64,000 bases of DNA. Origin: Heptranchias perlo. Its lineage: Eukaryota. The notes under the pieces are model-generated. The model did not search any database. It was given only the letters and a program-made list of their open reading frames with translations, and was not told the origin of the DNA. Position numbers and translations under genes: made by a program. The stretch spans positions 41,850,001 to 41,914,000 of the forward strand of contig NC_090345.1 of assembly GCF_035084215.1 (NCBI RefSeq), written 5' to 3'. How positions within the stretch are numbered: the first letter of the stretch is position 1; the number at the start of each line of letters is the position of its first letter. Below are positions 1 through 64,000 of the stretch, piece after piece.

Positions 1-113
1 TCTCATTATATGGCTCAGTGTCAAATTCTGTTTGATAATGCTTCTGCGAAGCACCTTGAGTTGTTTTACTATGTTAAAGATGCAATATAAATGCAAGTTG
101 TAGTTGTTGTTGA
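1..113 (+). mobile_element. L2-type LINE 3' tail fragment
   Basis: tatggctcagtgtcaaattctgtttgataa...ttttactatgttaaag...atataaatgcaagttgtagttgttgtt matches the tails that follow L2 ORF2 remnants at about 1200-1530, 7545-7630 and 34360-34460. Confidence 0.7.
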
Positions 114-224
114 TGTTGTTATAACTTCTGACTTCTTGATGATATATGTTCCAAAAAAGATTTTATTAACAATGTCATTGCTTGCAGTCTCAGAATGACT
201 GCTGCTATATACAAGGTCACATGA

Positions 225-877
225 TAGTTATAAATGAGGAAGACCATTCAGCCCATCTAAATTCATCCATCTAGCCAGTACCTCATTGTAGCACCCAGTT
301 GTTTCTTAAATGCTTCCAAGGTTTTTGCCTCTACTATTCTATCTGGAAATCTCTTCCATATGTTAATCAATCTCTCTGTAAAGAAAAATTTCCCAATATC
401 TTTCCTAATTTTGCCTTTTACTAGCTTGATCCTGTGTCCACATGCCCTACTCACGCCATTTAATTTAGAAATAGTATTCCAGATATACCATTTCTATTCC
501 CATTACTATCTTATATTGCTCTGTATGATCATCTCTCAGGTAACTCTTTTCCAGTCTGAAAAGTCCAAGTTTCTTCATTCTTTCCTCACAACTCAGACAT
601 TAGGGATCAGTGTCATGGCACTTCCATCCATTGCCTCCAGCACTTGAATAGCTCCCTTGTGTCTCAGTGATCAGAACTGGATGCATATTCAAGGTGCAGT
701 CTGACTCAGGCACAATAGTTTGATCACAACTTCCTTTGACTTGTTTTGACTATGTAATTCAACATTCTCATTGTTAATTGCAGCTTTGTACTGGTCTGAT
801 ATGTTTAGTGAAGAGACTACAAAGCCTCCTAGGTTTCTTTCAGCGTCATCCTTCGCTATTTCAACACCGTTCATAAA
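225..877 (-). mobile_element. Old CR1 LINE 3' fragment (ORF2 C-terminus and 3' UTR)
   Basis: ORF 263..454(-) GHRIKLVKGKIRKDIGKFFFTERLINIWKRFPDRIVEAKTLEAFKKQL is a CR1 ORF2 C-terminus; FMNGVEIAKDDAERNLG lies upstream. Confidence 0.8.
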
Positions 878-1530
878 GTTCATCACCCCTGTGCTCGCTG
901 ACCTACATTGGCTCCCAGTCCGGCAATGCCTCGATTTTAAAATTCTCATCCTCGTGTTCAAATCCCTTCATGACCTCGCCCCTCCCTATCTACGTAACCT
1001 CCTCCAGCGCTAAAACCCTCCGAGATCTCTGTGCTCCTCCAATTCTGGCCTCTGCCGCATCCTCGATTTCCTTTGCTCCAACATTGGCGGCCGTGCCTTC
1101 AGCCATCTAGGCCCCAAGCTCTGGAATTCCCTCCCTAAACCTCTCTTCCTCTCTCCTCCTTTAAGACGATCCTTAAAACCTACCTCTTTGACCAGTCCTA
1201 ATATCTCTTTATGTAGCTCAGTGCCAAATTTCTGTCTGATAACCCTTCTGTGAAGCACCTTGGGACATTGTACTACGTTCCCCTCCAAGTCACACACCAT
1301 CCCGACTTAGAAATATATCGCCGTTCCTTCATCGTCGATGGGTCAAAATCCTGGAACTCCCTTCCTAACAGCACTGTGGGAGAACCTTCACCACACGGAC
1401 TGCAGCGGTTCAAGAAGGCGGCTCACCACCACCTTCTCAAGGGCAATTAGGGATGAGCAATAAATGCTGGCCTCGTCAGCGACGCCCACATCCCATGAAC
1501 GAATAAAAAAGGAGCTATATAAATACAACT
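878..1530 (+). mobile_element. L2 LINE 3' fragment, interrupted by LINE-X at 1280-1510
   Basis: ITPVLADLHWLPVRQCLDFKILILVFKSLHDLAPPYL (L2 ORF2 C-terminus); the tail tactacgtt|aaaggagctatataaatacaacttgttgtt is split by the insertion. Confidence 0.85.
1275..1510 (+). mobile_element. LINE-X (CR1-group, poly(A)-tailed) short 3' fragment
   Basis: VPLQVTHHPDLEIYRRSFIVDGSKSWNSLPNSTVGEPSPHGLQRFKKAAHHHLLKGN* followed by a 3' UTR ending gaacgaataaaaaa; near-identical to the longer copies at 24858, 30214, 35346, 53071 and 56958. Confidence 0.9.
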
Positions 1531-1794
1531 TGTTGTTGCTGTATATGTGCTGCCTATTTTTCTTCCTACGTGCAATACTTTACTGCATTAAAGGTCATCT
1601 GCCATTGTTCTTACCACATACTTATTTTATCCAGCTCATTTGTAATTCCGGAGCCACTTCCTCCAATTCCACTGCACCACCCAGTCATCCAGTTTGGTGT
1701 CATCAACAAACTTGACCGATTTACATTCAGCTTCTGAATCCAGGCCATTTATGTAAATTAGAAACTGCCATGGACCTAATACCAAGCCTGGGAA

Positions 1795-2937
1795 ATCATA
1801 GAATCATAGAAATTTACAGCACAGAAGGAGGCTATTCAGCCCATCGTGTCTGTGCCGGCCGAAAAAGTGCTATCCAGCCTAATCCCACTTTCCAGCTCTT
1901 GGTTCGTAGCCTTGTAGGTTGCTGCACTTCAAGTGCATATTCAAGTACTTTTTAAAATGTGATGAGGATTTCTGCCTTTCAGACAGTGAGTTCCAGACCC
2001 CCCCCACCATTTCTCCTTAACTCCCCTCTAATCCTTCTACCAATTACTTTAAATCTATGCCCCCTTGTTTTTGACCTCTCTGCTATCCACTCTATCTAGG
2101 CCCCTCATAATTTTGTACACCTCAATTAAATCTCCCCTCAGCCTCTTCTGTTCCAAAGAAAACAACCCCAGCCAATCCAATCTTTCCTCAGAGTTAAAAT
2201 TCTCCAGTCCTGGCAACATCCTCGTAAATCTCCTCTGCACCCTCTCTAATGCAATGACATCTTTCCTGTAATATAGTGACCAGAACTGTATGCAGTTCTC
2301 TAGCTGTGGCCTAACTAGTGTTTTATACAGTTGTAGCATAGCCTCCCTGCTTTTATATTCTATGCCTCAGCTAATAAAAGAAAGTATCCTGTATGCTTTC
2401 TTAACCACCTTATCTACTTGTCCCGCTACCTTCAGGGATCTGTGGACGTGCAGTCCAAGGCCCCTCTGTTCCTCTACACTTCTCAGTATCCTACCATTTA
2501 TTGTGTACTCCCTTGCCTTGTTTGCCCTCCCCAAATGCATTACCTCACACTTCTCCAGATTGAATTCCATTTGCCATTTTTCTGCCCACCTGACCAGTCA
2601 ATTGATAGCTTCTTGCAGTCTACAGCTTTCCTCCACACTATCAACCACACGGCCAACTTTTGTATCACCTGCAAACTTCTTAACCATGCCCCCTACATTT
2701 AAGTCTAAATCATCGATATACACCACAAAAAGCAATGGACCTAGTACTGAGCCCTGCGGAACCCCATTGGAAACATCCTTCCAGTCACAAAAACACCTAT
2801 CGACGATTACCCTATGCTTCCTGCCACTGAGTCAATTTTAGATCCAACTTGACACTTTCCCTTGGATCCCATGGACTTGTACATTTTTGACCAGTCTGCC
2901 ATGTGGGACCTTGTTAAAAGCCTTGCTAAAATCCATA
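1795..2937 (-). mobile_element. CR1 LINE 3' fragment
   Basis: atcatagaatcataga tail microsatellite; ORFs [21 protein letters not shown]...[12 protein letters not shown] and MEFNLEKCEVMHLGR. Confidence 0.9.
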
Positions 2938-3374
2938 TGTAATTAAACTATGAGAAATGGTTAAAAAATGTTAAAGTATGAGTACTTCACAGAGCCTAAG
3001 TAGCACCCAACTCTGATGAGATGGTGATGATGCTGAAGTGCGATGTTTGTATCTGTCTTGCTCTGTGGGACCATGTACCTCACTCATGTTATCAGACCTG
3101 TCACAAGGACACTTTTGTTTTCTATGTAATCTTGCATGTTGAGGCTTCGCATTTAATTTAAACATGCCACTGTTCCCTTTATAGAATAATGGAAAAATGG
3201 TCCGAGAAGGGCTATTAGATATTTCATGGGGTATACATCAACCAATAAGATTACAGATTAATGATGAGAAATCTACACCAAGAGCCATCCAATCTCCTGA
3301 CCCTGTGACGAACAAAAGTTAGGCATCACACCATGAAACTGTACATAAGTGTACGTGTAAATGTAAATCCCACT

Positions 3375-3700
3375 CAGTACTTCTCCCCACCACCACATAT
3401 CGAGTATTCATTGTTTTCTATCCTTCATCCAGTTTCTACATCCATTCCCATTGTTTAACCCAAATCTCACAGATCTGAGCATGACTAATTTGTGTGGAAC
3501 TTTGGCAAATGCCTTTTGGAAATCTACGTACGCCTTATTGCATGATTTTCCATAGTCTGCTTGAGATGTCACTTCCTCAAAGAAATTAAGGAGTTTAATC
3601 AGACAGCATCTTTCCCTTCTGAATGCATGTTGGCTACTTTTTACTAGATTATTGTACAGGTAATCCTCAAATTTACCCGTTAATGGATTCCACTGTTTCA
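3375..3700 (-). mobile_element. Old CR1 RT fragment
   Basis: ORF 3408..3701(-) SQHAFRRERCCLIKLLNFFEEVT...YVDFQKAFAKVPH. Confidence 0.7.
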
Positions 3701-5047
3701 CACAGAGTGGAAGTGAGACAAATGTATTGTGTCTGTTCTGTTTCCTTTTTTGAAATGGCTATCACATTGATCTGTACATAAAGGTACAGGTAACTGCTCA
3801 GCCTGCATAACAGACAGTGCAGTTCTAGGAATCTATATCCAAGATTCCTGTTACCTTCTTACATAAAAATTTTAGCCTCCACCATACTATAGAACCACTT
3901 TATTCTCACAATAATGAATGGGTAGGAGAATGGATTATGCACTAAGGGAACCTGGGAACAATATACACCACAGAGAACAGTGTACACTACAAAGAGATAA
4001 TTGGCATCTTTTTCAAAATGTAAGTATGTTATAACCTCATGCCTCCAGAAGGTACTTAATCATTTTGGAGTCATTCCAGTAGCCACTCTAATTTAGCTGG
4101 CCCTGTCTCCTTCTAGATGAATGAACTTAATACATCTGTTCCATGAACAACATATGACACATGAATGGGAAAATATAACTGCAGCTCAGACCATTCACAA
4201 TGGAAATGGTTGTGTCTCTCTCTCTCTTTGTTTCTTGTCTTTCCATCCCTCCTCTGTGCTCAATCAAGTACCTATAATATTGGGGAAAATATAAGAGGGA
4301 AAAGTGCATTGAAAAAACTTGAAGACAAGACCATAAGAATGGAGAAAATACTACAAAGAGCACACACTGTCTTGTAATGCTTTCAAATGGAAGATCTTCA
4401 GTTTAAGTTGTTCTGTCACTGGTGGAGGTCAGAAATACTGTGAACAGAGGATCAATGATAAAGAACTTCTGAGATTTCTCCAAATTAGTATTTCTGGGAG
4501 GAAGACTTTCACATGGTGTATCATATAATGGGTATTCAGACTCTAGACTGCAATGCCTCCCCTCACTGTAATATGAATTCCTTCCTCCTAAAAACTGTCT
4601 CAATTTTTGCTTCTTATAGCTCACAGGAACAAGGACTTGCTCAACATTCACATCTGGTTCTGCCCACTTCTCATATATACAGATCCACTTCATAGAGCTC
4701 AGTTAAAATGATCATGGTAATTCCCTTGCCAGTCCCGGCAAAAGAATGAATCCTGTGTCTGACATTTGTTGGGGGATTCCAAGTAAAGGTATGTTACCAA
4801 TGTTAAATCCCGATGGTCACATTGTACAATTTTGTGCCTTTTTTCCCCCAGAATGACAAAATGTAATCAATGCGAATTTTTTTTTTAAATACACAAGAGG
4901 AAAAGTAAACAAAAATGGGAAACTAAGAGCGTTATATGACAAGTTAAAGGAAGTATGTCCTACCGAGTGCCAAATCTCCACCCAAATCCAGATCAAAGTG
5001 AAGTTGTTAGCTGAAAAGTTAAACCAATGCTGCAACCCAAAAGCTAT

Positions 5048-5185
5048 GTGCCCGGAATTTCCTCGGAGCCACTCCTGCTCCTGTAACTTCACCAGAAGTG
5101 CGCTGGAAACCTTGTTTTTGCACATAAACAGGGTTTCTGGTGAAGTTGGCGAAGAGTGAGGGCAGCTCCGAGGAAATTCCTGGCC
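5048..5185. mobile_element. Short MITE (non-autonomous DNA transposon, Harbinger-like)
   Basis: Perfect 16-bp inverted repeat ggaatttcctcggagc (5054-5069) / gctccgaggaaattcc (5165-5180), plus an inner IR aacttcaccagaa / ttctggtgaagtt. Confidence 0.65.
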
Positions 5186-6419
5186 ATAAAAACAAATTTA
5201 AAGGTGGTATGTGGAACAAAAATTAAAATGTGCAACTAATAAAAGGCATTCAGCCTATCAATCCCACTCCTCCCACAGACCATACCATCCATCCTATCAT
5301 GGTCTCTAACCCACGCATTTAATCTCCCAAAGGAAAGTTCTGCAGAATTACCCATTGATCAACTGATAGGGTAGGTTTTCATCTTCACCTCCTGGGTATT
5401 AAGCATCATTTGAGTGGAGTGCAGAGAGTAATGGAACCTATCCAATTCTCTTCCCTTCGCCCTATCAAGGTGATGCTTTACCATGAGGTAAAGACAAAAC
5501 CCTACCCCATGCTCTGCACCTTTTTAATCCCTAATAGAGGAAAAAAAGGAACATCCAGTTTCTCAATGATTTTAAACTTGAACATGCAAATATTCATTCA
5601 TAATACACAGGAAAATCTGGCATTACTCCATTAGTCTTGTAATGTACACTTCATATCCAAATTCATTCTAGTCTGTGTTACATCTCATCCGTGACTTCAT
5701 GCTGAACAAGCAGTGGCCTTGGAGTTCATGTTGGTTGATGGCGGAGAGTTATCTCTCCAACAGTTGGATAACTGCTGCCAAAAAAATGGTAACTGGTATC
5801 AGTCTGCAACCGAAACCAGATTTAGTATAAAAAATACAATATGTGAAAGTAGAATGCCAAACTTGAGGAATAAAGGAAAGGGGACATGATAATTGCACTA
5901 AACAGTAGTAATGAATATGAAGATGAAAGAAATTGTTAAATAGTTTGCAGAGCAAAAATAGGAAAATTGCTGGAAGAGAAGAGGAACAGGAGGAAAAAAA
6001 AAGTGGTACAAAGTTTTATAGGGTACTGTACGATCACTGAAATAATAGGTCATTAAGCAAAAGAGGACTATTGTCTGTTTCTTTTGAAGGTAAAGGTTGT
6101 GATAAATTTCCAAATGATGTCAAAATAGCCTGAGAGGGCATTATGTTACTCATGAACGCCTATTAACTGGCAGATAGATTCATGGAAATTGAAGTAGAGT
6201 TCTGCTGGAATGCTTGGAAATGTTAGCCCCACAGCCCTGAGATAGGGCCTGTGAACTTGCCTCTGAAAACATCCAAGACATTCTCCAATATTGGTGGCTG
6301 GCCATTTTGTTTTGCGATGTAGTGTGAATGACATGTTGAGATTGCATGAAAATTTCTGAGTGATACTTTAGAGTCAGAAGTGTAGCATCTGTTGGTGCTG
6401 TGAAACACCATACTTTGTT

Positions 6420-7630
6420 AAGTGGCAGGCAATCCCTTTTCATCCTTCTCGATCTGTCTTCAGTCTTTGACCACACTATCCTCCTCCAATGCCTCTCCTC
6501 CATTGTCCATTGGGACTATCCTCGCCTGATTCCACTCCGATCTATCCAGTCATAGCCAGAGAATCACCTGCAATGTCTTCTCTTCCCACTCCCACGCCAT
6601 TACCTTTGGAGTCCCCCGAGGATCTATCCTTGGCCCCCTCCTATTTCTCATCTATATGCTGCCTCTCGGCGACATCATCCGAAAACACAACGTCAGGTTC
6701 CACATGTACACTGACAACACCCAGCTCTACCTCACCATCACCTCTCTCGACCCCTTCACTGCCTCTGATTTGTCATGCTGTTTAGCCAACATCAAGTACT
6801 GGATAAGCAAAAATTTCCTCCATCTAAATATTGGGAAGGCTGAAGCCATTGTCTTTGGTCCCCGTCACAAACTCCGTTGCGTAGCCACTGACTCCATCCT
6901 TCTCCGTGGCCACTGTTTGAGGCTGAACCAGACCGTCTATACTCTTGTTGTCCTATTTGACCCTGAGATGAGCTTCCAACCGCATATCTCCGCAGCACCA
7001 AGACCACCTACTTTCACCTCCGTAACATCGTCCCTCTCTGGATAAGCAAAAATTTCCTCCGACTAAATATTGGGATGTTGGCTAAGCAGCATGACACAGC
7101 TCATCTGCTGCTGAAACTCTCATCCATGCATTTCTTACCTCTAGACTTGACTGTACCAATGCTCTCCTGACTGGTTTACGTGCACTCTCCGTAAACTTGA
7201 ACTCATCCAAAACTCTACTGTCCATATCCTAATTCGCACCAAGTCCAGTTCACCTATCATCTCTGTGCTCGCTAACCTACATTGGCTCCCGGTCTGGCAA
7301 TGCCTTGATTTTAAAATCTCATCCTCGTTTTCAAATCCCTCCATGGCTTCGCCCTATCCTATCTCTGTAATCTCCTCTAGCCCTACAACCCTCCTAGATC
7401 TCTGCACTCCTCCAATTCTGACCTCTTGCACATCCTCAATTTTAATCGCTCCATCATTGGAGGCCGTGCCTTCAGCTGCCATGGCCTTAAGCTCTGGAAT
7501 TCCCTCCCTAAACCTCTCTGCCTCTCTATCCTCCTTTAATCTCTTCAAATTTTGTTTGATAATGCTCCTATTGAGCCCCTTGGGGTGTTTTACCACGTTA
7601 AAGGCGCTATATAAATGCAAGTTGTTGTGG
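6420..7630 (+). mobile_element. L2 LINE RT-to-3'-end fragment
   Basis: LLDLSSVFDH-like start, GVPRGSILGPLLFLIYMLPLGDIIRKHNVRFHMYTDNTQLY, LANLHWLPV, tail aaggcgctatataaatgcaagttgttg. Confidence 0.88.
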
Positions 7631-7713
7631 TGTAGATGTTCAAAGGTGTAAATTTGTGTGGTTTGACCACAGTTGCATCAAAAATTGGTAAGAGACCTGT
7701 GGTAGATGACAAT

Positions 7714-8287
7714 GGCCCAGATTTTCCTGCAGACATGCATCGTTGGGGACTCTTGAATGGCGCAAAAGAGAAAATTACAAAGTGACTTATCACAACACTT
7801 ACGGCACTCCATATGTTCCTGGGACTTCTGCGCCAATCTGTAGTTATCCCCCCACCCAAAACAAGTGGAAGGTCATTTTCATGGCTCTACCCCCCATTAA
7901 GAACGATGGCGGTTGCGATTATTGCCACTTTTCAGCAAACCTGTGGTATCGCCGTACACAAATTCATAACACTTTAACAACCTGGTCAGAACAGAAGCAG
8001 GCCGACCGATTCCACCGAGAAGAAGTCAGCCCGGTGGGAGGAGCGCTCTGGATGATTGCCATGCTTTGGCTTCGTATAAAGGCTGGCTTTAAATCTTTAC
8101 ATTGCCATCCTGTTGCATGAAAAATAGGGACGCGCCCCTTCCAATTCGCCGCCATGCTCGCCGTGGTATATTTTAATTAGAAATGCATCAAAATATGGAG
8201 GAAGTTATCAACAGCGAGATTTGGGCGCTACACAGCTAAATTTATGGTGTACGTTGCTGATTTCACCAGTGCAGGAATATCTGGGCC
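7714..8287. mobile_element. Non-autonomous DNA transposon / MITE (Harbinger-like TIRs)
   Basis: TIRs ggcccagattttcctgca (7714-7731) and tgcaggaatatctgggcc (8270-8287) match at 17/18; no coding capacity. Confidence 0.75.
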
Positions 8288-8504
8288 ATTAAGTGGTTCT
8301 TCAAAGCAATCTGATAAGGGCACTTCCATTTGATAATTCTATATAATGAAGAGTATTAAGGTACAAGAGGAAGGTGCTTGTTAGTGCAAGACTTCTGCTG
8401 TGGAGAGGTGTGGTTGCATGGGATGCTAATATTATGGAGAAAAGACTGACCCACATTCTCAAGTGAATAATGTCTGTTGAAAGGAACAAATGTACCAATT
8501 GTGT

Positions 8505-8710
8505 AAAAAAACAAAAAACACTGGGGACCCTTAGCAGGTCAGGCAGCTGTCAAGAGAACACAAGTGAGTTGGCGTTTTGGCGTTGAATCCTTCAGAAAGG
8601 AAGGGTTTAACCCCCGAAACACTGGTTGTGTGTTCTCGACAGATGCTGCCTGACCTGCTGAGCGTTTTCTGTTGTTGTTTCAGATTTCCAGCACTTGCAG
8701 TATTTTTCTC
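8505..8710. mobile_element. Degraded palindromic Penelope-like terminus (inverted pLTR pair)
   Basis: IR arms ttagcaggtcaggcagc (8531-8547) / gctgcctgacctgctga (8645-8661) and tgtcaagagaacaca / tgtgttctcgaca; centre has a decayed ggaagggttt...cccgaaac resembling a hammerhead core; family assignment is from recall. Confidence 0.5.
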
Positions 8711-9177
8711 AGTGTTGTAATTGTACTTGGATTGTGAAGTTAGTTTCCTCATTACAGAACCTGTAGAATTGGGGAAAATGGAAGTAAGGCAGAGAATTCT
8801 TGGTGTTTCATGGGGTCAAGAAAAAAGCTGTGAAAATCAATGCATATTCACAGAGAAGAATGAAAGTTGGAATCACACTGACATCCAGAAGAAGAAATAA
8901 GGTGAAGCATACCAACATGCTGCACTGGAAAGCAGGATAGAAGTGATGCTTTTATTCTAGATTTGCTTAAGTGTCTTTCTACAAAGTGTCATATACAGTT
9001 ATTCAACGGTCGGGTGAGAAACAGTATTTTTTATATTTTTGCGATCTATTACAGAAAACTTTGACATGTTTGAAGAAGTACACAGGAGTACAGCTGGATT
9101 TCATTCATCTGACCCTTTCAGGGTTCCACTGGAAAACTAATATGTTAAAAATAGTTTGAGAAACTGGCTCATTTTAT

Positions 9178-9295
9178 TTTTTCCTACATTACAACAGTGA
9201 CTACACTTCAAAAAGTACTTAATTGGCTGTAAAGGGCTTTGGGACGTCCTGAGGTCGTGAAAGGCGCTATAGAAATACAAGTCTTTCTTCTTTTC
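9178..9295 (+). mobile_element. SINE 3' tail (DeuSINE/SacSINE1-like, L2-derived tail)
   Basis: cctacattacaacagtgactacacttcaaaaagtacttaattggctgtaaagggctttgggacgtcctgaggtcgtgaaaggcgctatagaaatacaagtctttc. Confidence 0.55.
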
Positions 9296-9614
9296 TTTAT
9301 TCTACTAGATGTGGGTCATGTCCACTGAAGTGCCACCAAAGTGTGACATTTTTATTGTCCACTTTACATGAGACATGGGTTTAAAATTCTGCTTAATTTA
9401 ACTTGAATGAATCATCATTTGCTTCATAGAAAAAGACAGAATAGTAAATTGGCTGAAGTAGCCTGCGGACTAAAACTGGTGCTTAATTGGAGGAGTCTTG
9501 CATATATATTATCGTTAGAAAATGGATTGGTTTTAAATTTGTCTCATAAATCACTGATGTCATAAATACTGTAACAACATTCCTTGCCATAAGTTTCCTT
9601 CCCCCTCATGGATC

Positions 9615-9900
9615 AGTGAGTTTATTCAGAAAGCAGCGAAGAGCTGAAAGCTTCCAGGTTCAATTGCCAGTCTATGCTGAGTTAGTCGATAACAGCTGGG
9701 GCGAAGGTAGGAGTGCTACCGTTTGCCTCAACACTCCTATGTTGGGAAGGGGAAAGTCCACAAGGATGCCCACACTCCATCGCTACTGGAAGTGCTTGTG
9801 TGTGGATGTTGAGTGAGGACATAATCAGGACACCCCCAAGGCTGAAAAGCTTATTGATGCCCATTGACAAGGCTCACACTTTAATAATGTTCACTTGAGG
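9615..9900 (+). mobile_element. Old tRNA-derived SINE-like repeat
   Basis: B-box-like ggttcaattgcc followed by tctatgctgagttag...; resembles an ancient vertebrate SINE body from recall, family not assigned. Confidence 0.35.
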
Positions 9901-10169
9901 AGGAAATATTGGCACTATTACAAGCTTAAAATTGGTTAAAATGCAGAAGAGACCAGGTTTTTAATGTTAAAATCTTCAGTATTGTTGAAGTGTCAGTAGG
10001 AGCTACGAGAAGCCAGCAGATTGAGAAGGCAGTTGAGTGAAGCGTTTGACCTGAACAGGAGTGAATGGGTGAGTACTTATTGATTAGTTAGTTGTTAAAG
10101 CACTGGCAATTGTTTGGCAAGTACTGACTGGGCAGGTCTAACTGACAAGCATAATTGCCGATCTCCAAT

Positions 10170-11020
10170 CCCACACGATCAAATCTTACTCAATAGCCTT
10201 CTATGAAGCACTTATCAAAGGCTATCTGGAAATCAAGATATACAACATTTGCCGGACTGCCATCACCCCCTATTCAGTCACTTCCTCAGAAAACTCAATC
10301 AGATTAGTAAGGGAGCAATGCCATTTCTTGGAGCCATTCTGAATCCCCAATATCTGCTGACCTCCTCAGGTGATTATAAATCACATCCCTTATAATGTCT
10401 TCGAGCATCATCCCTACAACAGGCATCAAACTAACTGGCCTTCAATTCCCAGAGTCTGATTTCTTCCCTTTCTTAAATATTAGGACCACATGAGCCTCCC
10501 TGCAGTCCACTGGAACTAATCCAGATTTCAAAGAGCTATTAAAATATATGATATAGTAGCTTGCATAATAATCTCTCATTTCCTTCAGCATTCTGGTGTA
10601 AATGGCATCAGGTTCAGCAACCTGATAAACCTTGAGTGCATTAATCCTAGCTGAGACCATTTCTGCATTTACTTCTATACAATCGATTTTATGAGCAGCC
10701 CTATCAGCACCACTGACATCTTAGAATCATCTTTACTCATGCAGAGTATCCAATTAGTACTTCACCCATATCTTGGTCCTCAAACCTAATCTGCCCTGTT
10801 AAATCTCTCAAAGGCCTTAAGTATTCCCTAGTCATTTTCTGACTTTTGACATAACTGAAAAAGTTTTATCATTGCTACTACTTCTATAGTGATCCTTTTT
10901 TCTTTTTGGCATTTCTAATAGTGGCTTTAATTATCCTCAACTGTATCTTCTACCTTTCCCTTCTTTTGACAGGTATTCACTTTGCACCTGGTAAATTTTT
11001 CTTTGTGAGGTTAGTTCCCA
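10170..11020 (-). mobile_element. Old CR1 RT fragment
   Basis: ORF 10442..10660(-) AEPDAIYTRMLKEM...FNSSLKSGLVPVDCREAHVVLIFKKGKKSDSGN; downstream YLDFQIAFDK-like segment. Confidence 0.7.
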
Positions 11021-11064
11021 TGAAGATCTCCGTTAAGGCACTTGGCCTTTTTATCCGAAGGAAG

Positions 11065-11215
11065 AGTTTCAGATTTTTAAAGCACTTGAATGAGTTCTGA
11101 GGTACGGGGAAACTCTTGCAGTTGGGATTGGCATCACCTAACTCAAACCAATAACCTTGCAGAGAGTAAATAGAGTCGTTGGGGAGGATTCAATTTAGTA
11201 AAGCAGGGGAAAGGG
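11065..11215 (+). mobile_element. CR1 ORF1 (esterase C-terminal) remnant
   Basis: RRKSFRFLKH..EF*G..KL...DWHHL-like; resembles CRREGFRFLGHWDRFWGRWDLYKRNGLH of the CR1 ORF1 at 19350-19430. Confidence 0.45.
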
Positions 11216-12499
11216 GCAAATCTTAGAGTACATGGAAGAGGGGTTAAGAATATGTATGGTGACTGAGCCGTTCAAAATAGTAAGCTCAAGGAGATATGCC
11301 AAGACGAATGAGGCAGGGAAGAGAAGCGAAGAAGAAAGCAATAAAGGAAAGAATAAAATAAAATAGAATGGAGAAGGGCACTGAGGAGCCTGGATGTGCC
11401 AGTGTTGTGCACCATTTTGAGTGATTTATTTGGCTGAGTTTCAGTTTGGAACATTTTCACAAGTCTGCATAGTTATAGTTAAGATTGTGATTTTTTAGCT
11501 GATCAAAAAATGTGACGTAGAAAGTGTGACATAACAGACAAGAAACATTGTTCACGTTTGATGATGTTAACTTCAAAGATAATTTTGATGCAAATTTTCC
11601 ACCTCATATAGCACCTGCTACTTTACAGAAAAAACTATTTATTCATAGCATTACACTAAACTGAGAAAGTCGAGATGAACGTCCTTCCTGTGCATGTGGA
11701 GAAAATCAAAGGTAAGCAAATCACTTTGTCAGTTTAGAATTCCCAAGCAGTCACAATGTACTCCAGTTTCAAAGGAATTAAAACCCACCATCCATCTTGC
11801 AAAATCACTGCTTTGTGTATGTAGAGATAAATATTCACACTTGAAATCCATTGCCTAATGAATGTAATATTGTTAAAATAGCTGACATTTTCATCAGGCA
11901 CAGCTGTGCTATAGTTAAAATTCAGAATTAGTATGACATTTTCTGTAAGACTAAATATAAACAGTAAGTATATAAAATGGTATTGCACTATGCTGTGAAA
12001 GATGATCGGCAAAAAAAAATCATCCACGCGTATTAAAAAAGGCAGTGCCACTGAAATGTATTTTATACATAGAGATGATACACTGAATGCACTACCACAA
12101 TAAATCTAAATTTATAAAATATATGTATTTATCTATCAGTCACAAAATATCACAATGAAGCAGCTACAAAACTGAGTTTTTACTGTAGGCTTATCATGGA
12201 ATGGAGCCTACCAAAATCTTCTGAAAAGAGTGACAGTGCCTGTTAAATATTTAAAAGGTCTAATTGTTGCTTGTGTTCCTGATCAGCAGTCTGTCAAAAA
12301 TTCAGTAGCCAGTAGTAAAAGTATGCTCTTGGCATCATTTCCTCCAGAGTTAAATTGGGCAGCCATTCCCAAAGTTTTACTTCACTAAATACTTGCAGTT
12401 CCTGGATCCTCATTGACATAATTTTGAAAAAAATTCCACAACTTCAAGTCTTCTTAGCCAAAGCGGTCACAGTGCATGCATCATTTAACAACTCCCAAT

Positions 12500-13087
12500 G
12501 ATTGAAAGGATTAAATGAAATTAGTGAAGCTTTAACTGATATTTTTGCAAGTTTAAAAGCAACTTTCCCAAGGATTGGAAAGTGGGAACATTATTCGTTC
12601 ATTTAAAAAAGGGTCAAGAGCCATTTCTGGAAACTACAGAACAGTGAGTTTAACATCAGTCTTTTAAAAAGAATTTTACAAATCAAATGGGCCTAGGCTT
12701 GGAAAAGCAGAAGTTGTTAAATGGCATGGATTCAAGAGAGGTCATACATAACCAATCTGCTAAAGCTTCTCAGTAACATTATTAACACTTAGACAGGGTA
12801 ATACAGTTAACATTTTATACTTCGATGTTCAGATGGCTCTTAGCAAATCTTACACATTAGCGATCAATGCCTAAGGGAGGAATCTTGGAATACCAGAATA
12901 GTGTTGGAAAGATAATTGATTTAAAAACAATGGATATCCAGCAATGGGAAATTTCCAGGCTGGAAGGCAGGTCAAACTTGGAACTAAGACTATTTTTAAT
13001 ATCTATTAATAACTTGCATGATCGTATCATGAATAAAATCTCCTAGTTTACAAATGATACCAAACTAGGAAGAAAAGTAAGTAATCA
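12500..13087 (+). mobile_element. Old CR1 RT fragment, 5' part (host of the Harbinger insertion)
   Basis: Degenerate PKDWKV..I..FKKGS...GNYRTVSLTS and KFTNDTKLGRKV motifs. Confidence 0.7.
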
Positions 13088-13338
13088 GGAACAATTTTAG
13101 CATGGCGGCGGGAACTCAGTGGGTGGGTAAATAGTCGCATGGGAAACCCAGAAATAATTTTAGCGGGTCAGTTTAAGCGATCGCAACTCAATTGAAAGCA
13201 TTTAATTTTACTTCCGGATTTCACGTCTCCAAGCTCTGCAGCGGGCGTATTGCGCACCCAAATGATGAGCTGTGAACTGGAGTATTAAAAGGGCCATTGC
13301 AAAAATAGATTTTGAAGGAGAAAGGAGGAACAAGGAAA

Positions 13339-13940
13339 ATGGAGGAACACAGAGCAAAGGCAGCACCCCGGTTCAGCGATGCCTCCCTTGAGGTGCTACT
13401 GGCTGGTGTGAGAAGCAGAAGAGACATCCGGTACCCAGCTGACAGGAGGAAGAGACCGGCTTCTGCCACTAAGGAGGCATGGCTGGAGGTGGCAGAAGAG
13501 CTGAGCAGCAGGAGCACGGTGCCCGGGGCCTGGGTTCAATGCAGGAAGCAGTTTAATGACCTAACCAAGTCAGGAAAAGTGAGTACGTTTGCTGATTCAC
13601 CCACGTCTTGTGAAAAGAATTACCCCCTCCCACCTCACTCTCTGTTGGCATGACTACTCCATCACATCACTCCTCACACTCACTTAAGTTTCAGCATCAA
13701 CTAACCTTCACTTTCTATGCACCTCCTCACCTCCACATTTGTGCACCCACCACTGCCACTCACCCCAATCCTGATGCAATGTAATGAATCTGTCTGATAA
13801 TGAAACTGATGCATCAGTTTAATTGTCAGCCTCACCCAAAGCTTCCATCGGGTGAACACGTCACCCACAGGTCTGCTCTTTCTTCCCTTGTAGGAGAAGA
13901 CAGCACAAAATGCAAGAGAGAGTAGAACTAGAGGAGGGGA
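13339..13940 (+). pseudogene. Harbinger Myb/SANT-like (MSANTD-type) DNA-binding protein; exon 1 13339-13578, exon 2 from 13894
   Basis: MEEHRAKAAPRFSDASLEVLL...AWLEVAEELSS...WVQCRKQFNDLTKSGK, donor gtgagt at 13579, polypyrimidine+tag acceptor at 13893, then EKTAQNARESRTRGG; degraded beyond this. Confidence 0.8.
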
Positions 13941-14374
13941 GATGAGGGTTGTCGCAGGGAAAGTTGACGTAGTCAGATGCCCTGGCAAACAAGCCATCCG
14001 TCACCTGTCATGTATACTTGTGTACAGATGACTGAGAGACCTGGAGATGTCACCAGTGGCGCCCTAGAAGGATCCGGAGGCAAAGAAATTGAGGGCAGTG
14101 GTGACTTTAATTGCAACAGGCATTGCTTGGCCACCAGGCCCAGCCAGGTGCAGTTCTTCATGAAGGAATGTGTAGATGTCTGCAACCACCTGCCTACGCA
14201 AGCTCAGCCTCCGTAGACACTGCTCCTCAGAGGTGTCCAGGAGCTCAGCTTCTGTCTATAGACACTCTCTCACAGGTAGTGCCTCCTGCGACCTCGGCCC
14301 CGCTGTTGGTCCCCTCTATGCTGTGCGGCAGGTCCTTTTTTTTGCACACCTCTGACTTGTGCACCTGCAGATCC

Positions 14375-14661
14375 CACAGACTTAAGGTGATTGGCAAAAG
14401 AATCAAAGGCGACGTGAGGGAAAGCTTTTTTTACGCAGCGAGTTATGATTTGGAATGCGCTGCCTGAAAGGATGGTGGATGCAGATTCAAGCGTGGCTTT
14501 TAAAAAGGCATTGGGTAAATACTTGATGGGAAAAAATTTCCAGTGCTAAGGGGAAAAAGCGGGGGAATGGGACTAACTGGATTGCTCTGACAAAGAGCCG
14601 GCATAGGCTCGATGGGCAGAATGGCCTCCTTCTGTGCTGTAACCATTCTATGACTCTATGA
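14375..14661 (+). mobile_element. CR1 3' tail inserted in the Harbinger
   Basis: HRLKVIGKRIKGDVRESFF...; ends in ccattctatgactctatga. Confidence 0.85.
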
Positions 14662-15271
14662 ACTGCACACCGTGCCTGCCGCTGATAGTGATGTGCCTCC
14701 TCCACAGATGTACTGTGGATTACATCTATTGCGCCCCTCATACTGATCTTGTCAGTTTGAGGGGGTCCAAAATGTAGGTAAATTTGCCTGAACACAAGAA
14801 TTCTCAGTCTCAAAAGAAATCTCAGTCTAAACACAAAGAACTCCCAGCCAAAGGTTTGTCTGAGAGAACTAAGTGCCCAGCTGCAATACCTCACCTTTTA
14901 TTGAGATGGTTCAATCACTTGTTTAAAGGTCCAAATGAACTTCAGCTGCAACTCGCCTCCGTTTCAATGGAATGTTTCAGAAGCCACGGGAGACACATTC
15001 AGGAGAAGTTAAATTCGATTCTGTTGCAGAATCCACAAAAAGTTATTTAGCTTAAGTCTTTCAAGTATCTGAATTGTCCCTTTAAATATCAGCCTGCTGG
15101 CTTTAAGTGCCAGTGGGACTTCCAGGTGTCTGTTGCACGCGCATTATAACGCGCCTGGGTTAAACCCGGAAGCAGGCACATTGGAGCCGAGATGCGGTCC
15201 CGCTCCTAAAAGCTCCTTTAGCCTCCCACTCCCCTTCAACCCACCCGCTCTTTGAGATTAAAATTACCCCC

Positions 15272-15950
15272 AATGTATCAGATTCAAGTAACTGGGACAA
15301 TATGTGGCAGATGCAGTTCAATGTGAATATGCGTAAAGAACATAGTATGGGAGAAAGCAAAGGACCCTTGAGCATTTGATCTGGCAGTGGTACAGCATGC
15401 TCATCAGGAAACAAATCTAATAATTAAAGTGGATACATCTAGGATATCATCAGCATAGTACTTAACAGCAATTAAAGATTAACAAAATAGTGGGTTGCAT
15501 TACCAAGGACACAGGTCACGAAGAGTAGAAATCAAAAAAGGCTACATTTCTGCTGTACAAGGTGTTGGTCAAACCCCATCTAGAGTACTGTATACAATTC
15601 TGGTCGCCTAATCATGGGGAGAATATCACTGTCCTAGAGAGGGCACAGAGGTGAACAACAAAATGATTCTGAGTATCTAGAATATAAATTATGAGCAAAC
15701 GATAAGGAAGTTGTGTTTTATTTTTAGATGATCTAATTGAAATTTTCAACAATGTGAATTGATTTGACAAAACCAATCCAGATAACCTGTCATTTTGGCA
15801 AAGGGTTCAACATAGAGGACACAAATTCAAAATTAGGAAGTTAGGAATAAGGAAGGAAGTCAGGGAGAATGTCATCATCCAAAGGGTATTAGACCTGTTG
15901 GACAAGTTACTGAGGGAGGGTTTATGGGTTTAGAAGATATTGGTGAGTTA
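15272..15950 (+). mobile_element. Old CR1 fragment, 3' part (continuation of 12500-13087)
   Basis: MWQMQFNV, LLYKVLVKPHLEYCIQFWSP and RGHKFKI motifs. Confidence 0.75.
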
Positions 15951-16389
15951 GAGTCATAAAAATGGGATAATGGCAATTATTGTGCTGCACATCGGAGTGG
16001 AAGCCATTTATTTACCCTAGGTTTCTGCAGCATTTTTTGGTCTGCTCCATTTTCTCAGTCCTTCTCTTCATGGGAGAGCTCATTTAAGTTTATGCAAATC
16101 ATGATACTGGCACAGCTGGGCCAAAATCCCACAATTCACTCTGTCCAGTGTAAGTAACGCCAAGATAAAAAGGGGTGTGTCTGTTGCCAGCATCAACTAA
16201 TACTGGCAGAATTGCTCCACTATATGCAGCCTGCACTCTAAGAAGATATTTATGGTTATATCTGGAGTCAGAAGTATTCATTTAGAATTCTTTTGTTTTC
16301 CTTTGGTTAGATTGAGAGGTGGGCTTGAATATGACATACTGAGGGCTTGTTAGGACATAGAGAATCTTCATCTCACACACAGATTAATG

Positions 16390-16960
16390 GGTACTTATTC
16401 ATCAACTGGGGATTCCCTTGTTCATAATATTAATGGTGAAAAAGGGAAACAGAAGGGAAGATCGAGGAGTGAGGCAGCATCTAGGGAGGATGGGGCCAAC
16501 CAGAAATCACTCCCCATGAAGAGTTTATATGTCACACAAGTCTTATCAAGATCTGAATGAGGGGCTCTGCATGAGAAGAGTTCACTGTCGAGGCCATTGA
16601 TGGACTCTGCCAGCTTCTGAAAAATGACCTGCAGCCTAATTCATCAGTCCAAAACTGTTTTGCCCAGTGGCTGTCAAATTACTACCACACTCAATTTTGA
16701 TTTCCACAGGCTCCTTTCAAGCAGCAATAGGCGATATTTGCAACATTACCCAGGGTGCCATCAGGGCATGCATTCACAGATATGATCTTAAGGTGAGCTG
16801 TGGCAGCACTGTAGGTAGAGCTCTACAGTTTTGTGATGTTGCCAGTTTCCCCGAAGTTTTGGGTGCCATAGGTGGCACTGACATTACACTGCAAACTCCA
16901 ACAGTCAATGATCTCAATGGAAAGGGATATCACGATCAACATATAAATTGTCTGTGACCC
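16390..16960 (+). pseudogene. Harbinger transposase (HARBI1-like) remnant
   Basis: LPVAVKL...TGSFQAAIGDICNITQGAIRACIH...ASFPEVLGAIGGTDITLQTP...NGKGYH. Confidence 0.75.
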
Positions 16961-17649
16961 TCTCCAAAGAGTGTGTCTCCCACAAACCAATAGCTTGCTA
17001 TGCCCTTCACAACTACGTAATTCATAAAGGCCTACAATGGGGATCCCAGAGTAGTTTGGCTCAGATTCTTTGAAGGCAGAGGAGCATGGACTGGTGCTTC
17101 ATGGAGGGCATCACTTTAAGGAATCTTCATTGCAGCTGCAAAGTAGATAGATTATTAATGATTCTTTCTCATCTGATTGAACAAACAGCTTGCAAAGTCC
17201 CACCAATCTCACCATCTCCCATGGCTGGAGCAGAGTGTCACCCCAGGAGCTCGATGGCCTGCTTCACTTAGGGGATTAGCTTTTTGATATCAGAATTGCC
17301 GCTACCATTTACCAGCCTTTCATGGCCCTCATGAGCCAGTTTTTCTTTAAGCAGGATTGAGTGCATTCGATGAAAGCTTTTATGTGAAGGATGTCTCCCA
17401 GGTGGCAACAGGTAGCTGATGTTTATCGATCTGCTGGTAGAACCTTGTTAAAGTAGATGAAGCATTTTTAAGCCATTGCATGCACGCAAGGCTGTAACAG
17501 GAATTGGTAGCATATAAGCATATATTGTAAGAAGAAGAGCCTTTGAGCCACAATGCAGTGTGAAGGAAAGCTTGTGCTCCAAATAATAGGGGGTGCTCGA
17601 AGTGTTGGTTTCTATGGTGATCAAGAGAGAAAAGAGAGAAAGCCAGTTC

Positions 17650-17825
17650 TCTTATCTTACTTGCCCTCATCAGGCCATTGAACTTTTTTCTGCACTGGCC
17701 TACTACTCTGGGAGTCAGAGAGGTGGCATCCACTGCCACCTCCCTTCACATGGCTCAATAAGCACCTTTAATAGGGTTTTCTACTACGAGAACCCAACAG
17801 TCTTCCCTCCTCCTTATTTGCACCT
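17650..17825 (-). pseudogene. Harbinger Myb/SANT-like exon remnant, convergent with 16390-16960
   Basis: WEGRWQ..AVDATSLTPRVVGQCRKKFNGLMRASK. Confidence 0.7.
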
Positions 17826-18550
17826 CATCTTTAAAAGGTCTTAAAGGTCAGACTGTTGACGTTATGAGCTGTCTTGAAGTGGACTGTTCCCTTCTTTGGG
17901 CTCCTCTGAATGCTCCTGAAGTCGAAGCCATTCTTTTAAAATCACAGAAATTCTCTGTTAACACAGCTATCCACAAAATCTGTCCAACAATCCAAGCCTT
18001 TAAAGCTATCACTACTTTCCTGCTGTTTCTCCAGTCTGTTGCTGCTCCTCACAGTTGCTATAAAGGCAGCACAAAAACAGGGCATTCGGCTCAGCTGGGA
18101 TATGCTGGTGGTTATGCTCCACACGAGCCTCCTCCCACCCCTCTTAATCTAACGCTATCACTCCCCCCAGCCGAGTATTCCTGTTTTACACAGATGTTGC
18201 ACTACCTCAGTGTCAACGACTATGCAAATGAGCTGTAGAAATACAGGGGCCTGTCAGTGCAATCAGCATAGAGTGCGGCCAACACAGAGTGATCTGCTGA
18301 GAGTTTGGTAAGTGTGGGAGTTCAGTGAAGTGGGGGAAGGAGGTGCTGCTTTGCCTTGCTTTTCCTAACTTTTTCCACAGAGCGGCAGTGGACCTGAGCA
18401 GCAGAAGACTGAGATTGGGGAATAAAAGCAGCAGCAGACCTGAAAACTACTGTGCAACGTCACAGGTGAGGCAGGAGAGTCAGAGAGGTGAGCATAGTAT
18501 AAAAGGAGAGACCGAGAGCGGGAGGAGAGTCTTAGAGTCTAAGGCAAGTC

Positions 18551-19499
18551 ATGGCAGCAGAGCTCGCACCTGTGATATGCTCCTCCTGCACAATGTGGGA
18601 AGTCATAGACACGACTAGTGTCCCTGGCGACCATGTGTGCAGGAAGTGTGTCCAGCTGCAGCTACTGGCTAACCGAATTTCGGAGCTGGAGCTGCGGGTA
18701 GATCCACTGTGGAGCATCCGCGATGCTGAGACAATCGTGGATAGCAAGTTCAGTGAGGTGGTCACACCGCAGGTAAAGATTACACAGGCAGAAAGGAAAT
18801 GGGTGACTGCCAGGCAGAGTAAAAGGACTAGGCAGGTAGAGCAGGAGTCCCGTGGGGCCATCTCCCTCTCAAACAGATATTCTGCTTTGGATACTATTGG
18901 GGGAGATGGCTTATCAGGGGAAAGCAGCAAGAGCCAAGTTCATGGCACCACAGGTGGCTCTGCTGCATAGGAGGGGAGGAAGAAGTGTGGCAGGGCTATA
19001 GCGATAGGGGATTCAATTGTAAGGGGAACAGATAGGCGTTTCTGCGGCCGCAAACATGACTCCAGGATGGTATGTTGCCTCCCTTGTGCTAGGGTCAAGG
19101 ATGTCATGGAGCGGATGCAGGGCATTCTGGAGGGGGAGGGTGAACAGCCAGTAGTCGTGGTCCATATTGGTACCAACGACATAGGTAAAAAGGGATGAGG
19201 TCCTGCAAGGTGAATTTAAGGAGTTAGGAGATAAATTAAAAAGCAGGACTTCAAAGGTAGTGATCTCAGGATTACTACCGGTGCCACGTGCTAGTGAGTA
19301 TAGGAACAGGAGAATAGACTGGATGAATGCGTGGCTGCAGGGATGGTGTAGGAGGGAGGGATTTAGATTCCTGGGACATTGGGACCGGTTCTGGGGAAGG
19401 TGGGACCTGTACAAGCGGAACGGGTTACACCCAAGCAGGACTGGGACCAATGTCCTCATGGGGGTGTTTGCTAGTGCTGTTGGGGAATGTTTAAACTAG
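18551..19499 (+). pseudogene. CR1 ORF1: zinc finger/leucine zipper plus SGNH esterase
   Basis: CSSCTMWE...CRKCVQLQLLANRISELELRV; IGDSIVRG (SGNH block I); VHIGTND (block III); GLHPS (block V); premature TAG at 18968 and a frameshift near 19190. Confidence 0.88.
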
Positions 19500-19739
19500 A
19501 GTGGCAGGGGGATGGGAACCTGAGCGGGGAGTCAGAAGGGAGTAAAGTTGAGAGCAGCAAGAGAGGGGAAGACCCAGGGGAAATCTAAAATACAAATAGT
19601 ACAAACAGTTGTTCAAGAACAAGTGAAAGGGAAAAGCATAGAGCAGCGGAAAGTGTACTTTAGACACTACAGATAAAGTGAAAACAAGAAGGCGTAAGGT
19701 GATTATCCCGGCATCAAAGCTGAAGGTCAGGCTAGGGTA

Positions 19740-21830
19740 TGAAGCCCAACTAAGAGTTCTATATACAAATGCACGGAGTATAAGGAATAAATTAAAAGAA
19801 CTACAAGTTCAAATTCAAACTGGAGGGTATGACATAATAGCTATTATGGAGACATGGACAAGATGGTTCCCATCCCAGGGTTTTAAAAGGAAGTAGATGA
19901 GCAGGATGGTCAGGATTGGGAACTAAATATACCGGGTTATAAGGTCTACAGGAGAGATAGGGAAAATGGAAGAGGAGGAGGAGTAGCCTTAATGATTAGA
20001 GATGAAATCACTTCAATGATAAAGGAGGATATAATGAGAGGTAAGCAGCCAACAGAGACCTTATGGGTTGAATTGAGAAATAGGAAAGGATCTAAGACTA
20101 TAGTGGGAGTTGTAAATAGGAGCTCTGGCAGCAGCTCTGAAGTGCTAGATTGTATAAATGCAGAGATTTGACAAGCGTGTAAGAAAGGCATAGTGGTCTT
20201 AATGGGGGGCTTTAACCTTCACATAGATTGGGAAAAGCACACTAGCAACTGTCAGAAAGGTAGCGAATTTCTTGAGTGTGTCCGGGATAGTTTTCTACAG
20301 CAGTATGTCCTAGAGGCAACAAGGGGGCAAGCCATACTAGATTTAGTAATGATTAATGAACCAGATTTAGTTAACAGCTTAACTGTGCGTGAACATCTAT
20401 CCAATAGCGATCATAACATGATCGAGTTCAATGTAGTGTTTGAAAGGGAAAAAAGTGAATCAGCTGCTAAGATTCTAGACTTGGGTAAGGCCGACTTCAA
20501 TGGGATGAGACAGAGACTATCCACAGTAAACTGGGCAAATCTGTTAATGGGTAAAACGACTGATGATCAGTGGGAAATGTTTAAAGAAACATTTAACGTG
20601 ATACAGAATCGGTTTATACCCCTGAGGGGCAAGAACTCCACTTGCCAAAAAAAACAGCCATGGACAACTAAAGAGGTAAGGGACAGTGTAAGACATAAGA
20701 AAAGGGCATACAAAAAGGCAAAAAATGGCACAGATCCTGGCGAATGGGAAAGATACAAAGGGTCACAAAACAGATAGTAATAGCTACAAAAGAGTGTATG
20801 AAAAGAAACTCGCAAGGGATATCAAAACCAATACGAAGAACTTTTATAGTTACATTAGGAAAAAGAGGGTGGTCAGGAGCAGTGTTGGCCCCTTAAAAAC
20901 TGAAAGTGGGGATATTGTCATTGACAATGGGGAAATGGCGGACATGTTGAACAATTACTTTGCGTCAGTATTTACAGCATGCCGGAAATCCCAAGAAAAC
21001 TAATATTGAATCGGGGACAGGGACTCGATAAAATTAACATAAGTAAAGCAACAGTAATGAAGAAAATAATAGCACTAAAGAGTGACAAATCCCCAGGACA
21101 AGATGGTTCCCATCCCAGGGTTTTAAAAGGAAGTAGATGAGCAGATTGCAGATGCCCTAACTATAATCTTTCAAAGTTCTCTAGATTCAGGAACTGTCCC
21201 TCTAGAACAGGGTACTTACTAAATGGTAAAAAGTTAAAAACAGTGGATGTCCAAAGGGACTTAGGGGTACAGGTACATAGATCATTGAAGTGTCATGAAC
21301 AGGGTCAGAAGATAATCAAGAAGGCTATTGGAATGCCTTTATATATAGAGGACTAGAGTACAAGGGGGCAGAAGTTATGCTGCAGCTGTACAAAACTCTG
21401 GTTAGACCGCACCTGGAGTACTGTGAGCAGTTCTGGGCACCACACCTTCGGAAGGACATATTGGCCTTGGAGGGAGTGCAGCGTAGGTTTACTAGATTGA
21501 TACCCGGACTTCAAGGGTTAAGTTACAAGGAGAGATTACACAAATTGGGGTTGTATTCTCTAGAGTTTAGAAGGTTAAGGGGTGATCTGATCGAAGTTTA
21601 TAAGATATTAAGGGGAACAGATAGGGTGGGGATTTTAGGAGTAGGGGGCACAGTCTAAAAATTAGAGCCAGACCTTTCAGGAGCGAGATTAGAAAACATT
21701 TCTACACACAAAGGGTGGTAGAAGTTTGGAACTCTCTTCCGCAAATGGCAATTGATACTAGCTCAATTGCTAAATTTAAATCTGAGATAGATAGCTTTTT
21801 GGCAACCAAAGGTATTAAGGGATATGGGCC
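19740..21830 (+). pseudogene. CR1 ORF2: APE endonuclease plus truncated RT
   Basis: LYTNARSIRNK, DIIAIMETW, MGGFN, ILDLV, SDHNMI; [19 protein letters not shown]; RT core deleted, several frameshifts. Confidence 0.88.
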
Positions 21831-24689
21831 AAAGGCAGGTATATGGAGTTAGATCACAGATCAGCCATGATCTTATCAATTGGCGGAGAAGGCACGAGGG
21901 GCTGAATGGCCTACTCCTGTTCCTATGTTCCTATGACCCTGAGAATTACAGTGAGGATCAACACTGTAACTCATCGGTGGCCAACGTTCCACCTCTGGAG
22001 AGGCAAGAATGGCGTAAATGGCCCAGTGAATTTTTGGGACCAATTGGACGCACTTCTATGAAGAGAAGGAATTGAGGAATATGTTGAGAAAGTAGGTTGA
22101 TTTCTCCAAAAGGAGTGACCTTGTTAGACTAATGGTCTTCTTAATTTTCTGTTGCCAGTGGTTTACTTATTTCAAATGGAATAGTTGGTCAGGAGTTCGT
22201 AACATAATCCAAGAGTTGAGATGATGTCAAACTGTAAGAGAGATGTTCATGCAGTTTATAAAGTCAACTGAAGCTTGAGGTTATGTTATAGCCTCACAGC
22301 ACATACTAGCCAAAAGAGCTATTATTTTATCATGTAGTTCTCTCAGAGCCATAAATCATAGATTTATGACACAAATACTCACAGCGGGACAACATTATTT
22401 CATGATAACAGTGTCTCACATGTATTATGGATTCACTCCTTGGTAAATATGTATTCCCTCAAATCACATTGATAGTTTAACAGACTTTAGTATACTCAAG
22501 CAAGATTCTCAATACCCTTCTCTGAATGTCATCACACAAGGACATGAAATATATTGTTAAAAATTTCTCCACCCATTAAAATGGAAAGCATTACTTTAAA
22601 AATACGATGCAAGAGACAGCGTACAAGACTAATCCAATTTCAAGGCTGAGATAAATCATTCACATTTTGGTCCTGTCACTCATAATGTTATGTTATCGGA
22701 ACCCTACAATTAGATTCAGCTTTACAATTCACTCCCAGGTAACTATATATTCACTCGTGCTACAGCTCTTTATTCTCATCACACAAACTATCAATTTAGC
22801 TTATTTAAAAGAAAGGCATTCAATCTGTGTTAATCTCCCTAATAATTTAATTGAAGTGAGAATTATTTTCAAAGGTGATGCACTGGATACACCATCAGTC
22901 TTATGCTGCCTTGATGTATTTTTAGACTAACTGGTTGATGTCCTGTAACATTGCGAACAGACAAAAAGAAAAATAATGTTTTTGTCTCTCTCTTTATGTA
23001 ATGGCCTCTCCACTTGACTCCAATTTTTTAGATCGCTCTGTCTTTTCTTCTTTCTTTGTCTGTCTCTCTCTTTATGACTGCATCTGTCTGTCACCGAGAC
23101 TTTGGTAAAGGAATTCATGTAGTGCCGGAAACCGGCACCAAACGCGCATCACGCCTGGAACGTGCGCCCAAATATGTTGGCCCGAGGTTCGCTCAAAATT
23201 GAGCCTCAGGTTCTCATCTCCATAAAACCAGCGAGCTGCAGACGCTAAATGGGTGTCCCGATGCAGCTCGCCAGTCAGGGTCTTGGGAAATTCCGCTGGC
23301 TCCAATGTCACAGGAAAGTTCTTGGTGGAAAATGAATGGGAGAGGTGCAAGCCCGGGTAGGCAGCAGCCCACAGTATTGTTGCACCCCTGGTCTTACTGG
23401 CTCCACATAAGTGTACATATTAAAAAATAAACTTACCTTTTTGTCAGTAGCCTCCAGCGGTCCCTTTAAAGTCCACTGGTTAGGCTGCTATCGACCAGGA
23501 AAGACTCAGCGGAGCACGAGCAGCACATGCCCCACCCAGCTTATGCTGAATTTGGGAGGGGTCCTAGAACAGGTATTAGCATATTCAAGGGGCCTAACGC
23601 CTGTTTCATGCGATGGATCTGGATACTTAGATGTCGCCGGCTTCCAATTTTGCAGTCGATGTACTTCTGGGAGAGATCGGGCACAATCACGTCTGGAAAC
23701 TGGTCCTCCCAGCACTAACTTTTTACCCAAAAAATGGACACTATGAGGACCAATTTCCTCCCTTTTTTACTGTTTCTGCAAGTCTGTTGCTCACTCTGCC
23801 TCCTCTCTTCTGCATACCTCCCACTCTCTGCGCAAACCTCCCATATAGTTTGTATCTCTTACTCCGCATCTATTTGACTGTATATTTCAATTTTGGTATC
23901 TTTCTCTCTCTTTCCAACCTGCAGGTCTGTCACATATTTTCTTCATTCTTCGCTCTCCTTTTTTTAAACCTTTGAATTAGTTTTGCTTCTTCATTTCTGA
24001 TCTCCTTTTTCATCTTTTGACTTGCACTCTGCAGTTTCTTGTAAATCCACTCCCAGTTTGCTATCCAAATGTACACTTTATGAGTGAATCTCTCGGGCTT
24101 TGCTCATCATAAATTGTAGGATTCTATCTCTGTCTTATCTCTCTGTCATTTTTGTGTTGTTGATTTTATTTCTTTCTTTGCTCGTCTCTGCTTCCCTTTC
24201 TGACTGGTTTTGCTTATTTTCTGGTTACTTCTGTAGTTTCTCGCTCTCTCGCTCATTCATCCTTTGTCAGTTGGAGGTACAGGTTCTGGCTGGTGGGAGG
24301 TATGGACGATGGTCAGGGAAGAAATCCAGCCACGGGTGCAGGCTGGTGAAGGGGTGTTTACTTTTCTGACCGCAACTAGTGCCTGGAGCGTGGGGGCAGG
24401 GGTTGGGCCTGAAGGCTGCATTTTTAAGTGGTAGGTCTGGGGTCCTGGTTGGGAGGGTGGGGGAAAGGAGTGTAGATGGGAGGCAATTGCTCCAGGGGAA
24501 ATAAAGGAGCGTGAAGGCAGTGGCAGTGTGGAACACAGTACTTCCTACCTTAAAGATACAAATCTTGGGAGTTGGGAGGATTAAAAGTTAAGGACGATGG
24601 AAGTACAGGGATCAATTTTCGAGTGACCCCATTCATCGGGCAGACAATGGCAGACATGGTCATTCCTTATTAAAATATACAAAGGGTGA

Positions 24690-26548
24690 TGGAAATCAGG
24701 AACTCGCTCCCCCAAAAGGCTGTGGATGCTGAAATAACTGACATTTTCAAGACTTAGATCAATAAGATTCTAGTAGGTAAGGGTATTAAGTGATATGGAG
24801 CAAAGGCGGGTAAATGGAGCTGAGAGGAATCGATCACCCATGAACCATTAGAATGCAGCCGATATCCCCACCATCACAGAAACCAGTCTTCAGCCAATTC
24901 GATTCATTCCACACGATAGCAAGAAACGGCTGAGTGCACTGGATATAGCAAAGGCTATGGGCCCCGACAACATCCCGGCTCTAGTGCTGAAGACTTGCGC
25001 TCCAGAACTAGCTGTGCCTCTAACCAAGCTGTTCCAGTTGAGCTACAACACTGGCATCTACCCGACAATGTGGAAAATTGCCCGGGTATGCTCTGTCCAC
25101 AAAAAAGCAGGACAAATCCAATCCGGCCAATTACTGCCCCATCAGTCTACTCTCAATCATCAGCAAAGTGATGGAAGGTGTCGTCGACAGTGCTATCAAG
25201 CGGCACTTACTCACCGATAACCCGCTCACCGATGCTCAGTTTGGGTTCCGCCAGGGCCACTCGGCTCCAGACCTCATTACAGCCTTGGTCCAAACATGGA
25301 CAAAAGGAGCTGAATTCCAGAGGTGAGGTGAGAGTGACGGCCCTTGACATCAAGGTAGCATTGGACCGAGTGTGGTACCAAGGAGCCCTAGTAAAATTGA
25401 AGTCAATGGGAATCAAGGGGAAAACTCTCCAGTGGCTGTTGTCATACCTAGCACAAAGGAAGATGGTAGTGGTTGTTGGAGGCCAATGATCTCTGCCCCA
25501 GGACATTGCTGCAGGAGTTCCTCAGGGCAGTGTTCTAGGCCCAACCATCTTCAGCTGCTTCATCAATGACCTTCCCTCCATCATAAGGACAGAAATGGGG
25601 ATGTTCACTGATGATTGCAGTGTTCAGTTCCATTCGCAACCCCTCAAATAATGAAGCAGTCCGAGCCCGCATGCAGCAAGACCTTGACAACATCCAGGCT
25701 TGGGCTAATAAGTGGCAAGTAACATTCGCGCCAGACAGGTGCCAGGCAATGACCATCTCCATCAAGAGAGAGTCTAACCACCTCCCCTTGACATTCAACG
25801 GCATTACCATCGCCGAATCCCCCACCATCAACATCCTGGGGGTCACCATTGACCAGAAACTTAACTGGACCAGCCAGATAAATACTGTGGCTACAAGAGC
25901 AGGTCAGAGGCTGGGTATTCTGTGGCGAGTGACTCACCTCCTGACTCCCCAAAGCCTTTCCACCATCCACATGGCACAAGTCAGGAGTGTGATGGAATAC
26001 TCTCCACTTGCCTGGATGAGTGCAGCTCCAACAACACTCAAGGAGCTCGACACCATCCAGGACAAAGCAACCCGCTTGATTGGCACCCCATCCACCTCCC
26101 AAAACATTCACTCCCTTCATCACCGGCGCACAGTGGCTGCAGTGTGTACCATCCACAGGATGCACTGCAGCAACTCGCCAAGGCTTCTTCGACAGCACCT
26201 CCCAAACCTGCGACCTCTACCACCTAGAAGGACAAGAGCAGTGGGTACATGGGAACGACACCACCTGTACGTTCCCCTCCAAGTCACACGCCATCCCGAC
26301 TTGGAAATATATCGCCGTTCCTTCATCGTCGCTGGGTCAAAATCCTGGAACGTCCTTCCTAACAGCACTGGGGGAGAACCTTCACCACACGGACTGCAGT
26401 GGTTCAAGAAGGCGGCTCACCACCACCTTCTCAAGGGCAATTAGGGATAGGCAATAAATGCTCGCCTCGCCAGCGACGCCCACATCCCATGAACGAATAA
26501 AAAAAAATGGTGGAATAGGCTTGAGGGGCTGATTGGCTTATTCCTACC
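24690..26548 (+). mobile_element. CR1 3' tail split by LINE-X (24858-26507)
   Basis: ggaactcgctcccccaaaaggctgtggatgct...gatcacccatgaaccattagaatg | tggtggaataggcttgaggggctgattggcttattcct. Confidence 0.7.
24858..26507 (+). mobile_element. LINE-X 5'-truncated copy (RT and C-terminus)
   Basis: MGPDNIPALVLKTCAPELA...NYCPISLLSIISKVMEG...QFGFRQGHS...ALDIK...GVPQGSVLGP...FTDD; frameshifts; poly(A) tail. Confidence 0.92.
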
Positions 26549-28129
26549 TTTCTGCTGCTGGCAAGCTACCTACGCTTTGGGAGCACTGACAGGCAGCTTG
26601 CTGATTGGAGCAGGATAACTGGTAACTCCTCCTCCAAGCTGCCAAATTTTTATTGAAAGGGGAGGGCCAGGTAATCACGTGGTGGGGGTGGGGGGGTACG
26701 TTGATGGGGGGACACGGAGGGTCCAGCAGCCAGTGGGGAGATTTTTACGCTGCTTCTGGCCCTACAAAAACTCCTCACTCGGAGCAATTTCCATGCAGCC
26801 TTCAGTGGCTCTTTTAAGGACGCCTATTTCCCGGCCCGCTCCAAAATCGCAGCGGGCCAGACCTCAGAGAGAATGCAGCAGTAAATGCACCGCTCATTAT
26901 CGCCCCATTTCCACTGAAAAATGGGGCAGTACCGAGACCAAAATCGGCTCCATATTGGCAATTTTAATATTTCCAGTCTAAATCTAACACCCAAGTATGA
27001 CAGTACCATTAGAAACTTTATAGCCCAGTCCCCGCCTCTCTCCCTCTCTCTGATCTCTCTGCCTGATGTCGCCCATAAATTTTCCCACTTATCAGTCTGT
27101 CCTCAGCTATCTCTTTGTTTCATCCCCACTTTTCCAATACTTTCTATTGATTTCTCTCCCTCCCAGCTATTTGCCCCTCTGAGATCTATCACCCTTTCCT
27201 CTAATTTTCCTCTCAGCATCATCTGTCCCTCACTCTCTCTCTTTCTGATTTCTCTCCCTACCCCAATTTCTCCTACATGATTTATGTTCTGTATTGTCCT
27301 TCCATATTGACGCCTTAGGCATCACTGCCTTCCTGACAGTCCCTCAGGCAGCCATCGCAGGTATTCCCGGTCACTGTCTTTGAGGCAACAAAGTGCTGAA
27401 TGTACTGTTTGGGGGGAGAAGTGAGGGAGTGAGATTGTGGGCCAAAGTAGCCGGTATTATAACTTTTACCACACTGTTTCCGCCACAAATGCAGGCGATG
27501 GTGGTGAGTGGAATGCAGCGATTGGGAAGGAGTGGTGATTTTTGTCAGTACTTTGATATGCTCCCGCTGGCCTGTGTGTGAGTGACCACTCTTCTTCCTC
27601 TCCCTCTGATTGCAGCCTTCTATTACCTCAGTGATTGAGGGTTTACTAGTCAGCAGAGTCGGTCAGTCAGCGGGTGATGGGGAAATCTGTCAGCGTGGTT
27701 GAGGTGGACAAACGACACCGTACCTTCTTCGTACGGAGGGGTGTCGGTGCGGGTTCAGGGATTCAGGGGCTCGCAGCGTTATCACCAGAACTTTGCACTG
27801 GATTCTTTTGTAGTTCACAAGGATTGGGTCACACTTTTCTAGTTCACTGCCAGCACCATGATTTGTCATTACAGGATGTGATAATACAACATCAAGGGAG
27901 GGGTATATCTATATGCGGTGTTAGTGCTGGAGGCTGCATAGATAAGGAGACGACAAGTCAGGGAGGTATTTACTACAACTCAGACACAACTTAGGAAGCA
28001 CCATCGTGGTTTCTGACTGTCGCTATTCCAAACACAATACGGGAAATCCATCCACTGACTAAGCTATATAAATACATTCAGACTCCCATCCCAATAATAC
28101 AGTGGCAGCTACTGTTTTGGATCTAATGA

Positions 28130-28500
28130 TATGTGACATTTAACTTTGAAATTGCCTATCACAGCACTACCTACAGATACATGCTGGCACTTTTATATTA
28201 GATTTTGCCATAGGCAGAGCCTGACTTAGGAGTTTCCAGTGTATCTCAAAATGTTGCAACCCACCCATCGATTTTAATAAATGTTTAATTTCCTGGCTCT
28301 TGCTCCACGACCATGCAATAACAACCTGGGTTTTGGGGAAACCTGCAATATAGAAATTGCAGTGACCTTTCATTCTGCTGTTGATTTTACATGGGGAAAG
28401 TGATGAATGTGTTTGCCTTGTTGAGCAATGAATCAGTGGTCCTCTTGATACATTTGTGAATGATGTTGCAGATGTCTCCTGGCATAGCTTGGCAGGTGTT
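28130..28500 (-). pseudogene. Harbinger transposase (HARBI1-like) remnant
   Basis: Manual minus-strand translation gives CQAMPGDICNIIHKCIKRTTDSLLNKANTFITFP and FYIAGFPKTQVVI. Confidence 0.65.
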
Positions 28501-29989
28501 GGAGACTGGTTTAATGTTTACTTATTTTACTTGGGCATATACTTATCTGGTATTTCAATGTTATTATTTTTTTTAAAAAGTGTTCCATTTTCTTTCAAGT
28601 GGAATGGCCCTTTCCACCCTCCTTCCATCTGGGCACAGGTCAGATTGAGTACACCTGAATTGGGTTCCATCTGATATAACCTGAGCCCACATGGATTTTC
28701 AGGTTTGGGCTATTTGCATAGGCCCAACAATCCCCAGGAGCAGGCCCACCCCTTGGCAGCATCCTGTGCCCAGAATTGAAGGTGTTGGAAATCCAGCCAC
28801 TGCTCCAGACTTCATAGGCCTGCAGCGGTAGTAATAGCCATCGGCTGAAGAGGCTTCTGGCCGCTGTCCAAAAACAGCATCGAGAAGGCCTCCCCTCCAA
28901 GGATCCTTGGGTACCTTTTGCAGCCTCCCTGGTCTGTAAAGCTTGAGCGACAGCTGTACTATTTATCCAACATCTATTCTGTTTTGCCATCATGTATTGA
29001 TTTTCATTCAATCTAGACTGTAATCTAAAGCTATTTACAATCAATATAGGAATTAGCTGCATCAACAAATTAACTGGTGATGGAACACCATCATCTAGGA
29101 TACACAATCGTAATACTTGTCTGTATAATCAGTTCATTGTACGGGTACCTGTTACCACTTCATTCATCCCTGCCAATACCCTACAGTCAATTCACTGGGA
29201 AATACAATTAATGAATCTTTATATGTCCCATTTTAGAGAGATCATGTTAACAGGATGGTCAGTGCAGTGGAAATCACCTTCAAAGAATTGTTCTCAAAGT
29301 CTAATAACTGACACATGCATGATCCTTTATAGTGAACAGTATCACTTGTTAGAACTGCAATACAATCTAAATAATTGATAAGATGCAATTTATTCCAACG
29401 ATTTCCATTAAAAGTAATTAGAGATCAAGGCCAGTGAAAGCAAAGGCATTATATCATAAAACCAACTTGTGTTTGCTGCTTTAAGAGATGACCTTCTTCT
29501 ATCTCTATAGATTAAATTTAATGACTCAATTTCTCGACACGAATAAAAGGTGCCCGCAGAAGGCTGCTGATGGGCCATTCAAAACAATCTGCAGTCTCCT
29601 CGGTTCAATTTCCTGACACTGCAAAAAAGAAAGTGAAGGATTTACTGAGATGAGACAACGGTTATCTTTTCATTTTTTTTAATATAAAATCCTCAGAGGC
29701 AGTATTCCAGATTACATCTTCAGGATAAAAGTAGTTCTGTGGTGGCGTATAGTCAAGAGTGATTCTGCAGACTAGGATCAGATACAGGCATTAATGGTGG
29801 GTGCTACCAAGCGCAGTCAAAAGACGATATACGAGGAGGCTGGCAAATCACGATGATTTTCCTATTTTGAAAAGTTATTTTTTTCAAGCAGTTGATTACG
29901 AGTGTAATAGTTCTCCTCCCGTGATGTTTGAATAAATTAAGATACTTGACTCCTGGATGCAAGAACAAGCCATCAAACTGAAGCAGCAA

Positions 29990-32150
29990 CGGTAAGCATC
30001 TCAAACACTTTTGTGCACTACCCTCTGAACCTCTTTTCCTCCAACCTCTCCTTCCACAGTGGAACAAAATATTACCTAACTACTTTGTTTTTTGCGCTCT
30101 GCAATTCCCAACTCCCTTGCTTCTGGTCCGCCACCTGCACTGACATTGGCACCTCCAACAATCTGCTCAATAACTCCCTCATCGGCCTCATCCTGATCAG
30201 ATTCTAGATAGCCTGCAGCGAGTGACTCACCTCCTGACTCCCCAAAGCCTTTCCACCATCTACAAGGCACAAGTCAGGAGTGTGATAGAATACTCTCCAC
30301 TTGCCTGGATGAGTGCAGCTCCAACAACACTCAAGAAGCTCGACACCATCCAGGACAAAGCAGCCCGCTTGATTGGCACCCCATCCACCACCCTAAACAT
30401 TCACTCCCTTCACCACCGATGCACTGTGGCTGCAGTGTGTACCATCCACAGGATGCACTGCAGCAACTCGCCAAGGCTTCTTCTACAGCACCTCCCAAAC
30501 CCACGACCTCTACCACCTAGAACGACAAGGGCAGCAGGCACATGGGAACAACACCACCTGCACGTTCCCCTCCAAGTCACACACTATCCCAACTTGGAAA
30601 TATATCACCGTTCCTTCATCGTCGCTGGGCCAAAATCCTGGAACTCCCTTCCTAACAGCACTGTGGGAGAACCTTCACCACACGGACTGCAGCGGTTCAA
30701 GAAGGCGGCTCACCACCATCTTCTCAAGGGCAATTAGAGATGGGCAATAAATGCTGGTCTCACCAGCGACGCCCACATCCCATGAACGAATAAAAAAAAA
30801 TAGCCACCTAGCCTTACATAACAGGCACCTCTGTGGTCTCAATGCTGCGAGCCAGAAACTGCAGCGCATATGGAATTATGACCACCTAACTGTCCAGTGC
30901 TATATCTGGTTTGACCATCTTAAGCAGTACCACTTCTACCACTCCATGGTCAAATCCTCCTACTACTCCAGAGTCATCCTGAAGGGCAACTAAATACTCG
31001 TCTAGCCCATCATTCCCTATCTGAGTCCATCTAATTTGGTTTGTGGCCATCCCAAATGACAGAGACAGCCTCGGCTATAATCACAAATCAAATCCTGTGT
31101 CACTGTGATCACTGCTCACTATCCCTACAGATCCTCCTCAACCACTCTACCACCTTTGACACAGTTGCGCATCTCACCTTCCTCCTCTGCCTCTCCTTCA
31201 CGCTCCACCTCTGTGGCATTGTGCTCTTGTGTTTCCATTCGCATTTCTCCTGAAACTATCACTACTTCTGCTCAAATGCTTTCTCCTCCTGTGCTCACAC
31301 ACTCACCACTGATGTACTCCATCCTAGGTACCCTTCTAATCATTATCTCGATGATACTGGTTGACACCATTCACAAGCATTGGAGTCAGCTTCTCCATTC
31401 ACATTGGTAACACCCAACCCTACTTCTCCGCCACTACCACTGATTCTAGGACTATTGTTGCGATGTTGCACAGCCCGTATGGATTGAAATCCTGGATGAG
31501 CCTCAGCTTAACAGCCATTCTGCTCAGCTTTCACCAACACCTTTACAGCTCTGGTGCTGACTCAATCAACCTGGCTGAGTCAAAGCTAGTGAAACAAATC
31601 CTGGGCTTCTATTCAACCCTGAAATGAACTTTCTACCTTGTTAGCAGTCCGTTGCTGGCTCTGGGCCATCGGCTGCTTATACCCATACCCTACCCTCTTG
31701 CGCTACTGAAACCCTCACCTACGCCTTAATCGCCTTATGGATTGACATTCCAAATGTTCTCGTCTTAGGCCTCCCAACCTCCATTTCAGATAATATAAAT
31801 CATGGCCCTCTTCCACATGAAGCTCTGCACAACCATTACCCTCATCTTTGCCCAGCAACAATAGTTTTCTGTGTCCCAGTGAATTCACTTCAAGATCCAT
31901 GTCCTCAAATACCTCCATAGCTTCACTTTACCCTGTTTGAGTAAACCTTTCCGGCCATACATTCGAGCCTGCACACTCCGTTGCCCTAGCTCTGGATTAG
32001 TGCTCTCCCCCATACCCTGCCACCAGGTCTGCCTTTGTGGACCAAACTTTCAGCCAATAAGCCTTTGCTGACTGTGGTATTTTTTCAAAACTACTTCATT
32101 TTGCTACCGCTCTCACTGATTTCAAAACATACTAAAAATCAATCTCTTGT
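29990..32150 (+). mobile_element. Old L2 LINE fragments, interrupted by LINE-X at 30214-30799
   Basis: Pyrimidine-rich; TETASAIITNQILCHCD...LLNHSTTFDTVAH, SILGTLL, GNTQPYFS. Confidence 0.65.
30214..30799 (+). mobile_element. LINE-X 3' fragment with a 6-bp TSD
   Basis: ORF 30222..30737 identical in type to the other copies; TSD atagcc at 30208-30213 and 30800-30805. Confidence 0.92.
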
Positions 32151-32321
32151 TGTTAATACTGGACTACTGTGTAATAATTTAATAAATCTTTGATACCATT
32201 GTGTAATGTGTTAATAATTTTGACATTGGGGCAAATGTTATGATTTAGTGCTCCCAGTGCATAGATCTGCATGATGGGCATGCATATTGGTAGTTTGGGT
32301 GCAGAGGTCAGCCCACACCAT

Positions 32322-34046
32322 AATAAGACCATAAGAGATAGGAGCAGGAGTAGGCCATTCGGCCCCTCGAGCCTGTTCCGCCATTTAATGAGATCATGGC
32401 TGATCTGATTTTTACCTCAACTCCACTTTCCCACCCTGTCCCCATATCCTTTGACTCCCTTGCTGATCAAAAATTTGTCTATCTCAGCCTTGAATGACTC
32501 AGCCTCCACAGCTTTTTGGGGTAAAGAATTCCAAAGATTCACGACCCTCTGGGAGAAGAAATTCCTCCCCAGTTCCATCTTAAACAGGCGACCCCTTATT
32601 CTGAGACTATGCCCCCTAGTTTTGGATTCCCCCATGAGGGGAACATCCTCTCAGCATCTACCCTAGCGAGGCTCCTCAGAATCTTGAATGTTTCAATCTC
32701 CTCTCATTCTTCCAAACTCCAATGAGTACAGACTCAACCTGTTCAATCTTTCCTCATAAGGCAACCCTTCCATACCCGGAATCAACCTAGTGAACCTTCT
32801 CTGAACCGCCTCCCATGCAAGTATATCCTCCCTTAAATAAGGGCACCAGAACTGTACGCAGTACTCCAGGTGTGGTCTCAGCAGCACCCTGTACAGCTGT
32901 AGCATGACTTCCCTGCTTTTATACTCCACCCCCCTAGAAAAAGGCAAATATTCCGTTTGCCTTCCGGATTACCTGTTGACTTTTGTGTTTCACGTACGAG
33001 GACACCCAGATCGCTCTCTACCGCAGCATTTTGTAGTATTTCTCCATTCAAATAATATTTTGCTTTTTTATTTTTCCTCCCAAAGTGGATGACTTCACAT
33101 TTTCCCACATTATATTCCATCTACCAAATTTTTGCCCATTCGCTTAACCTGCCAATATCCCTTTGCAGACACTTTGTGTCCTCCTCGCGACTTGCTTTTC
33201 CATCTATCTTGGTATCATCAGCAAATTTGGCCACTTTACACTCTGTTCCTTCCTCCAAGTCATTGATATATATCGTAAATAGTTGAGGCCCCAGCATTAT
33301 GCCCTGCGGCACCCCACTAGTTACAGATTGCCATTTTGAAAATCGCCCTTTTATCCCGACTCTTTGTTTTCTGTTCGTTAGCCAATCCTCTATCCATGCC
33401 AGTATATTACCCCCAACACCATGAGCTCTTATCTTGTGCAGTAATCTTTTATGTGGCAACTTATCAAATGCCTTTTGGAAATCCAAATATACTGCATCCA
33501 TTGGTTCCACTTTATCCACCCTGCCCATAACTTCCTCAAAGAACTCTAATAAATTTGTCAGACACGATTTCCCCTTCATAAAACTATGTTGACTCTTCTT
33601 GATTCTATTGAGTCTCCAAATGTTATGCTACTACTTCCTTAATAATGGATTCTAGCATTTTCCCAATGACAGATGTTAGGCTAACTGGTCTGTAGTTACC
33701 TGCTTTCTGTCTCACTCCCTTCTTGAATAGGGGTGTTACATTTGTGGTTTGCCAATCCACTGAGACCTTTCCAGAAGCTAGTGAATTCTGGAAGATTACA
33801 ACCAATGCATCCACTATCTCTGTAGACACTTCCTTTAAGACCCTCGGATGCAAGCCATCAGGTCAGCCTTTTGACCCATTAGTTTACCTAGTACTTTTTC
33901 CTCTAGTGATAGTGATTATTTTTAGTTCCTCCATCCACTTTGCCCCTTGATTATCTACTATTATTGGTATGTTATTAGTGTCTTCTACTGTGAAGACAGA
34001 TACAAAATATCTGTTCAATTCCTCTGCCATTTCCTTGTTTTCCACT
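32322..34046 (-). mobile_element. CR1 LINE RT-to-3'-end fragment
   Basis: HPRVLKEV, NYRPVSLTS, YLDFQKAFDK, GVPQG, KFADDTK, LRPHLEYCVQFW; tail ataagaccataaga. Confidence 0.93.
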
Positions 34047-34462
34047 CGCTGATTTACATTGGCTCCCACTCCGGCAATTCCTCGAATTTAAATTTCTCAT
34101 CCTAGTGTTCAAATCCCTGCATGGCCTTGCCCCATCTTATCTCTGTAACCTCCTCCAGCCCTACAACCCTCCGAGATCTTGGTATTCCTCCAATTCTGGC
34201 CTCTTGTGCATCCCTGTTTTCATTCATCCCACCATTGGCGGCCATGCCTTCAGCCTAGGCACTAAGCTCTGGAATTCCCTCCCTAAACCTCTCCGCCTCT
34301 AAGACGCTGCTTAAAAACTACCTCTTTGACCAAGCTTCCGATCGCCTATTCTAATATCTCTATGTGGCTCGGTGTCAAATTTTGTTTGATAACGCTCCTC
34401 CAAAGCGCCTTGGAACGTTTTACTACGTTAAAGGCGCTATATAAATGTAAGTTGCTTTTGTT
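34047..34462 (+). mobile_element. L2 3' fragment
   Basis: DLHWLP, FKSLHGLAPSYLCNLLQPYNP, KLWNSLP; tail ggcgctatataaatgtaagttgc. Confidence 0.85.
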
Positions 34463-35345
34463 AAATTGGCAGAAAATCATGTGGACCACGATTTGGACAC
34501 AGAGGCCAATGTGTCCGAATTACCCATGTGAGCTCCTTGGAAAAACGAGCATGTAGGCCTGGGGCCTACATCACGCTCGGGGGTTGGCGGGGGCGGGGGG
34601 TGCTCAGTTGACCCCAACTGGGTCGGCAAGAATTAAAAATGCTGGGAATCTGCCTGGATGATATGCGCTAGGGCTAGTAGGTCCCCCAGTTCCATACAAA
34701 TGAAAAGGCTACCCCAAAATTTCTTGAAGTTCCGGAACCTACCATTTTATTTCAAACAACATGTTGCTATTTTTCCTGTCAGTTAACACCTTAACATATT
34801 TTCAGGAAATATTATGAATTACTTCTACATTACGCCAAGCATGCTCTGGAGGATGCAGTTGCAGAAAACCTTAGACTATTCAAGTTGCTATGATTCTGAA
34901 ATGGTTTCATTAGCTATTTGTCTAAAACACTGAGAATGTGCATCTTTTCAAGTCATGTTTTATGGACATTTGAGGACTAGACAGGACAACGGAGTTACAC
35001 AAAAGTGTTTCAAGTATGTGGAGGAAAACAAGCTCTTGCACTTTTCTTGTCTCTTTGTGCCCCCTGCCAAACATTTTGCAAATTCCTTGGGATCAGATAG
35101 TATGAAGATAATCCAAAAAAATGAAAGGCCAGACTTCTGCTCTGTCATCTCAACTTCAGCAACAGAAGTACTCTAGTGTTTTGGCCAATATAACTGCATC
35201 GGTACATTGTCACCTCTACACAATGCTGGATGGAAAGGAAAATCTAGTGTCATGCCATTCCTGTCAGATTTGAAGTGATTTGAAACATAAAGGCTAAGAG
35301 AGCATTCCACCAAGCTTGTTCACAAAATTCACAATGATGCGTTGG

Positions 35346-36534
35346 TTTTTTTTATTCGTTCACGGGATGTGGGCGTCGCTGGCGAGGCCAGCATTTATTG
35401 CCCATCCCTAATTGCCCTTGAGAAGGTGGTGGTGAGCCGCCTTCTTGAACCGCTGCAGTCCGTGTGGTGACGGTTCTCCCACAGTGCTGTTAGGAAGGGA
35501 GTTCCAGGATTTTGACCCAGCGACAATGAAGGAACGGCGATATATTTCCAAGTCGGGATGGTGTGTGACTTGGAGGGGAACGTGCAGGTGGTGTTCTTCC
35601 CATGTACCTGCTGCTCTTGTCCTTCTAGGTGGTAGAGGTCGCGGGTTTGGGAGGTGCTGTCGAAGAAGCCTTGGCGAGTTGCTGCAGTGCATCCTGTGGA
35701 TGGTGCACACTGCAGCCACAGTGCGCCGGTGGTGAAGGGAGTGAATGTTTAGGGTGGTGGATGGGGTGCCAATCAAGCGGGCTGCTTTATCTTGGATGGT
35801 GTCGAGCTTCTTGAATGTTGTTGGAGCTGCACTCATCCAGGCAAGTGGAGAGTATTCCATCACACTCCTGACTTGTGCCTTGTAGATGGTGGAAAGGCTT
35901 TGGGGAGTCAGGAGGTGAGTCACTCGCTGCAGAATACCCAGCCTCTGACCTGCTCTCGTAGCCACAGTATTTATATGGCTGGTCCAGTTAAGTTTCTGGT
36001 CAATGGTGACCCCCAGGATGTTGATGGTGGGGGATTCGGCGATGGTAATGCCGTTGAATGTCAAGGGGAGGTGGTTAGACTCTCCCTTGTTGGAGATGGT
36101 CATTGCCTGGCACTTGTCTGGCGCGAATGTTACTTGCCACTTATGAGCCCAAGCCTGGATGTTGTCCAGGTCTTGCTGCATGCAGGCTCAGACTGCTTCA
36201 TTATTTGAGGGGTTGCGAATGGAACTGAACACTGTGCAGTCATCAGCGAACATCCCCATTTCTGACCTTATGATGGAGGGAAGGTCATTGATGAAGCAGC
36301 TGAAGATGGTTGGGCCTAGGACACTGCCCTGAGGAACTCCTGCAGCAATGTCCTGGGGCTGAGATGATTGGCCTCCAACAACCACTACCATCTTCCTTTG
36401 TGCTAGGTATGACTCCAGCCACTGGAGAGTTTTCCCCCTGATTCCTATTGACTTCAATTTTACTAGGGCTCCTTGGTGCCACACTCTGTCAAATGCTGCC
36501 TTGATGTCAAGGGCAGTCACTCTCACCTCACCTC
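35346..36534 (-). mobile_element. LINE-X 5'-truncated copy
   Basis: ORFs 36188..36526 and 35408..36181 (one stop apart): ALDIKAAFDRVWH, GVPQGSVLGP, FADD; poly(T) at 35346. Confidence 0.93.
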
Positions 36535-38229
36535 ATCAAGCGAAGCACCAACTGGCTGTGGGCCAGCTCCTGGAAACACTGAAACATCAGCCATGCCACA
36601 AAGAGCTCCAGGCAGTTGATGTGCCATCTAGTCTATGGCTGAGGCCAAATACCGTGAGTCCAAGTAGATGCATATTCCATTTGGTCACCAGTGTGAAAAG
36701 CAGAGATGGAGACTGCAAATTGATTCTACTAAATGGGACGCCTGGGACCACCAACTTAAGACTGTTGCCAATGCCTGATTAATCCTGATTTACTGAGAAA
36801 TGTTGGGAGGCCATTGATCCAGAAGGTGAAATTGAAGTTCCCTCATGAAAGGCGTGCCATCTGGCATGGCATTCCCAGCTGCTACCACCTGTTCCAGCCA
36901 CTCATTTGAAATCATGCATCCCATTGACAGCATTGCGACTGCAAATTAAATCATCCTGCAATTTTCTGGTGGTAATGAGATGAAGCCCTGTGGTGAAATT
37001 GATCACCTTTCTGAAAAGAGAAATTCCGTGGAATTTTTTTCAGATTAATGAGAACATCCAGCTTCCCAAAAAGTCACTGCCTACTGGATTGCTGTATTTA
37101 CAAGATTGCAAAGATAGAAATCAGATTAGACACATGTCTAGGTAAGGACAGATGTTAGAGATGTTACGGTTGAAGTAAGACTGCTACTATGGCTGTGGGC
37201 TGAGGTTAGGCTCAAAGGAAAAATCTGTTATTGGTAGTTTTCAATAGAGCAGATGTTTATGCCCTACCACCCTCCAATCACAGCACTGGACAAGAGTGCC
37301 AGGATATCCTGACCCAGGCCATTTGTACGGCTCGAAGGCACCCCCAGCACAGGCCCACCTCCTGTCAGTGCCCAGCATTGGTGGAAGGTGCAAGAAAGTG
37401 TCAGGCTTCAGAGATCTGGATCTCCTCACTGCTGATGGAGATCGGCAGCCAGATAGTTCCAATTCAACCAGAAAATTGCTGGGGGTTGTTCCAAATTGTA
37501 AAAATAGGCCTACTTTTTAGTCTTTGACCTATCCCCAGGACCTCTCCAGTTGACAAGGGTTTGCAGGCAGGCCACAGCACCATGTTTTCTTAGTACACCT
37601 TCGCTGGGGCATCCAGTTATCGCTTCGAACTGAAATTGAGACGGGCAGTCGAGACGGCACTTTCTGACTCATTTGCATAGCTCCAAATGGCTTTGCCAAG
37701 TCTCTGCTCCTTTTTCCTGATCTTTGTACCCAGAGAAATGGACATTCCCTGGGTGCAAAGGCCAAAATAATTGGACCGTATTTCTTTCGTGTTGAACATC
37801 AAGTACTTTTGATCAGAAGGCTTCATGGTTATATTAAAGTGTATGTACTTGAGGTCCCCAGGCATGGGTGCTCTTCCAGCTGTTTGGCAGATCTGGAATG
37901 GGAGTCCTGAGGTTTCTCAGCACAGGGCGGTCCTGGAGTAGGATCCCGAGATTTGACAGCATTGGGATCTGTTAGCAAAGTGTGACACAAGAAGTGCGAC
38001 AAAACTATGAGTTAGATGTACCATTTGCATTATATTAGGAGATCTGTTATGGAATTACTCAGTGAGTCACAGGTTGTGCTGTTCTGCAGGTGGAATGCTA
38101 AGGTGTGGAACTGGCAGAGAATTGGACAGTGAAAGAGTTTAGAAAGATGTTTTCAAGAGACAGCAGCATTTTTTTGATTGTTTCTTGAAAAAGAATATGT
38201 TTTCCTAATGCACTGCATCTACACAAATA

Positions 38230-39106
38230 CAGTGAAACCTGTAAATTAGGGACACCTAAGGGACTTACACCATGTGCCCTTCATTTGTCGGTGTCCTTAT
38301 TTTCAAAATGGTCATTTTATGTACAGTAAACCAGATGAGCTAATATCCCAGGATTGGCTCTATCTCCTGCAGCATTCCTTCTTTTTTTTTCACCCTCACC
38401 TGGGATCGTGCCTAATTCTGGAGCCCTGCCAGCAGGATGAGATTTCAGTTCAATTTCTGTTCATTGGGTTTCACAGCTCACTGCCATCCTGAGGGAGGGA
38501 TGGCGTGATGCTGGAATCTGTTATGTTGGCAGTCTGCACAGGGCGAGGTAGCTGTTGTCAGGCCAGAGCGCCTGGGAGATCCCAGCCAAATTGGAGGAAA
38601 TTAATGTCTGCAGACCTCCGTCTGGGACCCCCCTCCCTCTGTGTGCAGCAGCTGCTAATGTTTGAAATGCTGGGGGTGGGTAGGGGTCTGTGGACGTACT
38701 GGTGGAGTGAAATGTGAGTTGCCCAGTACAATTCCTGTTTTTTGTGGAATGGGGCATTTTTTTACCCAGCATCCATAGCGGCAGAGAAACCACACTGTTC
38801 CTGGGATAGAGCCGTGCCAGCATTCAATTCCAGAGATAGAGCAGTTTCTCTGGGGTTAGGGATACTGGGTAAAGAGATCTCCATTCCACAAAAGCCGTTC
38901 CTTTCACCCACTGCTGCCTCGTGCTTATCTGCGTGTGCCATGTTTTAAGTTGTAAACGGACTTGGTGCACCGAAGGCTGTCCATAGTTCATAATTTACGA
39001 GCGTCCGTGGTTTCAAGGTGCAGCATGTATATTTTCCATGTAAGTTATTTGGGACTATCAATAAGTGTCCGTTATTTGCAGGTGTCCATTTGTACAGGTT
39101 TCACAG
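38230..39106. mobile_element. Tc1/mariner (pogo/Tigger-type) non-autonomous element
   Basis: TA|cagtgaaacctgta ... tacaggtttcacag|TA: 13/14 TIR match with TA TSDs; subterminal gggac/gtgtcc motifs at both ends. Confidence 0.7.
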
Positions 39107-39169
39107 TAAATATGTTTATATTCTGTCTCCAACAGTAAATAAGTTGTATAAATAAACTATAGCACAAGC

Positions 39170-39306
39170 TCGTTCACATCGTTCACCTGAGGAAGGAGGT
39201 AGCCTCCGAAAGCTTGTGAATTTAAAATAAAATTGCTGGACTATAACTTGGTGTTGTAAAATTGTTTACAATTGTCAACCCCAGTCCATCACCGGCATCT
39301 CCACAT
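39170..39306 (+). mobile_element. Short Penelope-like element (pLTR fragment), copy 1
   Basis: Perfect 12-bp TSD tatagcacaagc (39158-39169, 39307-39318); hammerhead motif; near-identical to copies 2 and 3. Confidence 0.8.
39182..39220 (+). ncRNA. Minimal type I hammerhead ribozyme motif
   Basis: uucac-CUGAGGA-a-ggagg(uag)ccucc-GAAA-gc-UU-gugaa: stem I uucac/gugaa, stem II ggagg/ccucc, palindromic AAGCUU stem III. Confidence 0.75.
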
Positions 39307-40216
39307 TATAGCACAAGCAACAGTGTTCAGAGGAAGATAATAAAAAATCTGATCCCAAACTAAATTAGTATTTTTATTTATTGGCTTATTGTATGAAAAA
39401 CAAAAATTTGCTACTCATATCTTTATATTATTTATAAATTTTGTGGGCATTGTAGTTCCACAGGAGCAGGGTGATAGTTGCACTTCCTATCATACATCTT
39501 TCTTTCCCACACTCTGAATTTTTCCACAGGACGTAGGACTATCTATCTGGTTGTTATGTGACTTATGTCGAAAATTGGCCAGCTCCTTTTCTGAATTTTA
39601 TAGTGTGACTATATCTGACTGTGGAGATATTCTTTCAGACTTGTACTGATGCAATCTGAAAGTTTTTCCACAGTGCACACACCCAGGCTGTGGGAATTAT
39701 AGGCAAAGGTAGTTGCAAGGAAATGCAGTTACATCGGTGCGGCTGTAGGCAGGGCTATATTAAGAATTCTTCGCACCCTGGGCACAAAGAACATTCGAGC
39801 CCCCACCACACAACCTCCCATCCATTAAAATACAAATATGCAATAAAATGCATGAAGAAATAAGTGCGTAGAATGTTTACACACTGCATTAATAACAAAG
39901 CAAATCATATCACAACATACAACGCTCAAATGAAACTGCTTAATTTTGTGAATAATGCTATTGCATTAGAGATTTAAAGCAATAAAATGAATATAGATGT
40001 CTTGGGATATTGTTAAACCCTTTACCATGATCGTTCTGGGGACGGTCAATGTCTTTTTAAGCACAGCTGCTGTCCAAGGTGCTGTTTTTATTTTCTCCAC
40101 TGCCATTATTTTGTGTTTCATCATTGTATTTCGCACTGAGATCTATTGATCAGCACTGGTAAAAGCTTGTGTGGGTATTGCTCATTAAGTGCATGATCCT
40201 CACCTTATTAATAGGC

Positions 40217-40412
40217 TGTAATCACCAAGCATTGTTCTGTGAATTATAAATGCGATTTCATTTCGAGGATTTCATTTCCACATCGTTCACCTGAGGAAGG
40301 AGGAAGCCTCCGAAAGCTTGTGAATTTAAAATAAAATTGCTGGGCTATAACTTGGTGTTGTAAAATTGTTTACAATTGTCAACCCCAGTCCATCACCGGC
40401 ATCTCCACATCA
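40217..40412 (+). mobile_element. Short Penelope-like element (pLTR fragment), copy 2
   Basis: Perfect 12-bp TSD ttattaataggc (40205-40216, 40413-40424). Confidence 0.8.
40286..40324 (+). ncRNA. Minimal type I hammerhead ribozyme motif
   Basis: Same as 39182-39220 except the stem II loop is aag. Confidence 0.75.
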
Positions 40413-40957
40413 TTATTAATAGGCATCTTCCACAGCTCCACTTTGGACAGAAATGCTGGGATTTCTTGTCCCAGGCCATTTACTCTGTTCAGTTCTGTGT
40501 CCTTGTTTATTTTCCACTCTCTGTGTCTCTCCCCTCTCTTCTGAATGTCTCCAATGTATCAGTGTGGCTCTTACATATTGTTCTTTTAATATGTACTTCG
40601 CATCTATCTCTTACCTTTTAGAGGTCTAGAGTATGCAGACATATACTAGGTTTTAGGTGGATAGGGAATGACTGTGAGAGGTGTTAAAACGTAGGCAGTT
40701 GAGACAGCAGGTAGGACTGGGGGGCAGGCAAGGAGAGACTGTCTACGAGGCCTCAAGATCAAGCTAGGATGGGAGAGACACCAGGTACGTCATGGTGAGC
40801 TGTTGAAGGAAGCATGGGTGGTGGTGGAATGTTGAGCCATTGAAGCGAGCATACATAGCAGGTGAACTTGCTGAAGGGGAACAAGTCGGTTCCAGCTACA
40901 GTGGGAAGTACAAGCAGCTGGTCAAGTCAAGCTGCCAAGTGAACTACAGGCTGGAAT

Positions 40958-41195
40958 TCCAACTTGCATTTATATAGTGCCTTTTAATGCAGTAAAACAT
41001 CCCAAGGTGCTTCACAGGAGTGTATCAAACAAAATTTGACACTGAGCCACATAAGGAGATATTAGGACAGGTGACCAAAAGCTTGGTCAAAGAGGTAGGT
41101 TTTAAGGAGCATCTTAAAAGGAGGGGAGAGAGGCAGAGAGGATTAGGGAGGGAATTCCAGGGCTTAGGGCCTAGGCAGCTGAAGGCATATCCGCC
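40958..41195 (-). mobile_element. L2 3' tail
   Basis: caacttgcatttatatagtgcc...aaatttgacactgagcc...ggaattccagggcttagggcctaggcagctgaaggc is the reverse complement of the L2 tails. Confidence 0.8.
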
Positions 41196-43084
41196 ACAGA
41201 CAGGGAGGCAAACAAGAGCAGATGGACCTGTTATGAGTCACCAAGGCTGGAGCTAATCAAGGGGAACCAAAACAACAACAGAAAAAAAAAGCAGGCACCA
41301 AAGCCCAAGTCCATAATTCAAGTTGCAGGCAAGCACTTCAAATGGAGCCCAAGACAGTCAGCACCTGTGTGAGAAAATGTTTTCTAGAGATTTACAACAC
41401 AGTACCTGGGTTTTATTTAGAATTGTTTAATTGGTTATAAGTTCCTTGTGTTGCAAATGTTACTTACATGAGTGAATTTTCAGTTAGTTGAAAAATCCAT
41501 AATGGTGAGTCAAACCAATTATTTGAACAATTTGACTGGTTTCTACTACTTACCAATTTAGAATTAGTAGAGTTGAAGAACAATTGAAAGATTTGATTAC
41601 TCGGTTTTCTGCTGCTTACTCGTTTCTCATCAACTGAATCATACCATTTTAAGTTCATTCTTATTTACTAAAAATCAGATATTTGATCAGTAACTTTACA
41701 GATAAATGCTTATTCAACCAACCAATCAATAATTTTTGTCCAATGGATCTGTGACATCATGAAGGGTGACATTCTTCAGGTGTGCCAGATCTGAGGCTAC
41801 ACTTCCAGATGTTTCATATGAAAGGCACAGTGTGATGGACCCACATTAGATGAAAGACTTATAGATAGAAAGGTAAAGAGAAACCTTCCATCAAGCACTT
41901 ATACAGATCTGAAGAGCATTAATATGAAGCAAGATACTCTGGGTAGCTGATGACATCCACAGCCTACTACATCAATAACTCAAGAACAGAGTCCTTGGAG
42001 ATGACTGTACTGTAGCATGTTCCTTGTGCAGCTGTGCCAATTAGTTAAATTAACAACAATTAAGCATATTTAAGAGGGTCTGCTCCAATCCAGTCCTGGA
42101 GCAACAGTGCAAGGAGTAGTGCAGGGGTTTAATTATGTAACTTTTTCTGGTCAATACCTTTACAAAAAAAAAATCAGATATTAAACAGGTACAATATGCA
42201 CAGGAGCCTGCAGTGTCATATGAATGCATTTAATGTACCTTTTTATATACCTAGTCAGATCTGAAAAATATACAAATTCTTCATCCTACAGGTCCAAATG
42301 CTTCACAACCTTGACACAAATTTAATTCAGCACTGTTCTAGCACAATTAACCAGCTTGTGTAACATTCCTAAATATATTGTTTTAACAATGTTGTTAACC
42401 AATTTACTTAAATGCTGAGACATGCAGTTAAAGTAGCAGGAATGAAAAATAGCAGCCAATCATAAGGTACCTGGCTAACCCAGGATAATGCCAGCAACCT
42501 GAAGGCTTTTTCCAGAAGTTCAGGGAAAGTTAAGAACTGCACACTGAGTCGGGGGCTCTAACTGAACCGCCAGTGCCTGATTGGGAACAACTTACATGCT
42601 AACCCAAGAAGACACTGATTGCATGAATGCCTTTCCAAGGAGATTTGGAGCAGTAAGAGTTACTTGAGCTTTTGGCTAATAGTAAATGTAGATCTTATTG
42701 AGTTACTTCTCATGCTAGCTTAACACCCAAGGAGAGGCTAGTTTCAAGATATGTGCCTTGAGTCAGAGAGGGCTGTAGACATTTGACTGGGAAATGTTTT
42801 CTTGATAACAAGATAAGCTTCAGTGAACCGAATGGACTTTTATTATTTTCAAAGGGTTTATTTTCTTACACATCCAGGGGATGCAGCTGAGGCCATAGTG
42901 GCCACACAGCACACTGTATAGCATCTGCCAGCAATGTCTCACATTGAAGTGGTGACTGCCCCTTATCCTTTCTTATTTTCTTTTCATCAACAATATGAGT
43001 GTACAATCTGATGATTTTCAACTTACCACAGGCTTCTAAGACACTCAAAATTGCACCCACTACATCTTTTTCCTGCTTTAAACT

Positions 43085-44070
43085 TTGCTTCTGTAATATT
43101 CAAGTGTCTTCTTTGATCCATGTTATAGCCATTTCCATCTGCAATCCTTATCTTTTGTTTGTTACTGAAACCCAAAGTTTCCCTTCCAATCTTCGTCTTA
43201 CACTTTCTACTCCAGTTTCTGATCCAAAGCGAGGTACATGTACTTGTTTTTATTCTGACGAGGCTGCTGCTAATCTTACTCTATTGAATCACCTGGTTTC
43301 AATCTTCTGTGGCAATCTCTCTCTCCTTCTCTCTAATTGATCTTCTAAACTTGATAACTCTCTACAACTTTTCAGCTTTTTGTGAAGCAAACTCAAATCT
43401 ATGAATTCTGACATGCAGTCTGCTGAAATCACTGTTCTCAGTAACTTCGTCATTCAACAAGGGTTCACTTTGCTTCTTTTACTGATGAGGTCAGCACTAA
43501 TCTTGAGTCCTTTGCTAACTTGCATGACCTTGAATAACTCATCAATCAATCTGCCTATTCCCCTGATTGTCCCAGTAATTCAACTAAACTCCAAGACCCT
43601 TATATCACCTCCATTCCTAACTTTTACACTGTATCTGTCTCTTATCACTAGACTTTTCTGACCACCATCAAATTACATTCTGTAAACCAATCTCATCTTG
43701 GTTGGCACTATTAGTTAGCCAGCTACGGTCTTTGAGAATTCTTTGCTGCCTTCTTGTAATCCAATTATAGCTTTCACTCTTCTGACCCTTCTATCTGTGC
43801 CAATGAAACAATTAACGTTGTTTTAAACGGCATGGAAGATTTCATACCTCAACTTTCTCTTGCCATCAGAGTACTATGGTACTACATCTTGGTTCAATCA
43901 TGCCTGTTGTTCTACTGTCTCATAATTATTCTGCCTATTGTGCCTTGATCACTCTAAAGCATCCCAGGCCAACATTGCCTCTCCTCATGACTTCTGTAAA
44001 TCCATAGTTAGTGTTACTAAATAAAATCTTATTAAAATTGCATTAACTGTTGTCTTTTTGCCCTCCAACT
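43085..44070 (+). mobile_element. Ancient LINE ORF2 5' part (APE endonuclease and tether), CR1-group, distinct from the local CR1/L2
   Basis: Manual translation across frames: FCNIQ, PYLLFVTETQ, IESPGFNLLW, AEITVLSNF, FANLHDLE*LI, SDHHQI, SDPSICA...NGMEDFIP, SWFNHAC. Confidence 0.6.
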
Positions 44071-44089
44071 GCTGTTCCTTCTGAGACCA

Positions 44090-44790
44090 ATGCCTGACAC
44101 TCAACTGCTCCTTCTCTTCAGGCATTTCCCCCCTCCTTTTGTAATCACCCCACTCCTTATAACATCAACCCTTAACCCATATATACTCTTTGACTACTCC
44201 CTCATCTCCAACCTCCCCATCCTGTCTAAAGTTCTAGAACATGTCATTGCCACCCAACTCTGTGGCCACATCTCCCTGTTCAAAGCTCTTCAGTTTCGTT
44301 TCCATCCTGACCACAGCACTGAGACTGCCCTGGTCAAAGTCACAAATGACATTCTGTGTGACTATGAAAAAGGTGCTTTATGCCTCCTTATGGCAGTTAA
44401 TATGATCAGGTACACTCCTCTCCCAGTGCCCTCATATTGTTCCATTTCCATGTGTCCCACCAGAGCCAGCTGAACTCCGACAAAGCTTCCTACTCCTGTG
44501 CCTGGATAGTCACCTATGTGTTCCCTAAGGTTCTAACCTTATCTCCCTTCTATTCCTCAACTATATGATATCCTAGCAGCATTATCCATAAGCATGTGGT
44601 CAGCTTTCATATGTATGTGAACAATATCCCACTTTATCTCTCCATCTCCACCCTAGTACATTGGTGCCATACTATCCATTTGCCTGCCTCACATCAAGCT
44701 GTGGATGAACCAGAACTCTCTGCAACTCAACATTTGCAAGAAGAAAGCCATCCTGTTCAAACCCAACCAGAAACTGCAACTTAGACCCCG
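44090..44790 (+). mobile_element. Old L2 RT fragment
   Basis: ISNLPILSKVLEHVI, QFRFHPDHSTETALVKVTNDIL, SFHMYVNNIPLY. Confidence 0.8.
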
Positions 44791-44944
44791 ATTCTAGGGC
44801 AATTTACAAGTCTAATAAAAGACAGGAAAGTGAAATTTTATTCCAAAATGCCCCCACACACCCTATGAGGATAATCACAATCCTGTACCTAGTATGATAC
44901 AACTCAACATGTTTGTTAATGTAAGAGTTTACAAATCACAAGAG

Positions 44945-45185
44945 AGATACAGATGAAGAAGGTCATTTGACCCATCTTAATGTGTTGGTCCTAAAAAAGC
45001 CTACAATCTCCCCATCACAGTGTTCAATTATATTTCTTAAATGATTCCAAGGCTTTTTGCCTCCATTATCCTACCTGGACATTTATTCCATGTGTTGATC
45101 ATTCTTAGTGTGAAGAAGAACTTCCTGACCTCAATTCCAAATTTGCCTTTTGCTACTTTGTGCCCCCTTATCGCAGTTTCATTTG
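44945..45185 (-). mobile_element. Old CR1 3' tail
   Basis: gtgttgatcattcttagtgtgaagaagaacttcctgac is the antisense of VRKFFFTLRMINTW. Confidence 0.65.
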
Positions 45186-46239
45186 AAATCACGATCCAGA
45201 CCAGGGAATGCCTATTCCTCCAGCTGAAAGGTCAGAGAGGACAGAGAATCATTACAATGGAGTTTCTGCTCCCTTTAAGATCCTCCCGGAGGGCAGAGCT
45301 GGGCGTGACTCTGGAATAGGAACACACTCAGCATTGATGAGGTAATTATGTGGCTGTGGACGTTTCCAACCTCCTGCCTCCGCTTCTTGAAGTGACATTC
45401 ATGAAGTAACATCTCAGACACAGAGGTGGGGGCTTGCATTGGGATCCTCCTCAGATCGGAGGCTCTGAGAAGGCCCAGCTGCGAGCCAAAGACCAAGCCC
45501 GAAGGTGAGTGGGTTGTCTTCTTTATTTTCTGGTTGATTCTCAATCTATTCACCAAAAGCAGCCAGAAGGTTTTTTGCCCCAGGTCTGTGCCATGGATGA
45601 AATCAAGCCATGTTAATGGGCTGTCTCACCAAATTACTTGCAGCTCGGCCTGGACAAGCACTGTGCCTGTCCAGCGTTGGGCAGAAGAGGGCCAGGAAAA
45701 TTGGCCCTATCTTTTTATCAACTCCCAGTACAGTCCCATGCTGATACCTAGAAGGAACTTGCATTTATATATCTCAGTGGAGGTCATCTTCCAAGTCTGA
45801 CCTCATATCTGAGTCCTCTAATGCGAGACTTCATTCTCATGGCTCTTCTGCACCACCTCTGGGGCTTGAATATTCTCCTTGTGTCTTGTTGACCAGAAAT
45901 AGATACAATACTCAAGGTGATAAGTAAGTCACACAGTCTTTTTTTCATCCAAAGAATATTGGAATTGTAGAATAAGTCACAAGGAGGACCATTGACGCAC
46001 ACAGTCTGAATGGGTTCAAGAGAACAAATGTCCGATCTGCCCTCCTATCAAGTGTCTACCGATAATCAGGCGGCAGGTAGGTGAGGTGATCTTTGAAAAA
46101 AGGATGGGTTTATAGAGACTAAGTGCTCTTTTTTTTATTTCCATAAGGTAGATTTTCCCAGAGAGATCAATTACTACTTGATTTCCTGCTTGGTTCAGGC
46201 ACATGTTATCAACTCCCAGTACAGCATATACATTTATAT

Positions 46240-46546
46240 AGCACAGCAAGGTCCCACAAACAATAATGACCAGATAACCTGTTCTTTGAGGGATAATTAT
46301 TGGCCAGGACACTGGGGAGAACTCCCCTACTCTTCTTCAAATAGTGCCATGAGATCTTTTACTTTCACCTGAGAAGGCAGGCCTCAGTTAATCATCTCAT
46401 CTGAAAGACAGCACCTCGGACAGTGCAGCATTCCCTCAGTACTGCAGTATCAGCCTAGATTTTTGTGCTCATGTCTCTGGAGTGGGTCTAGAACCTACAA
46501 CCTTCTGACTCAGAGACAAGAGTGCTACCACTGAGCCACAGCTGAC
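46240..46546 (-). mobile_element. tRNA-headed DeuSINE (SacSINE1-like)
   Basis: Minus strand begins gtcagctgtggctcagtgg (A box) ...ggttctagacc (B box); Deu-like core cagtactgagggaatgctgcactgtc...atggcactatttgaagaagag. Confidence 0.7.
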
Positions 46547-47772
46547 ACTAATGTCATTTAACATATAAAACTTAGAAAATGACAAATGAAAGATTCAGTT
46601 TTGCAATTCACCAGGACAAATCCATGTGTGGTGTACATTTTATTTGAGGAACATTCCTGATAGCTCTGTAATGATCTCATACCTTGGTACCAGTGAAATG
46701 AAAAGAGTAATTTGCTTGGTGTTTATTGAGACATTGATTACTGAAATAAAGGTTTTAGGAACAATGATCTCAGATTCTTGCAATTGAAGATGACCACTTG
46801 ATTAAGGACTGCAAACATGTGCTTCCTCCCAAGGTATTGTTAGCAATTTGGGTCTGCCACAGATAGCATCTTGGGTTCAGTAGTTTCTACCTCCCCCTTA
46901 AGCAATCTGAACATCTTTTATGGGAATTGACTCACGTTACCCTGTATCAACTTTTATGATAACATAACTCAAGGATATAAAAAGAGCCTCCCCTTGTAAT
47001 CAGGACCAAATAATCGTTCTTTCGCACATATATGTCCAACCTCTCTGAAAGCAACCAAATAAACACTGTATCCATGTCAGTCATTCTGTTTTATTTTCTG
47101 GTTATTCACACTATGAAAAAGATTAAAAAATCTTCCAACACAATAGGTATTTGACATTTAATGATTTCTGAGACAAGCAAACAAATAACAGTACATGAGG
47201 AAACAGCATCAAAGCTAGCTCATTAGCATCTAAACTACCTCCCTTCTCAGATCACCTTTCGTTTACTTACAGGGATACACTGAGCTTTAACAAACAACAT
47301 TTAAAGTAACTCTTTCATTTTCAAATCCTTTCTGTGGAAAAATGGACAAAAGATGCTGAACCGTGTCAGGTGTATTTCTGAAGCCTATCTTAAAGGTAAA
47401 TGCCTTCATACAGACATCTTGAACAATGTCATTACTCAGGCCTCACTCAAAATCTGTTGATAGGAATTGGACACATTCCCTGCAGAATATCTATATTGTA
47501 TATATGATCGTGTGAAGACAGGACTGATTCTGATTTAGTATGTAGTGTGTCAGCAACAATACTGATTGATGCTTGGCACTATTATTTAGTCAGTTACTGT
47601 TCTATTACATACCACCATTGTTGCTAACAAACTATACTTCTGACAGGACTCATTGCTTGAGGGTGAGGACTGCATGCATTTAAGTTGTTGCACTGTTTTA
47701 TTCATCAGTACTGATTTGTAACCCAATTTTGCAGTATTACTGCTGTTTATGTTCAGCCACTTACTGATACTA

Positions 47773-48001
47773 TGATGTGGAGATGCCGGTGATGGACTGG
47801 GGTTGACAATTGTAAACAATTTTACAACACCAAGTTATAGTCCAGCAATTTTATTTTAAATTCACAAGCTTTCGGAGGCTACCTCCTTCCTCCTTCCTCA
47901 TTTCCACATCGTTCACCTGAGGAAGGAGGTAGCCTCCGAAAGCTTGTGAATTTAAAATAAAATTGCTGGACTATAACTTGGTGTTGTAAAATTGTTTACA
48001 A
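47773..48001. mobile_element. Short Penelope-like element, copy 3: head-to-head inverted pLTR pair
   Basis: Minus-strand arm 47773-47892 and plus-strand arm about 47900-48003; TSD ttactgatacta / ttactgatgcta (47761-47772, 48002-48013, 11/12 match). Confidence 0.8.
47912..47950 (+). ncRNA. Minimal type I hammerhead ribozyme motif
   Basis: Identical to 39182-39220; the minus-arm copy (47861-47892) is truncated inside the CUGA core. Confidence 0.75.
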
Positions 48002-48834
48002 TTACTGATGCTAGGCTTTGCAGCCCATTAAATTCTTGACTATCAGTGGCTGGCACTCCAATGTTGCACTCAGGATTAGAACACAAACCTGCTGATTTTC
48101 TTTTAGAGTGTGGGGGAATAACAATCTATTCCAATAATTAGTTGCTGTGATTGTCTGAACAGCACGAACAGCTTTTTATGCTGTGCAAAATACCCAAATC
48201 AATGGCCATTGCTCATTTCCTCATTGAATTTGCGGGAATTTCTTTCTAAAAAACAGAGGTGGCCTGAACTTTACTCAACAGAAGAAATATAATGAAGCTG
48301 ACATAATTGGTGAAGACCATTTTGATGAAGGCACTATAATGAACTAGTGGATATGGTATCACAGTGCTGGCCAGGCAGCATTATTTTGAGGCTCTTTTTG
48401 TTATTTTATTTCCTCCTGTTTCACCCATATCAACGTTTTATTTGCTGGCGTATCCTCATGGCCAACATCTATTCTGCTCTGTGGTCAATCCATAAGAAAA
48501 CACATTGCAGCAGGACATCAAAGATCCCTTTACTTGGTTTCCCTTTCCCGACTGACCCAGCCAAGAATAACTAAACTCTTGACTCTTGAGAATTCTGAAT
48601 GTGAATGTCAGTTAAGACATAGATTCAAATTCAAGGCTCCCGTTGAAATTCCAGTGTTCTTGCATCGCAGTGTTACAGCAACCAGCGTGATTATGTAGTA
48701 TTCTGTTGTTTACCAAATTTCCATTGACTTCCAAATAGGAAACACTGATTTCAGTAATTCAAACACGACTAAATTAATACAGCCTAGCAATTAAACGCAC
48801 ACCATTTATGGGTTACAAAAAATTATCAGGAAAT

Positions 48835-49733
48835 AAGAACATAAGAACATAAGAAATAGGAGCAGGAGTAGGCCAAACAGCTGCTCGAGCCTGCTCCGCC
48901 ATTCAATCAGATCATGGCTGATCTTCAACCTCAACTCCACTTTCCCACCCAATCCCCATATCCCTTGATTCCCCTAGAGTCCAAAAAACTATCCATCTCA
49001 GCTTTGAATATGTTCAATGACTCAGCATCCACAGCCCTCTGGGATAGAGAATTCCAAAGATTCACAACCCTCTGAGTGAAGAAATTCCTCCTCATCTCAG
49101 TCTTGAATGGCCGACCTCCTATCCTGTGACTATGCCCCTTAGTTCCAGACTCTCTAGCCAGGGGAAACAATCTCTCAGCATCTACCCTCATAATCTTACA
49201 TGTTTCAATGAGATCACCTCTCATTCTTTTAAACTCCAGAGTATGTAGGCCCATTCTACTCAACCTCTCTTCATAGGACAACCTTCTCATTCCAGGAATT
49301 AATCTAGTGAACCTTCGTTGCACTGCCTCTAAGGCAAGTATATCCTTCCTTAGATAAGGAGACCAAAACTGTACGCAGTACTTCAGGTGAGGTCTCACTA
49401 AAGCCCTGTACAACTGTAGTAAGACTTCCTTACTCTTGTACTCCAACCCCTTGCAATAAAGGCCAACATGTCATTTGCTTTCCTATTTGCCTGCTGTACC
49501 TGCATACTAACTTTTTGTGTTTCTTGTATGAGGCCCAAGTCTCTCTGAACACCAACATTTAATAGCTCCTCACCATTTAAAAAATATTCTGTTTTTCTAT
49601 TCTTCCTACCAAAGTTAATAACCTCACATTTCCCCACATTATACTCCACCTGCCATCTTCCTGCCCACTCACTTAATCTGTCTTTATCCCTTTGCGGACT
49701 CTTTATGTCCTCCTCACAGCTTACTTTCCCTGT
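48835..49733 (-). mobile_element. CR1 3' fragment
   Basis: Tail aagaacataagaacataag; ORF 48931..49446 LYRALVRPHLKYCVQFWSP... Confidence 0.92.
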
Positions 49734-49994
49734 GGAGTAGAGCACAGTTTCTGCCAGTTCAAAGCACGCTGCTAAATTGCTATATGGAGGAAATAGCTTG
49801 TGGGCACTGCAGCACTAATGGTGTGCTTAAGGCTAGTCAAACTCATTATTGATGGCATAGCAGTTCAATAGAGTGTGCGCTAAGGTTCATACCACAGGCA
49901 CAGTGCATTGCTAGCCATCATATGAAACTGGTGTTTGTTTTTCTGTACTGACAGGTTAACTGCTACACAGTCCAGCTGAAACCTACACTACTGT

Positions 49995-50220
49995 GCCTCC
50001 TGCAATGATTGGGATCACTGCTCCACCGGTATTGCAATTGGCTGAGGAGGACCAGTAAGAGCAGGAGAGAGCTGACTGTGGTGTAAGGTCTCACGCAAGG
50101 CCAGTATGCAACACATTGGGTCCACCCAGCCGGGTACAGTTTTAAGGAGATGACAGAGGAGCCGTGCCCTGAGAGGCTGAGGTTAAGCAGGAAGGCTGTG
50201 ACAGGGCTGTGTATATCACA
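49995..50220 (+). pseudogene. Harbinger transposase N-terminal remnant
   Basis: YSFKEMTEEPCPERLRLSRKAVTGLC resembles LSFELISEELCVRSLRFSKEAISHHC of the 58776-59144 transposase. Confidence 0.55.
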
Positions 50221-50234
50221 GTATATACTCTCCA

Positions 50235-51896
50235 CCCTACTCAAAACCGTATGATCTCCTGCGAGATTTGTAAAACATAAAAACCCAGGCCAATTTGGGG
50301 GAAAAATCTGGCAAATTCCTCTCCAACTCCCCATGGCGATCAAAACTAGTCCAGATCATCACTCTGGCCTTGATAATTCTATGCATTACATTACCTACTT
50401 TTTGTAAGAGTTGACCTCCGCCCCAGCCAGAAACAGGTCCAACTCTCGACTGAAGGAATTCAGCGAATCGGCATCCACCGAATGAGCTGGAAGCCCGTTC
50501 CAAAGGACAACTATTCTCTAGGAAAAGAACCACCTCCTGACATCTAACCTCGATCTGATCTTGTACAACTTAAAATTGTGACCCTTGGTCCTCCTGAACC
50601 TATTTAATTGGAACAAACTGTCAACTTGAAAACAATATATTCCTTTCATCATCTTATAAATCTCAATCTGATCACCCCTAAGTCTACACTTCTCTAAAGT
50701 GTAGAGTCCCAGCTCTTTTAGCCTATCTTGATAACTAAGATGCTTTAAGCTGGGAATTAGTCTAGTGATCCTCCTCTGCACCCTTTCCAAAGCCTCAATA
50801 TCACCCACCATGTGAGGAGACCAAAACTGGACACAGTATTCCAACTGAGGCCTGACCAAGGTCTTGTACAAGGACAAAATAATATGTTTTATTTTATAGT
50901 CAATTGTCCTATAAATGCACCCCAATACCCTATTTGCTCTAGCTATCACTTCACGACATTGTTCATGAACCCTGAGAAACCTATGCACTAGAACAACCAG
51001 ATCTCTTTCTTTCTCCATCTGCTTGAATGCTTTTCCCTGAAGGGTGTATGTATGTTCAGCATTTGCTCTGCCCACATGCATAACACTGCACTTTTCCAAA
51101 TTAAACATAATTTGCCAGTCACGAGCCCAGTCCCCCAACACACCAAGATCCGCCTGAAGCAGTCGAGCATCGTCTACGGTCCTAACACCCGCATGGATCT
51201 TGGTATCATCTGAAAATTTGCAGATCATACCCCCAACGCCTACATCTAGATCATTAATAAAAATAGTAAAGAGCAATAGTCTCAATATCGATCCTTGCAG
51301 GTCGCCACTGGTGACCGGTCTCGAAACAAATCCAAATCCATTTATAACTACTTTCTGCCTATGTCCTTGCAGCCAGTTCTCAATCCAGCTCAATATATTA
51401 TCACTAATACCAGAAGCTTTGATCTTGTAGCGAAGCCTCTTGTGCAGTACCTTGTCAAAAGCTTTTTGGAAGTCTAAGTAGACAGTGTCTACTGAGCTTC
51501 CCTCATCCACTACCTTGGTGACTTCTTCAAAAAATCTAATCAAATTTATTAAGACATGACCTTTTTTTGAAGCCATGTTGGGTGTCCCTAATATGTCCCT
51601 CTCTATCCAAATAATCATATATTGCAACCCTAATGATTCCCTTAAACATCTTTCCTATTACTGATGTCAAAGTAATGGGCCTATAGTACCCGGGTCCGTC
51701 TTGTCTCCTTTTTTAAAGGTGGGGACTATATTAGCCTCCTTCCAGTCTACGGGAGCTGTTGCAGAGTGCAGTGAGCTATTAAAAATATGAGCAAGGGGCT
51801 CACACAGCACGTGTCCCATCTCCTTGTGGACTCTCAGGTGGATATCATCCAGCATGGCTGCTCTATTTTCAGATTCTTAATTCTATCTAAAACAAT
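50235..51896 (-). mobile_element. CR1 LINE, 3' part (split by the Harbinger at 51897-59632)
   Basis: ORF 50518..51627: [37 protein letters not shown]. Confidence 0.92.
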
Positions 51897-52218
51897 GGGC
51901 TGGACTTTGCTCTGAGCAGCGAACGAACGGCAGTAGCCGTTCGGTAGACTTGTGCTTGCCCATAGACTTTCCATGAGCATTTGCACGGCAAGTTTTGCAT
52001 CGGGGGTGCAATACAGCGTGGCGCCCTCGACAGGGCATCTGGGCAGCATTGGAGTCATGCAAGAAAAGTCTGGTCACATGGGACAATAAACAGTGAAGAG
52101 AGGACATGCCCACCAATTCAGCCAGGAGTCTTACAGGGGTGAGTAGTCTTCAATATCCTCAAAAATATAAAAAGTTAGTTTAATTGTAAATGAACATTTA
52201 AAAACTTTTAATATAAAG

Positions 52219-52314
52219 GCAAAGTAAAATGAACAGTTTTTTAAAAAGCAGAGCAAAGTAAAATGAACAGTTTGTAAAAGGCAGAGCAAAATAATGAACT
52301 GTTTTTAAAAAGCC
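52219..52314 (+). repeat. About 34-bp tandem repeat, three copies, upstream of the Myb ATG
   Basis: gcaaagtaaaatgaacagttttttaaaaagcaga units starting at 52219, 52253 and 52286. Confidence 0.8.
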
Positions 52315-52994
52315 ATTGAAAGTTAATACAGCATGCACTTACTCACAGAAAAAAGATGGCAGAGCAAAAGATTGATGAGAAGAAGAGGTCTTGCAACTTT
52401 GGTGATGAAGACCTCTGCACACTCTTCAATGAGGTGGAAGTGAGGCATCAGCAGTTTTTGGGGAACGAGAAGTGTCGGGCGCCACGGAAAGTCAGCATGT
52501 TGGCATGGAAGGAGGTGGCACAGGTTCTGAGCGCTAACTGCAACGAGCCACGTACAGCGGAACAGTGCTGCAAAACATTTAATGACTTAACACGATCCGC
52601 TTTAAGAAATTTAAAAATTAAGGTTTTATTAAACATCCTTACTGTTACTGATGCAATGAACAGTGAAGAGCTTGTTTATGGGTGGTCAAGGTTCAATCAA
52701 ATGTCAACTAGTCGTAAAACTCAGTTGCCATTGGAGATGGGCTTGTAGTAGCTCATTTTGACTCGTTTTTTGTGTATTGAGTGCACTTTCACACACACAC
52801 TGTAGTTGGTCACGTGACGATGCTGGGCCAATCGGCATTGGTACTACCTATTGTGGCCAGGTAGGGGAAACCCCAGATATTTCTTTGTGTTCTCAGGTAG
52901 CTGGACTCTAAGCAGAAGGCACATTTCTGTAGCTACTCGACATTTTTGTACACATATGGTTTTGTTATGTACTTCAACAATTTATTAGCCTCCT

Positions 52995-53070
52995 CAAGGG
53001 CAATTAGGGATGGGCAATAAATGCCGGCCTCGCCAGCGACGCCCACATCCCATGAACGAACAAAAAAAAA
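52995..53070 (+). mobile_element. LINE-X tail-only copy
   Basis: ctcaagggcaattagggatgggcaataaatgccggcctcgccagcgacgcccacatcccatgaacgaacaaaaaaaaa. Confidence 0.88.
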
Positions 53071-54703
53071 TCTCTGCCTCCTCCCGATATCCCCACCATC
53101 ACAGAAGCTAGTCTTCAGCCAATTCGATTCACTCCACGTGATATCAAGAAACGGCTGAGTGCACTGGATACAGCAAAGGCTATGGGCCCCGACAACATCC
53201 CAGCTGTAGTGCTGAAGACTTGTGCTCCAGAACTAGCTGCGCCTCTAGCCAAACTGTTCCAGTACAGCTACAACACTGGCATCTACCCGACAATGTGGAA
53301 AATTGCCCAGGTATGTCCTGTCCATAAAAATCAGGACAAATCCAATCAGGCCAATTACTGTCTCATCAGTCTACTCTCAATCATCAGCAAAGTGATGGAA
53401 GGTGTCGTCGACAGTGCTATCAAGCAGCACTTACTCACCAATAACCTGCTCACCGATGCTCAGTTTGGGTTCGGCTCCAGACCTCATGGACAAACATGGA
53501 CAAAAGAGCGGAATTCCAGAGGTGAGGTGAGAGTGACTGCCCTTGACATCAAGGCAGCATTTGACCGAATGTGACACCAAGGAGTCCAAGTAAAATTGAA
53601 GTCAATGGGAATCAGGGGGAAATCTCTCCAGTGGCTAGAGTCATACCTAGCACAAAGGAAGATGGTAGTGGTTGTTGGAGGCCAATCATCTCAGCCCCAG
53701 GACATTGCTGCAGGAGTTCTTGAGGGCAGTGTCCTAGGCCCAACCATCTTCAGCTGCTTCATCAATGACCTTCCCTCAACAGGTCAGAAATGGGGATGTT
53801 CGCTGATGATTGCACAGTATTCAGTTCCATTCGCAACCCCTCAGATAATGAAGCAGTTCGAGCCCGCATGCAGCAAGACCTGGACAACATCCAGGCTTGG
53901 ACTGATAAGTGGCAAGTAACATTCGCGCCACACAAGTGCCAGGCAATGACCATCTCCAACAAGAGAGGGTCTAACCACCTCCCCTTGACATTCAACGGCA
54001 TTACAATCGTCGAATCCCCCACCATCAACATCCCGGGGGTCACCAGTGACCAGAAACTTAACTGGACCAGCCACATAAATACTGTGGCTACAAGAGCAGG
54101 TCAGAGGCTGGGTATTCTGCAGCGAGAGACTCACCTCCTGACTCCCCAAAGCCTTTCCACCATCTACATGGCACAGGTCAGGAGTGTGATGGAATACTCT
54201 CCACTTGCCTGGATGAGTGCAGCTCCAACAACACTCAAGAAGCTCGACACCATCCAGGACAAAGCAGCCTGTTTGATTGGCACCCCATCCACCACCCTAA
54301 ACATTCACTCCCTTCACCACTGGCGCACAGTGGCTGCAGTGTGTGCCATCCACAGGATGCACTGCAGCAACTCGCCAAGGCTTCTTCGACAGCACCTCCC
54401 AAACCCGAGACATCTACCATCTAGAAGGACAAGGGCAGCAGGCACATGGGAACAACACCACCAGCACGTTCCCCTCCAAGTCACACACCATCCTGACTTG
54501 GAAATATATCACCATTCCTTCATCGTCGCTGGGTCAAAATCCTGGAACTCCCTACCTACCAGCACTGTGGGAGAACCTTCACCACACGGACTGCAGCAGT
54601 TCAAGAAGGCGGCCCACCACCATCTTCTCAAAGGCAATTAGGGATGGGCAATAAATGCTGGCCTTGCCAGCGACACCCACATTCCATGAACGAATAAAAA
54701 AAA
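53071..54703 (+). mobile_element. LINE-X 5'-truncated copy within Harbinger intron 1
   Basis: ORFs 53182..53574, 53596..53919 and 53790..54641; poly(A) tail. Confidence 0.93.
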
Positions 54704-54951
54704 TGTATTGTTTACGACATCACCTTCATTTAAAGCTCTCCAATGAAACTTTTATTTGAGTGAGTGATTATTTACATTAGTTAAGTTCCTATTTGCTCCT
54801 CGGGCCTCACTAAGTGCTTTTAAAGATCTTTTATCTGCATTCCAGAGATTTAAGGTGTGAAATTGCAATTAGTGAATTAGGCCTTGTCTCCAAACCACTC
54901 AACTTGAACAAGCACAAACTAATTTTTATTTTCATGTCTGTGTAGAGTAAC

Positions 54952-55455
54952 ATGGATTATAATGACCGCGAGTGGTCGATGGTTTATAATGACCATGAGC
55001 GGCCGATGGTTTATAATGACCATGAGCGGCCAATGGTTTATAATGATCGTGAGCGGCCAATGGTTTATAATGATCGTGAGCGGTCGATGGTTTATAATTT
55101 ATGATTGTGAGCGGTCGATGGTTTGTAATAATTGTGACCTGTCGATGGTTGAGCGGTCGATGGTTTATAATGATCGTGAGCGGTCGATGGTTTGTAATGA
55201 TTGTGAGCGGTCAATATTTTTAATGATTGTGAGCAGTCGATGTTTTGTAATGATTGTGAGCAGTCGATGGTTTGTAATGTTTGTGAGCGGTCGATGGTTT
55301 GGAATGATTGTGAGCGGTCGATGGTTTGTAATGTTTGTGAGCGGTCGATGGTTTGGAATGATTGTGAGCGGTCGATGGTTTGGAATGATTGTGAGCGGTC
55401 GATGGTTTGTAATGACCGTGAGCGGTCGATGGTTTGTAATGACCGTGAGCGGTCG
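54952..55455 (+). repeat. 27-bp minisatellite, 19 units (one partial)
   Basis: Consensus atggtttrtaatgaycgtgagcggtcg (MVYNDRERS); units counted manually. Confidence 0.95.
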
Positions 55456-56957
55456 AGGACCGGTGGCGGTGTAGCCTTTACGAAGGAGGTGAGCGAACAT
55501 GAAGAAAGGGACAATCAGCTGCAGAGCAACAATATCAGTTCAGTGCCTGATGCCCAATCAGACATTGGAGTGAGGGAAGGTGAGTGTCACATTCTTGCTT
55601 TGGCCAGCTGCATGTTCAAAACCTGTTTATTGGCTGCAGATTGGGGAAAGGAGATTAGCGTATGATGATTCTCGTGCAGAATATGAGCTTCTGTAATGTG
55701 GCAGATGAACAAGCTTCACCATTGTAACTTTTTTTGTTCTTCTTTCCCATTGGTGCACAGCTGTCTGAGGACCACGGTCTGCGGAGTACAGTGAGTCGGG
55801 GGCCGCAGAGGGTGGTGATGCGATATGTTAGTGGGAGGAGGAGGAAGAATGGGGGGGGGGGGCATCTAGAGGAAGAGGAGAGTGCACTCCCTAGGGGGGA
55901 GGGCAGGTGGAGTGGCGTTGTTACCCCTGTCCCCACATGGCACCTTCAGGGTGCTGATGTGGGGGGGGACGCTTGACTGTGACGTGCCCCACTTCACCCC
56001 CTCTCCAACTCCTAGCCCCTCTGGCTCTGTGCGAGACACAGGCAACTCCCCTCTCACAGGCAGCCGCCAAGCTGCTGCCGCGGGGCCTGAGGGAGGAAAC
56101 GTGATTGATGAGTCCAAACTGTCGGGGTGAGGGACCTTTAGGAGATGGGGGAGATGCGTCCCAGTCCCCTGTAAGACAGTGTACACGTCAGCCCCATGTT
56201 TATGACGACTGGGGAGAGGACTTCATTAATCGACAAGTGAGGTGAACGATGGTTGCTGAACATGACAAGTTCCTTGACTCTTTCGCCTCCATGATACAGA
56301 AGATCAAGGACGTTGGCCAGAACATTTGTGACTAGCTGGTCCATATTGGGCAAAATGTAGGTCATCTTTGCCTGATTATTTTACATGTAGCTGAGGTGAA
56401 TGTTGCGAATATGGCTGTGCTGAACCTGACAACCATGACACCCCCCACAGCTGCCTCCCACTGCAGACACTGTCCAGGCCCAAAAGCCACAGCTCGGCCT
56501 CCACCAGACGCTACTTCTCCCAATGTCCAATTGAAGCAGCAGCAGCCCAGCTCAGAGCTCCCTGATTACAACCAACAAACAAGTCACAGAGGTTGTGCCC
56601 TTGGCACAAGAGGGGTCGGCTTACGAGGAGAGGTGAGGACCAGGAGGAAATAGGGTGCCCATCTCATGCAGGATACACCTCCTCTTGCTCAGACTTTGTC
56701 ACGGCGACCCTCTGGCACGCCTGTGACGGGGCAAGTCTGTTAATTTTTTTGCTGTTTGTTCTTATTCAATTGCTGGTATTTTGTTACTTAATGATTCTCT
56801 TATGATTGTTTGTATTGTAATTTTTGTTGTTGCTGTTGTTGTTGTCCTTAAATTTTAGACAGAAGTCATTTGTAACTGTTTGAAAAATTTTATTAATATC
56901 AACCATTAATATCAACATTGCAACTGTTTCCAAAGTAGAAAATGACTAAATCACCTC

Positions 56958-57938
56958 AATTGCTGCAGGAGTTCCTGAGGGCAGTGTCCTAGGCCGAACC
57001 ATCTTCAGCTGCTTCATCAATGACTTTCCGTCCATCATAAGGTCAGAAATGGGGATGTTCGCTGATGATTGCACAGTGTTCAGTTCCATTCGCAACCCCT
57101 CAGATAATGAAGCAGTCCGTGCCCACATGCAGCAAGACCTGGACAACTTCCAGGCTTGGGCTGATAAGTGGCAAGTAACATTCGCACCGGACAAGTGCCA
57201 GGCAATGACCATCTCCAACAAGAGAGAGTCTAACCACCTCCCATTGACATTCAACAGCATTACATCCTGGGGGTCACCATTGACCAGAAACTTAACTGGA
57301 CCGGCCACATAAATACAGTGGCTACAAGAGCGGGTAAGAGGCTGGGTAATCTGTGGCGAGTGACTCATCTCCTGACTCCCCAAAGCCTTTCCACCATCCA
57401 TAAGGCACAAGTCAGGAGTGTGATGGAATACTCTCCACTTGCCTGGATGAGTGCAGCTCCAACAACACTCAAGAAGCTCGACATCATCCAGGACTAAGCA
57501 GCCCACTTGATTGGCACCCCATCCACCACCCTAAACATTCACTCTCTTCACCACCGGCGCACCGTGGCTGCAGTGTGTACCATCCACAGGATGCACTGCA
57601 GCAACTCGCCAAGGCTTCTTCAACAACACCTCCCAAACCCGTGACCTCTACCACCTAGAAGGACAAGGGCAGCAGGCACATGGGAACAACACCACCTGCA
57701 TGTTCCCCTCCAAGTCACACACCATCCCGACTTGGAAATATATCGCCGTTCCTTCATCATCGCGGGGCCAAAATCCTGGAACTCCCTACCTACCAGCACT
57801 GTGGGAGAACCTTCACCACACGGACTGCAGCGGTTCAAGAAGGCGGCTCATCACCACCTTCTCAAGGGCAATTAGGGATGTGCAATAAATGCTGGCCTTG
57901 CCAGCGACGCCCACATCCCATGAACGAATTTTAAAAAA
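56958..57938 (+). mobile_element. LINE-X 5'-truncated copy between the Harbinger genes
   Basis: GVPEGSVLG, MFADDCTVF...; 3' UTR ending gaacgaattttaaaaaa. Confidence 0.92.
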
Positions 57939-58051
57939 TTATTTACGTTTTGCACTAAGCACTTCAGTATCTAATTAAAGCTTTGCAATAACTACCTGTT
58001 TCTTAAAAGTTTTGCACTAAGTATTTACTGCTGCAATAAAAAGTTCACTGT

Positions 58052-59144
58052 TTAACTTCCAATCTTGCCTGTCATTTTGTGTGCCTTCCTGGGGAGGGGA
58101 CGCATTTTGCCACTTTCATCACTGTCCAAATGCATGAGCCACCAGTTGCTCTCTCCCCTCCCCCATGCTCTCTGCCACCGTGGCTTCCTCAAGGGGGCCA
58201 TGAACCATCTGGGTTGGGATCCTCCATCACAGTCCATTTCGACCGGCATCTCGTCTGCCTGGTCAAGGGTCAGTCCTTCCCACAGGGTGAAGCCGTACAA
58301 TGCGCAGCAGATCACCACAATCCTCACCACTTTGACAGGTGAGTACTGAAAAGCTCCCCCTGACCTGTCCAGGCACTGGAAGCATGATTTCAGCACCCCT
58401 ATTGTCCTCTCCACTACTTGCTGCGCACCAGTGAAGGAATCATGTAAGTGAGTGTCGAAGGATGAAGGCATCATGAGCACTTCCCCGGTGATCTACATTC
58501 ACACTCATGATCTGCATTTCGGCAGCGCATAGGATCATCACATTTAACGAATTAAACCCCTTCCTGTTGATTTATGTGACAGGTGCATCATTGGGTGCCT
58601 TCAATGGCACATGGACTCCGTCGACATCCCCCTGCACATTGGGGAAGCCGGTGATCCTGTGAAATGCGATAGACCTCTCCCTTTGCTGTGCTGGCGACAT
58701 GCCGAGGTTGATGAACTCGGAAGCCCAGCGGAATATGGCATCTGTGAGCTGCTGAATGCAGATTCTCGCAGCACACTAGACGATGTTGCACATGTCACCG
58801 GTACGTGACTGAAATGACCCACATGCATAAAATTTGAGGGCTGTAGTTACCTTCATGGCCACAGACAAGGCCCTGTGGGATTTAAAACATGACTGAAGAT
58901 CCTCTTTTAACATTTGGCAGTGGTGGCTGATTGCCTCCTTACTAAAACGTAGACTCCTCACACACAGCTCTTCCGATATCAGCTCGAAAGACAGCCTCTT
59001 CCTGTGCACTCTCTGGGGTCGGTAATAGTTCCTCCTGATGAATCTACGGGCTTGGCGCCTGACTCTTCTTTGTTGTTCCCTGCATCGGCCTTCCATGCTG
59101 TACATTACATAAATAAACAGTGGGATCCTGAGTGGAAAAGGCAT
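58052..59144 (-). pseudogene. Harbinger DDE transposase (HARBI1-like)
   Basis: LSVAMKVTTALKFYACGSFQSRTGDMCNI; FPNVQGDVDGVHV; NRKGFNSLNV; GSAHDAFIL; VVERTIGVLKSCFQCLDRSGGAFQYSP; stops, frameshifts and deletion of the middle catalytic-D segment. Confidence 0.88.
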
Positions 59145-59632
59145 TTTTTTCCCTGTTTTTTTTCCACATCTTTAAAGCACTTCCAGGACTCTTGATGGCA
59201 CATAAATTTGAAAAAAATGTGAAAAAGTCTGACACCCAGCTCTCTCAGTCTTTTTGTACAAGTCTCTGACAGCTAAAAAGCCCCCTCCGGCTGAATCCTG
59301 GCTTTATTAAATATGCGCGAACTTTAAATGGCAGCAAGACAGACTCCTCGGATCAGTTCAGACAAGACCTAACTTTTTCTGGCGAGTTTAGTCCGTATCT
59401 ACGACGTCAGTGCAGGAACTTCACACTGTTCAATTCATTTGAACGGGGAGCCAGACGGCAAGATGCTGTTTTTGCGCAGCTTACGGAGGGGCGATGCATC
59501 TCAGACAACAACTCCCCCATTTCCGCATTTAACTGCGCATGTGCGCTCGCCGGGAAACTGTTGTCCGATTTGCACATTAATAATGGTGAGCGCTGTTAGC
59601 CTCACTGTTATCCTCACAGCAAAATCCGGCTC

Positions 59633-60035
59633 AGTATGTTCATCTATGTTAATATTACTAGTTTTATTATTAACATCATCATTAAATTCTAACAATCGAG
59701 CATTGTCTTCAAGAGTGAAGACCGATGCAAAGCACTCATTTAAAATTTTCGCCATACCCCATGAGTCCTTCGTAACCTGCCCTTGAGCATCCTTCAATGG
59801 CCCAGTACAATCTTTGACAGTTCTCTGACTCTCCACGTAACTGAAAAATCTTTTCCCATTACTTCCACAATTGTCTACAATCCTCTTTTCCATTATCCTT
59901 TTAGCTGATCTAATAGCAGTTTTCTTTAGCTGTTCCTTGTATTTAACTCTGCTTTGTTGAGTATTAGACGCCTTTAGTTTGTACAAACATTTTTGTTTAC
60001 ATCTATTTGTATTTGTACATGAACAGTCAGCCACC
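59633..60035 (-). mobile_element. CR1 LINE, 5' part (continuation of 50235-51896)
   Basis: NGKRFFSYV...TGPLKD...MAKILNECFASVFTLED. Confidence 0.88.
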
Positions 60036-60539
60036 GTGGCTTTTTCTCACCACACTCCTCTTAAACCTCCCCCATCGAGACACTATTCCAACACCCCCCC
60101 CTCCCCCGCTGCCCTGATCCACTTCCGAACCCTCTCACTGAGACATTTTCCCTAGTCCCTCATGCAGACGAGTTCCCCCACTGAGATATTTTTCCAACTC
60201 AAACACACATCCAACCCCCTCTCCACTGAGACACACTGACCCCCTCAAGTCACTTATTAACCTCCACTCCAATTGATATAAATCATATGGATACAATTAA
60301 CAGTTTTGATCATGATACCGGAGGTAAGGGACAGGAGGGCAGTACGCAATGGACCTGAAGGGGACTCTCCTCAGAAGTCCGGATACAACAGCCTCGGAAA
60401 CAAATAGCAGATAGGTAAATGCTGTCTCTAGAAGCTAGCGGACCTGGTGCGATGTGAGGAAGAAGATGGCTGACCTCAGGAAAGTCACTAAGGTAAGGTT
60501 AAAGTACAGTTCAGAATGCCAAGTACCTGTCTCAAATCA

Positions 60540-61060
60540 GAATTTCTTTCTGTTCATGTAGGCCAATACATTATGCGTAGGGGCTTCGATGGTCATCAAT
60601 CACTCCCTGTACTTTAGGAAAGCCAACAATCCAGTGGAATTGAGCAGCTGTTGCTGATCAGTGGAAAAGGCGATATAGCTGTTGACCCTCCTGAATAAAG
60701 CATCAGAAACTTTTTTGATGCATCTACAGATAGCACATTGGCTGATACTGTCATGAGTTAGCTTGGAAGGAGGTGGAGACACAAAAATTGAGAGTCATTG
60801 GTCACCTCGACGGCCATTGGGAATGCTGGGCTTATGTATAAGGTTGAAGTAAATGACACAGCATTATAACTGTTAAGCCTTAGTGTCAGAAGTTAATGCT
60901 CCTCAGTTATTGCCGTCTAAGCCTGAGTCTCTACATACAGGGACAAAGCAACAGTTCTGGACAGAGATGTCTGGTGGCACTTTTGGTGCCACCTGATATC
61001 TCTGATCCTGCTTATCCTCCTCTGCTGAGTCATGTGCCAGGGAGCACTGGAATCAATTCC
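60540..61060 (-). pseudogene. Harbinger transposase remnant
   Basis: SISQCAICRCIKKVSDALFRRVNSYIAF; GFPKVQGVID; YMNRK. Confidence 0.7.
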
Positions 61061-62422
61061 TATTGTAGTGAACGCTCTGTCAACAGAAACTCAGTGATAC
61101 AGCAGCTCCCTTCAAAATCCTGACAAGGGAGAACCTGGCTGAGCTGCAACACCGAATTCATATGGGCAGTAGATATGTATTGTTCATGTGATGATGAAGA
61201 CTAATTTGGTGCACTAGCCCCCTTAATTAGTAATGATACTGGCAGCAACTACCACAATGAGGCTAATGCATTGCTTAAGCTCAGTGGCACACAACACCTT
61301 CAGCATCTCTACAGCTATATTGTGTAGCAAGTAAGTGCACATTTCCCCTCTATGTAAAGGTTTGAACTGATAGTGATTTGTAGGCGTAAATCTCTACTAC
61401 ATGTATGTTCCCTAATATTTCATAATACAGTACTGTACTATGATCAAGGTCTTACTGATGGCAATGTTAAGCTAAGACAGAATGATGGATTAGGGCTGAA
61501 AAAGAGGAAGAAAGAAAAGGAGTGAAGGTTGAAGATGAAATAAAGAGTGAAACAGTGTTGGCCAGAATTTTTAAGAGAAAAGAGAGGGCTGAATAAGTGG
61601 GTAGATGAAAGTGCAAATTATTTTTAAAAAACTAATTGAACAAGTTTTGCCATATTAAAACAAGACCACTGCAACTTATTGTATCAACTGGTTGCAGATC
61701 TAATTGATCAGAAGACTATTACTTACAAGATCAATTGATGTGAAAGGCAAATATCACAGTAGTCAACTGTTGTAGCCAGCGTTGTGCTGGGGCAAGCTGT
61801 CTTGATCCAATTGGATTTTGCGCAATGAAGCAAAGTTGTAATATAATCATTTAACTTTCATCAGACATTCCAGAATAGGCACAAACTTTTGTCTTTCTGC
61901 TATATTTCTAGGTGTTGGTGAACATCAGAATGAAAATATTATAAGTCATAAATGTTTAGAAAAATAACAGCTAGTTGACAGCCCTTACACTTGCAGTCCT
62001 GTCATTTTTCTAGATTTAATTGCTGAGGGCTTCAAATCATACCTTGATCATTGCCAAAATATGTCAAATAACAGGAAGGACATCACTGAATTTTATCTGG
62101 AACTCACAAACCTATTATTCAGGAAAGTACTTAGCAGTCTGATAGCCTTCAGGCCCCAGAGCTATTGCCTTATACAGTCATAATATAACTTCAAATGCCA
62201 AGCACAGCAATTCAAGTGTCAGTTTAGGGCACTGCTTAAGCTGGAATCTTAGTTCGCTCTGAATCAGTTTTTAAGAATATTGCACCACATGCAAGTAGTA
62301 TCTCTGGTATACAGATGGCCTTGCCTTTGATTGGAGGAGACATTGTTCATACCTCAAGTAAATAGCAAACGCTTTGATTAAATGAGGAGTCTGTTGGGAA
62401 GGAATTTTGTATTGGAGGCTTA

Positions 62423-62580
62423 GGGGATGAAATTCAACTTCGGTTGGGGTAAAAGACGGGCGGTAAGGAATTGGCCGCTCATTATACACTCCACCCGATC
62501 GTCATCGGGCAGGGCGTATAATCGGAGGCCGATTTGCTACCGCCCGTTTTGCACACCCACGGGAGTTGAATTTCACCCCC
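62423..62580. mobile_element. 158-bp hairpin MITE (Tourist/Harbinger-like)
   Basis: ggggatgaaattcaact / agttgaatttcaccccc termini, with pairing continuing almost to the centre; flanks tta / ttt. Confidence 0.8.
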
Positions 62581-62757
62581 TTTCTAGCATTCATAGAATG
62601 TGGATCAGACTGAAAGTTGAGTAACGTTAACGTTTTTCACTCATTCACCCTCCATATACGAATGGGACTTTTCCAAAGCACTGTAGAAACAGGTGGTCGA
62701 CAGGTGAGGACCTACATTCTACAACCGACTTGGAGCATCGTAGTGTCAAAGTGCTTT

Positions 62758-63732
62758 GGGGAGAAATTGGATAAGGGTCCGTTCTGGGCGATGGTAGTGT
62801 GATGCGCTGCCATCCTGCGCCGAGCGGACCCTGGGCAAACAAGACGCAAGTTTGGTCTCCAGGGAGCACTTGCCTGCAACTGACGTTCCTTTCCAGGCCT
62901 TGCACGTGGAATGAATGCAATTCGCACTTTCCACCACCAGAGAGAGCTCAATCTCTTAAAGGGAGGATGTTTTTTAGAAATCTCTTAAAGGTAGCTGGTA
63001 CCTGTTATTTGATGAAAATAACAGTCTATGTCTGTATGGAGTCTGCACAGAGATCAGACATCACACACGGAAAACACAGATGCAGATCCCATCCCTATGT
63101 TTGCACACTGATGAGTTATGTTAAAATATTGAATAAAGGTTGCACATTACTAAATCCCACATCACCAATCTGCCGATCTGAGTTGGTACCAGGCCTGCGA
63201 GAGTGCATGCACCAAGGTTCTCTGCTGATGCACTAGAGACCTTGGGTGCAAGAGGTGGACTGAAGGAGGGACATCCAATATCCGCAGTGGGGGGGGGGGG
63301 GGGGGGGGGGGGTTGGTGTCAGGCAAGAGCCCCTCCGGACATATACTCAAAAGACAGTGGGAGGCAGTGGGGGACGAAGTCAATGCCAGGCGCACAACAT
63401 CATGAACATGGATGCAGTGCAGGAAGAAGTTCAATACTTTGACATGAGTGATCAAGGTGAGTGAGGTCAACTGACAAGTGGTGTCTCCTACCAACTGCAC
63501 CACGCACTACAACCCCCATCCCCCACATACCAATAAACTCCATCAGTACTCAACTCTTCCAGTCAGATGCTTCTTCCCGCCCTTACACATTGCCACTGTT
63601 TCAAGCCGCCCACCCCACAACTCACAGGCCACACACACTGGCAGCTATTCAACTATGACAGGCACACCACCCAGGCACATGTCCCGCTTTCTTGCAGGAG
63701 AAGATGGCGCATATCAAGAGGCAGCAAATGGC
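62758..63732 (+). mobile_element. Harbinger left-end fragment with a Myb/SANT-like gene remnant (exon 1 about 63195-63456, exon 2 from 63698)
   Basis: ggggagaaattgg start; APRFSADALETL...RQWEAV...WMQCRKKFNTLT; donor gtgagt at 63457; acceptor ttgcag at 63697; EKMAHIKRQ. Confidence 0.7.
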
Positions 63733-64000
63733 CATGGCATTTAGCCCCTCGAGCCTGCTCCACCATTCAGTGAGATCATGGTGGACCTGTGACCTAACTC
63801 CATATCCCTTAATACCCTTGGTTCACAGAAATCTATCAATCTCAGATTTAACATTCACAATTGAGCTAGCATGAACTGCCGTCTGCAGAAGAGCATTCCA
63901 AATGTCTCCCATCCTTTGCGTGTAGAAGCATTTCCTAACTTCACTCCTGCACATCCTGGCTCTAAATGTTAGGCTATGTCCCCGCGTCCTAGTATTGAAG
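63733..64000 (-). mobile_element. CR1 3' tail (runs off the window)
   Basis: gcatttagcccctcgagcctgctccaccattcagtgagatcatgg matches the CR1 tails at 32350 and 48870. Confidence 0.8.

What the first reader, a model, noticed from the sequence alone, without database searches (positions are those of the whole stretch)
39158..48013. Three tiny Penelope-like insertions carrying motif-complete hammerhead ribozymes, all with 12-bp TSDs
Seen in sequence: insertions of 137, 196 and about 229 bp (39170-39306, 40217-40412, 47773-48001) are almost identical to each other and each has its own 12-bp TSD. Each contains uucac CUGAGGA a ggagg-loop-ccucc GAAA gc UU gugaa. The only difference inside the motif is in the stem II loop. 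Established: Penelope-like elements carry minimal type I hammerheads whose palindromic stem III (here AAGCUU) works as a dimer. Inference: this is a young, ORF-less, ribozyme-bearing mobile unit (extreme PLE truncations or a non-autonomous retrozyme-like family) with a fixed cleavage stagger. All three copies retain the ribozyme.
Basis: partly seen in the sequence, partly recalled or inferred. Interest (0 to 1): 0.7.

Follow-up and report, generated by a model that had tools for sequence, protein, structure and literature searches.

The report
Penelope retrotransposon stubs with hammerhead ribozymes
These three tiny inserts are real but are short end-pieces of a very abundant protein-coding Penelope-like jumping gene, not a separate gene-less element; their usual 12-base flanking duplications and their habit of stopping where the element's RNA likely begins give testable clues to how such elements probably copy themselves.

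Summary
The insertions are real: two have exact 12-bp TSDs, and the third has 11/12 and is a head-to-head pair. Each has one motif-complete minimal hammerhead. They are not an ORF-less family. They match the pseudo-LTR of an autonomous Neptune/Nematis-type Penelope-like element at 95-98% (intact 902-aa RT plus GIY-YIG ORF; 29,176 exact tail copies). In 91 sampled insertions the TSD was 12 bp in 39 of the 70 with one. 3' ends sit at the start codon. 5' ends are not random: 53 of 77 stop 118-160 nt upstream of the ATG, with a sharp edge at an initiator about 30 nt behind a TATA box, and rarely at the ribozyme cut. Likely mechanism: reverse transcriptase runs off the front of uncut mRNA, leaving dead-end stubs. 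The barrier largely vanishes after a full round (7 of 45), and both arms of an insertion share their length class (58 of 59). This suggests a second, circular or multimeric template for long copies. Cleavage and RNA ends are untested, and a cap-G test was inconclusive. This scan noted the same stub reading before on other DNA.

The parts
39158..39169 (+). Copy 1 left TSD (12 bp, exact)
39170..39306 (+). Copy 1: solo pLTR stub, about -135 to -2 relative to the element's ATG, with a 5-nt duplicated filler at its 5' junction
39182..39220 (+). Minimal type I hammerhead motif of copy 1 (stem I, core 39187-39193, extra A, 5-bp stem II, GAAA-GC-UU); predicted cut after 39215, activity untested
39274..39306 (+). 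PLE 'tail' (about 33 nt), present on main arms and absent from inverted arms
39307..39318 (+). Copy 1 right TSD
40205..40216 (+). Copy 2 left TSD (12 bp, exact)
40217..40412 (+). Copy 2: stub reaching about -195, i.e. past the TATA box (minority class that passes the 5' barrier); 98% identical to the 3' end of ORF-bearing copy L032
40245..40250 (+). TATA-like box, kept in 19 of the 21 natural long copies aligned (TTCAAA in 2)
40272..40278 (+). Initiator-like TCATTTC; its A (40274) marks the upper edge of the 5'-end pile-up in this subfamily; inferred transcription start
40286..40324 (+). Minimal hammerhead motif of copy 2; predicted cut after 40319
40413..40424 (+). Copy 2 right TSD
47761..47772 (+). 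Copy 3 left TSD (11 of 12 match)
47773..47892 (-). Copy 3 main arm with tail; 3' end at the ATG position, 5' end at -119 inside the hammerhead core (broken motif)
47893..47897 (.). 5-nt filler (local duplication) at the head-to-head junction
47898..48001 (+). Copy 3 inverted, tail-less arm from the initiator (A at 47900) to about -35; holds the complete hammerhead motif 47912-47950, predicted cut after 47945
48002..48013 (+). Copy 3 right TSD

Best explanation
The three insertions are short end-pieces (pseudo-LTR plus tail) of an abundant protein-coding Penelope-like retrotransposon of Neptune/Nematis type, and most such stubs are likely made when its reverse transcriptase, primed at a predicted 12-nt staggered cut, starts near the ORF's start codon and runs off the front end of the uncut mRNA. 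Shown: parent element, TSD length, 3' ends at the ATG, inverted arms starting at -35, and 5' ends piling up between the TATA box and the hammerhead. Inferred: (1) the GIY-YIG domain nicks both strands 12 nt apart in AT-rich DNA; (2) one nick primes copying at about +1 and the other often primes a second copy at -35, giving head-to-head pairs like copy 3; (3) on a linear mRNA that starts about 30 nt behind the TATA box the enzyme reaches the RNA end after 130-140 nt (copy 1 and the plus arm of copy 3), so the ribozyme is carried along whole because it lies in the first 50 nt of the RNA and was not cut; (4) stubs lack the TATA box and the ORF RNA and are dead ends; (5) about 30% of arms, copy 2 among them, come from a template without that end (circular, multimeric or joined by a jump), which also gives full-length and tandem copies.
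For: Parent: L034 holds a 902-aa ORF with RVT_1 at E 1.6e-10, DKG, YIDD, CX4CxxC linker and VYLI..YIGET motifs; many of the 120 listed homologues carry PF01541. The window copies match its pLTR and that of L032 at 95-98%. Sample of 91 terminal insertions picked by the tail alone: TSD 12 bp in 39 of 70, 72% AT; 78 of 91 3' ends within 3 nt of the ATG; 59 of 91 have an inverted arm, 46 of these starting at -33 to -38; 53 of 77 main arms and 38 of 47 inverted arms end at -118 to -160 (2.7 and 3.5 ends per 100 nt against 0.1-0.4 elsewhere). Whole-genome exact counts: hammerhead motif 68,246, TATA motif 20,578, motif near -210 19,139. Single-base edge in the window's subfamily: 1954 matches begin at the T after the initiator A, 1403 at the A, and only 390 one base earlier, of which about 160-265 are expected by chance; 3609 continue further. 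Only 166 matches begin at the ribozyme cut, about 144 of them truncated, or 0.7% of arms. Internal initiation at two sites that define the tail, cutting of both strands, and use of uncut RNA were shown in vitro for the Anolis element (PMC11167929).
Against: No RNA 5' ends could be seen. The cap-G signature was not shown: G precedes the A in 715 of 1403 matches, but mostly at junctions where the inverted arm supplies it; solo arms had G in 7 of 24, with one clean extra G. The pile-up is broad, and several arms end upstream of the predicted start (-143 to -160). In the second subfamily the median end (-136) lies upstream of TATA+30 (-131), although -131 is its commonest end. Alignment-based ends can overshoot. 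Ends at the cut are 2-3.5 times my rough background (144 versus 41-81), so a small cut-RNA fraction is not excluded. In the Anolis element the start sites lie 111-118 nt inside the ORF, not at the ATG. The sample comes from the first 8.9 Mb of one contig.
Confidence: 0.72

Rival explanations
1. An ORF-less, self-propagating hammerhead retroelement (retrozyme-like or SINE-like), mobilised in trans as a unit.
For: Short copies outnumber long ones (67 of 91 main arms end within 160 nt) and mostly keep the motif. Published non-LTR retrozymes derive from pLTRs (bioRxiv 10.64898/2026.07.22.740005). One 404-bp tandem array of this family exists elsewhere.
Against: No sequence of its own: 95-98% identical to the pLTR of ORF-bearing copies. 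Three different 5' ends in three copies; 49 distinct centres in 50 short two-armed insertions, and copy 3's centre recurs in 0 of 333 loci. Not tandem and not bounded by the cut site. Most stubs lack the TATA box.
Confidence: 0.04
2. The pile-up is caused by the folded hammerhead or an RNA dimer stalling reverse transcriptase, or by end-joining that favours this region, not by an RNA start.
For: The pile-up begins at the core (-118) and is about 40 nt wide. Stem I and II sequences give microhomology for head-to-head joints. No cap G or RNA evidence.
Against: Most ends lie beyond the structure, with an edge at the initiator A 29 nt behind the TATA box. Solo arms without a partner also end there (24 of 71 arms). 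The same structure stops only 7 of 45 arms on a second pass against 53 of 77 on the first.
Confidence: 0.17
3. Ordinary random 5' truncations of a LINE-like element with variable TSDs.
For: Beyond -160 the ends are spread evenly at about 0.1 per 100 nt.
Against: A 14- to 27-fold higher end rate at -118 to -160, and a TSD mode at 12 bp; a 70% drop between adjacent motifs genome-wide.
Confidence: 0.02
4. The inverted arm arises by fold-back self-priming of the first cDNA rather than by a second priming event.
For: 27 of 59 pairs end within 5 nt of each other; arms differ at only 74 of 5430 aligned positions. Self-priming was proposed in PMC3846280.
Against: In 17 of 59 pairs, and in window copy 3, the inverted arm reaches further 5' than the main arm, which fold-back on the first cDNA cannot give. 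Some pairs differ at sites that are polymorphic in the family.
Confidence: 0.1

Closest known systems
Endonuclease-bearing Penelope-like elements, Neptune/Nematis type (Craig et al. 2021, PMC8557442; passages)
   Same: Single ORF with RT, CX2-5CxxC linker and C-terminal GIY-YIG; 5' truncation, partial tandems, adjacent inverted copy, 30-40 bp tail on one end, hammerhead in the pLTR.
   Different: The passages seen report no fixed TSD length and no pile-up of 5' ends. Neptune versus Nematis was not resolved by a tree here.
[quoted passage not shown]
   Same: Type I, 5-bp helix I, extra nucleotide between A9 and G10.1, G10.1-C11.1 pair, palindromic 15.2-16.2, no loop 3; thousands of solo motifs and opposite-strand pairs per genome; reported in fish Neptune elements.
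   Different: Helix II is 5 bp here (7-8 in their Schistosoma families). At least 68,246 motifs here against about 4,000-9,000 in coelacanth and Xenopus. They read solo motifs as probably truncated PLEs without mapping ends.
Poseidon element PAc of Anolis carolinensis (Frangieh et al. 2024, PMC11167929; abstract, main text)
   Same: Two RT start sites spaced by the tail, AT-rich targets, uncut RNA as the main template, no ends at the ribozyme cut.
   Different: Other clade. PAc start sites lie 111-118 nt inside the ORF and its ORF begins inside the hammerhead; here the starts are at +1 and -35 and the hammerhead is in the 5' leader. TSD length and stub ends are not treated in the text seen.
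Adineta vaga Penelope insertions (Arkhipova et al. 2013, PMC3846280; passages)
   Same: Inverted pLTR plus tail, palindromic junctions, putative TATA and initiator in the pLTR, solo pLTRs.
   Different: TSDs quoted there are 8, 9 and 10 bp in single cases; low copy number; self-priming proposed.
Metazoan non-LTR retrozymes (PMC7229834 passages; bioRxiv 10.64898/2026.07.22.740005 parts 1-3 of 5)
   Same: ORF-less DNA with type I hammerheads, related to pLTRs.
   Different: Retrozymes are head-to-tail tandems with a ribozyme in each unit and give circular RNAs; the window copies are solo or head-to-head stubs with one complete motif each.

Membership tests
EN+ Penelope-like element | Linked to a single ORF with RT and C-terminal GIY-YIG endonuclease | tested here: met
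   902-aa ORF in L034; RVT_1; VYLI 791 and YIGET 805, conserved in alignment A1. Pfam GIY-YIG did not score on this protein itself but is listed for many homologues.
EN+ Penelope-like element | pLTR from partial tandem arrangement | tested here: met
   L034 has an upstream partial copy plus a full copy; 842 exact pLTR-ORF junctions.
EN+ Penelope-like element | Inverted 5' copy and one-sided 30-40 bp tail | tested here: met
   59 of 91 insertions; inverted arms start at -27 to -47, mode -35; window copy 3.
Neptune/Nematis clades | CX2-5CxxC linker between RT and EN | tested here: met
   CX4CxxC at residue 753; definition from PMC8557442.
Neptune clade proper | RT phylogeny with reference Neptune elements | not tested
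   No named reference elements were available from the tools.
Minimal type I hammerhead (PLE type) | CUGANGA and GAAA core, stems I and II, palindromic 15.2-16.2, NUH site | tested here: met
   Stems I and II fold (z about -2). In 149 motif matches the helix III dinucleotide is GC in 144, and the stem II closing pair varies G-C 87, A-U 33, G-U 21, A-C 5, C-G 3 (a few rows are another family).
Minimal type I hammerhead (PLE type) | Self-cleavage as a dimer | not testable with these tools
   Predicted active dimer -23.5 kcal/mol against -26.0 for two monomers and -35.8 for an inactive dimer, so help from protein would be expected, as for PAc.
Non-LTR retrozyme | Head-to-tail tandem units, each with a complete hammerhead | tested here: not met
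   Window copies are solo or head-to-head; no tandem repeat at them.
Non-LTR retrozyme | Propagates as its own unit | tested here: not met
   49 distinct centres in 50; ends not at the cut site.
Non-LTR retrozyme | Expressed as small linear and circular RNA | not testable with these tools
   Only assembled contigs of runs guessed to be RNA were available.

The most novel reading that the evidence does not exclude
The element uses two RNA templates. Uncut capped mRNA yields strong-stop-like stubs that carry the hammerhead. A hammerhead-cleaved and ligated RNA circle yields the long and tandem copies that regenerate the promoter. The endonuclease would cut with a fixed 12-nt stagger.
Probability: 0.3. 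Interest if true: 0.72.

Novelty: new member of a known kind. Interest (0 to 1): 0.4.

Why it matters
As sequence it is ordinary: three of tens of thousands of pLTR stubs of a Penelope-like element. The value lies in the population. How PLEs regenerate their pseudo-LTRs and what their hammerheads do is stated as open (PMC2377424, PMC4209133, PMC11167929). This young family gives a precise natural read-out: 12-bp stagger, starts at +1 and -35, run-off at an initiator, and loss of that barrier on the second round. These make sharp predictions for an in vitro system of the kind already built for the Anolis element. It also explains why genome scans find so many solo minimal hammerheads, and warns against annotating them as separate SINE or retrozyme families.

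Tried and rejected
Rfam scan: no hammerhead family hit; mir-4716 and similar hits are the copy 3 palindrome, below their gathering scores. Cap-G test as proof of a capped RNA start: 715 of 1403 looked strong but was confounded by microhomology with the inverted arm; solo arms had G in 7 of 24, so the test is inconclusive. RNA evidence: no RNA holder listed; four contig sets guessed to be RNA covered all 30 bins of L034:3300-6900 but cannot show starts, ends, strand or level. The first 30 loci were chosen by score against the whole query and were not used for end statistics. A subfamily shift of ends with TATA position was weak (medians -138 and -136, modes -138 and -131). Cut-site-bounded copies as the main product: rejected. 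Lunse et al. on dimer cleavage could not be read and is known here only through a review passage. Paper searches listed no title on a fixed 12-bp PLE TSD or on stub ends at the transcription start, and the papers I read in part showed none. The library lacks most subscription papers and Repbase, and supplements were not seen, so this does not show absence from print.
Full report
OBSERVATION. The three insertions are at the stated places. Copy 1 (39170-39306) and copy 2 (40217-40412) have exact 12-bp TSDs. Copy 3 (47773-48001) has an 11-of-12 TSD and is a head-to-head pair: a minus-strand arm with the tail, cut at -119 inside the ribozyme core, and a plus-strand tail-less arm with the whole motif. 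Positions with a sign are relative to the element's start codon. The motif folds into stems I and II (z about -2). Rfam has no matching hammerhead model hit.

PARENT ELEMENT. A search of the own genome G000 (3.25 Gb) gave long copies. L034 (G000:C31) holds an upstream partial copy and a full copy with an intact 902-aa ORF and a 3085-nt unit. The protein has RVT_1 (E 1.6e-10), DKG, YIDD, a CX4CxxC linker and GIY-YIG-type VYLI..YIGET motifs. The closest named proteins are from sharks (93-94% Heptranchias perlo, 80-85% Scyliorhinus and Mustelus entries). The linker places it with Neptune/Nematis (PMC8557442 passages); no tree was built. The window copies match the last 120-195 nt before the ATG of L032 and L034 at 95-98%. 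The 36-nt tail occurs 29,176 times exactly and the pLTR-ORF junction 842 times. The ORF-less reading therefore fails its first test.

SAMPLE. I took the first 100 listed tail matches (contig C1, 0.25-8.9 Mb), fetched loci for 99, and obtained 93 unique ones; 2 were internal tandem junctions, leaving 91. Two of the 91 (L068, L069) look like a segmental duplicate and both were counted. An exact TSD of 8 nt or more was found in 70 of 91 (null 20 of 2000). Lengths: 8:2, 9:1, 10:4, 11:2, 12:39, 13:14, 14:3, 15:3, 16:2. The longer ones fit 12 plus chance extension (my arithmetic). The 12-mers are 72% AT. 78 of 91 3' ends lie within 3 nt of the ATG, and 39 of 58 share 1 nt or more with the target. 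59 of 91 have an inverted arm starting near -35 (all).

5' ENDS. 53 of 77 main arms that reach -118 stop by -160, and so do 38 of 47 inverted arms: 2.7 and 3.5 ends per 100 nt against 0.1-0.4 elsewhere. Whole-genome counts agree: 68,246 hammerhead motifs, 20,578 TATA motifs about 45 nt upstream, and 19,139 for a motif about 50 nt further on (the patterns differ in length, so the ratios are rough). A TATAAA box at -160 to -168 is kept in 19 of 21 long copies. In the window's subfamily an initiator-like TCATTT(C/T) has its A 29 nt behind the box (window 40245 and 40274). Matches beginning at the next T number 1954 (inflated by T-run slippage), at the A 1403, and one base earlier 390, of which about 160-265 are expected by chance; 3609 continue. 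At the ribozyme cut only 166 matches begin; 26 of 30 inspected were truncated, giving about 144 or 0.7% of arms, 2-3.5 times a rough background, some explained by stem I microhomology. Against a sharp start: the pile-up is about 40 nt wide, some arms end at -143 to -160, and alignment ends can overshoot. A cap-G test (precedent for LINE-1: PMC4859970 passages) was inconclusive: 715 of 1403 have G, but junction microhomology explains most, and solo arms had G in 7 of 24 with one clean case. No RNA ends were obtainable.

TWO TEMPLATE CLASSES. Of the first 100 listed pLTR-ORF junctions I fetched 89 loci, skipping array repeats. 86 junctions were examined and 17 dropped for having under 600 nt of ORF. 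In two-armed insertions both arms are short in 50, both long in 8 and discordant in 1 of 59 (p 4e-9). A constant chance of jumping per arm fits neither result well. A mix of templates, one with a 5' end at the initiator and one without, fits both. The second could be a ribozyme-made circle, as proposed in PMC4209133, or multimeric transcripts from tandem arrays, which exist here. My data do not separate these, and joining that trims the longer arm could add to the concordance.

NOT A UNIT OF ITS OWN. 49 distinct centres occur in 50 short two-armed insertions. Copy 3's centre recurs in 0 of 333 loci, and copy 1's junction duplication recurs in 2 other loci, inside head-to-head junctions. In 17 of 59 pairs the inverted arm is longer than the main arm, which favours two priming events over fold-back.

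RIBOZYME. Among 149 motif matches the helix III dinucleotide is GC in 144, and the closing pair of stem II changes between G-C, A-U and G-U, which points to selection on the fold in source elements. The modelled active dimer (-23.5 kcal/mol) is not favoured over two monomers (-26.0) or an inactive dimer (-35.8). That fits the weak or protein-assisted cleavage reported for PLE hammerheads. Activity is untested here.

MECHANISM. Shown: parent, TSD, end distributions. Inferred from these and from the Anolis work (PMC11167929): staggered nicking, internal starts at +1 and -35, run-off at the mRNA start, and end-joining of arms with small fillers. Copy 1 and the plus arm of copy 3 fit run-off. Copy 2 includes the TATA box and belongs to the class that passes the barrier.

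WHAT IS KNOWN. Architecture, tail, inverted pLTR, minimal hammerhead and abundant solo motifs are published. Papers seen: PMC11167929 and PMC4209133, parts 1-2 of 4; bioRxiv 10.64898/2026.07.22.740005, parts 1-3 of 5; PMC8557442, PMC3846280, PMC2377424, PMC7229834, PMC6765202 and PMC4859970, passages; no supplements. Ten searches listed nothing on a fixed 12-bp TSD or on run-off stubs, within a library that lacks most subscription papers. Earlier AI notes of this scan reached the same stub reading many times in this and other genomes; they are not independent support. I had the TATA reading and ran the second-pass test before seeing them.

VERDICT. New member of a known kind. Interest 0.4, for end statistics that make the open PLE replication question testable.

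Noticed in passing
G000:C2:21273038-21276303 (L187): Nine junction matches at 404-bp spacing. The three units inside L187 each hold the TATA box, a complete hammerhead, the tail and the first 128 nt of the ORF. This internally deleted tandem fits the published definition of a non-LTR retrozyme and is the better candidate for an ORF-less mobile unit. One locus; spread not tested.
   Followed up: partly
L151/L152 (G000:C1:66240575-66240864): Two junctions 256 bp apart, with TATA box and hammerhead repeating at the same period: a similar mini-tandem.
   Followed up: partly
L034:3360-8400 (G000:C31); G000:C1:4461000-4467200; G000:C1:188733834-188740033: A partial tandem with an intact 902-aa ORF, and arrays at about 3083-bp spacing, which could be sources of multimeric transcripts.
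   Followed up: partly
loci L037-L156: At least three matches to a different minimal hammerhead family (other stem II, CG or CT in helix III), so further PLE families are present.
   Followed up: no
L002, L003, L004, L009; L034: Main and inverted arms differ at one site near -70 in the same way as the two pLTRs of L034 differ, hinting that the arms can come from different pLTRs or RNAs. These loci were picked by a query that carries one variant.
   Followed up: partly
window 54952-55456: 27-bp minisatellite, about 18 copies.
   Followed up: no
window 1274-1514, 24859-26508, 30124-30801, 35346-36534, 52989-54705, 56959-57939: Several 92-97% identical 3' fragments of one LINE family with RT-like frames, plus older LINE fragments.
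   Followed up: no
G000:C1:704233-704299, 1568336, 1808590 and others: Related hammerhead variants with other stem II closing pairs (A-U, C-G), apparently from sister subfamilies with a different tail.
   Followed up: no
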